Positions 1 through 64,000 are shown, numbered from the stretch's first letter. The stretch is DNA of 64,000 nt from an uncultured Gammaproteobacteria bacterium (GCA_963848305.1 CAWKDC010000001.1:1512622-1576621); one strand, 5' to 3'. A program made the numbers and translations. The notes: generated by a model from the sequence alone, not told the origin.

Positions 1-348
1 TATCGCACCGATTTGCGTTTCCAGCCCATCAGGTGAAATATCCGTTAAAAAACCCAACAATCCGCGGTTCACACCAATGACAGGGATATGATCATCCACC
101 ACAGCGTGTGCAGCGTTGAGCAGGCTACCATCCCCGCCGACCACTATCACCAAGTCCACTTCTTTGCCCAAACGTTCCCGTAAAATCACGGGGAGTTTGA
201 GGGAGGGCACATGTTCAGCGGTGTCGGCTTCTAAGAAGAGGTCCACTGGTTGTGTGGAGAGAAAATGCGCCAGCTTTTCCAGGGTGTCACGAGTGGAATG
301 GGTGCTGTATCGACCCATCAAGGCGATGCGTTTAAAATGGGGCTGCAT
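1..348 (-). CDS. nadK: NAD kinase, 5' part (runs off window start)
   Basis: Manual reverse translation from ATG at 348: MQPHFKRIALMGR...VIVVGGDGSLL...GVNRGLLGFLTDISP. GGDG motif of NAD kinases; divergent from grpE as is usual. Confidence 0.93.
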   Translation of the reverse strand, partial: MQPHFKRIALMGRYSTHSTRDTLEKLAHFLSTQPVDLFLEADTAEHVPSLKLPVILRERLGKEVDLVIVVGGDGSLLNAAHAVVDDHIPVIGVNRGLLGFLTDISPDGLETQIGAI

Positions 349-441
349 GATTGTTCTCCCGAGTGTACCTTCCTATTATCGGTCAATTGATGAAAAAAAA
401 CCAATGGTTTCTGGTGACAAGCATTTTAGCGTTGAGCGTCC

Positions 442-470
442 CTTGAATTTCGCCGGCTTTATCCCCATAT
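442..470 (+). promoter_or_regulatory. sigma32 (RpoH) promoter of grpE
   Basis: CTTGAA (442-447), 15-nt spacer, CCCCATAT (463-470); matches the sigma32 consensus upstream of a heat-shock gene. Confidence 0.85.
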
Positions 471-507
471 GCTCTTCAAGTGCGAGAGATATACAGAGGA
501 GTGTGGC

Positions 508-1053
508 ATGAGCAAGCATGATAAGCCTGAAGATTTCAGTTTCGATGAAGCGGTAGCGCCCCCCGAACTCACTGAAAAAACATCAGATTCAGCCAAACAA
601 TTGGCTGAGGCCGAGAAAAAGGCTCAAGAAAACTGGGAATTGGCGTTGCGCACCCGCGCTGAAATGGAAAACCTTCAAAAGCGTGCTGTGCGAGATGTGG
701 AACATGCCCATAAATATGCGTTGGAGCCTTTCATCAAGGCCCTGATCCCCGTGATTGACAGCCTCGAACAAGGGCTGGCCATGCCGACAGACAGCGGCGA
801 ACACGCCAAATCCTTGCACCATGGCATGGAACTCACCCTGAAAATGTTTTTAACGACCTTGGGAAAATTCAGTGTGGAGGTCATTGACCCGCTGCACAAG
901 CCTTTCGACCCTATCCACCATGAAGCCATGGTGATGCAACCCACCGGCGATCACCCCGCAGGCACGGTTTTGACCGTCGTTCAAAAGGGCTATCTGCTGC
1001 ATGGGCGCTTGATTCGGCCCGCTCGCGTGATCGTTTCAAAAGCGCTGGATTAG
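508..1053 (+). CDS. grpE: Nucleotide exchange factor GrpE
   Basis: RAEMENLQKR, FDPIHHEAM and VQKGYLLHGRLIRPARVIV motifs; ATG 508 follows GAGGAG. Confidence 0.97.
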   Translation: MSKHDKPEDFSFDEAVAPPELTEKTSDSAKQLAEAEKKAQENWELALRTRAEMENLQKRAVRDVEHAHKYALEPFIKALIPVIDSLEQGLAMPTDSGEHAKSLHHGMELTLKMFLTTLGKFSVEVIDPLHKPFDPIHHEAMVMQPTGDHPAGTVLTVVQKGYLLHGRLIRPARVIVSKALD

Positions 1054-1055
1054 GG

Positions 1056-1084
1056 CTTGAAAAATATTCAACAACCCCCCATGT
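1056..1084 (+). promoter_or_regulatory. sigma32 promoter of dnaK-dnaJ
   Basis: CTTGAA (1056-1061), 15-nt spacer, CCCCATGT (1077-1084). Confidence 0.82.
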
Positions 1085-1114
1085 GGGGAAGACATGACAA
1101 CTGGGAGAACAAAG

Positions 1115-3075
1115 ATGGCAAAGCATGTAATCGGTATTGATTTAGGAACCACCAACTCTTGTGTGGCTGTATTAGACAAAGGTGGCAAGGTCACCGTGAT
1201 CGCGAACTCTGAAGGTGTGCGTACCACCCCTTCCATCGTCGCCTACACCAAAGACGGGCAAAAGTTGGTCGGTGCCCCCGCTAAACGTCAATCCGTCACC
1301 AATCCCACGAACACATTCTACGCAATCAAGCGTTTGATCGGCCGTATGTTCAAAGATGAAGTCGTTCAGCGCGACATCAAAATGGTGCCTTACAAAATCA
1401 TTGCCGCCAACAATGGCGATGCATGGGTAGAAGTGCAATGGGCAGATAAACCCCATGAACCCAAAGCGCCTGCGCAAGTGTCTGCAGAAGTGCTGATCAA
1501 AATGAAGCAAACCGCTGAAGAATATTTGGGCGAGGAAATCACCGAGGCTGTGATCACTGTCCCTGCTTATTTCAACGATTCGCAACGCCAAGCCACCAAG
1601 GATGCAGGTCGCATTGCCGGTCTTGAGGTGAAGCGTATCATCAATGAACCCACAGCTGCTGCCTTGGCATACGGCATGGACAAAGCCCGTGGCGACAGCA
1701 AAATCGCTGTGTACGATTTGGGTGGTGGTACTTTCGATATTTCCATCATTGAAATTGCAGAAGTTGAAGGCGAGCACCAATTTGAAGTGTTGGCCACCAA
1801 CGGGGATACCTTTTTGGGAGGTGAAGACTTCGACATGCGCATCATCGATTTCTTGGTCGAAGAATTCAAGAAAGAACAAGGCATTGATTTGCGCAACGAT
1901 CCCCTCGCTTTGCAGCGCTTGAAAGAAGCCGCTGAAAAAGCGAAAATCGAGTTGTCTTCCTTGCAGCAAACCGATGTCAACCTGCCTTACATCACCGCAG
2001 ACGCAAGTGGGCCGAAGCATTTGAACATCAAAATGACGCGCGCCAAACTCGAATCACTCGTGGAAGATTTGGTTGAACGTACAATCAATCCTTGTAAGAC
2101 GGCCTTGAAAGATTCTGGTTTATCTCTCGATCAAATAAGCGATGTCATTCTCGTCGGTGGTCAAACCCGTATGCCGAAAGTGCAAGAAATTGTCAAACAG
2201 ATCTTTGGCAAAGAAGCACGTCGTGACGTCAATCCCGATGAAGCGGTTGCCATTGGTGCGGCCATTCAGGGCGGCGTGTTGTCTGGTAGCGTGAAAGATA
2301 TTCTATTGCTCGACGTGACGCCTTTATCCTTGGGGATTGAAACCATGGGCGGCGTGCTCACGAAACTGATTGAAAAGAACACGACCATTCCGACAAAACA
2401 TTCACAAGTGTTTTCAACGGCTGACGACAATCAAACCGCTGTGACGGTGCATGTTGTGCAAGGTGAGCGTGAACGTGCGAATGCGGAAGGGAATAAATCG
2501 TTGGGTCGCTTCGATCTGACAGATATTCCGCCTGCCCCCCGAGGCGTGCCGCAAATCGAAGTCACCTTCGACATTGACGCGAATGGTATTTTGAATGTGT
2601 CTGCCAAGGACAAGGCAACCAATAAGCAGCAATCCATCGTGATCCGCTCGTCAGGCGGTTTGTCTGAAGCTGAAATCGACAAGATGGTGAAAGAAGCAGA
2701 AATGCATGCGGAAGAAGATCATAAATTCAAAGCGTTGGTTGAAACCAAAAACCAAGCAGATGCCATGATCCATTCCGTCACCAAATCGATGAAGGAAGCG
2801 GGCGATAAAGTGTCCGCTGACGAGCGCGCATCAATCGAATCTGCCATCAATGCGTTGAAAGAAGCCATCAAGTCTGAGGATAAATCATTGATCGAAGCGA
2901 AACTGCAAGCCTTGACAGATGCCTCTGGCAAAATGGCTGAGAAGCTATACGCTGCCGGTGGCGATCAAGGCGGCCCGGCCCAGCCGGCGGTGCGACAGCA
3001 GGTGAGCAAGCGGGTGGCGAGAGCGATGCAGTGGATGCGGAGTTCGAAGAAGTGAAGGACAAGGATAAAAAATGA
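1115..3075 (+). CDS. dnaK: Hsp70 chaperone DnaK (apparent single-base frameshift near 2980)
   Basis: [17 protein letters not shown] and DLGGGTFD motifs. The canonical tail [16 protein letters not shown] is in another frame (3001-3075). Confidence 0.97.
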
Positions 3076-3084
3076 TTGAAAATG

Positions 3085-3112
3085 GTAGGGGTGCAGCATG
3101 CTGCTCCCCTAC
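3085..3112. repeat. GTAG-type REP palindrome between dnaK and dnaJ
   Basis: GTAGGGGTGCAGCATGCTGCTCCCCTAC is nearly self-complementary; related copies occur elsewhere in the window. Confidence 0.75.
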
Positions 3113-3142
3113 ACAGAACGCTTCCCAAAATTTAGGCTTATC

Positions 3143-4264
3143 ATGTCCAAACGCGATTACTATGAAATCCTCGGCATTGCCCGTGGTGCCTCACCCGATG
3201 AGATCAAAAAGGCATACCGTCGCCTCGCGATGAAATACCATCCTGATCGAAATGCGGAAGATGCCTCTGCGAAAGAAAAATTTCAGGAATGCCAAGAAGC
3301 CTATACGGTACTCTCTGATCCGCAGAAACGTGCCGCCTATGATCAATTCGGTCATGCCGGTGTGCAAGGTCCAGGCGGTGCGGGGCCTGGCGGCTTTACT
3401 GGAGGCGGATTCGAAGATATTTTTGGTGATATCTTTGGCGATATTTTCGGGGGTCGCGGTGGCCGCGGACAAGGAGCCGGCAGCCGTGCCACGCGAGGCC
3501 ACGATCTCAAATATGATTTGGCACTCACTTTAGAACAAGCGGTTCAGGGTGTCACGCAAGAAATCAAAGTACCGACATGGGTCGGGTGTAAGACTTGTAG
3601 TGGTTCTGGCGCAAAACCCGGTTCATCCAAAAAAACCTGTTCAACCTGTGGGGGTGCAGGTCAAGTTCGCATGCAACAAGGTTTCTTTGCGGTCACGCAA
3701 ACCTGCCCAGCATGTCATGGTGAAGGCAGCATGATTTCAGATCCTTGCACCTCGTGTAAAGGACAGGGTCGTGTTCGTGAAACCAAAACATTGTCTGTTA
3801 AAATTCCCGCGGGAGTTGATAATGGCGATCGCGTGCGTTTAGCAGGCGAGGGTGAAGCGGGCATGCATGGCGGTCCTGCGGGCGATTTATATGTTGAAGT
3901 GCATGTGACACCGCATCCATTTTTCGAGCGTGATGGTAACAATTTACATTCTGAAGTACCCATTGGTTTCGTGACCGCGGCATTAGGGGGTGATATTGAT
4001 GTGCCGACGCTGAATGGTCATGTGAAATTGAAAATTCCTGCAGAAACACAAAATGGTAAAGTTTTCCGCTTACGCGGCCAAGGGGTGAAAGCGCTGCGCA
4101 GTAGCCAGGTCGGTGATTTATTGTGTCGCGTCCACATTGAAACGCCGGTTAACCTCGATAGTAATCAACGCGCTTTACTGGAATCTTTGGGTACCAGTTT
4201 AAACGCAAATCCCAGTAAGCATGAGCCTAGAACAACGGCGTGGCACGCAAAGTCACGGAAATGA
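3143..4264 (+). CDS. dnaJ: Chaperone DnaJ
   Basis: J-domain with HPD, G/F-rich region, four CxxCxGxG zinc motifs. Confidence 0.98.
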
Positions 4265-4284
4265 AATGTGACACACACGCTCTT

Positions 4285-4355
4285 CGTCATCCCGGGCGCA
4301 CATAGCGCGACCCGGGATCCCGGATAATTTTGCTACACAAAATTTTCGGGATGAC
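4285..4355. repeat. CGTC-type REP-like palindromic element
   Basis: CGTCATCCCGGG...CCCGGGATCC followed by CCGGATAA...TTTCGGGATGAC; terminal inverted repeat GTCATCCCG/CGGGATGAC. Confidence 0.65.
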
Positions 4356-4441
4356 AAGATCAGGAGTGCTCCCCACAATAAATCTTGTTCTTTTAAATTT
4401 TTCCTTCTATACTCTTCAAGCCAACATGACAGGAGTACACC

Positions 4442-4660
4442 ATGGCTGATCACTTATTCCAAGAAATTGAGCTGCGCATCGAAACACTCGTGAGCACCTC
4501 CCGTAAACTCAAAGAAGAAAATGCATTTTTGCGTGAAATGGTTGAGGCACTGGAAGCAGAGCTCGCTGAATCACAAGAGAAACAAGCACAAGCCCGCGCG
4601 AGAATTGAAAAGGTGCTTGAACACTTAAAAGCAACGGACACTGTCGATGAACTTCAATAA
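4442..4660 (+). CDS. ZapB-like coiled-coil cell division protein
   Basis: 72-aa coiled coil (LKEENAFLRE...ARARIEKVLEHLK) directly upstream of zapA; AGGAG RBS. Confidence 0.8.
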   Translation: MADHLFQEIELRIETLVSTSRKLKEENAFLREMVEALEAELAESQEKQAQARARIEKVLEHLKATDTVDELQ

Positions 4661-4928
4661 AGAAACAGTACATATCCATCTCCTCGGCAAATCTTATCCC
4701 ATGGTGTGCCCTGCAGATGAAACAGAAAGTTTGAAAGATGCTGCGCAATACTTGGATCAAAAACTTCAAATCCTTGCGCGCTCGCATCCTCAACTCCCGC
4801 TAGAACGTCTCGCTCTCATGGCTGCGTTGGACTTGTCTCAAGAATGTTTGTCGTCTTCCCTATTTCGTGAAGGCCTAGAAGCCAAAATGCGTGCGTTGAA
4901 TCATGCACTTGAAACAGAATTGTGTTAA
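4647..4928 (+). CDS. zapA: Cell division protein ZapA
   Basis: IHLLGKSYPMVCP...L.DAA.YLD...ERLALMAALDL pattern; zapA-ssrS-fau synteny. Confidence 0.9.
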   Translation: MNFNKETVHIHLLGKSYPMVCPADETESLKDAAQYLDQKLQILARSHPQLPLERLALMAALDLSQECLSSSLFREGLEAKMRALNHALETELC

Positions 4929-4938
4929 TCTGATGTGG

Positions 4939-5107
4939 GCCCATTGATTGTCCCCTCCGGGTGTCTTGAGCCGATACTTTATAGACGCAGGAAATACAGT
5001 CTCTGTCACCGTTGTGCATGCCGTGTTCGCACGGAAGCCTGAAGTGATATACTTTTTTCCGACTTGAACCCAGTGGTTCAAGGCAGAGGGGGGGACAATC
5101 AATGGGC
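4939..5107 (+). ncRNA. ssrS: 6S RNA
   Basis: Lies between zapA and fau. Closing stem GCCCATTGATTGTCCCC / GGGGACAATCAATGGGC; contains the CTTGAACC..GGTTCAAG hairpin typical of gammaproteobacterial 6S RNA. Ends are approximate. Confidence 0.88.
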
Positions 5108-5118
5108 GAAAAAACTTC

Positions 5119-5220
5119 TATTTGGGTGATCTTGCGCTAAAATCCTGCGTTGAAATGCTCACATAGAAAAACACTATGCTGCGCTTTCTCCTCGCATTTT
5201 AGCGCAAGATCACTCAAATA
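5119..5220. repeat. ~100-bp palindromic MITE/RPE-like element
   Basis: 25-nt terminal inverted repeats with 1 mismatch (TATTTGGGTGATCTTGCGCTAAAAT / ATTTTAGCGCAAGATCACTCAAATA) around a GCTCACATAG...CTATGCTGCGC core. Confidence 0.7.
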
Positions 5221-5251
5221 TAACCGTTTTTTTGATATGGGTACCTGATTG

Positions 5252-5833
5252 ATGCGTGATACTGTCAAATCAAAACGCCGTGCCCTGAAACCCGACGAGG
5301 TGATGGCGATGAGCGATCTGATCATCACCCGCCTGTGCGAGACATCCCTTATTCAAGGGCAACATATCGCCATTTATTTTTCATACCATCAAGAAGTCAT
5401 GGCTGAACGCATTGTTCCCTGGTTATTAAAGCATCGCAAGCAAGTGTATATGCCCGTATTAGACACCGACACAGGCGTATTATTTTTTGCGCATTACACA
5501 TCTGACACTGCATTGCAACCGAATTTCTACGGTATTTTAGAGCCCGTGAAGCCGCATACTCTCCTGGAACCGTCAAAGCTCGATACGGTGCTTGTGCCGT
5601 TGGTCGCGTTTACACAACGCTGTGAACGTTTGGGCATGGGCAAAGGATATTATGACAAAACATTTGCTTTCCTCCTTCAACATCCCCGTCCCCCCCATCC
5701 TAAGCTGATCGGATTGGCATACGATTTTCAGGAAATGCCCGAATTAATACAACATGATCAAGATGTTCGATTAGATGCTGTGGTCACGGAAACTCGGGTG
5801 ATTTCTGTGATAGACTCCTCTTTTTCCTCATGA
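5252..5833 (+). CDS. fau: 5-formyltetrahydrofolate cyclo-ligase
   Basis: LVPLVAF...RLGMGKGYYDK and GLAYDFQ motifs; downstream of 6S RNA. Confidence 0.93.
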   Translation: MRDTVKSKRRALKPDEVMAMSDLIITRLCETSLIQGQHIAIYFSYHQEVMAERIVPWLLKHRKQVYMPVLDTDTGVLFFAHYTSDTALQPNFYGILEPVKPHTLLEPSKLDTVLVPLVAFTQRCERLGMGKGYYDKTFAFLLQHPRPPHPKLIGLAYDFQEMPELIQHDQDVRLDAVVTETRVISVIDSSFSS

Positions 5834-5842
5834 GAAAGAGAC

Positions 5843-7285
5843 ATGGACATACTCGCCAAAGCGAAAGACATTTTGCTTGCTCCCACAGCGCTGACAGAAA
5901 GCGCTTTATCAAATTTGCTTTCCCACCTGAACGGCCGCGCGATTGATCAAGCGGATCTGTACTTTCAAGTGATTCAACATGAACATTTTGGCTTAGAAGA
6001 TGGCAAAGTGAAAGGCAACAGTTTCAGCCTGGATAAAGGCGTGGGGATCCGTGCCATCAGCGGTGAAAAAACAGGGTTTGCCTACAGCGATGAACTGTAC
6101 ATGCCCGCGCTTGAAAAAGCGACTCAAGCGGCTAAAAGTATTGCCCGCGGTGGTGGCGGAAATGCGATTCCGCAAGCGCCTCATCATGTCTTGCCCAAAG
6201 CATTATATGCCCCGGTCGATCCCCTCGAGAGTGTGAGTACCGCAGAAAAAATGGCTGTGCTGCAACACATTGATCGTTTTGCCAGAGCAATGGATCCCCG
6301 CATCACGCAGGTCATGACAAACCTAACGGCTTCACATGAAGTGATCCTCGTCATGTCGCAAGACGGCACGCTTTCTGCTGATATTCGTCCGCTTGTTCGC
6401 TTGGATGTTCGCGTGATTGCACAATCGGGTAACCGTCGTGAACAAGGTTTTTCCGGTGGCGGTGGTCGTACAGATTATCGTCCTGTGATTGATCTGAAAA
6501 CAGCAGAGTGGCACGCCGCTGAAGCGGTTCGTTTAGCGCTCTTGAATTTGGAAGCAGGCGCAGCGCCTGCCGGCTTGATGCCTGTGGTGCTCGGCCCAGG
6601 TTGGCCCGGCGTGTTATTGCATGAAGCCGTGGGACACGGTTTAGAAGGCGATTTCAATCGAAAAGGTAGCAGTTTTTACGCCGGTCGTTTAGGTGAACAA
6701 GTCGCCAGCCCTCTCGTCACGGTGGTGGATGATGGCACATTGCCAAATCGTCGAGGTTCTCTGACGATTGATGACGAAGGCGTGCCTTCTCAATGCACAA
6801 CGCTCATCGAAAATGGCATCCTAAAAAATTACATGCAAGATAAAATGAATGCGAGATTGATGGGAATGCAGCCCACAGGGAATGGCCGCCGTGAATCTTA
6901 TGCGCATCTGCCCATGCCCCGGATGACCAACACATATTTATTGGCAGGCAAAAGTGATCCCGCGGAAATCATCAGCAGTGTTCAAAATGGTATTTATGCT
7001 GTGAATTTTTCGGGCGGGCAAGTGGACATCACGTCAGGTAAATTTGTTTTCACCACGAGCGAGGCGTACCTCATCGAAAATGGGAAAGTGACACGTCCAG
7101 TAAAAGGCGCGACCTTGATTGGCATGGGTCCGGAAGTCATGCAAAATATTTCCATGGTGGGGAATGACTTGAAGTTGGATCAAGGTGTAGGCGTTTGCGG
7201 GAAGCAAGGCCAATCGGTACCAGTAGGGGTTGGCCAGCCGACGCTGAAGGTGGATCAAATGACCGTAGGCGGCACTCAACAATAA
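5843..7285 (+). CDS. tldD: Metalloprotease TldD
   Basis: [44 protein letters not shown]. Confidence 0.97.
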
Positions 7286-7296
7286 GGATTTATTGC

Positions 7297-8616
7297 ATGC
7301 ATTCAGAAACATTCAAAAACACCGTTTCATACACCCTCGACAAAGCCAAATCACTCGGCGCGACAGATTGCGAAGTGAGCCTTGCCCTCGTAGAAGGGTT
7401 TGATGTGATGGTACGTAACCTGGATGTCGAAACCGTAGAATTCACGGGTGAAAAGGCGATGGCCATCAACGTTTATCGTGGTCACAAGAAAGCGTCTGTG
7501 GGTATTTCCGATGCATCTCATGCTGAAATTGACAAAGCTGTTGCACGTGCCATTGACATGGCCGATGCACTCGAGGCCGATCAGTTCGAAGGATTACCCG
7601 CGCCCAGTGAATTGGCACAGCATTTTAAAGCATTGTCTCTCGATCATCCGTGGGATATCACGCCAGAAAAAGCGATTGACATGGGGATCATGATCGAAAA
7701 GGAAGCACTGGCACAAGACAAGCGTATCAAACAATCCGAGGGCGTGCACATTTCAACCCAGCGGGCTGTGCAAGTGTTTGGAAACAGCATTGGTTTTATG
7801 GAACATGAAGAACGCACGCGTCACAGTATTTCTTGTGTACTGATTGCAGAAGAAGCGGGCCGCATGCAACGCGATTATGCATACGATACCCGACGCGATT
7901 TTCATGATTTAATGCCGCACAGCGAATTGGTCGTGATGGCAGCACAACGGACAGTGGCACGCTTGAATGCGCGATCCATTCCCACCACACGCGTGCCTGT
8001 GTTATTCGATCCGCCGCTCGCTGCAGGTTTAATTCATCATTTTTTATCGGCCATCAGTGGCGGAGCCTTATACCGCGAGGCCTCATTTTTATGCGGCGCA
8101 TTGGGCGAGCGGATTTTTCCAACATGGATGAACATTGAAGACAATCCATTCTTATTGAAAGGCATGGGATCCTGCAATGCGGATAATGATGGCGTGCAAA
8201 CACAAGAGCGTCATTTGATCAAAGACGGTGTTTTACAAGGATATTTGCTGAGCGTGTACACGGGTCGCCGTTTGAAAATGGCTTCCACAGGTAATGCGGG
8301 CGGCGCACACAACGTGCTGGTGCAATCAGGTCCTGATGATCTGCCTGGTTTATTGCGTAAAATGGATCGCGGCTTATATGTCACGGAGTTAATGGGGCAG
8401 GGGGTTAATATAGTGACGGGGGATTATTCTCGCGGAGCATCCGGCTTCTGGGTTGAAAATGGTCAAATTCAATTTCCTGTTGAAAATATCACCATTGCCG
8501 GTAACCTTAAAGAGATGTTCGCGCATGTTGTTGCGGTAGGCAGCGACATCGACACGCGTGGGCAGGTGCGTATCGGTTCGCTGTTGCTCAGCGAGATGAC
8601 AGTGGCAGGGAATTAA
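7297..8616 (+). CDS. pmbA: PmbA/TldE
   Basis: MQRDY, STGNAGG, ELMGQGVNIVTGDYSRGASGFWVENG. Confidence 0.95.
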   Translation: MHSETFKNTVSYTLDKAKSLGATDCEVSLALVEGFDVMVRNLDVETVEFTGEKAMAINVYRGHKKASVGISDASHAEIDKAVARAIDMADALEADQFEGLPAPSELAQHFKALSLDHPWDITPEKAIDMGIMIEKEALAQDKRIKQSEGVHISTQRAVQVFGNSIGFMEHEERTRHSISCVLIAEEAGRMQRDYAYDTRRDFHDLMPHSELVVMAAQRTVARLNARSIPTTRVPVLFDPPLAAGLIHHFLSAISGGALYREASFLCGALGERIFPTWMNIEDNPFLLKGMGSCNADNDGVQTQERHLIKDGVLQGYLLSVYTGRRLKMASTGNAGGAHNVLVQSGPDDLPGLLRKMDRGLYVTELMGQGVNIVTGDYSRGASGFWVENGQIQFPVENITIAGNLKEMFAHVVAVGSDIDTRGQVRIGSLLLSEMTVAGN

Positions 8617-8617
8617 T

Positions 8618-9712
8618 GTGAGCACGTACGATGTGTTGATCGTTGGTGCCGGTCTTGTCGGCACTACCCTGGCGTTAGCCTTGCATCAAACGGGTGTGAG
8701 GGTTGCGCTGATGGATGCCAAACCACGTTTGTCCGCTGACAACATGAGTGATGTGCGCACGGTGGCGCTGTCATTGGCTTCTGTGAGATGGCTCGAAAAA
8801 ACAGGCGTCTGGGCATTGTTATCAGACGAGGAAAAATCGCCTTACACCCACATGTGTGTGTTTGAACCGGATTATCCCGCATCCACACTCACATTTTCTG
8901 CGCAGCAATCGGGTTTGCCTTGTTTGGGCTATATCGTTGCGCACGATCGTCTATTAATGGCCGCACAATCATTATTACAGTGCGATACCTTTTTTGACAC
9001 GCCAATTCATGCGTTGAGTGATGTCACAGATCGTGCGCAGATAGTTATTGGATGTGATGGCGCTGATTCTTTGCTGCGTCAAGCGATCAGCATCACACAG
9101 CAGACGCATGATTACGAGCAGAAGGCATTGGTTGCTGAATTACAATGCGAGCATTGGCATGAACACACTGCTTGGCAATCATTCTCGCAAGGAGCCATCA
9201 TGGGGTTATTGCCCTTGCACGATCGCCATCGTGTGAACATGGTCTGGAGCCTGAACAGAACGCTGGCCGACGAATATGCGTCTTTGCCTGTCACATCATT
9301 AGAACCATTGATTCAATCCATGTTCGGTGATCGCTTGGGTCGCTTATCAATCGTGTCAACCCGTGTCGGGAAGTTCTCCTTGGTGGCGCGCCATGCTCAT
9401 CAATATGGGAATGATCGCGTGATATTACTAGGTGATGCCATTCACACCGTGCATCCATTGGCGGGGCAGGGTGTTAATTTGGGTTTTCTGGATGCAGCTG
9501 CGCTAGTCGAGTGTTGGGGCAGTAGGAATCTGCGCGCGTGTGTCGAGCGCCGCCGCAAAGCCCATAATTTTTTCACCACTCATTTAATGACAGCCTTGCA
9601 GCAAGCGTACGCGCAAACGGGGCTTGTCGCACAAGCGCGCCATTTGGGTGTCAGAGGGTTGAATGCGGTGCCAATGTTAAAAAGCATGATCGTGAAAGCA
9701 ATGACAACATGA
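8618..9712 (+). CDS. UbiH/UbiF/UbiI-family FAD-dependent hydroxylase
   Basis: GAGLVG Rossmann motif, GCDGADS, GDAIHTVHPLAGQGVNLGFLD; paralog not resolvable by eye. Confidence 0.88.
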   Translation: MSTYDVLIVGAGLVGTTLALALHQTGVRVALMDAKPRLSADNMSDVRTVALSLASVRWLEKTGVWALLSDEEKSPYTHMCVFEPDYPASTLTFSAQQSGLPCLGYIVAHDRLLMAAQSLLQCDTFFDTPIHALSDVTDRAQIVIGCDGADSLLRQAISITQQTHDYEQKALVAELQCEHWHEHTAWQSFSQGAIMGLLPLHDRHRVNMVWSLNRTLADEYASLPVTSLEPLIQSMFGDRLGRLSIVSTRVGKFSLVARHAHQYGNDRVILLGDAIHTVHPLAGQGVNLGFLDAAALVECWGSRNLRACVERRRKAHNFFTTHLMTALQQAYAQTGLVAQARHLGVRGLNAVPMLKSMIVKAMTT

Positions 9713-9724
9713 ATATGGGCTCTT

Positions 9725-9745
9725 GTAGGGGCACATATTTGCGCC
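9725..9745 (+). repeat. GTAG-type REP
   Basis: GTAGGGGCACATATTTGCGCC between convergent genes. Confidence 0.65.
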
Positions 9746-9763
9746 GGTTAAACACGATTGATT

Positions 9764-11284
9764 TTATGTCAACGACGGTTTTCCTAAATGCACTTCTTTT
9801 GCTTCATCTGCTGATCCGAATCGAGTCCATCCCCACCACGTTGTCCATGTTGTCTTAACAGCCTCTTGTTTACCTGTAGGCTTATTGGGTTGTTCTCCAC
9901 CATGTTCCATCTCAATATACTTCTCACCATTCTCCCACTTGACCGCCCTCGGCTTCGCTGCAAACAAGTAAAACCCTAATGATGAAGACAAACCTGTTAT
10001 TTCTGCCAATATGCTTTTAAACTGTTCTGTTTCACTGAAAGATTCACCCTCATGCTTTTCCAAACCTTCGCGATAAAAATGTTTATTCTGAGCGCCATTG
10101 TTGTAAGCATTGATAAAGCCCCAAATGTTCATATGATTGAAAATAGCGCGAGCGAATATGTGGGGTAAGAAGAAATAAGAATTTTTAATGTTATGCTGAA
10201 TACGTGCGTATTTCACCGCTTCTTTCCAGCAGTAGACTTCCGCTACCAACAACGTCCAGGGTATGAAGAAAATGGTGGCAAATCCAGTGGCCCAGAAATT
10301 TCCGATTGTGCTTGCAGTGTTCTTTTGTAAGCTTTGATGCTGTTTCACACCGATATCTTTGCATGCACTGAGGAAACTTGACGCCCCAATCGCTAATTTT
10401 TGAGAAATAGTCATATTATAAATACCACGACCAATCACAAAGATATAGCCCAAGGGTTCGATAAGATAGCCGATCCAATCAACTGGCATTTTTTCTTTCG
10501 TTGCATGGCTAAAAAAGTCTTGCAAAATTTCAACCAAATTCTCCCCTGCGTATTGCGTGGCTGCATAAATCGCATAAGTGAAAATGACGTTGAAACCAAT
10601 AAACAATAAGCCGCGGGTGAGGGCTCCTAGTACAAGTCCGATGCTCATGCTGGGAAGCTTCGTGTCCTTTGTGACATCTTGTCCATACCAAAGCGCCTGC
10701 ATCCCTTCCCAAATAGTTAGCTTGAAGCCATTTTTTGTAAAATTCGCAAACCATTCTCGGGGTGCCTGTGTGAACAGGCCGATCATCGATATGGCAGTTG
10801 CGCCACCAAAGATCAGAATAGGTAGGAAAAATTTATACCAATATGATTTGTCAATGCCCTTATCGGACGTGGTCTCATCCCCCTCAATCAGCTCCAGGAG
10901 TGGACTTAATTGTGCGGCGCTATTAATGATGGCGGCGGCGGCGAATAAAATAAAGAAAGCCGTATATGCCTTGGCATACTTCCCAGAAGGCTTTTCTGAA
11001 TTTTTAGCATTCTTGTTCAGTGCGTTTGGGACATTGTCCCAGAAACCATATAAATTGACGCCCATCGTGATCAGCATGCCGCAAATGGCTAATTCAGTGG
11101 TTGCCAGGAATGGCACGCTGGTTTGGGCAAGTAAGCCGACATATGTTGCAACCCCGCAAACAGCCGCATAAATCAGGGCGGCTACTCGTCCTTTTTTTTC
11201 TGCTGTGGTAAATTTGTTCCAATCATACCAAAGCCGATCGGCCTTATTTTGGGCGGCATTGATGTCTTCGATTTCTTCTCGCAC
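9764..11284 (-). CDS. Hypothetical multi-pass membrane protein (true start possibly ATG 11417 via a frameshift)
   Basis: 506-aa ORF with many hydrophobic segments. The frame stays open upstream of GTG 11284, and an ATG-initiated frame (MSENLLKIQAARK) starts at 11417. Confidence 0.75.
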   Translation of the reverse strand: MREEIEDINAAQNKADRLWYDWNKFTTAEKKGRVAALIYAAVCGVATYVGLLAQTSVPFLATTELAICGMLITMGVNLYGFWDNVPNALNKNAKNSEKPSGKYAKAYTAFFILFAAAAIINSAAQLSPLLELIEGDETTSDKGIDKSYWYKFFLPILIFGGATAISMIGLFTQAPREWFANFTKNGFKLTIWEGMQALWYGQDVTKDTKLPSMSIGLVLGALTRGLLFIGFNVIFTYAIYAATQYAGENLVEILQDFFSHATKEKMPVDWIGYLIEPLGYIFVIGRGIYNMTISQKLAIGASSFLSACKDIGVKQHQSLQKNTASTIGNFWATGFATIFFIPWTLLVAEVYCWKEAVKYARIQHNIKNSYFFLPHIFARAIFNHMNIWGFINAYNNGAQNKHFYREGLEKHEGESFSETEQFKSILAEITGLSSSLGFYLFAAKPRAVKWENGEKYIEMEHGGEQPNKPTGKQEAVKTTWTTWWGWTRFGSADEAKEVHLGKPSLT

Positions 11285-11529
11285 GGCAGAGTCATCTGAG
11301 CTTTGATTTTGTTGTATTAGACGGTTGAGTTGCCTCTCTGGCTGACTTAATAGCCTGTATATCTGCTGCTTCGAGTGCTTTGCGAGCTGCTTGAATTTTC
11401 AGTAGATTTTCAGACATATCCCAATTCCCCTTATACAGATAACCCAGGATAACATGACGGAAAAAGAAAGGGAAGCTTTATTTTAGTCTTAGAGCTAACT
11501 ATGTGATTGTTAGGGGAAATATTTGAGGA

Positions 11530-11694
11530 TCAGGCCGCAGGCCTTTAAGTACCCAGCCCAGGGTCTAGGTGCGCAAAGCGCACCGTAACCTTGGGTTTGA
11601 ATAGGGTAGAGTATAGAAGATTAATATGTCCCAGGGTTGGGGTGCGCTACGCGCCCCTCACCCTGGGCTATAAGCTTTCAGGCCTTCGGCCTGA
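11530..11694. repeat. Composite palindromic element (REPIN/MITE-like)
   Basis: TCAGGCC..AGGCCT and AGCCCAGGG..CCTTGGG at the left are mirrored by CCCAGGG..CCCTGGGCT and AGGCCTTCGGCCTGA at the right. Confidence 0.7.
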
Positions 11695-11717
11695 GAGCTT
11701 ATTGAGATCATGACAAC

Positions 11718-12566
11718 TTATTTATCAATATACTGATGTTTCACATGCTTCTTTTCAGGCTTTTTGTAAAAGTCTGGAATCATGAAGCGGAAGCCTAAAT
11801 AAACTTCTTGCGCTGTCAGCTCGGAATCATACGCGGATAAAGAAGATACCCCACCTACCATAACAATGGTTGGGGCTACCGCATTATCAATTCTATAGCT
11901 TACGTCACCCAAGTCTGAATAACGGTAACTGAGATCAATGGCCAACCATTCTAATGGATTGACCGTCACACCGGCCGTGCCCATCCAGCTGAAGGCGTAA
12001 TCATGATCCTTCCCATCGGCTGACCCGATGAAATCACTATCTATGCCATAAATTGACAGAGATGAATCGCTATAATTAAGCGCTGCACCCAGGCCCGCAC
12101 CCACGAACAAGGCAAACATCTTCGTCACGGGAATATCAAGGTAAAAGTTCGCCAAGATAGTTTGGCTATCTACAGTTGAGCTAAACGTTTCATAGTCTTT
12201 TCTTTCAGCGTTCTGTGTGCCCAACAGAAAACCGCCACCACCGGTACGCGAAGGATGAAATTCAGAGTTGATGGTATAGTGGTTGCGGTACAGGTATTCT
12301 GTTTCCATGCGCAAAGGAACAGGTAAGCTGTCATATTTGTAACCCACTGCGCCACCCCAACCCACGGCGTTTGTATTGGATGAACCCTTGGACGCTTTGA
12401 GGTCTGCCTTAAGGGCGCTGCTACTTGAAAAGGGGAAGTTGATATCGAAATCAGATATTTCGCCACCGGACCAACCCACTTTGGGCGCTACATAGATGCC
12501 GCTAACCGCCAATGCTTGGCTCGCGAAAAGGGCTAATATGGCGGAAGAGATTAAGGTTTTTTTCAT
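11718..12566 (-). CDS. Outer-membrane beta-barrel protein (Opa/OmpA-transmembrane-like), copy 1
   Basis: Signal peptide MKKTLISSAILALFASQALA; GGAVGY, LRMETEY, LANFYLD, FVGAGLG, DLSYRYSDLG strands. Confidence 0.88.
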   Translation of the reverse strand: MKKTLISSAILALFASQALAVSGIYVAPKVGWSGGEISDFDINFPFSSSSALKADLKASKGSSNTNAVGWGGAVGYKYDSLPVPLRMETEYLYRNHYTINSEFHPSRTGGGGFLLGTQNAERKDYETFSSTVDSQTILANFYLDIPVTKMFALFVGAGLGAALNYSDSSLSIYGIDSDFIGSADGKDHDYAFSWMGTAGVTVNPLEWLAIDLSYRYSDLGDVSYRIDNAVAPTIVMVGGVSSLSAYDSELTAQEVYLGFRFMIPDFYKKPEKKHVKHQYIDK

Positions 12567-12714
12567 AGAATGATATCCTTTCAAAGTTGAACGAGAATAC
12601 CAAAAGTATAGAGGGCGAAATCGAATATGCAACCTTGCTGGAACAGAATAAAGCGGGAATGATTGCTGATGGTCGTTAAGTTGTGTAGCAGTTTTTTCAG
12701 GATTGATCTGCTTC

Positions 12715-12769
12715 GCATATCAGGCACCCCGCTTTCGCGGGGGACAAACTTCACATGCTGCGCCCCGAC
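12715..12769. repeat. Hybrid REP with CCCCGCTTTCGCGGGG core
   Basis: AGGCACCCCGCTTTCGCGGGGGACAAACT followed by ATGCTGCGCCCCGAC; same module at 28447-28473. Confidence 0.65.
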
Positions 12770-12778
12770 AATGCATTC

Positions 12779-13627
12779 TTATTTATCAATATACTGATGC
12801 TTCACATGCTTCTTCTCAGGCTTTTTGTAAAAGTCTGGAATCATGAAGCGGAAGCCTAAATAAACTTCTTGCGCTGTCAGCTCGGAATCATACGCGGATA
12901 AAGAAGATTCCCCACCTAAAATAACAATTGATGGGGCTACCGCATTATCAATTCTATAGCTTACGTCACCCAAGTCTGAATAACGGTAACTGAGATCAAT
13001 CGCCAACCATTCTAATGGATTGACCGTCACACCGGCCGTGCCCATCCAGCTGAAGGCGTAATCATGATCCTTCCCATCGGCTGACCCGATGAAATCACTA
13101 TCTATGCCATAAATTGACAGAGATGAATCGCTATAATTAAGCGCTGCACCCAGGCCCGCACCCACGAACAAGGCAAACATCTTCGTCACGGGAATATCGA
13201 GGTAAAAGTTCGCCAAGATAGTTTGACTATCTACAGTTGAACTAAACGCTTCATAATCACCGTTCTCGAAGTTCTGTGTGCCCAACAGAAAACCGCCACC
13301 ACCGGTACGCGAAGGATGAAATTCAGAGTTGATGGTATAGTGGTTGCGGTACAGGTATTCTGTTTCCATGCGCAAAGGAACAGGTAAGCTGTCATATTTG
13401 TAACCCACTGCGCCACCCCAACCCACGGCGTTTGTATTGGATGAACCCTTGGACGCTTTGAGGTCTGCCTCAAGGGCGCTGCCACTTGAAAAGGGGAAGT
13501 TGATATCGAAATCAGATATTTCGCCACCGGACCAACCCACTTTGGGCGCTACATAGATGCCGCTAACCGCCAATGCTTGGCTCGCGAAAAGGGCTAATAT
13601 GGCGGAAGAGATTAAGGTTTTTTTCAT
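12779..13627 (-). CDS. Outer-membrane beta-barrel protein, copy 2
   Basis: Paralog of 11718-12566 with 10 amino-acid differences by hand alignment. Confidence 0.88.
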   Translation of the reverse strand: MKKTLISSAILALFASQALAVSGIYVAPKVGWSGGEISDFDINFPFSSGSALEADLKASKGSSNTNAVGWGGAVGYKYDSLPVPLRMETEYLYRNHYTINSEFHPSRTGGGGFLLGTQNFENGDYEAFSSTVDSQTILANFYLDIPVTKMFALFVGAGLGAALNYSDSSLSIYGIDSDFIGSADGKDHDYAFSWMGTAGVTVNPLEWLAIDLSYRYSDLGDVSYRIDNAVAPSIVILGGESSLSAYDSELTAQEVYLGFRFMIPDFYKKPEKKHVKHQYIDK

Positions 13628-13752
13628 AGAATGATATCCTTTCAAAGTTGAACGAGAATACCAAAAGTATAGAGGGCGAAATCGAATATGCAACCTTGCT
13701 GGAACACAATAAAGCAGGTATGATTACCGCTTATTCTCGGAGACTATAGCTC

Positions 13753-15318
13753 ATGACACTCAACAGACGCTTCTCGCCCCTCACGTTGCTATTCATCAGT
13801 ATCAATGGCATGGTGGGGTCCGCCTGGTTATTTGCGCCTTTCTATGCCGCGAAAATGGCGGGTTCGGGAGCGATCATTGCTTGGTTGATTGCCGGCGGCG
13901 CAACTGCGTTGATTGCACTGACGTTTGCTGAGTTATCCGTGATGTTTCCCGTGGCCGGTGGGACTGTTCAAATACCACAGCTGAGTCATGGAACTTCCAC
14001 CAGTTTTATGTTCAGCTGGATTGCATGGCTATCCGCCGTCACCATGGCCCCGATTGAAGTGCAAGCAGTTCTTCAGTATGCGTCGACATATTTCACGTCG
14101 TTGACGGAGCCAGTCAATGGGTTGCACGCACTGACGCCAATTGGCTTGATATGGGCAACGATACTGATGTTATTTTTATGTGTATTCAATATAGTGAGTT
14201 TTAAAGGGCTCGTCCGTTTCAATTTTGTGTTATTTTTCTTCAAAGTCGCCGTGATTATGCTGGTGATTGCATGGTTGATGGAAGAAAGCTTCCATACGGC
14301 TAATTTTGCAATGGGCGGCGCCCATGATGGCGGCTGGCAAGCAATTTTATCGGCTGTGGCAGCGAGTGGCGTAGCATTTGCATTCACGGGCTTCAAGCAT
14401 GGTGTTGAGTTGGCCGGTGAAGCCAAATCCAGAAAAGCCATTTTCATTGCGATTGTTGGTTCGGTCGTTTGTTGCTTGCTGCTCTATCTGGGCTTACAAG
14501 TGGCATTTATTGGCGCGCTGGATCCTGCCACGATTGCCAATGGCTGGGGCAAGTTGTCATTCGTCGGCGATGTTGGGCCATTTGCAGGGTTGGCCGCAGG
14601 TTTGGGCTTGCTGCTATTGCTGAAATTATTGTACATCGATGCAGTCGTGTCACCCTTGGGCGCGGGTTTGATCTACGTGACATCAACAGCACGTATCTTT
14701 TATGCGATGAGTCACATTGGTTTCTTCCCCAAAATATTCATGTCGTTGAATAAACAATCGTTCCCTTATGCAGCCATTCTGCTCAATTTCGCAGTGGGGA
14801 TGTTTTTGTTTTTGCCGCTGCCCAATTGGCAATCCATGGTAAGTTTTTTGGTGTCAGGTATGGTGATTTCTTATGCGGCAGGTCCGATTGCGTTGCTGTG
14901 CTTGCGTCTGAATTTGCCTGATGAAAAACGGGCGTTCCGTTTGCCTGCGGCGAATCTATTATGTTTGATTGCTTTTTATTGCTGTAACTTGATGAGTTAC
15001 TGGACAGGTTGGGAGACCATGTATAAATTGGCCATCGCAATTACCATTGGCCTTATCTTTTTTGCGTGGGCGTATTGGCGTGGTCGCTTGGATCGCTCGC
15101 TGATTGCATTGCGCTCAGCTGCTTGGATGGTGCCGTATTTGGGCGGCTTGGTGTTGATTTCTTATTTAGGCCCGTTTGGTGGTAAAAATATCATTCCCTT
15201 TGGTTGGGATTTCTTGGTCATGGGTGTATTCAGCGCAGTGATATTGTACATAGCCGTTCGTAGCCGTTCGACGGATATTGCGCGGAATTTTGCGACGATG
15301 GAGAATATTACTTTGTAA
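13753..15318 (+). CDS. APC-family amino acid permease
   Basis: GMVGSAWLF, FAELSVMFPVAGG, FAFTGF..GVELAGEAK; many TM helices. Confidence 0.92.
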   Translation: MTLNRRFSPLTLLFISINGMVGSAWLFAPFYAAKMAGSGAIIAWLIAGGATALIALTFAELSVMFPVAGGTVQIPQLSHGTSTSFMFSWIAWLSAVTMAPIEVQAVLQYASTYFTSLTEPVNGLHALTPIGLIWATILMLFLCVFNIVSFKGLVRFNFVLFFFKVAVIMLVIAWLMEESFHTANFAMGGAHDGGWQAILSAVAASGVAFAFTGFKHGVELAGEAKSRKAIFIAIVGSVVCCLLLYLGLQVAFIGALDPATIANGWGKLSFVGDVGPFAGLAAGLGLLLLLKLLYIDAVVSPLGAGLIYVTSTARIFYAMSHIGFFPKIFMSLNKQSFPYAAILLNFAVGMFLFLPLPNWQSMVSFLVSGMVISYAAGPIALLCLRLNLPDEKRAFRLPAANLLCLIAFYCCNLMSYWTGWETMYKLAIAITIGLIFFAWAYWRGRLDRSLIALRSAAWMVPYLGGLVLISYLGPFGGKNIIPFGWDFLVMGVFSAVILYIAVRSRSTDIARNFATMENITL

Positions 15319-15357
15319 GGGGTCGCATGCGGGCTCCTTGGCATGCTGCGCGCCTAC
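15315..15357. repeat. Degenerate GTAG/GTAA REP pair carrying both convergent stop codons
   Basis: GTAAGGGGTCGCATGC...GCATGCTGCGCGCCTAC; contains the permease TAA and the EIIA TAG. Confidence 0.6.
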
Positions 15358-15731
15358 AAACAGATGATCCCGTCATGCCCTCCGCTCACCGCCTTCTGTG
15401 ACAGCACCTCGAGTGACAATGTCGGATTGTTGCATACGCGAAACAACATCGGCAATGATAATCCCGAAATCACAATGCGTGTATCACTGCTCAAACGCTT
15501 CGCAATGTTATCAGGTGTTGCGCCGCAAATATCCGTGAAAATGATCAATCCGTCGCCTTCGTCTAACGCCTGCGCGCGCGATTCGCAGTAACGCAAGCAT
15601 TCATTTGGATCGGTATCGCCAAACACGGGAACGGCTTCTGCGGGCATGGGCAGGTTGCCAAATGTTTGGGCAACGGTGTCGAGCAATATTTGTCCCATGT
15701 AATCATGGGTGATTAATAAGAGTGCGACGAT
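15354..15731 (-). CDS. PTS EIIA (mannose/fructose-type) component
   Basis: IFTDICGATPDNIA and SGLSLPML motifs. The conserved N-terminal LLLITH lies upstream of ATG 15698, so the start is probably near 15731 (ATC as sequenced). Confidence 0.8.
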   Translation of the reverse strand: MVALLLITHDYMGQILLDTVAQTFGNLPMPAEAVPVFGDTDPNECLRYCESRAQALDEGDGLIIFTDICGATPDNIAKRLSSDTRIVISGLSLPMLFRVCNNPTLSLEVLSQKAVSGGHDGIICL

Positions 15732-16576
15732 GATTTCACCTCGCGATGACGGGCTTGAACGTTCGGATATTGTTGTTTGAAGTGAGCGACTAACCGTTCC
15801 ACCAGATACACTGAGCGGTGTTGACCACCCGTGCAGCCAATAGCCACGGTTAAATAACTGCGGCGATCCGCTTCAAACGCAGGAATAAATGTTTCTAAAA
15901 AATGGGTGATGGCTTGTTCCATCTCAGCGACACTGTGGTGAGATGCTAAAAAATCAATGACGGGTTTATCCAGTCCCGTGAGGGGCCGCAAAGCCGTTTC
16001 CCAGTAAGGATTGGGCAGACAACGGATATCAAACACATAATCTGCATCGCGTGGAATGCCATATTTATATCCAAACGATTGAAACAGTAGCGAGAGTGAA
16101 TGGGCATCTCTGGGTAAAATGCGTTCACGCAAAATATTCATCAAATCATGTGCGTGAAGTGAGTGCGTGTCTATCATTAAATCGGCGCGGTTCACAATCG
16201 GTTCAAGCAATGTACGTTCTTTCGCAATCGCCTCTTGCAGCGAGACCGTTTTGTCGCTGAGGGGATGCTTGCGGCGCGTTTCACTGTAGCGCTTCAACAA
16301 CGTGGAATCGTTGGCGTCTAAATAAATCACATCCACACTGTGGCCGCTGTGATCAATCGTATCGAGCAGTAACGCGGTGTCGGCAGGATTTTCAGGTAAA
16401 TTGCGGCTGTCTAAGCTGACAGCAATGGCAGGGTGCGTTGTTGACAATGTGTCTAATAATTGCGGCAATAATTTGAATGGCAAATTGTCGACGACATAAT
16501 AACCCAGATCTTCAAGGTGTCGTAATAAAATACTTTTACCTGAGCCTGAACGGCCGCTGACAATGATCAGTTTCAT
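15713..16576 (-). CDS. rapZ: RNase adapter RapZ
   Basis: SGRSGSGKS, DNLP, FGYKYGIP, DIRCLPNPYW, IGCTGGQHRSV. Confidence 0.96.
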   Translation of the reverse strand: MKLIIVSGRSGSGKSILLRHLEDLGYYVVDNLPFKLLPQLLDTLSTTHPAIAVSLDSRNLPENPADTALLLDTIDHSGHSVDVIYLDANDSTLLKRYSETRRKHPLSDKTVSLQEAIAKERTLLEPIVNRADLMIDTHSLHAHDLMNILRERILPRDAHSLSLLFQSFGYKYGIPRDADYVFDIRCLPNPYWETALRPLTGLDKPVIDFLASHHSVAEMEQAITHFLETFIPAFEADRRSYLTVAIGCTGGQHRSVYLVERLVAHFKQQYPNVQARHREVKSSSHSY

Positions 16577-17508
16577 GGGTTATTCATCTCATTCCGTTGA
16601 CGATCGGCAAAAATCTCACTGGCCTGGTAACCGCTTTTGCGCAACACTTGGTTATGTACGGAGGCTTCCACTAACACAGATAAACTGCGACCGGGGCCAG
16701 CGGGGACAGTGACTTCAGGCACATCCACGCCCAAAATTTCTCGTGTGCGATGCATGCCTTCCAGTCTATCAATTTTTGCAACGACAGGATCGGCAATATT
16801 CACAATATGCACAATCAAATTTAATTTTTTACAATCCTTCACGGCGGTATTACCAAACATCGCACGCACATTGATAATGCCCAAACCGCGCACTTCTAAA
16901 AAATCTTTGAGTAAATCGGGGGAGCGGCCAGTGAGCGAATCGGGTGCATCGCGTGAAAAAATGGGCGAATCATCCGCAATCAAACGGTGGCCGCGATTGA
17001 TCAATTCCAAGGCCAATTCGCTTTTGCCCACGCCGCTGTCGCCAGTGAGCATCACGCCCAGATCAAACACTTCCATGAATACACCGTGAATATTGGTGCT
17101 CGGCGCCAAGACCATGGATAAATAATGCGATAAATGGTTTAATACCGCGGCGGAATTTAAATGAGTGTGCCAAATAGGCGTTTGTAACATTTGGGCATGT
17201 TGCAGCATTTCAGCGGTGGGCACTTGATCTTCGCAGATCAATAACAATAAAGGGTGCGTTGCAAATAATGCTTCCATCGCGCGTTGATAATCTGTTACGG
17301 ATAAATTTGCCAAATAATGGAATTCTTGCGTGCCAAATAAAACAATGTGCGAGGGATGGACAAAATTTAAAAACCCAACAGCGGTTTTGCCGCCGTCATG
17401 TAATTCTGATAATGCTTTTTCTGAAAATTCTTGGCCGTACTTCCATTCGAGGGAAAGGTTGGCTTTGTGTGTGCGATAGAGTTCGCTGAGGGTGATGCTA
17501 TGGTGCAT
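16573..17508 (-). CDS. hprK: HPr kinase/phosphorylase
   Basis: HGVFM, GDSGVGKSELALELINRGHRLIADD, LEVRGLGIINV. Confidence 0.96.
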   Translation of the reverse strand: MHHSITLSELYRTHKANLSLEWKYGQEFSEKALSELHDGGKTAVGFLNFVHPSHIVLFGTQEFHYLANLSVTDYQRAMEALFATHPLLLLICEDQVPTAEMLQHAQMLQTPIWHTHLNSAAVLNHLSHYLSMVLAPSTNIHGVFMEVFDLGVMLTGDSGVGKSELALELINRGHRLIADDSPIFSRDAPDSLTGRSPDLLKDFLEVRGLGIINVRAMFGNTAVKDCKKLNLIVHIVNIADPVVAKIDRLEGMHRTREILGVDVPEVTVPAGPGRSLSVLVEASVHNQVLRKSGYQASEIFADRQRNEMNNP

Positions 17509-17953
17509 GGGTGAGGATGTTCCAGATATCATCTGCACTCCGGGCTTGCCGAATGGCGTCGCGCGCTGAGGCTTGATTCAGCAACGTCGCCACTTCAGAC
17601 AATAAATGCAAATGGGTGGTATGTTCATTTTCAGGGACAAATAAACCAAAAATCAAATCGACAGGGGCATCGTCGTGGCTGTCATATGGAATGGGATCTT
17701 TGAGGCGGATAAACACAGCGACAGGTTTTTCAATTTGAGGCACGCGTGCATGAGGCAATGCGACCCCGTGACCCAGTGACGTGCTGCCCAATTTTTCACG
17801 TTCCAACAAGGCTTCAAAGAACTCGTTTTCCAGATCGGCGGGGGCGCACGCGTGAGCGACATATTCCAATAAACGTTTTTTAGCGGCAATGGGCGCATCA
17901 ACCTCAACGCGTGCGGGTGTCAATACATCTGTCAGTAACATGCGGTCCGTCAC
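17498..17953 (-). CDS. ptsN: PTS EIIA(Ntr)
   Basis: EREKLGSTSLGHGVALPHAR, PVDLIFGL; in the rpoN operon. Confidence 0.92.
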   Translation of the reverse strand: MTDRMLLTDVLTPARVEVDAPIAAKKRLLEYVAHACAPADLENEFFEALLEREKLGSTSLGHGVALPHARVPQIEKPVAVFIRLKDPIPYDSHDDAPVDLIFGLFVPENEHTTHLHLLSEVATLLNQASARDAIRQARSADDIWNILTHAP

Positions 17954-18267
17954 TCCTCGTTTTCTTCATGACCGCGTCCGTGGTCATGCAGTTTTTCTTT
18001 GAACTTGATTGCTTGACGTTCGAGTTTTTCATACAGGTCTTGAATCGTGACATACATGTCGCCTGAGGATGCGGATGCTCGGATCTGACCTCCGCGGTGG
18101 TTCAGCGTGGCTTCTGCTTTGTGTTGGGTTTTATCGACATGCATCACCACATGGACTTGGGTGATGGCTTGTAGATGGCGTTCCAGTTTTGCGAATTTTT
18201 CTTCAACAGCTTCACGTAGGCCATCCGTCACTTTCATATGTTGGCCGGTGATTTCAATGTTCATCAT
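17950..18267 (-). CDS. hpf: Ribosome hibernation promoting factor
   Basis: MNIEITGQHMKVTDGLRE...KFAKLERH, DMY..I..L..KLERQ. Confidence 0.92.
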   Translation of the reverse strand: MMNIEITGQHMKVTDGLREAVEEKFAKLERHLQAITQVHVVMHVDKTQHKAEATLNHRGGQIRASASSGDMYVTIQDLYEKLERQAIKFKEKLHDHGRGHEENEE

Positions 18268-18269
18268 AC

Positions 18270-19571
18270 TCACTCCTGACACTTGCGATACACGCAAGAA
18301 GGTATTTGCAATGCTTCCCGGTATTTCGTGACTGTTCGCCTTGCAATCTGCACACCCTGTGCATGGAGCATTTGGGTGAGTGCATCGTCCGTGAGGGGCG
18401 TTGCGCGGTTTTCAGTCGAAACCCATTCCTTAATCATAGCCTTAATTGTGGTAGAAGCCCAGTGTTTTTCACCAGACTGAATGCCGCCACTCAAAAAATA
18501 TTTTAGCTCGAAAATACCGCGAGGGGTATCTATATATTTTTGCGAGGTGATGCGAGAGAGGGTAGAAGGATGGTAGCCCAGTACATCCGCGAGGTTTTGC
18601 AGGGTCAGCGGTTTCAATTCTTGAGTGCCTTGGTGGAAAAAGTCTTTTTGTATCGATATGATAGCGCGCCCAACGTTTAATAACGTTTGATGGCGCATCT
18701 CAAGCTGTTGCAAGAATTGTTTGGCATGTTGTAAGGCTTCTGCGAGATCTGCGTGTTGCATCGCGGCATCGAGGTAGGGTTCATGTAGCTTCAGCGCATA
18801 ATGAGGGTATGGGATGAGGGTGACCTGGGGTTCCCCGGCATGTAGGTGCAATTTCAGATCAGGCCTGATGGTTTCCACTCGGTGTTCAGTCACTTGTCGG
18901 CCGGGCTTGGGATCCAAATGCTGGATCATGGTGAGTGCGGCTTGAATGCGCTCAAGGGGTTGGTGCGTCTTTCTGGCGAGAAAGGCGGGTTTGTATAGAT
19001 TTTCCAAATGAAACTGCACCAATTCGTGGGCAAGAGTAATGGTTTCATTCTGAGTGGGCAATGCTTGGAGTTGAATCAATAAGCATTCTTTCAGGTTGCG
19101 TGCACCGACGCCAATTGGTTCAAACGTTTGAATTTTATTCAAGGCTTGGAGAATCAATGCGTTGAGGTTTTTCGGGTGCTGAGATGGGTGAAAAAGGGCA
19201 TCGAGTGGTGTGGGCAAATAGCCGTTGTCATCAATGGCATCGATCAGAATGCGTGCAACCTCATCAGCTTTCGGAGATAAATGAGCCAGGTCGCATTGTG
19301 CGAGCAAATTATCCCGCAAGGAGACAGGGTTTTCCAGAGAGAACAGCGTGTCTGCCTCGAGATAAACCGCGGGCTCACGGATATTCGCGGTGAGGGGCGT
19401 GGGGGGCGCGTCTTCATTGTTTTCTTGGTTCAGTAATACGTTTTCATTGAGGGTTTCCTCAATCAAGGCTTGCAATTCCAGTTGCGACAGCGACATCAGG
19501 CGAATGGCATGCGACAGCTGCACATGCATCTGTGATTTCTGGATCGTCGTCTGCCGTTGCGCTGTCTTCAT
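18270..19571 (-). CDS. rpoN: RNA polymerase sigma-54 factor
   Basis: GVGARNLKECLLIQL, TPRGIFELKYF, RpoN box ARRTVTKYRE. Confidence 0.95.
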   Translation of the reverse strand: MKTAQRQTTIQKSQMHVQLSHAIRLMSLSQLELQALIEETLNENVLLNQENNEDAPPTPLTANIREPAVYLEADTLFSLENPVSLRDNLLAQCDLAHLSPKADEVARILIDAIDDNGYLPTPLDALFHPSQHPKNLNALILQALNKIQTFEPIGVGARNLKECLLIQLQALPTQNETITLAHELVQFHLENLYKPAFLARKTHQPLERIQAALTMIQHLDPKPGRQVTEHRVETIRPDLKLHLHAGEPQVTLIPYPHYALKLHEPYLDAAMQHADLAEALQHAKQFLQQLEMRHQTLLNVGRAIISIQKDFFHQGTQELKPLTLQNLADVLGYHPSTLSRITSQKYIDTPRGIFELKYFLSGGIQSGEKHWASTTIKAMIKEWVSTENRATPLTDDALTQMLHAQGVQIARRTVTKYREALQIPSCVYRKCQE

Positions 19572-19607
19572 ATGTTCAGTTTAGCTGATGCAGCGCCAAT
19601 GTGTCTG

Positions 19608-19658
19608 CTCCCTTCAAAAAGGGGGCAACATCATGCTACGCATGATGTTGGGGTTTTT
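19608..19658. repeat. Palindromic element / hairpin
   Basis: CTCCCTTCAAAAAGGGGG followed by a perfect 11-bp stem CAACATCATGC-TAC-GCATGATGTTG. Confidence 0.55.
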
Positions 19659-19660
19659 AA

Positions 19661-20428
19661 CTAAAATTGATACGCCACCGTGACCATCAATGCATTGGTG
19701 CTCACACGTTCTGGCTCGCCTTGGGCGGTAAATGTGATGTCTTTCGCAACATTTCCTCCGGACGTGCTGAATGAGCGCCAATCACCATTGTAAGCCGTGT
19801 ATTGGTACTCAATCCCAGCGATCAGGTGCTTGGAGTATATATGCGACAGTCCTGCGCCGGCAGTCACCCCTAATTGATAGCGAGATTGTTGATCTTCATC
19901 TTCTGCCAGGGCATTCTGCGTCCCATACTCGAGAGCCTGGGTCTTGAGAGAGGTCTCGAAATGCCCCCAACGTGGGCCGACCAGTGCATAAACCATGGTT
20001 TGTCCCAATGCGTAACCGGGTTTGAACAGGACAGCGAAGTCATTTTTCAATTGGGTTTTCATGCTACTAGAGAGTACGATCTGGTGCGCATTGCTTGTTC
20101 CGCCTCCAATAGAAGCTCTATTGTCGAATGTCATGAGATTATAGTTCGCTGTGATGGCTGCGCCCAATACCAAGCCCGGGTTGAATTGATAAGCGTAGAC
20201 AAGGCCGAGCATGCCCGCCACATTGCCTTGAAAAATGGTTTCTTTATTTGCGTAGTTGAGTGGGATAGTGTCTACTGTGCCTTGCCCCTCTTGGGACAAG
20301 GTTGCCTCTCCGGCGATACCCCCCAAGCCGGCCATGATGCTAAAGCCTGTGAAAGGGGCTGGCATGTGCTGTTCAGCAGATGCCATTACCGCAATGGAGG
20401 AGAGCAGCAATATGGGCAAGTGTTTCAT
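19661..20428 (-). CDS. Outer-membrane beta-barrel protein
   Basis: Signal peptide, FTGFSI, FKPGY, GIEYQYT, terminal aromatic AYQF. Confidence 0.85.
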   Translation of the reverse strand: MKHLPILLLSSIAVMASAEQHMPAPFTGFSIMAGLGGIAGEATLSQEGQGTVDTIPLNYANKETIFQGNVAGMLGLVYAYQFNPGLVLGAAITANYNLMTFDNRASIGGGTSNAHQIVLSSSMKTQLKNDFAVLFKPGYALGQTMVYALVGPRWGHFETSLKTQALEYGTQNALAEDEDQQSRYQLGVTAGAGLSHIYSKHLIAGIEYQYTAYNGDWRSFSTSGGNVAKDITFTAQGEPERVSTNALMVTVAYQF

Positions 20429-20512
20429 GAGGTCATCCTTGATCTATATAAGACTTTTATGATGTTAGACGAGATTTGGGGAGAATGTCAAAAAGGCGTG
20501 AAAGTTTTCCCT

Positions 20513-20541
20513 TTGACATTGCCCTCAATCTGAGATATCCT
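20513..20541 (+). promoter_or_regulatory. sigma70-type promoter of the symporter-prfC unit
   Basis: TTGACA (20513-20518), 17 nt, TATCCT. A mirror TTGACA (20491-20486) faces the divergent OMP gene. Confidence 0.6.
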
Positions 20542-20573
20542 GACCCTTGGCTTATTCTACAAGGGGAATTGCC

Positions 20574-21752
20574 GTGCGCCTGATTGTTAAGCTGATTCTA
20601 GGTATTGTTGCCGGCATCGTCATGGGACTGATGGCGCCGACGGAACTCATCCGTGCTGTGGCAACCTTTCAGCACATCTTTGGGCAATTTATCTCATTTA
20701 TCATGCCCTTACTCATTTTTTTCTTTGTCGCCGAAGGGATTGCCAGCTTGAATTACGGTGCCGGTAAAATGCTTACTTGGACCGTTGGCCTGTCGTATGC
20801 TTCCACGCTGGGGGCGGGTGCGTTGGCTGCCTTGGTGGGCCTTGAAATCATTCCTCAAATGCCCTTGGGTGCTTTTTTTGAACCCGTGGATGCGATGGTG
20901 ATTTTACCTTATATAAAGCTGGATATTCCCCCGGTCATGGGGATCCTCACGGCTTTGGTCATGGCGTTTTTGTGGGGCATTGGGGCGGGGCAAATGCAAT
21001 CACCCGTGATGCGTCAAGGGTTGAACGAGGGTAAGCGTATCATTGAAAATACCATCACCCACGTCATGATCCCCTTGCTGCCTTTTTATATTTTTTCACT
21101 CTTCACCGAAATGACGGTGGGCGGCCAAGTCGTCGCGACCCTCGAAACCTTCGGATTGGTGTTGATGGTGGCGGTGGCCTTGCATATTATCTGGTTGGTT
21201 GTGCTTTACGGGATTGCGTGTACTTTAACAGGCGTGGGTTTGTGGAAAGCGCTCAAAAACATGCTGCCGGCTTATTTGACTGCGATTGGTACTATGTCCA
21301 GCGTCGCCACCATCCCTGTGACGTTGCGTCAAACCCTGAAAAATGGCGTGGATGACGACATCGCAAATTTTGTGGTGCCTTTATGCGCCACCATTCACAT
21401 GGCAGGCAGTGCGATCACCATTACCACAGCGTCGATTGCGGTGATGCTGCTTACCAAAGGGGTGGTGCCCGCGTGGACTGAATTATGGCCATTCATCATG
21501 ATGTTGGGTGTCACGACGATTGCCGCGCCCGGCGCCCCTGGCGGTGCTGTGATGGCTGCCTTGGGTTTGTTCACGTCCATTCTCGGTTTCAGTGAAGCCG
21601 CCGTGGGGTTGATGATCACGATTTATATCGCACAAGACAGTTTTGGCACAGCCTGCAATGTGACAGGGGATGGTGCCTTGGCAATGATTGTTCATAAAGT
21701 CATGGCACGCAACGCCGAACCTGAAGAGGCATTGGAAGAAGGCGTTTCATGA
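20574..21752 (+). CDS. Dicarboxylate/amino acid:cation symporter (DAACS)
   Basis: [39 protein letters not shown]; GTG start after AAGGGGA. Confidence 0.92.
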
Positions 21753-23321
21753 AAGAACTCGATAGACGTCGCACCTTTGCGATCATTTCTCATCCGGACG
21801 CCGGTAAAACCACCATCACTGAAAAATTATTGTTGTACGGTGGTGCGATCATGTTGGCTGGAACTGTCAAGGGGCGCAAAGCTTCGCGCATGGCAACGTC
21901 CGACTGGTTGGAAATGGAACAGAAACGCGGTATTTCGGTGGCAACATCGGTGATGCAGTTTCCCTACGGTGAATGCTTGTTCAATCTGTTGGACACGCCT
22001 GGTCACGAAGATTTTTCCGAAGACACCTATCGCACCCTGACCGCAGTCGATGCGGCATTGATGGTGATTGACGTGGCAAAAGGGGTAGAAGAGCGCACAG
22101 TGAAACTCATGGAAGTGTGCCGTTTGCGCACAACGCCTATTATCACTTTTATTAATAAATTAGATCGCGAAGGGAAAGAGCCGATTGAATTATTGGATGA
22201 AGTCGAATCCGTACTAAACATCAAATGTGCGCCGATCACGTGGCCGATTGGCATGGGTTCGCGTTTGAAAGGCATTTATCATATCACTCATGATGAAATT
22301 TATTTATACGAGCCTGGCAAAAACAGTGAAATTAAAAAGGCGAAGACGATTAAGGGTCTTGATAGCACCGAATTGGATCGCGTGATTGGCGAGCAAGATG
22401 CGAAAGCGTTTCGCGATGAAATTGAATTGGTGAAAGGGGCATCACATGTATTTGATGAGCATTTGTTTAAAGCCGGTAAAATGACGCCGGTGTTTTTCGG
22501 TTCAGCCTTGAATAATTTCGGGGTAGAATCTTTGCTTGATGCATTTGTCGAATATTCTCCGACACCATTGCCTCGTCCGACAGAAACGCGTGAAGTATCT
22601 CCTGAAGAAGAAGCCTTCACCGGTTTTGTATTTAAAATTCAAGCCAACATGGATCCGCAGCATCGCGATCGCATTGCATTCATGCGCGTGTGTTCTGGGC
22701 GTTATCACAAAGGCATGAAAATGCATCAAGTGAGATTAGGTCGCGATGTGTTGATCAGCCAAGCCCTCACGTTTATGGCGAAAGATCGTACACACATTGA
22801 AGAAGCATATCCGGGTGATATCATTGGCTTGCACAATCATGGCACCATTCAAATCGGTGATACCTTCACGGAAGGCGAAACGTTGAAATTCACGGGCATT
22901 CCGCATTTTGCGCCTGAATTATTCAAACGTGTGGTATTGAAAGATCCGCTCAAACGCAAAGCGCTACAAAAAGGGTTGATGCAATTATCGGAAGAGGGTG
23001 CTGTTCAATTATTCCGCCCATTACGCAACAACGATTTGATTTTAGGTGCAGTGGGCACATTGCAGTTCGATGTGGTTGAAGAGCGCTTAAAGAGTGAATA
23101 TAACGTGGCGTGCACATATGAGCAAGTGATGGTGCATGCAGCCCGTTGGGTATCTTGTCCCGATGACAAAATGATCGGACCAATTCCAAGAAAAAGCCTA
23201 TGAATATTTGGCCCGGGATGGCGCCGATCAACTCACTTATCTGGCTCCATCCCGTGTGAACTTACAGATTGCCATGGAAAAGTGGCCAGCGGTGGTGTTT
23301 GCCGCGACGTGTGAGAAATAG
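21749..23321 (+). CDS. prfC: Peptide chain release factor 3 (apparent frameshift near 23177)
   Basis: [30 protein letters not shown]. The RF3-like C-terminus ([19 protein letters not shown]...EK*) continues in another frame to TAG 23321. Confidence 0.96.
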
Positions 23322-23404
23322 GAATTGTAGGTGATAGGGGATTCGTCCCTACAGTTCATTATGATACAATCTTCCCTTCAATCCATGCACACCCGGGGAA
23401 TACC

Positions 23405-25999
23405 ATGCAAGTCGATGATTTACGAGAGCTATTTCTGTCATATTTCGAACAAAACGGCCATATGCGCCAGCCATCCAGCCCGTTGATACCTGCCAACGAT
23501 CCCACCCTGTTGTTTACCAATGCGGGCATGGTTCAATTCAAGGACGTTTTTTTGGGCAAAGAACAGCGCCCCTTTACCCGCGCCACGACGTCACAACGCT
23601 GCGTTCGAGCTGGCGGAAAACATAATGATTTGGAAAACGTTGGGTATACTGCGCGTCACCACACATTCTTTGAAATGCTGGGGAATTTCAGTTTTGGCGA
23701 TTATTTCAAAAAAGAAGCCATTGCTTATGCCTGGGAATTTTTGACAAAACATTTGCATTTGCCGCCTGAAAAACTGTGGGTCACTGTTTACAAAGAAGAT
23801 CAAGAATCAGAAGACATTTGGTTGAAAGACATGAAGATCGACTCAACGCGTTTTTCCCGCTGCGGTGAAGCGTCCAATTTTTGGGCGATGGGCGATACAG
23901 GCCATTCTGGTCCTTGCACTGAAATTTTTTATGATCATGGTGCAGACATTGCCGGTGGGCCTCCGGGCAGTCCTGATGAAGACGGTGATCGTTACATTGA
24001 AGTCTGGAATTTAGTGTTCATGCAATACAATCGCACCGCCGATGGTGTTTTGCATCCGCTGCCCAAACCTTCTGTAGATACCGGTATGGGATTGGAGCGC
24101 ATTGCAGCTGTGATGCAACATGTGCACAATAATTACGATATTGATATTTTTCAGATCCTGATCAAAGATGCAGCAAACCTATTGCACGTAACTGATGTAA
24201 CAGATAAATCCTTGCGCGTGATCGCCGATCATATTCGCGCCTGTAGCTTCTTGATCATGGATGGTGTGCGTCCATCAAATGAAGGCCGCGGTTATGTGTT
24301 GCGTCGTATCATTCGCCGTGCTGTGCGGCATGGACATCATTTGGGTGCCACACAACCCTTCTTTTATCAACTCGTGAAAAGTTTGGTGAAGGCCATGGGG
24401 AAAGCGTACCCTGAATTATCACGCGATCAAGCTGTGATTGAAAAAGTGTTGAAACAAGAGGAAGAACAATTTTCACGCACACTGGCACAAGGCATGAAAT
24501 TGCTTGATGAGGTATTACAATCAATGTCAGGAATAATCATCCCCGGTGATGTTGTGTTTAAATTGTATGACACTTATGGTTTCCCCGTTGATCTCACGCA
24601 AGACATTGCGCGTGAAAAAGGCTTAACGGTGGACATGACTGCTTTCGAATTACACATGCAACAGCAGAAGGAACGCTCATCCGCTGCCAGTCAATTTGAG
24701 ATGGATCACCGTGCGCAGTTGTCTATCGAAGGCCACAATGAATTCACGGGTTACGAGCATCTTCAAGACGATGGTAAAGTCATTGGCATTTTTGTGAATG
24801 GCCAGCCGGCTCAAACGCTAAAGGAAAATGAAGCAGGGATGATTGTGCTCGACAAAACACCTTTTTATGCTGCTTCAGGTGGTCAGGTAGGGGATATCGG
24901 ACACATTGACAACGCCACTGCTTTTTTCGATGTGAAAGACACGGTGAAGCAACAGAAAATGCATGTGCATGTGGGTGTCTTGCAGAAAGGTAAATTGTCT
25001 GTAGGCGACCAGGTCAGCGCAACCGTTGATAAAAACACCCGCGATGCGATTGTGCTGAATCATTCGGCCACGCATTTGTTGCATGCCGCATTGCGTCACA
25101 TTTTGGGTCCACATGTTGTTCAAAAAGGATCCTTGGTCGCCAATGATAAATTGCGTTTCGATTTCGCGCACAATGAATCACTGACGCGTGATGAATGGGT
25201 GGCGGTCGAGCAATTGGTCAACCAAAAAATTCGTGAGGATGCGCCGTCTCATCTCGACGTGATGGATATGCAATCTGCGATGAAAAGCGGTGCCATGGCG
25301 TTGTTTGGTGAAAAGTATGACGACAAGGTGCGTGTGCTTGAAATGGCAAACGGTTTTTCAAAAGAACTGTGTGGTGGAACACATGTCTCGCGCACCGGTG
25401 AAATTGGATTTTTCAAAATCGTGAGTGAAGCGGGTATTTCAGCCGGCGTCCGACGCATTGAGGCGCTCACCGGTCAGGCCGCGTTGGATTATGTGGCCTC
25501 ACAAGAAAATGATTTATTATCTTTGTCTGCATTACTTAAAACCTCACGCGATGGTTTGTACGATAAAACGCAACAACTCATGGATAGGAATAAAGACCTG
25601 GAGCGTGATCTTCGTGCGTTGAAACAAAAGCTTTTGGCCGCGCAAGGAGACGATGCACTGTCTCAAGCAGTGTCTATCGGTGACATGAAGATCCTGACAA
25701 TGGAAGTGACCGACGTTGATGCAAAGGGTTTAAGGGATGCGATCGATGTTTGGCGTCACAAGATCAAAAAGGGAGTCGTCGTGCTCGCGCAGGTTCAGGA
25801 AAATAAAGTAAACTTAATTGTGGGTGTTACGCCAGATTGCGCTAAACTTTATCCTGCCGGTGCATTGGTGAAGTTTTTGGCACAGCAGTTGGATGGGCAA
25901 GGTGGCGGTCGCGATGATTTGGCTCAAGGCGGCGGTGCCGCTGACGATCGACTCGCGGGTGTGTTGAAAAGTGCGGTTGATTGGGTGAGGGATCGTTAA
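23405..25999 (+). CDS. alaS: Alanine--tRNA ligase
   Basis: DPTLLFTNAGMVQFK, HHTFFEMLGNFSFGDYFK, NHSATHLLH, ELCGGTHV. Confidence 0.98.
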   Translation: MQVDDLRELFLSYFEQNGHMRQPSSPLIPANDPTLLFTNAGMVQFKDVFLGKEQRPFTRATTSQRCVRAGGKHNDLENVGYTARHHTFFEMLGNFSFGDYFKKEAIAYAWEFLTKHLHLPPEKLWVTVYKEDQESEDIWLKDMKIDSTRFSRCGEASNFWAMGDTGHSGPCTEIFYDHGADIAGGPPGSPDEDGDRYIEVWNLVFMQYNRTADGVLHPLPKPSVDTGMGLERIAAVMQHVHNNYDIDIFQILIKDAANLLHVTDVTDKSLRVIADHIRACSFLIMDGVRPSNEGRGYVLRRIIRRAVRHGHHLGATQPFFYQLVKSLVKAMGKAYPELSRDQAVIEKVLKQEEEQFSRTLAQGMKLLDEVLQSMSGIIIPGDVVFKLYDTYGFPVDLTQDIAREKGLTVDMTAFELHMQQQKERSSAASQFEMDHRAQLSIEGHNEFTGYEHLQDDGKVIGIFVNGQPAQTLKENEAGMIVLDKTPFYAASGGQVGDIGHIDNATAFFDVKDTVKQQKMHVHVGVLQKGKLSVGDQVSATVDKNTRDAIVLNHSATHLLHAALRHILGPHVVQKGSLVANDKLRFDFAHNESLTRDEWVAVEQLVNQKIREDAPSHLDVMDMQSAMKSGAMALFGEKYDDKVRVLEMANGFSKELCGGTHVSRTGEIGFFKIVSEAGISAGVRRIEALTGQAALDYVASQENDLLSLSALLKTSRDGLYDKTQQLMDRNKDLERDLRALKQKLLAAQGDDALSQAVSIGDMKILTMEVTDVDAKGLRDAIDVWRHKIKKGVVVLAQVQENKVNLIVGVTPDCAKLYPAGALVKFLAQQLDGQGGGRDDLAQGGGAADDRLAGVLKSAVDWVRDR

Positions 26000-26011
26000 T
26001 GGGTTCCAGAT

Positions 26012-26038
26012 AAATGTATGCACTGCGTGCATACATTT
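26012..26038. terminator. Hairpin after alaS (terminator or REP remnant)
   Basis: AAATGTATGCAC-TGC-GTGCATACATTT perfect 12-bp stem; the flanks resemble the 4320-4355 element. Confidence 0.5.
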
Positions 26039-26091
26039 TCCGGGATGCGTTCAAATCATGCTCCGCATGATTTTCACTGACGGTGATATGA

Positions 26092-27348
26092 ATGGGCATA
26101 CTTGTCAAAAAATTCGGCGGCACCTCGGTTGCCACCATAGAACGCATTGAAGCTTGTGCGGACATTGTCGCGCGCAGCGCAAAGGATCGTCCTGTGGTTG
26201 TCGTGGTTTCCGCCATGGCTGGTGAAACAGATCGTCTGCTGAATATGGCGAAAGCAATATCCCCTGACCCCGATCCCCGCGAAACAGACATGTTGCTCGT
26301 CACGGGAGAGCAAGTGACGATAGCACTATTATCGATTGCGCTCCACAAACGCGGCGTACAGGCGCGTTCACTGACCGGTGATCAAATTCCAATCCGAACG
26401 AGCCCCATTCACACCAAGGCACGTATTGAATTTATCGACAGCGAACGACTTCACCAATATATCCGTGCAGGCGAAGTGTTGGTGATTGCGGGTTTTCAAG
26501 GTGTCACAGAAGACGGCGAAAAAACAACGTTAGGGCGTGGCGGTTCAGATACATCAGCAGTGGCAATCGCAGCCGCTTTGAATGCGGATGAATGCGAAAT
26601 TTACACAGACGTGCGGGGTGTTTATACAACAGATCCACGTGTGGAACCTGCCGCACGATTAATGCGCCATGTCACTTTTGAAGAAATGTTGGAAATGGCG
26701 TCGTTGGGTGCGAAAGTATTACAAATCCGCGCAGTTGAATTTGCCGGCCGTTATAAAATTCCCTTGCGCGTGCGATCCACATTCGATCCCACTGATGAAG
26801 GCACCCTAATTACTCTAGAGGAAAACAAAATGGAATATGTCACGATTTCTGGTATTGCATTTAGCCGCGATGAAGCTAAGCTTACTGTGGTGGGTATTCC
26901 TGATGAACCCGGTGTGGCTGCATCATTGCTCAGTCCTATCACAGAAGCGAACATTGATGTTGATATGATTGTGCAAAATGCACCTCATCAGGGACGGACG
27001 GATTTTACATTCACCATTCATCGCAATGATTATGAAAAAGCATTGCAACTGTTGAAGAAAAATGCGCAAGCATTGGGTGCAGTAAGCGTGGATGGCAACC
27101 CGCGCATTGCCAAAATCTCCCTGGTGGGGGTGGGCATGCGATCACATGCAGGGGTGGCCAGTCGGATGTTTACAACCTTGGCAAGGGAGAATATCAATAT
27201 AATTATGGTAACTACCTCAGAGATTAAAATATCGGTAGGGGTAGATGAGAAGTACCTAGAGCTGGGTGTTAGAGCCCTGCATGCAGAGTTCCAGTTGGAT
27301 AAGGAACCGACCGAAGAAACAATTTCTGGCCACATTTTTCAAAAATGA
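26092..27348 (+). CDS. lysC: Aspartate kinase
   Basis: KFGGTSV, TTLGRGGSDTSA, ACT domains; alaS-lysC-csrA synteny. Confidence 0.96.
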   Translation: MGILVKKFGGTSVATIERIEACADIVARSAKDRPVVVVVSAMAGETDRLLNMAKAISPDPDPRETDMLLVTGEQVTIALLSIALHKRGVQARSLTGDQIPIRTSPIHTKARIEFIDSERLHQYIRAGEVLVIAGFQGVTEDGEKTTLGRGGSDTSAVAIAAALNADECEIYTDVRGVYTTDPRVEPAARLMRHVTFEEMLEMASLGAKVLQIRAVEFAGRYKIPLRVRSTFDPTDEGTLITLEENKMEYVTISGIAFSRDEAKLTVVGIPDEPGVAASLLSPITEANIDVDMIVQNAPHQGRTDFTFTIHRNDYEKALQLLKKNAQALGAVSVDGNPRIAKISLVGVGMRSHAGVASRMFTTLARENINIIMVTTSEIKISVGVDEKYLELGVRALHAEFQLDKEPTEETISGHIFQK

Positions 27349-27462
27349 GTTATACTCTAAACATTAGATAATGATTGACGAATTCTGGGCACTCTGTCGT
27401 CCAAAAAAAGACAGGGGCCGGTAGAGGGAGAGTCAATAATATAAATTATTAAGGAGATTGAC

Positions 27463-27666
27463 ATGTTAATTCTGACCCGTCGCGTCGGCGAAACCCTTAT
27501 GGTGGGTGATGAGGTGAGCATCACTGTACTTGGGGTGAAAGGAAATCAAGTCCGTTTGGGTGTGGATGCCCCCAAAACGATCGCCGTTCACCGCGAGGAA
27601 ATCTACGCGCGGATCCAACAAGAGAAAAATGGCGGGCAGAGTACTGACGCTGAAGGCAATGAATAA
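27463..27666 (+). CDS. csrA: Carbon storage regulator CsrA
   Basis: [16 protein letters not shown]...[19 protein letters not shown]. Confidence 0.98.
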
Positions 27667-27727
27667 GCCCGTTTGCCCTTTTATATGCTAATATGCCTCC
27701 TCAGCTGATTGTTGAGGAGTTCATATC

Positions 27728-28429
27728 ATGTTGCTGCAACGTTTCTCTATAGCCACCCTGTCTATCGTTTTTCTGTGCTCACCTGCATTCGCGTCTGATT
27801 CGGCTGGCGTGTGTGACCCTGCCCGCAAACCCTTTCTGGTTAAAAAGATCACTGCAGAGAAGATTGCTGAGGGATTGACAGGCATGCCTCCCATGGCAGT
27901 TGGTTTTGATGTCGATGAAACCATCTTGTTTTCAAGCCCTGTCTTTTATCACCTGTCCCAGACCTTGCCTGATTGCGAGGGGATGCTGGAGGGGTGCAGT
28001 GTTCAGCCAGGCTATTGGGAGCAGGCCAACACATTAGATACCTTCAGCTTGCCTAAACCTGTTGGCGTTGAATTGGCCAAAATGCACATTGCACGTGGCG
28101 ATGAAGTGTATTTCATCACCGCACGGACGGGCACTGACAATGAAACCTTGTCACAAGTGTTGCGCGATTTATTGGATGATCAAACCCTGGCGGATGTTGT
28201 GTTTGTGGGCTACGTGCCCGGTACCAATCCCAAAATTGAAGCCATTCAAGAACGCAATATCCAGATATATTACGGGGATTCTGATGGCGATATGAGGGCT
28301 GCTTATGCCCAAGAACCGCCCATCACCGGCTACCGCATGTTACGCTCAGAAAATACGCTGGAAAATATTTATGGTGTGCCTACACCGGGGATCTGTGGGG
28401 AGAGGGTGGTGAAGGGTTCAGATTTGTAG
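27728..28429 (+). CDS. aphA: Class B acid phosphatase (AphA-like, HAD superfamily), exported
   Basis: Signal peptide; AVGFDVDETILFSSP, YFITAR, YYGDSDGD. Confidence 0.8.
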   Translation: MLLQRFSIATLSIVFLCSPAFASDSAGVCDPARKPFLVKKITAEKIAEGLTGMPPMAVGFDVDETILFSSPVFYHLSQTLPDCEGMLEGCSVQPGYWEQANTLDTFSLPKPVGVELAKMHIARGDEVYFITARTGTDNETLSQVLRDLLDDQTLADVVFVGYVPGTNPKIEAIQERNIQIYYGDSDGDMRAAYAQEPPITGYRMLRSENTLENIYGVPTPGICGERVVKGSDL

Positions 28430-28434
28430 ATACT

Positions 28435-28488
28435 GTAAGGGCGCATAGGCCCCCGCTTTCGCGGGGGTAAACTCCGTATCCGCCCTAC
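28435..28488. repeat. GTAG REP with nested CCCCGCTTTCGCGGGG palindrome
   Basis: GTAAGGGCGCATAGG-CCCCCGCTTTCGCGGGGG-TAAACTCCGTATCCGCCCTAC; includes the yhbY stop. Confidence 0.7.
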
Positions 28489-28760
28489 AGTGCCCGTGCC
28501 TTAAAAAGCACCACCACATTCCCCACACGTTGCACCTTTCCAGCGCCATGGGTGGCACAGATTGCTTCAATCATGGCATCACGGGCGTCGTGGTCAGTGC
28601 CGGGGAGTCGGACTTTTATCAATTCGTGATCAAACAGGGCACGGGCAATTTCCGCATGAACGGATTCGGTGAGCCCCTTGCCGCCAATCATGACGACAGG
28701 TTTCAGTTGGTGAGCCTTGGCTTTGAGGACTTGGCGTTCGGATTGTGTTAAAGTATTCAT
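28485..28760 (-). CDS. yhbY: RNA-binding protein YhbY
   Basis: LKAKAHQLKPVVMIGGKGLT...HELIKV; divergent from rlmE. Confidence 0.93.
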   Translation of the reverse strand: MNTLTQSERQVLKAKAHQLKPVVMIGGKGLTESVHAEIARALFDHELIKVRLPGTDHDARDAMIEAICATHGAGKVQRVGNVVVLFKARAL

Positions 28761-28789
28761 CCGCGCATTGTAACACACTCGGAGCCCAA

Positions 28790-29416
28790 ATGACTCGTCC
28801 TAAATCCACCAAGTGGATTCATGAACACATCAACGATCCATATGTCAAACAAGCCCAAAAGGATGGCTATCGTTCCCGTGCGGCCTATAAGATCAAAGAA
28901 ATTCAAGAAAAACATAAGCTTATAAAACCAGGCATGATCGTCATTGACTTGGGCGCTGCGCCGGGCAGTTGGAGCGAATTGGTTGTGAACTGGGTGGGTA
29001 AAAATGGCAAGGTATATGCCCTTGATTTATTACCCATTGCCCCCATTTCAGGGGTAGAATGTATTCAGGGAGATGTTCAAGATCCTGCCGTTGTGGCCGA
29101 TCTTAAAGATCGCATGGCCGGAAAACTGGCAGATGTCGTGTTATCTGACATTGCACCCAATATTTCCGGTAATGCCAGTGTAGATGCATCGCGGTCTGCG
29201 TACTTGTGGGATATGTCTCTCGACGTCGCAGACACATTTTTAAAGGAAGGCGGTGCGTTTTGCATCAAGGTTTTCCAGGGGGCTGGGTTTGAGGCGTTTT
29301 TAAAAAAGCTTCGGCAGCAATTTACAACAGTCTATATTTATAAACCTAAGGCTTCTAGACCGAAATCAAGTGAGGTTTATTTAGTGTGTAAGGGCGCATG
29401 CTTGCGCCCGAAGTGA
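28790..29416 (+). CDS. rlmE: 23S rRNA Um2552 methyltransferase
   Basis: [35 protein letters not shown]. Confidence 0.96.
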
Positions 29417-29427
29417 AGGAGTGCACC

Positions 29428-31230
29428 TTGAACGATATCGTTAAAAATCTTTTCCTGTGGCTTATCATCGCAGCGGTGTTGATGTCCGTGTTCAGTAATT
29501 TCGGGCAACGCGGTGGTGCACAAACACGCTACGATTATTCTCAGTTTTTAACCATGGTCAATCAGGGCGAAGTGAAACAAGTCGTTATTGATGGACGCGC
29601 TATTCAGGGCGTGACACGCAGTGATCAGCGTTTTACCACGTATATGCCAATGGAAGACACGGGCCTCATCAGCGATTTACTGAAAAATGATGTGGCGATA
29701 GAAGGCAAGCCACCCGAGCAAACCAGTTTCTTGATGCAAATCTTTTTGAATTGGTTCCCCATTTTATTATTTATTGGTGTGTGGATTTTCTTCATGCGTC
29801 AAATGCAAGGCGGCGGTCGCGGGGGTGCGATGTCCTTCGGTAAAAGCCGTGCACGATTACTCGGTGAAAATGAAGTGAAAGTCACGTTTGCGGATGTCGC
29901 TGGTGCGGATGAAGCCAAAGAAGAAGTGACTGAGCTTGTCGATTTCTTGAAAGATCCCGCTAAATTTCAAAGTATCGGTGGTCGTATTCCGCGTGGTGTG
30001 TTGATGGTGGGTTCACCCGGTACGGGTAAAACATTGTTGGCCCGTGCGATTGCGGGAGAAGCTGGTGTGCCTTTCTTCACCATTTCAGGTTCCGATTTTG
30101 TGGAAATGTTTGTTGGTGTTGGTGCTTCTCGTGTGCGTGATATGTTCGAGCAAGCAAAAAAACAAGCGCCTTGTATTATTTTCATCGATGAAATTGATGC
30201 AGTGGGTCGCCATCGTGGCGCCGGTTTGGGCGGCGGTCATGATGAACGCGAGCAAACCCTCAATCAATTATTGGTTGAAATGGATGGCTTCTCAGGCAGC
30301 GAAGGGGTGATCGTGATCGCCGCTACCAACCGTCCTGACGTGCTTGATCCTGCGCTCTTGCGTCCCGGTCGTTTCGATCGACAAGTTGTCGTGCCATTGC
30401 CTGATATCAAAGGCCGCGAAGCAATTTTGAATGTGCACCTCAAAAAAGTCACAACAGATGGTTCCATCAATGCAGAAGTGATAGCCCGTGGCACGCCTGG
30501 TTTTTCAGGCGCAGATTTGGCAAACCTGGTCAATGAAGCGGCGCTCATGGCTGCTCGAAATGGCAAACAAACTGTGTCGATGAAAGAATTAGACATGGCA
30601 AAAGATAAAATCATGATGGGTGCAGAACGACGCTCCATGGTGATGACAGAGTCCGAGAAAAAATTAACGGCTTATCACGAAGCAGGCCATACGATTGTTG
30701 GTCGTTTGGTGCCTGAACATGATCCTGTTTACAAAGTCACGATCATTCCGCGTGGCCGTGCATTGGGTGTGACCATGCATTTACCTGAACAAGATCGTTA
30801 CAGTTATTCTAAACAACGGCTGAAGAGCCAAATTGCGTCACTTTTTGGGGGTCGCATTGCCGAAGAATTGATTTTTGGTAAAGACGCCATCACGACGGGC
30901 GCTTCCAACGACATTGAAAAAGCGACTGAATTAGCACGCAACATGGTCACGAAATGGGGTTTATCTGACAAGATGGGGCCGATTGCGTATGGTCAAGATG
31001 ACGGTGAGGTTTTCCTAGGACATTCCGTCACGAAACATAAAGAAATGTCACAAGAAACGGCTCGTGCGATTGATGCGGAAATTCGTGCGTTGATCGATGA
31101 AAATTACAACATCGCTTACAATATCCTGAAAACCCACTTGGATACGCTCCACAAAATGGCTGCCGCGTTGATTGAACAAGAAACGTTAAACGCCGAACAA
31201 ATCCAAGCGATTATGGATAATAGGGCGTAG
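29428..31230 (+). CDS. ftsH: ATP-dependent zinc metalloprotease FtsH
   Basis: [24 protein letters not shown]; TTG start after AAGGAG. Confidence 0.98.
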
Positions 31231-31249
31231 GGGGCGCATACTTGCGCCC
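31227..31249 (+). repeat. GTAG REP overlapping the ftsH stop
   Basis: GTAGGGGGCGCATACTTGCGCCC. Confidence 0.75.
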
Positions 31250-31279
31250 ATGCGCGAAGCGCGGGGGATTTATATAACA

Positions 31280-32068
31280 GTGCAATACCTCATCATGGGC
31301 GTCCTCAACCTCACGCCCGATTCCTTTTTCGAGGGTAGCCGCGCATCCTCACTCGCGCATGCCAAGTCATCGATTGAATCCATGATGGCTGACGGCGCAG
31401 ACATCATTGATATCGGCGCTGAATCGACCCGCCCTGGGGCAACCCCTGTGTCGGTTGAAGCTGAGTGTGAACGTCTTTTCCCCATACTCGAATGGCTTCA
31501 ACATCAATCTATTCCCTTTTCTATCGATACCCGCAAAACAGACGTTATGTCAGCCGTGCTACCTTTCAAGCCGGCCATGATCAACGATGTCAATGCTTTT
31601 CAAGCGCCCGGCGCGCTAGAAGTCATAGCGGATCATCCTGTTGAAGTGTGTTTGATGCATGCGAAGGGAGAGCCGAAAACCATGCAGGATAATCCTGAGT
31701 ATACTGATGTGGTCGCAGAAGTGTATGCTTTTTTTCAAGACAGAATCACGGCTTGCGAAGCCGCGGGCATTGATAAAAGCCGCATTTGGTTGGACCCAGG
31801 GTTCGGTTTTGGAAAAACACTCACTCACAACTTAAAAATGTTACAATCGCTTCAAGCTTTTACGGGCTTAGGGTGTCGGCTGATGGTCGGTATGTCCCGC
31901 AAAGGCATGATTGGAGCTATCCTCAATAAGCCGGTTGATGAACGTCTTTATGGCAGTCTCACGGCACATACAGTGGCATTGCTGCACGGGGCGAGCATGG
32001 TTCGCACCCATGATGTAGCAGCCACGAAGGATGCGGTTAACATTTTACAGGCAATATATGGCACATAA
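31280..32068 (+). CDS. folP: Dihydropteroate synthase
   Basis: [38 protein letters not shown]; start approximate. Confidence 0.96.
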
Positions 32069-33420
32069 AACGCATTTTGGAACGGACGGTATCCGTGGCA
32101 CGGTAGGCGAAGCGCCTATCACAGTTGATTTTGTGTTAAAGCTCGGCTGGGCAGTGGGGTCTGTGTTGGCCAAGCAGAGGTCCCGCGAAAGTGGTGATTG
32201 GGAAAGACACACGTATTTCTGGGTATATGTTGGAATCGGCTCTCGAAGCGGGTTTATCCGCCGCGGGGGTGGATGTCTGTTTGCTCGGCCCCATCCCAAC
32301 ACCTGCGATCGCGTATTTAACCCGCAAGTTGTCTGCACAAGCCGGTATTGTGGTCAGCGCATCACACAATCCCTATCCTGACAATGGCATCAAATTATTT
32401 TCCGCTGCTGGTGAAAAGATAGGCGATCAGATTGAACAAGACATTGATCGCCAATTGGCCTTGCCCATTCTCACATTAAGTGCGAAATCTTTGGGCAAAG
32501 CTTATCGCATCCAAGATGCACAAACGCAATATATCGATTTTTGTTTATCATTATTTAAAAACTTATCGCTGAAAGGCCTGAAGATTGTGGTGGATTGTGC
32601 GCATGGCGCCACTTACCACATTGCGCCAGAATTGTTCACGCGATTGGGCGCAGAAGTCGTGGCCATCGGTATTGCACCGAATGGGCGCAATATCAACGAA
32701 TCATGCGGCTCAACACATCCGGCTTTGCTGCAGCAAACGGTCCTCGCTGAAAAGGCTGATTTAGGCATGGCTTTCGATGGTGATGGTGATCGTGTGATTT
32801 TTGTCGATCAACATGGTGTCGTTGTTGATGGTGATCAACTTGTGTATATGTTGGCAAAGCATGCCCATCAGCAGGGTTTGTTGAAGGGCGGCGTGGTCGG
32901 TACGCAAATGAGCAATTTGGGTTTAGAGTTGGCGTTAAAAGCGTTAGACATTCCATTTGTGCGCACCTGCGTCGGTGATAAATACGTTCACGCGAAACTC
33001 GAGGAATTAGGTTGGATGTTGGGCGGGGAGTCTTCTGGTCACATCATCCAGATGCATTGTCTTTCCACGGGTGATGGTATTTTGGCAGGGCTGGGCGTGC
33101 TGCAAGCGTTGTCCATGCAGCAAATCACTTTGCATGAAGCGGTGAAAGACGTGGCATTATTCCCACAAGTGATGATCAATGTGCGCGTGTTATGTTCGCA
33201 AGATCCCATCTTGAATCCTGTCATTGCGCAAGCAGTGAATGACGTGGAAGCGCAGTTATCTGGTCGTGGCCGTGTTTTGTTGCGCCGATCAGGCACAGAG
33301 CCGGTGGTGCGCGTGATGGTTGAAGGCGAAGATGCAGCGCTGGTACAAGCCTTGGCGAATCACCTCGGGGAAATCGTTGAAACAGCATTGGTCAGTCATC
33401 AGCAGTTTAGTGCTTTTTAA
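32058..33420 (+). CDS. glmM: Phosphoglucosamine mutase (apparent frameshift near 32178)
   Basis: FGTDGIRG in the frame from ATG 32058; [15 protein letters not shown] and DGDGDR in the adjacent frame. Confidence 0.95.
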
Positions 33421-33431
33421 TGGGGGCCGAT

Positions 33432-34175
33432 ATGCGTTCTTACATGGTGGTTGCTAACTGGAAAATGAATGGCAATGAATCCTTACTCATCGCTGTGCGC
33501 GAAGCGTTGGCGGCTGTTCAGTCTGAAGCAACGGTACTCATCATTCCCCCATTTGTCTATCTGCCCGCGGCAGGCCAGCATTTGCGAGAGGCGGGGATTC
33601 AGATCGGCGCCCAAAATGTTAGTCAGTATGAAGAAGGCGCCTACACAGGCGAAATCTCCACGACAATGCTGCGCGACATGGGTTGTCATCATGTGTTGGT
33701 GGGTCATTCCGAGCGCCGCGCTTTATATGGCGAAACGAACGACATTGTCGCAGCGAAATTCATGGCGGTGCACCAAGCGAATATGGTGCCTATTCTCTGC
33801 GTGGGGGAAACCCTGGCTGAGCGCGAGGCGGGTCATACGCAACAAGTGATTGAAGCGTCTTTAGAGGCGGTGAGGGCTGCGGCAGGTATTGAGGCATTTG
33901 GCAGGGCAGTGGTTGCCTATGAACCTGTCTGGGCGATAGGGACAGGCTTGGCGGCTACTCCTGAGATGGCCCAAGCCGTGCATGAGCATATCAGAAAATG
34001 GCTGACAAAATATGATGAAGCTCTTGCAAAAAAACTCCAAATTCTGTATGGTGGCAGCGTGAGTCCGTCGAATGCGCAGGCGTTGTTTAGTATGCCTGAT
34101 ATTGATGGCGGATTGGTAGGCGGGGCGTCCCTTAAACCGGATGCATTTGCTGAGATTGTGGCGAAAGCAAGGTAA
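33432..34175 (+). CDS. tpiA: Triosephosphate isomerase
   Basis: ANWKMN, GHSERR, AYEPVWAIGTG, LVGGASL. Confidence 0.98.
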   Translation: MRSYMVVANWKMNGNESLLIAVREALAAVQSEATVLIIPPFVYLPAAGQHLREAGIQIGAQNVSQYEEGAYTGEISTTMLRDMGCHHVLVGHSERRALYGETNDIVAAKFMAVHQANMVPILCVGETLAEREAGHTQQVIEASLEAVRAAAGIEAFGRAVVAYEPVWAIGTGLAATPEMAQAVHEHIRKWLTKYDEALAKKLQILYGGSVSPSNAQALFSMPDIDGGLVGGASLKPDAFAEIVAKAR

Positions 34176-34182
34176 AATAACC

Positions 34183-34500
34183 ATGTATCAAGTGATTTTG
34201 ATCATCCATGTGGCGATATCAGCGGCTCTGGTGATGTTTATCCTATTGCAGCAAGGCAAAGGCGGCGGCATGGGCGGATTAGGGGGCGGTGGCGCTTCCA
34301 CAACGTTATTTGGCAGTGGCGGGCCCGCAGACTTCATGAGCCACACAACCGCGATCCTAGCAACCGGTTTCTTTATCACCAGTTTGACCCTGAGCCTATT
34401 GGCTGTGAATCAAATCAAGGCCCAACGCGCACTCGACATGCCCGTCGTGCCCGAACAAGTTTCTGTAAATAGCGAAGTTCCAGTTGATACTGGATTGTAG
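34183..34500 (+). CDS. secG: Preprotein translocase subunit SecG
   Basis: ILLQQGKG...GASTTLFGS.G...T.ILA..FF; tpiA-secG-tRNA-Leu synteny. Confidence 0.95.
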   Translation: MYQVILIIHVAISAALVMFILLQQGKGGGMGGLGGGGASTTLFGSGGPADFMSHTTAILATGFFITSLTLSLLAVNQIKAQRALDMPVVPEQVSVNSEVPVDTGL

Positions 34501-34518
34501 GAGCGCATACTTGCGCCC
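34497..34518 (+). repeat. GTAG REP overlapping the secG stop
   Basis: GTAGGAGCGCATACTTGCGCCC. Confidence 0.75.
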
Positions 34519-34528
34519 TTCCTTATCC

Positions 34529-34613
34529 GCCGATGTGGTGAAATTGGCAGACACGCCATCTTGAGGGGGTGGTAGCGCAAGCTGTGCCGGTTCGAGTCCG
34601 GCCATCGGCACCA
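34529..34613 (+). tRNA. tRNA-Leu (GAG)
   Basis: GCCGATG/CATCGGC acceptor stem, anticodon arm CCATC-TTGAGGG-GGTGG, long variable arm, GTTCGA T-loop, encoded CCA. Confidence 0.97.
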
Positions 34614-34636
34614 TTTTTTGTATGTGGGGTAGTCAT

Positions 34637-35965
34637 ATGTCTTTATTCAAAAAAATCATGATCGCTTTTCTCCTGTGTTCACTTCATGGCTTGGTCTACG
34701 CACAAGCGAACATCCCGATCGCATCTTGCAATGATTTGAAATCCATCAGCGCTAATATGAGCGGTTATTACTACCTCACACAGGATGTTTACTGTGGCAC
34801 GGTTCACCCGATTGATGGCACTTTCACGGGCACATTGGATGGGCAAGGGTTTACCATTTTCAATCTGAATATTGTGAATCAAGATGGTCGTAAAAGCGAA
34901 AACACCGGGATTTTTAGAACAATAGGGCAAAATGCACAAGTCACCAATATCCGCTTTTTCAATACCGTGTTGACTGCGCACCGAGATACGAATCGTGGGG
35001 TCATTGCGGGTGTGGCAACGGGAAATGTTAACGTCACGGACGTGGTTTTCGAGAAACTTCAAATATTGCACCACGATGTGGCTCCGGATAAGAAGAAGGA
35101 TTTAGGCGGGACAGGCAGCGTGGTGGGTCTTGCCACAGAAGGTACGATTGTGCTCAGACGCGTCATGGTGACAGGCCCAGCAGATGGCGTTTTGATCTCT
35201 CAAAACGCATTTGCAGGCGGGTTAGTGGGTATTGCTGAGGGCAATATTATCATTGAGCAGTCAAGTGTTTGGGCGTTGCAAGCAAAGGGAGGCAAAGAAT
35301 GTTACAACCCTGCGAATGAATGTGGGTATGGTGGTTTGGTCGGCTTAATCGGTAAATTCCAGCCCCACAATTATGATCATCCTGACAACCATGTACCCGC
35401 TCTTGAGAATGGCAACAGTGCGATCATTTCCCAATCTTCAGCATCAGGCGCTATTTTTTCAGACAAAAACATAGGTGGATTCGTTGGCATGATCAAAGCA
35501 GATCGAGGTGTTTTAATTGAAAACAGCTACTCTGATATTGCTATTTTATGCAGAAGATATTATCCAATTGGAAATGAATGTGAGGTTCCCAGTAAGTTTG
35601 CCGGTGGTGTGGTGGGGAAAGCTGTGGAAAGTGGTCATCAAAAAATGATCGCCCTGGGAAATGTGTATGTCATTGGGAGGAATGACAATGACATTAAGAA
35701 TGAACCCTACAGAGAATGGGACACGCATTCTGCTGCGATAGTAGGGATAGATGAGTCCGCTTCAACACGAATTATCAATTTGCCCAATACGCAAAGTTAC
35801 TACGATAGGGATAGCACAAAAATGTCAATATCAGGTGACATGGTATCGAGAGGGTTGACATCTAATCAAATGCAATCAGGCTATACTGCCGATTTTTCGA
35901 CCTGGGATCCTTCCGTTTGGACTTTTATCTATGGTTATTATCCTATTTTGAATGAAACACGGTAG
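34637..35965 (+). CDS. Secreted GLUG-motif repeat protein
   Basis: Signal peptide; YYLTQD...FTGTLDGQGFTIFNLNI cap; repeated (A/Y/I)GG(L/F/V)VG motifs; C-terminal W...YP.L. Confidence 0.78.
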   Translation: MSLFKKIMIAFLLCSLHGLVYAQANIPIASCNDLKSISANMSGYYYLTQDVYCGTVHPIDGTFTGTLDGQGFTIFNLNIVNQDGRKSENTGIFRTIGQNAQVTNIRFFNTVLTAHRDTNRGVIAGVATGNVNVTDVVFEKLQILHHDVAPDKKKDLGGTGSVVGLATEGTIVLRRVMVTGPADGVLISQNAFAGGLVGIAEGNIIIEQSSVWALQAKGGKECYNPANECGYGGLVGLIGKFQPHNYDHPDNHVPALENGNSAIISQSSASGAIFSDKNIGGFVGMIKADRGVLIENSYSDIAILCRRYYPIGNECEVPSKFAGGVVGKAVESGHQKMIALGNVYVIGRNDNDIKNEPYREWDTHSAAIVGIDESASTRIINLPNTQSYYDRDSTKMSISGDMVSRGLTSNQMQSGYTADFSTWDPSVWTFIYGYYPILNETR

Positions 35966-36052
35966 AAGTAAATAGATGGGAGGTGCGTAAGCTGTGCTGG
36001 TTTGACTTCAGCCTTCTGCACCACATAGTTAAATGGACAGGGTCATTATATC

Positions 36053-36463
36053 ATGGTGAATGTTTCATGGATTCAGAGAACATTGGGTGCTGAATCTTGC
36101 TACAACATGGGTCAGCGATATGAAACAGGAGCTATTGTTTCGCGTGATATGGCAACTGCTCTAGAATGGTATAGAGCGTCAGCGGCACTGGGCCATGTGG
36201 ATGCACAATTATGGCTTGCTGATCATTATAGAAAACAGAAAAACGTCGCTGAAGCAAGACAATATTATCGAAAAGCGATAGTAAAAAAACCGAAATTAGC
36301 ACACTATGGTCTTGCTTTATTGCTCGAAGATGAAGAAAAATATTCTGCTGCTTTAGAGGCTTTTGAACTCGCTGCATCGCTTGGATGTCATTTGTCTGAA
36401 AAAAAACTAATAGACTTTTCTCGTACAGGTGATCACAGGCCAAGCATTACTGATTTTGGGTGA
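36053..36463 (+). CDS. Sel1-repeat protein, N-terminal part
   Basis: MGQRYETG..V.RD...ALEWYRASAALGHVDAQLWLA; probably one gene with the next ORF. Confidence 0.8.
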   Translation: MVNVSWIQRTLGAESCYNMGQRYETGAIVSRDMATALEWYRASAALGHVDAQLWLADHYRKQKNVAEARQYYRKAIVKKPKLAHYGLALLLEDEEKYSAALEAFELAASLGCHLSEKKLIDFSRTGDHRPSITDFG

Positions 36464-39296
36464 GCTCGAAGAACATAAAGAGAACTGGGTCAAGGCAGAA
36501 CAACATTACACAGAAGCAGCAAATTTAATGTCTGCCAAAACGGTACCGCTAGCAAGTATTGAAGCATTAAAACGATTAGGTGATTTCTATATTAAGGGTC
36601 GTGCCACTATCCTCCAAAACAAATCCGTGGCAATCAAATACTATCAACAAGCAGCGATGTTAGGATCGACAGAAGCGTTAAATGCATTATTGGTGCTGGC
36701 AGAGACGGATGGAGAGGCAAACTATGCATTGGCAGAATGTTATTGTGAAGGGTTGTCTGCCGCTAGTGAAAATCTAAAAAAGGAGAAACTTGAAAAAATA
36801 CTTGAATACTTAAAGAAGTCTAATGCACAGAGATTTCTGCCAGCCAAAATGAAATTGGCTGAGATTACGAAAGATTATCTAAAGGACGAAGCACAAGCCT
36901 GTCACTATTATATTGAAGCTGCAGAACAAGGTGATAAGCAAGCACTAAGTCTATTGCCAGTGCTTCTTGATAAAATAACAAACATGGATTTATACCTTCG
37001 GTTTGGCCGTTTGAAGGAAAAACTGAAGGATGTTCAGGGCGCCATGGTTTATTATCATAAAGTCCATAAAATCTACGGCGGAAATCATGGTCAGCAGCAA
37101 TTGGCGCGGCTAGCCAATCAAGATGCGAAATATGCATTTGATATTGGAAAACTATTTGTACTGGACGACCCGATCAATGCGCTGAATTATTATATGATAT
37201 CTGCGCGTGCTAAAAATGCGGAAGCGTTAGCTGCCGCTGAATCTCTGTCGGAAAAGGGTTCTGCAGAGATCCAATATAAATTAGCAATGGAATATTTTTT
37301 GCCTGCTAAAAACATGCGAAAAGGCGTGAATTTTTTGTTGCATGCTTGGAATAAAGGGTATCAATTAGCGTTAACTGCGCTTAAATCAACAACATTTGAT
37401 GTCGCGATGTATCAGTATCTTGCCGAGCAATTTGAAAAAGGGGGTATTGTTAAGCAGGATGAATCATTGGCATTGTATTTTTATATTAAATGCGCCGAGT
37501 TACAACCTATACCAGGTGGATTTAAAGTCGGTGAGTATTATCTGAACGGACGTGGTACAGCTGTGAATGTATCACTTGGCTGCGAATATTATTTGAGCGC
37601 TGCAAAATTAAATTATCAGCCAGCCATTAATGGATTACAGCAAATGGCTGCAGAACAAAACCCAGAAGCACTCTATGCCTACGGGAAGTATCTATTTCAG
37701 CATTTGAAAAAGGACGATGGATTACTTTATTATGCCGCAGCTGCGCAGTGTCATCATACGCAAGCAAAAGAGTTTATTGGGAATAATGCTCTGTTCACGC
37801 AGGATCAACATATAATACTTGCAACAGCGTTTGATAAAGGGGCTGATAATCCCAAAGTGGCAGCAAATGCTGGGGCAGCGAAAAGATATTACCGAGCCGC
37901 CAGTCACAAAGGCTCCGCGATGGCAAGTTTTCGCCTCGGTGAATATGCTGAAAACGCAACAGAATCATCTGAAGATCCCGTCGATCACTTTGTCACAGCA
38001 TTACATCAAAAGCATCCGAAAGCAATAAGCCGATTAGAAATATATGGAAAGGCGAAAAATCAGAAGGCCTGTTTTGCGCTTTCAAAGGCATATGGGCAAA
38101 ACAATCGCATTGGTATTCAATGGTTAATTTGCGCGGCAGATTTAGGGCACAGTGATGCCTTAAATCAATTGAAAAGCATAAAAATTGATCACACAAGTGC
38201 TTTTATCGTTGCTGCGGCACTTGATACAGGCAAGACCCCCTTCTTTGATATCACACAAAATCTGTCGCTCGCATTTTGTTATTATAAAAGTGTGGTGGAG
38301 AATGATCCAAACTATCTAGATGCACTCTACCGAATAGTTCAATTTTATGAGCAAGGCCTAGGTGGTGTTGCTGTTGATCAAGTGTGTACAGCGAAAACGT
38401 ACGTGTCAATCGCGCTGAAATCATCAGGTGAGCAAGCCACAGCAGCCTTAGAAAAGGCATCAAAGATCATTGAGGGGATAAGCAATTGGGAATTGTGCTA
38501 TCAATTAGGTATTGCATACGAACATCATCAACAGACGAGCAAGGCCATACATGCATGTAAAAAAGCTGCTGATAATGGACATGCACTTGCCTTAAGTCGC
38601 CTCAACCGAATGGCGCAGCAAGATACCGAGTCAGCATATACCATCGGACTGTTGTATGAACAACAAGATATCAATCGCGCACTTGAATTTTATCAACCAG
38701 CATTGATGAGTAATCACGAGGCAACCGTTGAGAAAGTGAAAAAACTCGCGATTCATTTGCCTCAGGCCATGTACGTCATTGCACGTGATTATTATGTGCA
38801 GCATAAACAGATGCAAGCTGCAATTGAATCATTGATGCGAGCTATTGCACATCAACAACCTGACGCGCTGCTCTTTCTAAAAGGATTGAACTTAACAGCA
38901 ACACAATGCAATGCAATTGCCGCTACATATGAAAAAGGGGAAGGAATTCATGTGCAAAATTTTGCGTATGCCATAGCCTTTCGAGTGAAAGCGTTAAATA
39001 AGAGAAATCCAAATGAATTAATGCATCTCGCTGCTTTGTGTGAAAATAATCAGGAATCACCAAAAGAAAATAGGGCGCTTGCTTGGGAGTATTATTACAA
39101 GGCTGCAGAGTTAGGCTCAAATGATGCTTTTCTTGCATTGGAACGACTAGCGCGAACAGAATCAGAAGATAAAATACAAGCTTTAAATCAGCTGAAAGAT
39201 AAAAAAAATCGTACTCCTACTGTGACTTTCAGCTGGAATTCGACATTGCCGAAACGAGCCGCTTTGCCTGCTTCATATACTTCTAAAAGGAATTAG
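36429..39296 (+). CDS. Large Sel1/TPR-repeat protein
   Basis: Many Sel1 units (YYQQAAMLGSTEA, YIEAAEQGDKQA, CKKAADNGHALA, YYKAAELGSNDA). Confidence 0.88.
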   Translation: MITGQALLILGELEEHKENWVKAEQHYTEAANLMSAKTVPLASIEALKRLGDFYIKGRATILQNKSVAIKYYQQAAMLGSTEALNALLVLAETDGEANYALAECYCEGLSAASENLKKEKLEKILEYLKKSNAQRFLPAKMKLAEITKDYLKDEAQACHYYIEAAEQGDKQALSLLPVLLDKITNMDLYLRFGRLKEKLKDVQGAMVYYHKVHKIYGGNHGQQQLARLANQDAKYAFDIGKLFVLDDPINALNYYMISARAKNAEALAAAESLSEKGSAEIQYKLAMEYFLPAKNMRKGVNFLLHAWNKGYQLALTALKSTTFDVAMYQYLAEQFEKGGIVKQDESLALYFYIKCAELQPIPGGFKVGEYYLNGRGTAVNVSLGCEYYLSAAKLNYQPAINGLQQMAAEQNPEALYAYGKYLFQHLKKDDGLLYYAAAAQCHHTQAKEFIGNNALFTQDQHIILATAFDKGADNPKVAANAGAAKRYYRAASHKGSAMASFRLGEYAENATESSEDPVDHFVTALHQKHPKAISRLEIYGKAKNQKACFALSKAYGQNNRIGIQWLICAADLGHSDALNQLKSIKIDHTSAFIVAAALDTGKTPFFDITQNLSLAFCYYKSVVENDPNYLDALYRIVQFYEQGLGGVAVDQVCTAKTYVSIALKSSGEQATAALEKASKIIEGISNWELCYQLGIAYEHHQQTSKAIHACKKAADNGHALALSRLNRMAQQDTESAYTIGLLYEQQDINRALEFYQPALMSNHEATVEKVKKLAIHLPQAMYVIARDYYVQHKQMQAAIESLMRAIAHQQPDALLFLKGLNLTATQCNAIAATYEKGEGIHVQNFAYAIAFRVKALNKRNPNELMHLAALCENNQESPKENRALAWEYYYKAAELGSNDAFLALERLARTESEDKIQALNQLKDKKNRTPTVTFSWNSTLPKRAALPASYTSKRN

Positions 39297-39299
39297 GAA

Positions 39300-42200
39300 A
39301 TGAGAAATCATACAGATCTGTATTCAGTATTGAATGTTCCAAGCACTGCCACATTTGACGAGATAAAAAAGGCTTATCGTAAGCTCGCCATGAAACAGCA
39401 TACAGACAAAGGTGGCACTGATGATGCAATGGCAACGTTAAATAATGCATACGAAGTTTTAAGTGATGCTGCCCGCAAGAGCGCCTATGATGCGATGCAA
39501 GCGAGTGGTGCTGATGCCATTGATCGGATGTTTGAAGCGAAAGGCAAATGGGTGAAATTAGGCAGCACAGGTGAACGCTTTTCGGAAAGGTATAGGAAAC
39601 GTTTCATCGAGTTGAAGGCATCATACCAGAATGCGATACCAGTAGCGTTCGATATGAAAAATGTTGTTCCAGTGCATCAGAGCCAATTGTTTGATATCAG
39701 CACGCGAGAAGGAGTAATCAAAGAAGGTGGATTGCTTGAATTTCTCAAGAAACATGCGTTGTCCCACAAAGACGCGATGCTCCCTTCCGGCGTATGGCGT
39801 ACGCCTTTAACGCCACAGCATGCGATAGGAGTGCTGATTGATTTTGTCGAAGGTGATTATCGTGGGCTTCAACTGAAACAACTGTATGATTATATGATGG
39901 CGGAAGCGGAGAACGTTGATCAGAGAGAGAGGCAGCTATATCTCGCGTTAGCGAACATATTTATATTTGCCTACCGAGAATCATTGCCGAGCGAACTAGA
40001 GAAGTCAACGGCTCCATCAATGACGATGTCTGGACACAAGTCTTTGTGTGCTGTGACAAATTATATTAAAAAGACATCCAGCTTCAGTATGTCTTACTGT
40101 GCCTCATTGTTACAAAATGAATATTTTCGTGATTTTTATCAGTGGATACTCGTGAATGCTGTTTGGAGACAACCTGATCCAAAATTAATTCAAAACACAT
40201 TGGCTGAATACAATAATTACGATCATACACGTGAAGAGCTGCAAAAGTTGTTGGACAGGCAAGAATCTTTACCAGAAGATGCAGAAATGCGCAGCGGGTT
40301 TGAGCAATGGGTCACAACGTATAAATATCTCTATCTTTATGAAAAAAATGCCAAGGAACATCGAGAAAAACCAGTATACCTTAAATCAGCAGAGCATCAT
40401 ATCGAATGTGCATATGATATTATGGATTGGTTTCCAGTGTTAGGTGAACGCGTTCCAAGAGAAATTCTCGCAAACCTGTTGCTTCAAGCAGGTGCTCAAA
40501 TGCAAGTATCAGGCCAATTATCCACAAACCATCCGGAGAAAATGGCATGTGAAAAATTGAGCTATGAGTTTTATATGAATGCGCTTATGTTTGCAAATCG
40601 TTCATCCTTAGACGTTGAGTTATATGTCCTCCAACACATTATTTCTAATATCAGTGATTATCGCTTTCAAAATGAATCCGCTAAAAAAGCGCTGCCAGAA
40701 TTAGTAAAACTATATTCACATATATCAAATGTTTTTCCGCTCTATGAAGAACCGCAGGCACATATTCAATTATTTTCGACCAGTGATAATGGTTTGCAAG
40801 GTACGATGCGTCGCCTGCTGTATGTATTGGTTGATGTGGTTCGATTCAATCGATCACATGCGGCAGATGAGGCGAAACCCTTTGATCATAAATATGTTGA
40901 TGTCTTGTATTATGCATACGAAGCATGTTTGCGTAGATGGTATGAGTCCAATGAAGCGACTGAAAAAGATATTCGAACAACTCTTATGGAAGAATTGTTA
41001 GCTGACAGAGGCTGGAAGTTTTCTGATTTGAATAAGCGTTTGCAATCACCTTATATCATGATCGATCGAACACCAGATGGCTGGCTATCTCCGACACGCA
41101 CATTGGCATTGCCAACAAAAGAGAAACAAACAGCATTCGCTTCACTCGATGCCATTGAAATCGATGACAATACAGGCAACTTTCACTTCGTGATGCGCGA
41201 TATTACCGGCTGGCAAGATCCACAACAGCGCGTGGTCAGTTTTTCAGATATACAAGAAATATTCTCGCACAATGTCACAGGGGCACTGCTGAGTCTTGAT
41301 GAAGTCAATGAATACATGCGATTCCATCCATTTAATAAAATCAGAGTATCTCCAACATCCTTGTTCGAGACGGATTTTATCAATACGTTTTTGCTAACCG
41401 ATTATTTCCTAAAATTCATGACGGTGGGTCATGAGGTCAATGGCCAGTATCCCTACAACATGCGACCAGTCAGAGAGATGATCTCGCATTTTCCTACTCA
41501 TTTAAAATTGATTATTGAACAATTTCAAGACGCTCAGAAGGATGAATCTGCTCATCGTTTTTGGATCGAGGCATGTCCGGTGAATGCATTTTTGCCTGTT
41601 CAGGAGCGTGGCAATGACGAGACAACTCGAATCATGGTTCCTGAAATTCATATGATTGTTAAAAAACATCTTTTACGTCGAAGCGCTAGCGGTGCTTTAG
41701 TGGATGATCAAAATGAGCCTGATGAAGGCTGGCACTTGTATCGCTTTGATAAGCTACCAGGGCAGAATAAACTCTGTGAGTTAGCAACAGATAAATCCGT
41801 GATCGTTTTTACAAAAAAACTTACTGAGGTTTATTTTATTCCTAAAGGCGGGCAATCTGAAAAAATGCATTTACCAAATCATATAATGCATCTTTTTGTT
41901 AAATTATCAGCAATGACTATTGATGATAGTGGTGCAATTTCAAGGACTGACGAAAATTCAAGTTATCTATATTATGTTGTCAAAGTATTGTGCGCTGAGT
42001 ATAAAAAACCAACCCTTTTTTCACCAGAATATGTGTTCGCACAGGAGTTTACACTCCACTATGATGAATTTGCAAACTGTTTGCCTGAGTTTGCTCGCCT
42101 TCGCGAGCTGGCTCGTTTGACAGTGTACGTTCAATTATTAAATCGCGTGAAATCATCAAACGAGCTTCAAAAGACAAAGCTGGAATCTATCCTTAATGAT

Positions 42201-43787
42201 GTCGAACATTGGAAAAAACGTGAAGCCGTAGTCAAAAAAGCCATTGCAGATATTAAGCAGCAATACGATAATCTTTATAACCAAACGTTTCAAGACATGC
42301 AGACTAATATTTCTGAGAAGTTTAGTCACTTTAATCGAGACTTTTCTCGGACAGCCTTAGAACGAAAATATCTTGCTATCCTTAATGGTATTAAACAGGA
42401 CATTGATCCGCTTGATTTTAATGAAAGATCCCGGCAAGTCGTCGATGCGGTTGACAAGATGTACAATGAAAATCGAAGCCGTATTATCAATCAGCATGGC
42501 ATGGCTCAATGGAATTACAATGCGACTAACATTCGAAACCAGTGCGATGCAGAAAAAGGCAAAATCGCACGCGAGTTAACAAGAATGAAACGCGAATCTG
42601 TTCATGCAAGTCTGTTGAGTCAATATGATTCGATCTTGGCTTTGCCGAGAAGCACGATCTCGACATATGTCACTGAATTTATGAATGGAAACCATCAGAA
42701 TCTGCTGCGATCTCTAGTGAATGAAAGTTACAATAAATCATTGACAGCATTGGTCAGCTCTTTCGGTTCCTTTGATATCGGGCACTCCACTGTTGAAAAT
42801 GCATTAACTTCCCCATCCGCTAGAAATAGCATTACTAAAATCATTGTTGATAAAAATACAGCAGCGCTGCGAACACAATGTGATAGCGAAATTGCCCGTG
42901 CAAACAATATTATCTCTGAAGAGAAAGCTGAGATACGAGCAGCGATCGCTAAATTTCAGCGCGTGATCAATAAATTGGGTGAGCTAGGGATCGGTCGCAA
43001 AGACGCTTTGGATCAGGCCGACATTTCTCCCGAGAAATGCACTTGGGTGCCTGCCAGTGTTGATCGACAAGAAAACCGCACTCGTCTTGTATATGGTGGA
43101 GTTCATGTGCAGCCCAGTATTCATGTGGTGACAAGTATGAACTCGCAAACACAATCAGCGGTAAATCAGTGTTATTCCCCGTCGAATCATTTTCGTTATT
43201 CGTCACAAGATTTACCTCGTGCGACTCAGAATGGATGCAGTAATAATTTCCAACAACGCATGGCCTCTCAGCCGTCTGCTCCTCCGCCACCCCCATCTTC
43301 CGGTGGCGGATATGGTGGTGGTTCATCGAGTGGTGGAGGGCGACGTCCGCCTTCACCGCCGCCACCAGGGAATGGCTACTCGAATAGTATGAGTGATGCG
43401 TTGCGTCATAAAGTTGTCCTCAGTTTCCAAGAGGCGGGTATGATGCGACAGAGCGAGAAATTGACGCAGCAGGCTATAAACGGAAGCGAAAGAATTATTG
43501 CTGGAAGAGATCTCAATAATCCCCATCTTGTCAATACATTAACTGCAGGTGGGAAAAATATCAATGATTGGGGTAAGTATACTACACCTTCAGTCACACT
43601 TTCGACTGGTCAAAGTGTTCAGATACATTACTATAAGCATGAACCTACCGGTAAAATTTCAAATATTGAGTATAAAGTTAAAGGTGTGGTAGATTATGCA
43701 GGCAAACCCAGTGCTGCTGAACGCACGGGCGCTGATCCTTACCGAGGCACTGGAAAGGCAAAATATGCATCCGAACTTTTTAAATAG
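39300..43787 (+). CDS. J-domain + DUF1598-like core + Pro/Gly linker + putative C-terminal toxin domain (candidate polymorphic toxin)
   Basis: DLYSVL...EIKKAYRKLAMKQHTDKGG...NNAYEVLSD J-domain; TDYFLK / RFWI / FAQEFT..YDEF..PEFARLREL / YGGV core; PPPPPSSGGG linker; tip with DWGK...QIHYY...TG...EYKVK; small immunity-like gene 11 nt downstream. Confidence 0.75.
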   Translation: MRNHTDLYSVLNVPSTATFDEIKKAYRKLAMKQHTDKGGTDDAMATLNNAYEVLSDAARKSAYDAMQASGADAIDRMFEAKGKWVKLGSTGERFSERYRKRFIELKASYQNAIPVAFDMKNVVPVHQSQLFDISTREGVIKEGGLLEFLKKHALSHKDAMLPSGVWRTPLTPQHAIGVLIDFVEGDYRGLQLKQLYDYMMAEAENVDQRERQLYLALANIFIFAYRESLPSELEKSTAPSMTMSGHKSLCAVTNYIKKTSSFSMSYCASLLQNEYFRDFYQWILVNAVWRQPDPKLIQNTLAEYNNYDHTREELQKLLDRQESLPEDAEMRSGFEQWVTTYKYLYLYEKNAKEHREKPVYLKSAEHHIECAYDIMDWFPVLGERVPREILANLLLQAGAQMQVSGQLSTNHPEKMACEKLSYEFYMNALMFANRSSLDVELYVLQHIISNISDYRFQNESAKKALPELVKLYSHISNVFPLYEEPQAHIQLFSTSDNGLQGTMRRLLYVLVDVVRFNRSHAADEAKPFDHKYVDVLYYAYEACLRRWYESNEATEKDIRTTLMEELLADRGWKFSDLNKRLQSPYIMIDRTPDGWLSPTRTLALPTKEKQTAFASLDAIEIDDNTGNFHFVMRDITGWQDPQQRVVSFSDIQEIFSHNVTGALLSLDEVNEYMRFHPFNKIRVSPTSLFETDFINTFLLTDYFLKFMTVGHEVNGQYPYNMRPVREMISHFPTHLKLIIEQFQDAQKDESAHRFWIEACPVNAFLPVQERGNDETTRIMVPEIHMIVKKHLLRRSASGALVDDQNEPDEGWHLYRFDKLPGQNKLCELATDKSVIVFTKKLTEVYFIPKGGQSEKMHLPNHIMHLFVKLSAMTIDDSGAISRTDENSSYLYYVVKVLCAEYKKPTLFSPEYVFAQEFTLHYDEFANCLPEFARLRELARLTVYVQLLNRVKSSNELQKTKLESILNDVEHWKKREAVVKKAIADIKQQYDNLYNQTFQDMQTNISEKFSHFNRDFSRTALERKYLAILNGIKQDIDPLDFNERSRQVVDAVDKMYNENRSRIINQHGMAQWNYNATNIRNQCDAEKGKIARELTRMKRESVHASLLSQYDSILALPRSTISTYVTEFMNGNHQNLLRSLVNESYNKSLTALVSSFGSFDIGHSTVENALTSPSARNSITKIIVDKNTAALRTQCDSEIARANNIISEEKAEIRAAIAKFQRVINKLGELGIGRKDALDQADISPEKCTWVPASVDRQENRTRLVYGGVHVQPSIHVVTSMNSQTQSAVNQCYSPSNHFRYSSQDLPRATQNGCSNNFQQRMASQPSAPPPPPSSGGGYGGGSSSGGGRRPPSPPPPGNGYSNSMSDALRHKVVLSFQEAGMMRQSEKLTQQAINGSERIIAGRDLNNPHLVNTLTAGGKNINDWGKYTTPSVTLSTGQSVQIHYYKHEPTGKISNIEYKVKGVVDYAGKPSAAERTGADPYRGTGKAKYASELFK

Positions 43788-43798
43788 ATAGGAACATT

Positions 43799-44167
43799 AT
43801 GAAACTGATATGCAATCTAAAGGATAGTACATGGGTAAACTATGGTGATGCATATTATCCATTGGCAATTAGTTTTAGTTTGAAAAGTGGTATTGAAGTG
43901 TATATACAATCTGAGGATAATAATACCCCAATTTGGAAAAAAATAACTGGTTTTGAAGTCATTGATCAAATCATTCCCAGCTCATGGGTTAGGAAAGTAG
44001 ATGCAGATCCCGCATATGGGATAATCACATTTCTCCCGGCAAAATGGGTCTATCGTGGTTTTTTTGAAGAATTATATGATGATGTCCCCTCTGCTGTAGC
44101 ATTATTCAATGAAGAAGCGATAAAAATATATAAGGAATTGAAAGCGCCAGGGTATGAACAGGATTAA
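43799..44167 (+). CDS. Putative cognate immunity protein
   Basis: 122 aa, directly after the toxin-like tip; FEVIDQ.IPS.W and P.KW...GFFE..D motifs; paralog 1.1 kb downstream. Confidence 0.7.
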   Translation: MKLICNLKDSTWVNYGDAYYPLAISFSLKSGIEVYIQSEDNNTPIWKKITGFEVIDQIIPSSWVRKVDADPAYGIITFLPAKWVYRGFFEELYDDVPSAVALFNEEAIKIYKELKAPGYEQD

Positions 44168-44209
44168 TTTCGTTATTGGAATTGCAAAAGTAATTAGATT
44201 GATATGAAT

Positions 44210-44230
44210 GTAGGGGCGCATATTTGTGCC
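44210..44230 (+). repeat. GTAG REP
   Basis: GTAGGGGCGCATATTTGTGCC at the end of cassette 1; counterpart at 45310-45330. Confidence 0.7.
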
Positions 44231-44313
44231 TGTCCGCGCCATGGTGCGGCAATAAATCGATTTCGGATCGCGTTGTGGATCAAAAGAGAGAAAGTCGACA
44301 ATGAGCACGGAAA

Positions 44314-44673
44314 ATGAAAAGAGAAGATTTAATTCAAATACTTGAAGGCGATATAGATCATATCGATCATGTGGATATGTATGATGAGAACATGTGTTCC
44401 CCGGAAGTGGAAGTGCATCCAAAACATGTAAAAAGGATGTTGCTCGATTTCATCAGTGATAAACTTAGCGCGCAACAATTACAAAAATGGGCAGAGTTCA
44501 TATCATATCGTTGTGACTATTCGTCGATCAATTTCATGGAACTCGAAGATGAAGATTATTATGAAGTCATGTGGGATGTGATCAATTGCTTGTCAACCCC
44601 CGAACTTGACGGTGAAATCACCAAAGAAAGTGTGAAGGGATACTTGTTGGAACTGCAGAAGTATACGGAGTAA
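44314..44673 (+). CDS. Acidic hypothetical protein, probable orphan immunity protein
   Basis: 119 aa, D/E-rich, unrelated to its neighbours, located between two immunity paralogs. Confidence 0.6.
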   Translation: MKREDLIQILEGDIDHIDHVDMYDENMCSPEVEVHPKHVKRMLLDFISDKLSAQQLQKWAEFISYRCDYSSINFMELEDEDYYEVMWDVINCLSTPELDGEITKESVKGYLLELQKYTE

Positions 44674-44761
44674 GGCCTCAGCCTCGTCAGAGGCAGCAGA
44701 TGTGGAGCCCCGCATGTAGCGCGCCTGATAGGGCGTGCAAATGTGGGGTTCCCATGAGGCC
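44674..44761. repeat. GC-rich nested hairpin between cassettes
   Basis: GGCCTCA...TGAGGCC outer stem and GGAGCCCCGCAT...ATGTGGGGTTCC inner stem. Confidence 0.55.
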
Positions 44762-44776
44762 GCTGTAGGCGGCGGA

Positions 44777-44887
44777 ATGGGAGGTGTGGTAGATTATGCA
44801 GGCAAACCCAGTGCTGCTGAACGCACGGGCGCTGATCCTTACCGGGGTACTGGAAAAGCGAAATATGCATCCGAACTTTTTAAATAG
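44777..44887 (+). pseudogene. Orphan copy of the toxin C-terminal tail (36-aa micro-ORF)
   Basis: ATG GGA followed by GVVDYAGKPSAAERTGADPYRGTGKAKYASELFK*, identical in protein to the last 34 aa of 39300-43787. Confidence 0.8.
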
Positions 44888-44898
44888 ATAGGTACGAT

Positions 44899-45267
44899 AT
44901 GAAGCTCATTTGTAAAATAAAGGACAATCTATGGGTTAATTATGAAGAGGAATATTATCCTCTTGCAATTAGCTTTTCGTTAAAAAGAGGGATCGATATA
45001 TGCATACAAGTTGGCGAAGATGGAATGCCGGGTTGGAGTAGTCTAGTTGGTTTTGAAGTTATCGATCAGACCATTCCTAGCTGTTGGGTGAGAGATGTAC
45101 ACGAAGATCCAACGTATGGAATCATCACGTATCTGCCTGCGAAATGGGCCTACCATGGATTTTTTGAGGACTTAAGCAATGATATACCTGCTGCCGTAGC
45201 ATTATTCAATGAAGAAGCGATAAAAATATATAAGGAATTGAAAGCGCCAGGGTATGAACAGGATTAG
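44899..45267 (+). CDS. Orphan immunity paralog
   Basis: Same length as 43799-44167; about 86/122 identical by hand count; last 24 aa identical. Confidence 0.72.
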   Translation: MKLICKIKDNLWVNYEEEYYPLAISFSLKRGIDICIQVGEDGMPGWSSLVGFEVIDQTIPSCWVRDVHEDPTYGIITYLPAKWAYHGFFEDLSNDIPAAVALFNEEAIKIYKELKAPGYEQD

Positions 45268-45365
45268 TTTCGTTATTGGAATTGCAAAAGTAATTAGATT
45301 GATATGAATGTAGGGGTGCATATTTGCGCCTGTCTGCGCCAGAGAACAAATTTCTTAGCTAACCA

Positions 45366-45394
45366 AATCCCTGAGGCCGGAGGCCTTAGGGATT
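45366..45394. terminator. Hairpin between convergent genes
   Basis: AATCCCTGAGGCC-GGA-GGCCTTAGGGATT. Confidence 0.55.
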
Positions 45395-45410
45395 CTCCTT
45401 AATAAAGAGG

Positions 45411-45995
45411 TTATTGTTTCTTGTAGCAATAACCTATCTTTTTACCATTGCCGGACCAGCACCCAGCATTCAAATCCATCAGAGCGCATAGACCAGCTGC
45501 GTTGATGGTGTATTTTGAGTTAGTAATGCCGTTGTTGCACTGGAAAGTTTGATCATAACTAAAGTTGTTGCCATCATCAGAAGCATTACATTCTGCTATA
45601 CCCCCACCATTAGGGCAATGGACGATTTCTGACGTAGTCGCCGTAACATTGGGATCACTGCTTTTGTCACAAAGAACATTCTGTCCTCCATGTTTTATGC
45701 AGTCTAAATAATTGTCGCTGTTGACGCCACAGATTGTGCTTTGACCCCCATTGGGGTTAGATAATTGTACGGCATAATTACATGTTGAATCACCCTGAGG
45801 GACCTCGGCGCATTGAGAGAGTGGCAGTTTGGCCGAGCAGTTAGGTGCGGTATCGCTGAGGGCAGGGAATGTGATGAGAGACAGCAAGAGAGGGGTTGCA
45901 CAGCGAAGTGTCACTGATAAAATTGATGTATTGATGAAACTTTTCCTTAAGATGGATTGATACGAATAGTTTAGATGTTTAAGCATGAAAGTCAA
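45411..45995 (-). CDS. Cysteine-rich, probably secreted small protein (start uncertain)
   Basis: Hydrophobic PLLLSLITFPALS segment followed by ~147 aa with 12 Cys. Confidence 0.65.
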   Translation of the reverse strand: MTFMLKHLNYSYQSILRKSFINTSILSVTLRCATPLLLSLITFPALSDTAPNCSAKLPLSQCAEVPQGDSTCNYAVQLSNPNGGQSTICGVNSDNYLDCIKHGGQNVLCDKSSDPNVTATTSEIVHCPNGGGIAECNASDDGNNFSYDQTFQCNNGITNSKYTINAAGLCALMDLNAGCWSGNGKKIGYCYKKQ

Positions 45996-46141
45996 TATCC
46001 GAAGGGCGAATATCTGATCTCAATACTATGGCCATAAGCTGATCTGGCACCAAAGAGGGATAACGCGAAGTGAAAGAAGCTTGGAAAAGCAGGAATGGAA
46101 GATAACAGGCAAAGACATTAACGATTTATCATCTCTTTGCC

Positions 46142-46160
46142 TATAATGATAAGAATTAAT
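46142..46160 (+). promoter_or_regulatory. -10 box overlapped by a Fur-box-like site
   Basis: TATAATGATAAGAATTAAT matches GATAATGATAATCATTATC at 14/19 positions and begins with TATAAT. Confidence 0.4.
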
Positions 46161-46176
46161 GAGAGGCTAGTGCCAT

Positions 46177-47244
46177 ATGAAAGCAAACAAACATCTTATT
46201 TGGATCATTCTCACGCTGCTGTTGGGCTGCTCCAAATCCGATCAAGTATCAACAGCCCCGCGCTTGGTCAAAACCGTTGTGGTGGGAGAGGCTGGGGTGT
46301 CGGCGGAACGTTCCTTTCCGGGGCGTGTGATTGCAGGTCAACGGGCGGACATGTCTTTTCAAGTCTCTGGAACATTGAGTGAATTGCCGGTTAAAGAAGG
46401 ACAGCGCGTCACGCAGGGGCAACTTCTTGCAAAGCTCAATTCACGTGATTTTGAAAATCGTTATAATGCAGCGAAATCCACGCGTGACATCACCGAAATC
46501 AATTATGAACGTGGAAAAAAATTAGTCGTGAACGGCACGGTTGCACAAGTCACTTTTGATGATCTGCGCAATAAATTTGAAGTCGCAAAATCAGAAGAAG
46601 CCATTGCACAAAAAGCACTGGAAGACACACAAATGTTGGCACCTTTCACCGGCATGATTGCGCGCGTCTATGTTGATAATTTTCAAGAAGTGCAAGCAAA
46701 AGAAAAAATCCTCACCGTGCAAGATGTTCAAGATGTGGATATCCTGATCGATGTCCCCGAGCGAGATATTATTAATCGACAGAATATGAATAATAACCGT
46801 GTTGAGGATCAAACATTGCCCAATGGTTATGTGGTGTTTGATGCCATTCCTGGTCAACAGTTTCAGGTCACTGTAAAGGAATACGCAACTGAAGCAGACC
46901 CGACCACACAAACCTATCGCGTGCGACTGAGCATGAAGGCTCCTGAAAACATCAATATTTTACCCGGCATGACAGCGACATTGAAAATGAAACAGCCTGC
47001 ACAAATGATCACTGAGACATCTTTGCCAGCAAATGCTGTCGCTGTCGACCCTCAAGGACATTTTTATGTGTGGGTTGTGAAAGAAGACATGACGGTGACC
47101 AAAGTGCCTGTTCAAGTCGGCGATATGGTCGGGAATGATATTCGCATCACGCAAGGCATTTCGCAAGGTCAACGTGTGGTTGTTGCGGGCGTGCCGTATT
47201 TAACAGAAGGCATGAAGATCCGTTTATTCACCAACCAATATTAG
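46177..47244 (+). CDS. RND efflux periplasmic adaptor (MFP), lipoprotein
   Basis: LLGC lipobox, FQVSGTL.ELPVKEGQ.V..GQLLAKL, APFTG, LPGMTA. Confidence 0.93.
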   Translation: MKANKHLIWIILTLLLGCSKSDQVSTAPRLVKTVVVGEAGVSAERSFPGRVIAGQRADMSFQVSGTLSELPVKEGQRVTQGQLLAKLNSRDFENRYNAAKSTRDITEINYERGKKLVVNGTVAQVTFDDLRNKFEVAKSEEAIAQKALEDTQMLAPFTGMIARVYVDNFQEVQAKEKILTVQDVQDVDILIDVPERDIINRQNMNNNRVEDQTLPNGYVVFDAIPGQQFQVTVKEYATEADPTTQTYRVRLSMKAPENINILPGMTATLKMKQPAQMITETSLPANAVAVDPQGHFYVWVVKEDMTVTKVPVQVGDMVGNDIRITQGISQGQRVVVAGVPYLTEGMKIRLFTNQY

Positions 47245-47251
47245 GATTGAT

Positions 47252-50200
47252 ATGAACCTCGCCACCAAAGCCATTCAATATAAATTATTCACGCTTGTCT
47301 TAACGCTATTGGTGATTATTGGCGGCGGATTTGCCTATGAAAAATTGGGACGATTGGAAGATCCAGAATTCACTGTGAAATCCGCATTAGTCGTCACACA
47401 ATATCCGGGTGCCAGCGCGACTGAGGTCGAAAAAGAAGTGACTGAAGTGCTTGAAACGGAAATTCAAGAATTAGGACAGATCGATTATTTGGAATCACAA
47501 ACCAGTACAGGATTGTCCAGTATCACTGTCACTATTTTAGATAAATATGATAAACACACGTTACCACAAGTGTGGGATGAATTGCGCAGAAAAGTGAATG
47601 ATGCGCAAACCAAATTACCTCCAGGCGTGGGGCGTTCTGCAGTGTATGATGATTATGGCGATGTGTATGGCGTATTATTGGCCGTGACAGGTTCTGAATA
47701 TTCAGCAGAAGAATTAGAAGATTTCGCAGATTTTTTACGGCGCGAATTACTGACGGTGCGAGATGTGGCTAAAATTAATATGTGGGGTGTGCAACAGCGT
47801 CAGGTCTTTGTCGATATTGCACAATCAAAAATGGCTCAACTGGGAATCAGTCTAGAGTCCATTTATGCCACACTGGAAAAACAAAATTTGGTGCAAGGGG
47901 CAGGGCATGTCAATGTGGACAACGAATTCATTCGGATCAGCCCAACAGGCGAAATCAGTTCGGTTGAGGCCATTGGCAATTTACTGATAGGTAGCCATGA
48001 TCAACAGCTGATTTATTTGAAAGACATCGCTACCATCAGCCGCGGTTTAATCACTCCTCCCTCGGAGCATTTGCGATATAAAGGTAAAAATGGGATTGCC
48101 TTGGGCGTATCGACGGTCTCAGGTGGCAACGTCGTATTGATGGGCGAAGCCATCCAGCATAAATTAAAATCATTGGAAGCGCAAACACCACTCGGCATGC
48201 AAATTGATCCGATATACTTTCAAGCCGATGGTGTGAAAAAAGCCGTAAATGGATTTGTGGTCAATTTAATTGAAGCCCTTGCGATTGTGATCATCGTGTT
48301 GATGATATTCATGGGCAAGCGTAGTGGGTTGTTGATTGGCGGCGTTTTATTAATCACTGTGGCTGCGACGGTTTGCATGATGCAGTTTTACGCGATTGAT
48401 TTACAGCGCATTTCATTGGGTGCACTGATCATTGCACTTGGGATGCTTGTGGATAATGCGATTGTGGTGGTCGAAGGCATGCAGGTCAAAATGCAACAAG
48501 GTATGCCAGCTGTTAAAGCTGCGGAAGAAACGGTGGGGCAAACCATGTGGCCCTTATTGGGTGCGACTGCTATTGCCGTGTTGGCATTTGCGGCGATTGG
48601 TCTATCACAAGATTCCACTGGAGAATATTTGAGATCACTTTATCAGGTGATGTTGATTTCACTCGGGTTAAGCTGGTTGATTGCAATCACTGTCACGCCT
48701 GTATTAGGCGTTATGTTTTTAAAAGTTACCAATCAATCGCAAGACCCGTATGCAAATCCCATTTTTAAACGATACAAAGCATTTCTATCAACCTGTATTG
48801 ATCATCCCATGCCCACATTATCGATAGTCTTAGGATTACTATTATGTTCCGTGGTCGCTTTCAAGCAATTAGAACAGAGCTTTTTCCCCGATTCTACCAC
48901 CCCTCAATTATTGATTCATTATTGGTTGCCGCAAGGGACAGATATTCGAAAAACAAGCAGCGATCAAAAAGACATCGAAGCGTTCATCGCAAAACAACCA
49001 GGTGTGAAATCGGTCAGTACATTTGTGGGGGGCGGTGCTCCGCGATACACGTTGGTCTACAGTCCTGAAAAAGTGAACAATGCCTACGGATTATTCATGA
49101 TTGATGTAGATGATTATCGCATCATCAATGATCTCACAAAAACCATCATGGATTATATTCACCAACATTTTATCGATGCCAATCCTCGTGCTGAGAAAAT
49201 TAAACTGGGACCAAGTGGTGGTTATCCATTAGAGTTTCGTATTCAAGGAACAGATGCAAATGTGTTGCGGGCGTTGGGAGATCAAGTCAAAAATATTTTG
49301 ATTGAGGATGGTGGTGCGAAAGGGATCCGTGATAATTGGCGTGAACGTGTTAAATTAATTCGTCCAGAGATTAAAACAATTCAAGCAGAACGTGCGGGTT
49401 TAACCCGCTCTGATATTGCGCGGGCAATTGAAACTGTATTTATTGGGACGCAAGTGGGTATTTACCGAGAAGGCGATAAATTATTACCGATTGTTTCCAG
49501 GGGTATTGCATCTGAACGCGAGCTTGTCGACAATTTATATAGTATTCAAGTCTGGAGTGATTTGGCGCAAAAAAGTGTGCCTCTCAGTCAATTGGTGTCC
49601 GAGTTCACGACAACGTACGACGACTCAATTGTACAACGGCGTAACAAATTAAGAACCTTAACCGTGCAAGCAGAGCCTGTCGCGGGCAATGTCAGTGTTT
49701 TATTTGAAAGGGTGCGTGATAAGATAGAAGCGATTCCTTTACCAGTCGGATATGCGTTTGAATGGGGCGGTGAATATGAAGATTCAACCAAGGCACAAAA
49801 AAGTTTAGCGGCGAAAATTCCGCCCACGTTAATCTTGATGATCTTGATCACGATTGGATTATTCAATGCATTAAAACAACCCATGATCATTTGGATCACT
49901 GTTCCATTGTCTATCATTGGTGTGGCATTTGGATTATTATTATTCGGCGAACCCTTTGGCTTTATGGCTTTATTAGGATTTTTGAGTTTATCGGGTATGT
50001 TGATTAAAAATGCGATAGTCCTATTGGATGAAATGGATCTAGAAGTGAAATCGGGCAAAGGATTGGACGATGCCATTTTAGCTGCTTCTGTTTCCCGTAT
50101 GCGCCCGGTTCTCATGGCAGCTGTGACCACGGTATTGGGCATGATTCCCCTTTTAACCGACGTCTTCTTCAAAGGCATGGCCGTGACGATCATGGCGGGG

Positions 50201-50275
50201 CTAACGTTTGCCACGGCTTTAACCTTGATTGTCGTGCCTGTTCTATACCGATTGGCATTTGCGCGATTGAAATGA
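47252..50275 (+). CDS. RND efflux permease (AcrB/AcrD/AcrF family)
   Basis: EDPEF, YPGASA.EVE, LGMLVDNAIVVVE, IKNAIVLLD, RMRPVLM. Confidence 0.95.
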   Translation: MNLATKAIQYKLFTLVLTLLVIIGGGFAYEKLGRLEDPEFTVKSALVVTQYPGASATEVEKEVTEVLETEIQELGQIDYLESQTSTGLSSITVTILDKYDKHTLPQVWDELRRKVNDAQTKLPPGVGRSAVYDDYGDVYGVLLAVTGSEYSAEELEDFADFLRRELLTVRDVAKINMWGVQQRQVFVDIAQSKMAQLGISLESIYATLEKQNLVQGAGHVNVDNEFIRISPTGEISSVEAIGNLLIGSHDQQLIYLKDIATISRGLITPPSEHLRYKGKNGIALGVSTVSGGNVVLMGEAIQHKLKSLEAQTPLGMQIDPIYFQADGVKKAVNGFVVNLIEALAIVIIVLMIFMGKRSGLLIGGVLLITVAATVCMMQFYAIDLQRISLGALIIALGMLVDNAIVVVEGMQVKMQQGMPAVKAAEETVGQTMWPLLGATAIAVLAFAAIGLSQDSTGEYLRSLYQVMLISLGLSWLIAITVTPVLGVMFLKVTNQSQDPYANPIFKRYKAFLSTCIDHPMPTLSIVLGLLLCSVVAFKQLEQSFFPDSTTPQLLIHYWLPQGTDIRKTSSDQKDIEAFIAKQPGVKSVSTFVGGGAPRYTLVYSPEKVNNAYGLFMIDVDDYRIINDLTKTIMDYIHQHFIDANPRAEKIKLGPSGGYPLEFRIQGTDANVLRALGDQVKNILIEDGGAKGIRDNWRERVKLIRPEIKTIQAERAGLTRSDIARAIETVFIGTQVGIYREGDKLLPIVSRGIASERELVDNLYSIQVWSDLAQKSVPLSQLVSEFTTTYDDSIVQRRNKLRTLTVQAEPVAGNVSVLFERVRDKIEAIPLPVGYAFEWGGEYEDSTKAQKSLAAKIPPTLILMILITIGLFNALKQPMIIWITVPLSIIGVAFGLLLFGEPFGFMALLGFLSLSGMLIKNAIVLLDEMDLEVKSGKGLDDAILAASVSRMRPVLMAAVTTVLGMIPLLTDVFFKGMAVTIMAGLTFATALTLIVVPVLYRLAFARLK

Positions 50276-64000: not shown

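Follow-up and report, generated by a model that had tools for sequence, protein, structure and literature searches.

Does a large bacterial protein headed by an Hsp70 co-chaperone J-domain act as the carrier of a polymorphic toxin and, if so, by which route and against which target is it delivered? This question is raised by a compact gene unit from an uncultured bacterium of soil and wetland that is related to Legionella. The window, i.e. the whole stretch of 64,000 nucleotides analysed here, contains seven co-directional ORFs on the + strand, running from 36053 to 45267, as established from the ORF table and translations.

Organization of the locus and of the carrier protein

The genes of the locus and the parts of the carrier are the following:

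36053-36463, + strand: Sel1-repeat protein, N-terminal piece, 136 aa (Pfam Sel1, 39.7 bits)
36429-39296, + strand: Sel1-repeat protein, main piece, 955 aa (Pfam Sel1, 61 bits)
39300-43787, + strand: whole gene of the 1495-aa J-domain-headed putative toxin carrier (P0003), starting 3 nt past the Sel1 stop
39315-39491, + strand: J-domain, residues 6-64 (Pfam DnaJ, 57.4 bits against a cut-off of 27.8)
39510-43037, + strand: conserved body of ~1250 aa, residues ~71-1246 (AlphaFold2)
43038-43103, + strand: junction motif C-x-W-V-P-A-S...V-Y-G-G-V, residues 1247-1268, after which conservation ends and the tips differ
43104-43385, + strand: variable Pro/Gly/Ser low-complexity linker, residues ~1269-1362 (from the translation)
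43386-43694, + strand: putative C-terminal toxin domain (tip), residues 1363-1465, of an unnamed family with 334 cluster representatives
43799-44167, + strand: candidate cognate immunity protein, 122 aa (P0004), 11 nt past the carrier stop
44314-44673, + strand: small acidic protein, 119 aa (28 D+E against 11 K+R)
44735-44887, + strand: 50-aa ORF, which ends in the same 34 residues as the carrier
44899-45267, + strand: second candidate immunity gene, 122 aa, a paralog sharing 70% identity with P0004

A sequence-only reading of this stretch had proposed a tightly packed toxin locus with this layout, and its ORFs, gaps and a repeat at 1100-nt spacing were all recovered at the positions that it had assigned; its end of the locus, 45341, falls 17 nt short, the repeat extending to 45358. 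It had also placed one Sel1 gene, ending at 39296, upstream of the carrier. The Sel1 gene and its end stand but, in this assembly, it is not one gene: two ORFs, both above the Pfam Sel1 cut-off of 30.7 bits, overlap in different frames with a break near 36428-36440. The Sel1 homolog in genome G011 is a single protein of 1090 aa, alignable to both ORFs, with the 136-aa piece matching its N-terminus, and the 955-aa piece shares 32% identity over 908 aa with the gene upstream of the G011 carrier homolog. In a metagenome contig of run X2, two additional letters follow 36439, and there the Sel1 frame reads through.

The J-domain at the N-terminus of the carrier was confirmed by its Pfam score, and in the PDB this region matches J-domains only, with E values down to 1e-16. 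The His-Pro-Asp (HPD) motif of J-domains is required for stimulating the Hsp70 ATPase. Since the window protein reads HTD, not HPD, its activation of Hsp70 may be impaired; among the 25 visible N-termini of the family, window included, 21 read HPD, two HSD and two HTD. The J-domain probably recruits an Hsp70, either in the producer or in the target.

An AlphaFold2 model of the conserved body, built from 27 sequences (pLDDT 81.5, pTM 0.70), predicts a helical repeat region, an alpha/beta domain at ~585-905 and a coiled-coil hairpin at ~910-1230, in P0003 numbering (model residue + 65). This body has no match in Pfam or NCBIfam, and a structure search returned generic helical folds only. Of the 22 family proteins, 21 contain the junction motif; in the other one, L057, the pattern matched inside the tip instead. 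The linker behind the motif is also rich in Ser, Gly and Pro in the homologs. Apart from DnaJ, Pfam finds nothing in the 1495-aa protein, which bears out the previously reported absence of RHS/YD, PAAR, VgrG, FHA and LXG modules.

Exchange of tips, immunity genes and the repeated module

Loci related to that of the 1495-aa protein number 35 and are mostly from Legionellales. The named carriers belong to three Legionella species, Tatlockia, Coxiellaceae and Holosporaceae, all of them intracellular or protist-associated; L. pneumophila is absent among the 35. If the carrier is polymorphic, homologs of its N-terminal ~1300 aa should bear different C-terminal tips, each followed by a different small gene, and this is the arrangement that was found. 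BLAST groups the tails past VYGGV of 22 proteins into 10 clusters. In a Pfam scan of 10 tails, AHH, Ntox8 and Ntox17 were recognized in three and nothing in the other seven, including the tip type of the window. For instance, the proteins of L049 and L052 share 79% identity across 1261 residues and become unrelated beyond a breakpoint ~40 residues past the junction motif.

The small genes follow the tips. Ten downstream genes were scanned with Pfam: Imm11 stands after two AHH tips, DUF2750 (Imm16) after the Ntox8 tip and DUF4304 after the L052 tip, and six of the 10 gave no match. The pairs Imm11/Tox-AHH and Imm16 (DUF2750)/Ntox8 are both reported in the portion of Zhang et al. 2012 (PMC3482391) considered here. 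At each of the four places where the window tip type was seen beside its downstream gene (the window, G004, L051 and L046), that gene belongs to the P0004 family, the G004 member being 53% identical and the L051 member being detected with an hhalign probability of 97.3%. Behind a third tip type, 82-aa genes form tandem arrays of three and two, in L049 and L040. In G004, the carrier has shrunk to a 60-aa tip fragment and two immunity genes are intact; such retention of immunity after loss of the toxin fits protection against the toxins of neighbours. We consider a toxin-immunity module with exchangeable tips highly probable.

The Sel1 partner follows the carrier less strictly. The expectation that homologs keep this neighbour holds at 11 of 19 other carrier loci, where a Sel1 gene is adjacent and co-directional, but not at five, which lack a Sel1 neighbour; the remaining ones comprise one divergent gene and two sub-threshold Sel1 matches. 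The gene upstream in L051 encodes both Sel1 and ankyrin repeats. The Sel1 protein is probably an accessory or adaptor of the toxin.

The tip of the window belongs to a family of 334 cluster representatives at E<=1e-3 and lies within 40 aa of the carrier C-terminus in 141 of 149 of them. It is common to other carrier classes, CdiA-like ones included: eight scanned carriers gave PT-VENN (1), DUF637 (2), PT-TG (1), DnaJ (1) or no match (3), and the J-family body occurs in only four of the 150 best tip representatives. Invariant residues, in tip numbering, are N45, L52, W62, K64 and H81. The AlphaFold2 model, with a pLDDT above 90 over residues 1-100, predicts the element order alpha-alpha-beta-alpha-beta-beta-beta, with the conserved Lys/His/Tyr on the sheet. 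Both this order and the sheet residues resemble RNase toxins of RelE, BrnT and CdiA-CT(Kp342) type (BECR-like), although every fold match lies within the noise (guide, Z < 8): RelE 1wmi_C is the best (VIA Z 4.4, rmsd 3.6, 72 aligned), along with CdiA-CT 6cp9_A (Z 4.0, rmsd 4.3, 78 aligned) and BrnT 3u97_A (Z 3.6, rmsd 3.8, 57 aligned). Foldseek with the tip model gave no match at E<=0.001, and a sequence search of solved chains with the tip gave none. The most likely assignment, a tentative one, would be a metal-independent RNase of RelE/BECR-like fold using the conserved Lys64/His81/Lys97; we regard RNase activity itself as an evenly balanced proposition.

Modelling of the tip together with the 122-aa protein, which the sequence-only reading had suggested as a check, yielded a complex score of 0.90, against 0.05 for the best of three controls. 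Of 80 solved complexes, 58 reach the score mark, as do two of 110 mismatched pairs; these counts are only roughly valid here because the alignments were our own. At least 76% of contacts are common to the runs, with a partner pLDDT of at least 90. In the model, the 122-aa protein covers the conserved Lys/His of the tip, with an interface involving tip residues 64, 81 and 97, and is also predicted to contact residues 99-111 of the tip construct. Judging from this complex, the 122-aa protein would be the cognate immunity protein, lying over the tip surface and thus shielding the producer.

A second immunity gene lies in a repeated module, composed as follows:

about 43682-44258, unstranded: repeat copy 1, comprising toxin tail, immunity gene and ~90 nt downstream, 1100 nt from copy 2
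about 44782-45358, unstranded: repeat copy 2, the downstream one
43683-43787, + strand: tail extension, last 34 codons and stop, past the toxin domain; 5' arm of the repeated module
44782-44887, + strand: orphan copy of the last 34 codons of the carrier, within ORF 44735-44887, with no toxin domain upstream

The two copies are 94% identical over 43682-43798, 69% over the core (43799-44080) and 87% over 44081-44258. Between the two 122-aa genes, dS is 1.8 and dN 0.26 in the core, and dS is 0.2 in the last 28 codons. An anciently diverged core between near-identical flanks argues for cassette recombination and not for a recent duplication. The repetition of the last 34 codons, as previously described, is thus present, but these codons do not belong to the toxin domain: they form a tail past its end, most tip homologs stop before it, and a subset carries a similar K-x-P-x-x-E-P...P-Y-D-P tail. 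Likewise, the earlier notion of an orphan tail with orphan immunity holds for the spare immunity gene and not for an alternative toxin tip of the kind seen in Rhs and CdiA loci. The orphan tail, located next to a spare immunity gene, acts as a recombination handle. This second 122-aa gene would have been gained or kept via homologous recombination between two arms, one formed by the last 34 codons of the toxin and the other by the immunity gene's 3' end together with the DNA downstream of it. The 119-aa acidic gene between the copies may be an orphan immunity gene; its product has no match in Pfam or PADLOC, no informative Atlas match and one homolog, 48% identical.

Possible export route and target of the toxin

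Neither Pfam nor NCBIfam detects a signal peptide or a TPS, PAAR/VgrG/Rhs, LXG/WXG, MafB-N or PVC module in the carrier, and it is in this lack of a known export module that the family is new. A search of the window's genome (G000) for Dot/Icm and type VI genes, another check suggested beforehand, recovered both kinds. Its type IVB cluster, at C1:0.91-0.925 Mb, contains DotI/IcmL, TrbI-like, T2SSE-type ATPase and PF16932 genes. DotI/IcmL occurs in 10 of 11 carrier genomes, the 11th (Holosporaceae) having VirB4-type genes in its place. Since this is the one specialised system common to nearly all carriers, a type IVB (Dot/Icm-like) machine is the likeliest exporter, a tentative choice to which we give less than even odds. 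To our knowledge all Legionellales carry Dot/Icm, so that the co-occurrence in 10 of 11 says little. Furthermore, known type IV signals are C-terminal. In this family the C-terminus is the variable part, a poor match to type IVB export in the absence of an internal signal or an adaptor.

In our preferred model, which we consider probable as a whole, the locus encodes a polymorphic toxin-immunity system whose architectural class has apparently not been described before. The carrier would consist of the J-domain, the ~1250-aa body with its junction, the Pro/Gly/Ser linker and an exchangeable toxin domain of ~100 aa, and the 122-aa protein would bind the tip surface and protect the producer. Most likely, the toxin would be exported against rival bacteria of the same protist host or biofilm; we lean slightly towards bacteria, and not the host, as its target. 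The Dot/Icm of Legionellales is a host-manipulation injector. Whether it also fires antibacterial toxins with exchangeable tips, with the J-domain hijacking Hsp70 in delivery, is a speculative extension that we hold to be rather unlikely; the Hsp70 would be the DnaK of the producer, for loading, or that of the victim, for refolding. If true, polymorphic toxins would have a further, new trafficking mode, and Dot/Icm a role beyond those it is known for.

The same machine could instead inject the protein into a protist, where the J-domain would engage host Hsc70 and nuclease or RNase tips would damage host nucleic acids, with immunity protecting the producer before export. The lifestyle of every named carrier lineage and the DotI of 10 of 11 carriers agree with such a host-directed effector, as do the J-domains, Sel1 and ankyrin repeats, typical eukaryote-like effector modules combined in part in the upstream gene of L051. 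Redeployment of polymorphic-toxin domains by endosymbionts against their hosts is argued in the same portion of Zhang et al. 2012 (PMC3482391). However, the spare or tandem immunity genes of the window, G004, L049 and L040 are unneeded for self-protection alone and fit defence against neighbours, and the tips come from an interbacterial pool (AHH/Imm11, Ntox8/Imm16), leaving this explanation unlikely. That interbacterial pool of secreted toxin and immunity families also speaks against a non-secreted conflict system (abortive infection or addiction), in which the J-domain protein would serve as a sensor in the cytoplasm and the small protein would restrain a swappable effector. The lack of an export signal, the combination of a conserved sensor with variable effectors used by many defence systems, and the position of the locus within a low-GC stretch beside a tRNA-Leu gene would suit it; but a PADLOC scan of the six locus proteins gave zero matches, the same tip is found on CdiA-like and PT-TG carriers, and no integrase or attachment repeat bounding the stretch was found. 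We regard it as improbable.

Least credible of all, and very improbable, is that the carrier is cargo of the type VI system ~190 kb upstream in this genome, at C1:1.351-1.366 Mb (tssB, tssC, hcp, tssF, tssG, tssK, tssM and a VgrG-like gene), even though type VI is a standard polymorphic-toxin route in Table 1 of Zhang et al. 2012 (PMC3482391), among the parts considered. Only two of the 11 genomes with a carrier contain TssC, and in G000 its gene is broken into two frames; PAAR, VgrG, Rhs, MIX and FIX modules are all absent from the carrier, and the locus is distant from the type VI cluster.

Comparison with known systems

The claim of a polymorphic toxin with an unusual head is thus supported by tip exchange, by the small genes tracking the tips, by the complex model and by the absent trafficking modules. 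The family shares with CdiA/CdiI, Rhs, MafB and LXG systems, as described in the part considered of Zhang, de Souza, Anantharaman, Iyer and Aravind 2012 (PMC3482391), an N-terminal carrier that is conserved and gives way abruptly to unrelated C-terminal tips. As in these classical systems, an immunity gene lies directly downstream, with extra immunity genes; the AHH, Ntox8 and Ntox17 tips and the Imm11 and DUF2750/Imm16 immunities come from the same shared pool, and the window tip also occurs on PT-VENN, DUF637 and PT-TG carriers. On the other hand, the carrier lacks a signal peptide, TPS, RHS/YD, PAAR, VgrG, LXG and MafB-N, has a J-domain as its head and a body outside any Pfam family, and its junction is CxWVPAS...VYGGV and not VENN, PT-TG or PT-HINT; unlike Rhs/CdiA orphans, the orphan module of the window has no alternative toxin tip. 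No J-domain-headed polymorphic toxin was found in the literature searched: 'DnaJ' and 'J domain' occur zero times in most of the main text of Zhang et al. 2012 (PMC3482391), and 'J-domain' and 'DnaJ' zero times in the text of the L. pneumophila effector atlas (PMC11696984). The design is apparently new.

Two kinds of exported proteins come closest. The X-Tfe/X-Tfi of Xanthomonas and Stenotrophomonas, in the part of PMC6536674 considered, are bacteria-killing toxin and cognate immunity pairs exported by a type IV system, and an AHH nuclease with a cytoplasmic immunity protein is among them. However, X-Tfe use a type IVA system, where the carrier family would tentatively use type IVB, and have a conserved C-terminal recognition domain behind an N-terminal toxin, the reverse polarity of the carrier family, in which no X-Tfe-type recognition domain was seen. 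Legionellales Dot/Icm effectors resemble the carriers in lineage, large multidomain build, Sel1/ankyrin partners, chaperone-related domains and a type IVB cluster in the genome, whereas the carrier family differs from them by its exchangeable tips and dedicated immunity genes.

Organization of the locus and its Sel1 neighbour

Each element of the gene layout described by the sequence-only reading was recovered in the ORF table and the translations. The locus consists of the following features:

Up to 39296: two overlapping Sel1-repeat ORFs of 136 and 955 aa (Pfam Sel1 in both), the last ending at this position
39300-43787: ORF of the 1495-aa big protein, the carrier (ORF table and translation)
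43799-44167: first 122-aa ORF, putative immunity protein, starting 11 nt past the stop of the carrier gene
44314-44673: acidic 119-aa ORF (28 D+E versus 11 K+R), unrelated to its neighbours
44735-44887: ORF containing a copy of the last 34 codons of the carrier gene (translation)
44899-45267: second 122-aa ORF, 70% identical to the first
About 43682-44258 and 44782-45358: the two copies of a repeat, 1100 nt apart

Sel1 repeats are indeed encoded directly upstream of the carrier gene, but by two overlapping ORFs and not by the single gene that had been described. In G011, a genome of the window's own family, the Sel1 homolog is one 1090-aa protein aligning to both window ORFs. Furthermore, a contig of the public metagenome run X2, otherwise identical over 312 nt, carries two extra letters behind position 36439 that bring both ORFs into one frame. 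Either variation among strains or a fault in the assembly may therefore account for the split, and a 10-nt insertion was ruled out as its cause, the X2 contig and the window differing by two letters at this point. The window shares its Sel1 neighbour, adjacent to the carrier gene on the 5' side and in the same direction, with 11 of the 19 other loci that hold a complete carrier gene (nine identified by BLAST and two by Pfam above cut-off). Among the remaining loci, one has a divergently oriented Sel1 gene, two have sub-threshold Sel1 and five have none, one of these five possessing a LuxR-TPR gene and one pdxA. Retention of the Sel1 partner among homologs, which the sequence-only reading had proposed to check, is thus frequent but not obligatory.

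The locus is flanked by two unique ORFs (34622-35965 and 45411-45995, minus strand), one of 447 aa with a signal-peptide-like start and the other of 194 aa, Cys-rich with a hydrophobic start; both had no Pfam match and no relative in any compared locus. An ordinary RND efflux pair, composed of an HlyD-type adaptor and an AcrB-type pump (46177-50275), is situated downstream, outside the locus. An integrated island was considered, given the tRNA-Leu at 34529-34613 that precedes the locus and a GC shift from ~0.49 to ~0.40, but was rejected since there is no integrase and no tRNA-end repeat. A REP-like motif, GTAGGRGCGCA..., occurs in 45 copies in the host assembly. Its window copies are found at 34497, just before the tRNA-Leu, and at 44210 and 45310, one per repeat copy and just 3' of each immunity gene, where they could act as a recombination arm or a terminator.

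Conserved carrier and exchangeable tips

The big protein carries a DnaJ domain at residues 6-64 (Pfam, 57.4 bits, cut-off 27.8), with nothing beyond it in Pfam and no match added by NCBIfam. The J-domain, a body of ~1250 aa with invariant blocks including HRFWIE, LLTDY.LKF and EFT.HYDEF, and a final junction, C-x-W-V-P-A-S ... V-Y-G-G-V, are common to the carrier family. Two carriers (loci L033 and L042) end without a tip, and two short forms (L039 and L050) stop before the coiled coil. A sequence search of the big protein against the PDB retrieved J-domains only, PADLOC gave no matches for the locus proteins, and the body, the tip, the immunity genes and the acidic gene had no Pfam or NCBIfam match. 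The HPD tripeptide of J-domains is needed for Hsp70 stimulation. Among the 25 members with a visible N-terminus, HPD is present in 21, HSD in two and HTD in two; since HTD replaces HPD in the window copy, the J-domain head of this protein may be weakened.

The body was modelled with AlphaFold2 (residues 66-1265, 27 sequences; pLDDT 81.5, pTM 0.70). In model numbering (carrier residue minus 65), the prediction comprises a helical-repeat region at ~100-520, an alpha/beta domain at ~520-840 (carrier residues ~585-905) and a very long helical hairpin at ~845-1165, followed by a beta-hairpin at the junction. Foldseek gave no match for the body at E<=0.001 and the ESM Atlas no usable one. A VIA wide search with the 1200 residues, in which the central alpha/beta domain was barely tested, returned generic helical repeats and hairpins only, the top match (Z 9.3) being a designed protein.

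Past the junction, low-complexity Ser/Gly/Pro linkers lead into unrelated tails, which form 10 BLAST clusters among 22 proteins; since some clusters are joined only via a shared post-junction segment, there are at least 10 tip types. For instance, the carriers of L049 and L052 are 79% identical over residues 1-1261, and their likeness stops ~40 residues past the junction. Named polymorphic-toxin domains were identified by Pfam in three of 10 tails scanned (AHH, 65.8 bits; Ntox8, 69.2 bits; Ntox17, 122.9 bits), and the other seven, the window type included, had no Pfam model. In G007, also of the window's own family, the carrier relative (L026 8071-14520, G007:C8) reaches 2149 aa, with a much longer tail containing hydrophobic helices and a 'LYRG...EIFPEGF' stretch, which we take to resemble a stretch of ADP-ribosyltransferases; this long tail had no Pfam match.

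In nearly all complete loci, a small gene in the same direction starts no more than ~35 nt after the stop codon of the toxin gene, or overlaps it. Ten of these downstream genes were scanned with Pfam: Imm11 was found twice, after AHH, DUF2750 after Ntox8 and DUF4304 after the L052 tip, and the other six belong to no named family. In the parts of Zhang et al. 2012 (PMC3482391) covered here, Imm11 partners Tox-AHH, and Imm16, 'also known as DUF2750', partners Ntox8. Downstream of a third tip type, small genes of 82-84 aa are present singly in L036, as a tandem of three in L049 and as a tandem of two in L040. The tandem 82-aa genes after this 'RIRYY...VHPK' tip (three at L049 12123-13049, two at L040 7568-8122) are homogeneous poly-immunity arrays of an unnamed family. 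The window tip type recurs in the family member G004 and in loci L051 and L046, and each time a relative of the 122-aa protein follows: it is 53% identical in G004 (30% for a second paralog), is recognized by hhalign in L051 (probability 97.3%, E 1.7e-11) and, in L046, is 53% identical to the L051 gene. Collectively, these data agree with the sequence-only reading in that homologs carry different tips and that each tip type has its own small gene. In G011, the small gene after the carrier (L023 7044-7340) belongs to DUF6966 (45.1 bits), which may be the immunity family for the unnamed 'LYRAG...GEYFTF' tip of this genome.

The window tip and its putative immunity proteins

The tip domain proper spans carrier residues 1363-1465. 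A HMMER search of 1.84 billion cluster representatives gave 334 matches at E<=1e-3, including 120 at E<=1e-10. Among the best 150 of these 334 representatives, 25 are longer than 1000 aa and four have a J-family body; 149 were re-found locally, and in 141 of them the tip ends at most 40 residues from the C-terminus. Eight tip carriers were scanned for other domains, revealing PT-VENN in one, DUF637 in two, PT-TG in one, DnaJ in one and none in three. Since the tip is found on PT-VENN, DUF637, PT-TG and DnaJ carriers, its sequence relatives mark it as a putative common-pool toxin domain without a Pfam model. A word-based search of the tip against longer proteins found nothing. In tip numbering (tip 1 = carrier residue 1363), N45, L52, W62, K64 and H81 are invariant, and T53, G56, T67, G75, Y83, D95 and K97 nearly so. 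The tail, i.e. the last ~31 residues, is absent from most tip homologs, and a subset has it in a K-x-P-x-x-E-P...P-Y-D-P form; given this similar tail in unrelated tip homologs, the idea of a window-specific export signal was rejected.

The AlphaFold2 model of the tip (45 sequences; pLDDT 84.3, above 90 over residues 1-100) has a predicted alpha-alpha-beta-alpha-beta-beta-beta order. Neither Foldseek at E<=0.001 nor a sequence search of the PDB gave a match. Three small RNase toxins were among the top rows of VIA-align (48,161 chains), RelE (1wmi_C; Z 4.4, rmsd 3.6, 72 aligned), the CdiA-CT of K. pneumoniae 342 (6cp9_A; Z 4.0, rmsd 4.3, 78 aligned) and BrnT (3u97_A; Z 3.6, rmsd 3.8, 57 aligned), and since all these Z values are below the noise guide of the tool, a RelE-like RNase is a lead, not a finding.

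The predicted complex of the tip (133 aa) with the first 122-aa protein scored 0.90 (median of three runs), versus 0.05 for the best of three controls; among solved complexes, 58 of 80 attain the score mark, as do 2 of 110 mismatched pairs, figures that hold only approximately because custom alignments were supplied. At least 76% of contacts are common to the runs, and the partner pLDDT is at least 90. The predicted tip interface is composed of residues 35-45, 64-69, 81 and 97-111, thus taking in residues 64, 66, 81 and 97 of the conserved surface and 99-111 at the start of the tail. Sequence searches revealed no solved complex of this kind, the immunity profile giving one chance-level row against the PDB; the high score therefore probably does not stem from structures used in training. 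The model supports a putative binding of the tip by the 122-aa protein, the pairing that the sequence-only reading had put forward.

The two immunity paralogs of the window differ unevenly. Over codons 1-94, dS is 1.80 and dN 0.26 (ratio ~0.14), which points to purifying selection on the core; over codons 95-122, dS is 0.20, and the 117-nt arm (toxin tail plus spacer) is 94% identical between the repeat copies. A recent in-place duplication does not fit this mosaic of a diverged core between similar flanks. A strongly diverged core, with little change in codons 95-122 and in the arm, would fit an immunity cassette that was imported or exchanged through recombination at the conserved arms on either side. 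Public contigs leave 44559-44875 uncovered and show no joints, and are uninformative on rearrangement at the repeat. The tail copy and the diverged 122-aa paralog match the proposed arrangement of orphan tail plus orphan immunity only in part: Rhs and CdiA orphans have an alternative toxin domain upstream, whereas the orphan tail of the window has none. Exchange at this locus would swap or add immunity, not toxin.

In the G004 remnant (L025 8871-10504, G004:C10), located directly after a pilQ-like gene, all that is left of the carrier is a 252-aa Sel1 protein, in which N- and C-terminal portions of Sel1 are fused, and 60 aa of the tip (69% identical). Two immunity paralogs, of 127 and 121 aa, are intact, as would be expected if immunity outlasting the toxin is useful against toxins of neighbours. 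Word-based searches retrieved only the two window paralogs for the 122-aa protein and one homolog for the acidic 119-aa protein, the latter matching unnamed clusters only in the ESM Atlas.

Distribution, export route and relation to known systems

The host assembly GCA_963848305.1 (G000) is 1.89 Mb in 4 contigs, with 92% completeness and GC 0.467, and includes the window as G000:C1:1512622-1576621. Outside the window, contig C1 opens with ~135 kb of higher GC (~0.55-0.60; G000:C1:1-~140000), whereas its remainder, which holds the window as well as the type IVB and type VI clusters, is at ~0.45; sequence from two organisms has probably been joined in this contig as a chimera. Soil and wetland metagenomes contain contigs at least 99% identical to the locus (17/17 records in run X2, 16/16 in X3 and 10/10 in X4). 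In a species-representative genome collection, relatives of the big protein were found at 35 loci, none of them in L. pneumophila. The named carrier species are Legionella shakespearei, L. worsleiensis and L. fairfieldensis; other loci belong to MAGs labelled Tatlockia, Legionellaceae, Legionellales, Coxiellaceae, 'Francisellaceae' and Gammaproteobacteria, and to Holosporaceae 'Namur'. A few MAG labels, e.g. Bacteroidia or an archaeon, look wrong. A 2550-nt contig labelled Bacteroidia (L028) carries a carrier-gene fragment (residues 209-1036, 85% identity) and is most likely a mis-binned contig from a close relative of the window's organism. Within the window's own family, full homologs are present in G011 and G006, the distant 2149-aa one in G007 and only the remnant in G004; the unpublished genome G050, on which none of the present conclusions depends, gave ordinary DnaJ matches only.

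Dot/Icm and type VI genes, suggested as worth seeking elsewhere in the genome, are both present in G000: a type IVB cluster (DotI/IcmL, a TrbI-like gene, a T2SSE-type ATPase and a PF16932 gene) and a type VI cluster (tssB, tssC, hcp, tssF, tssG, tssK, tssM and a VgrG-like gene). Its tssC (G000:C1:1361039-1362533; L067 10040-11534) is broken into two ORFs whose frames differ, the break itself lacking a homopolymer, and represents either a pseudogene or an assembly error. Eleven genomes holding the family were compared, G004 with its remnant and G007 with its distant member included; DotI/IcmL was found in 10 of them and TssC in two, and the sole genome without DotI, that of Holosporaceae, has two VirB4-type genes. 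In G006:C1, a DotI/IcmL gene (12908-13441) is found ~10 kb from the carrier gene (23608-27558) on the same contig. Since, to our knowledge, every Legionellales genome has Dot/Icm, the co-occurrence with DotI is weak evidence. Type IV signals are usually C-terminal, and such a signal fits the carrier family poorly. Type IVB export of the carrier is possible but, in our judgement, less likely than not.

Collectively, the exchanged tips, the tip-matched downstream genes and the complex model support the central proposal of the sequence-only reading, a polymorphic toxin-immunity locus with a carrier of an undescribed class. Polymorphic toxins are classed by their N-terminal module, which corresponds to the exporting machine. 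The present carrier family is without any known export module, yet it extends across many Legionellales and one Holosporaceae genome, all bacteria living inside protists; this suggests a little-studied form of conflict, by means of exchangeable toxins, among bacteria that live within cells. Four elements without a Pfam family or a solved structure are defined here: the ~1250-aa carrier body, its junction motif, the toxin domain of ~100 aa with 334 cluster representatives, and the immunity family.

In the parts of Zhang et al. 2012 (PMC3482391) covered, the trafficking table gives Sec/type II and type V routes and the toxin tables add type VI, type VII, PVC and TcdB/TcaC, with no type IV route and no J-domain head in these tables; 'DnaJ' and 'J domain' are absent from the main text covered, and the supplements may list further architectures. 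Neither 'J-domain' nor 'DnaJ' occurs in the text of the L. pneumophila effector atlas (PMC11696984), and the review of bacteria-killing type IV systems (PMC6536674), in the part covered, describes only type IVA X-Tfe effectors. Our literature search found nothing on J-domain-headed polymorphic toxins or on Legionella Dot/Icm interbacterial toxin-immunity pairs. The carrier family is a tangible candidate for an export route of a new kind, and may also assign Hsp70 co-chaperone domains a part in the delivery of toxins.
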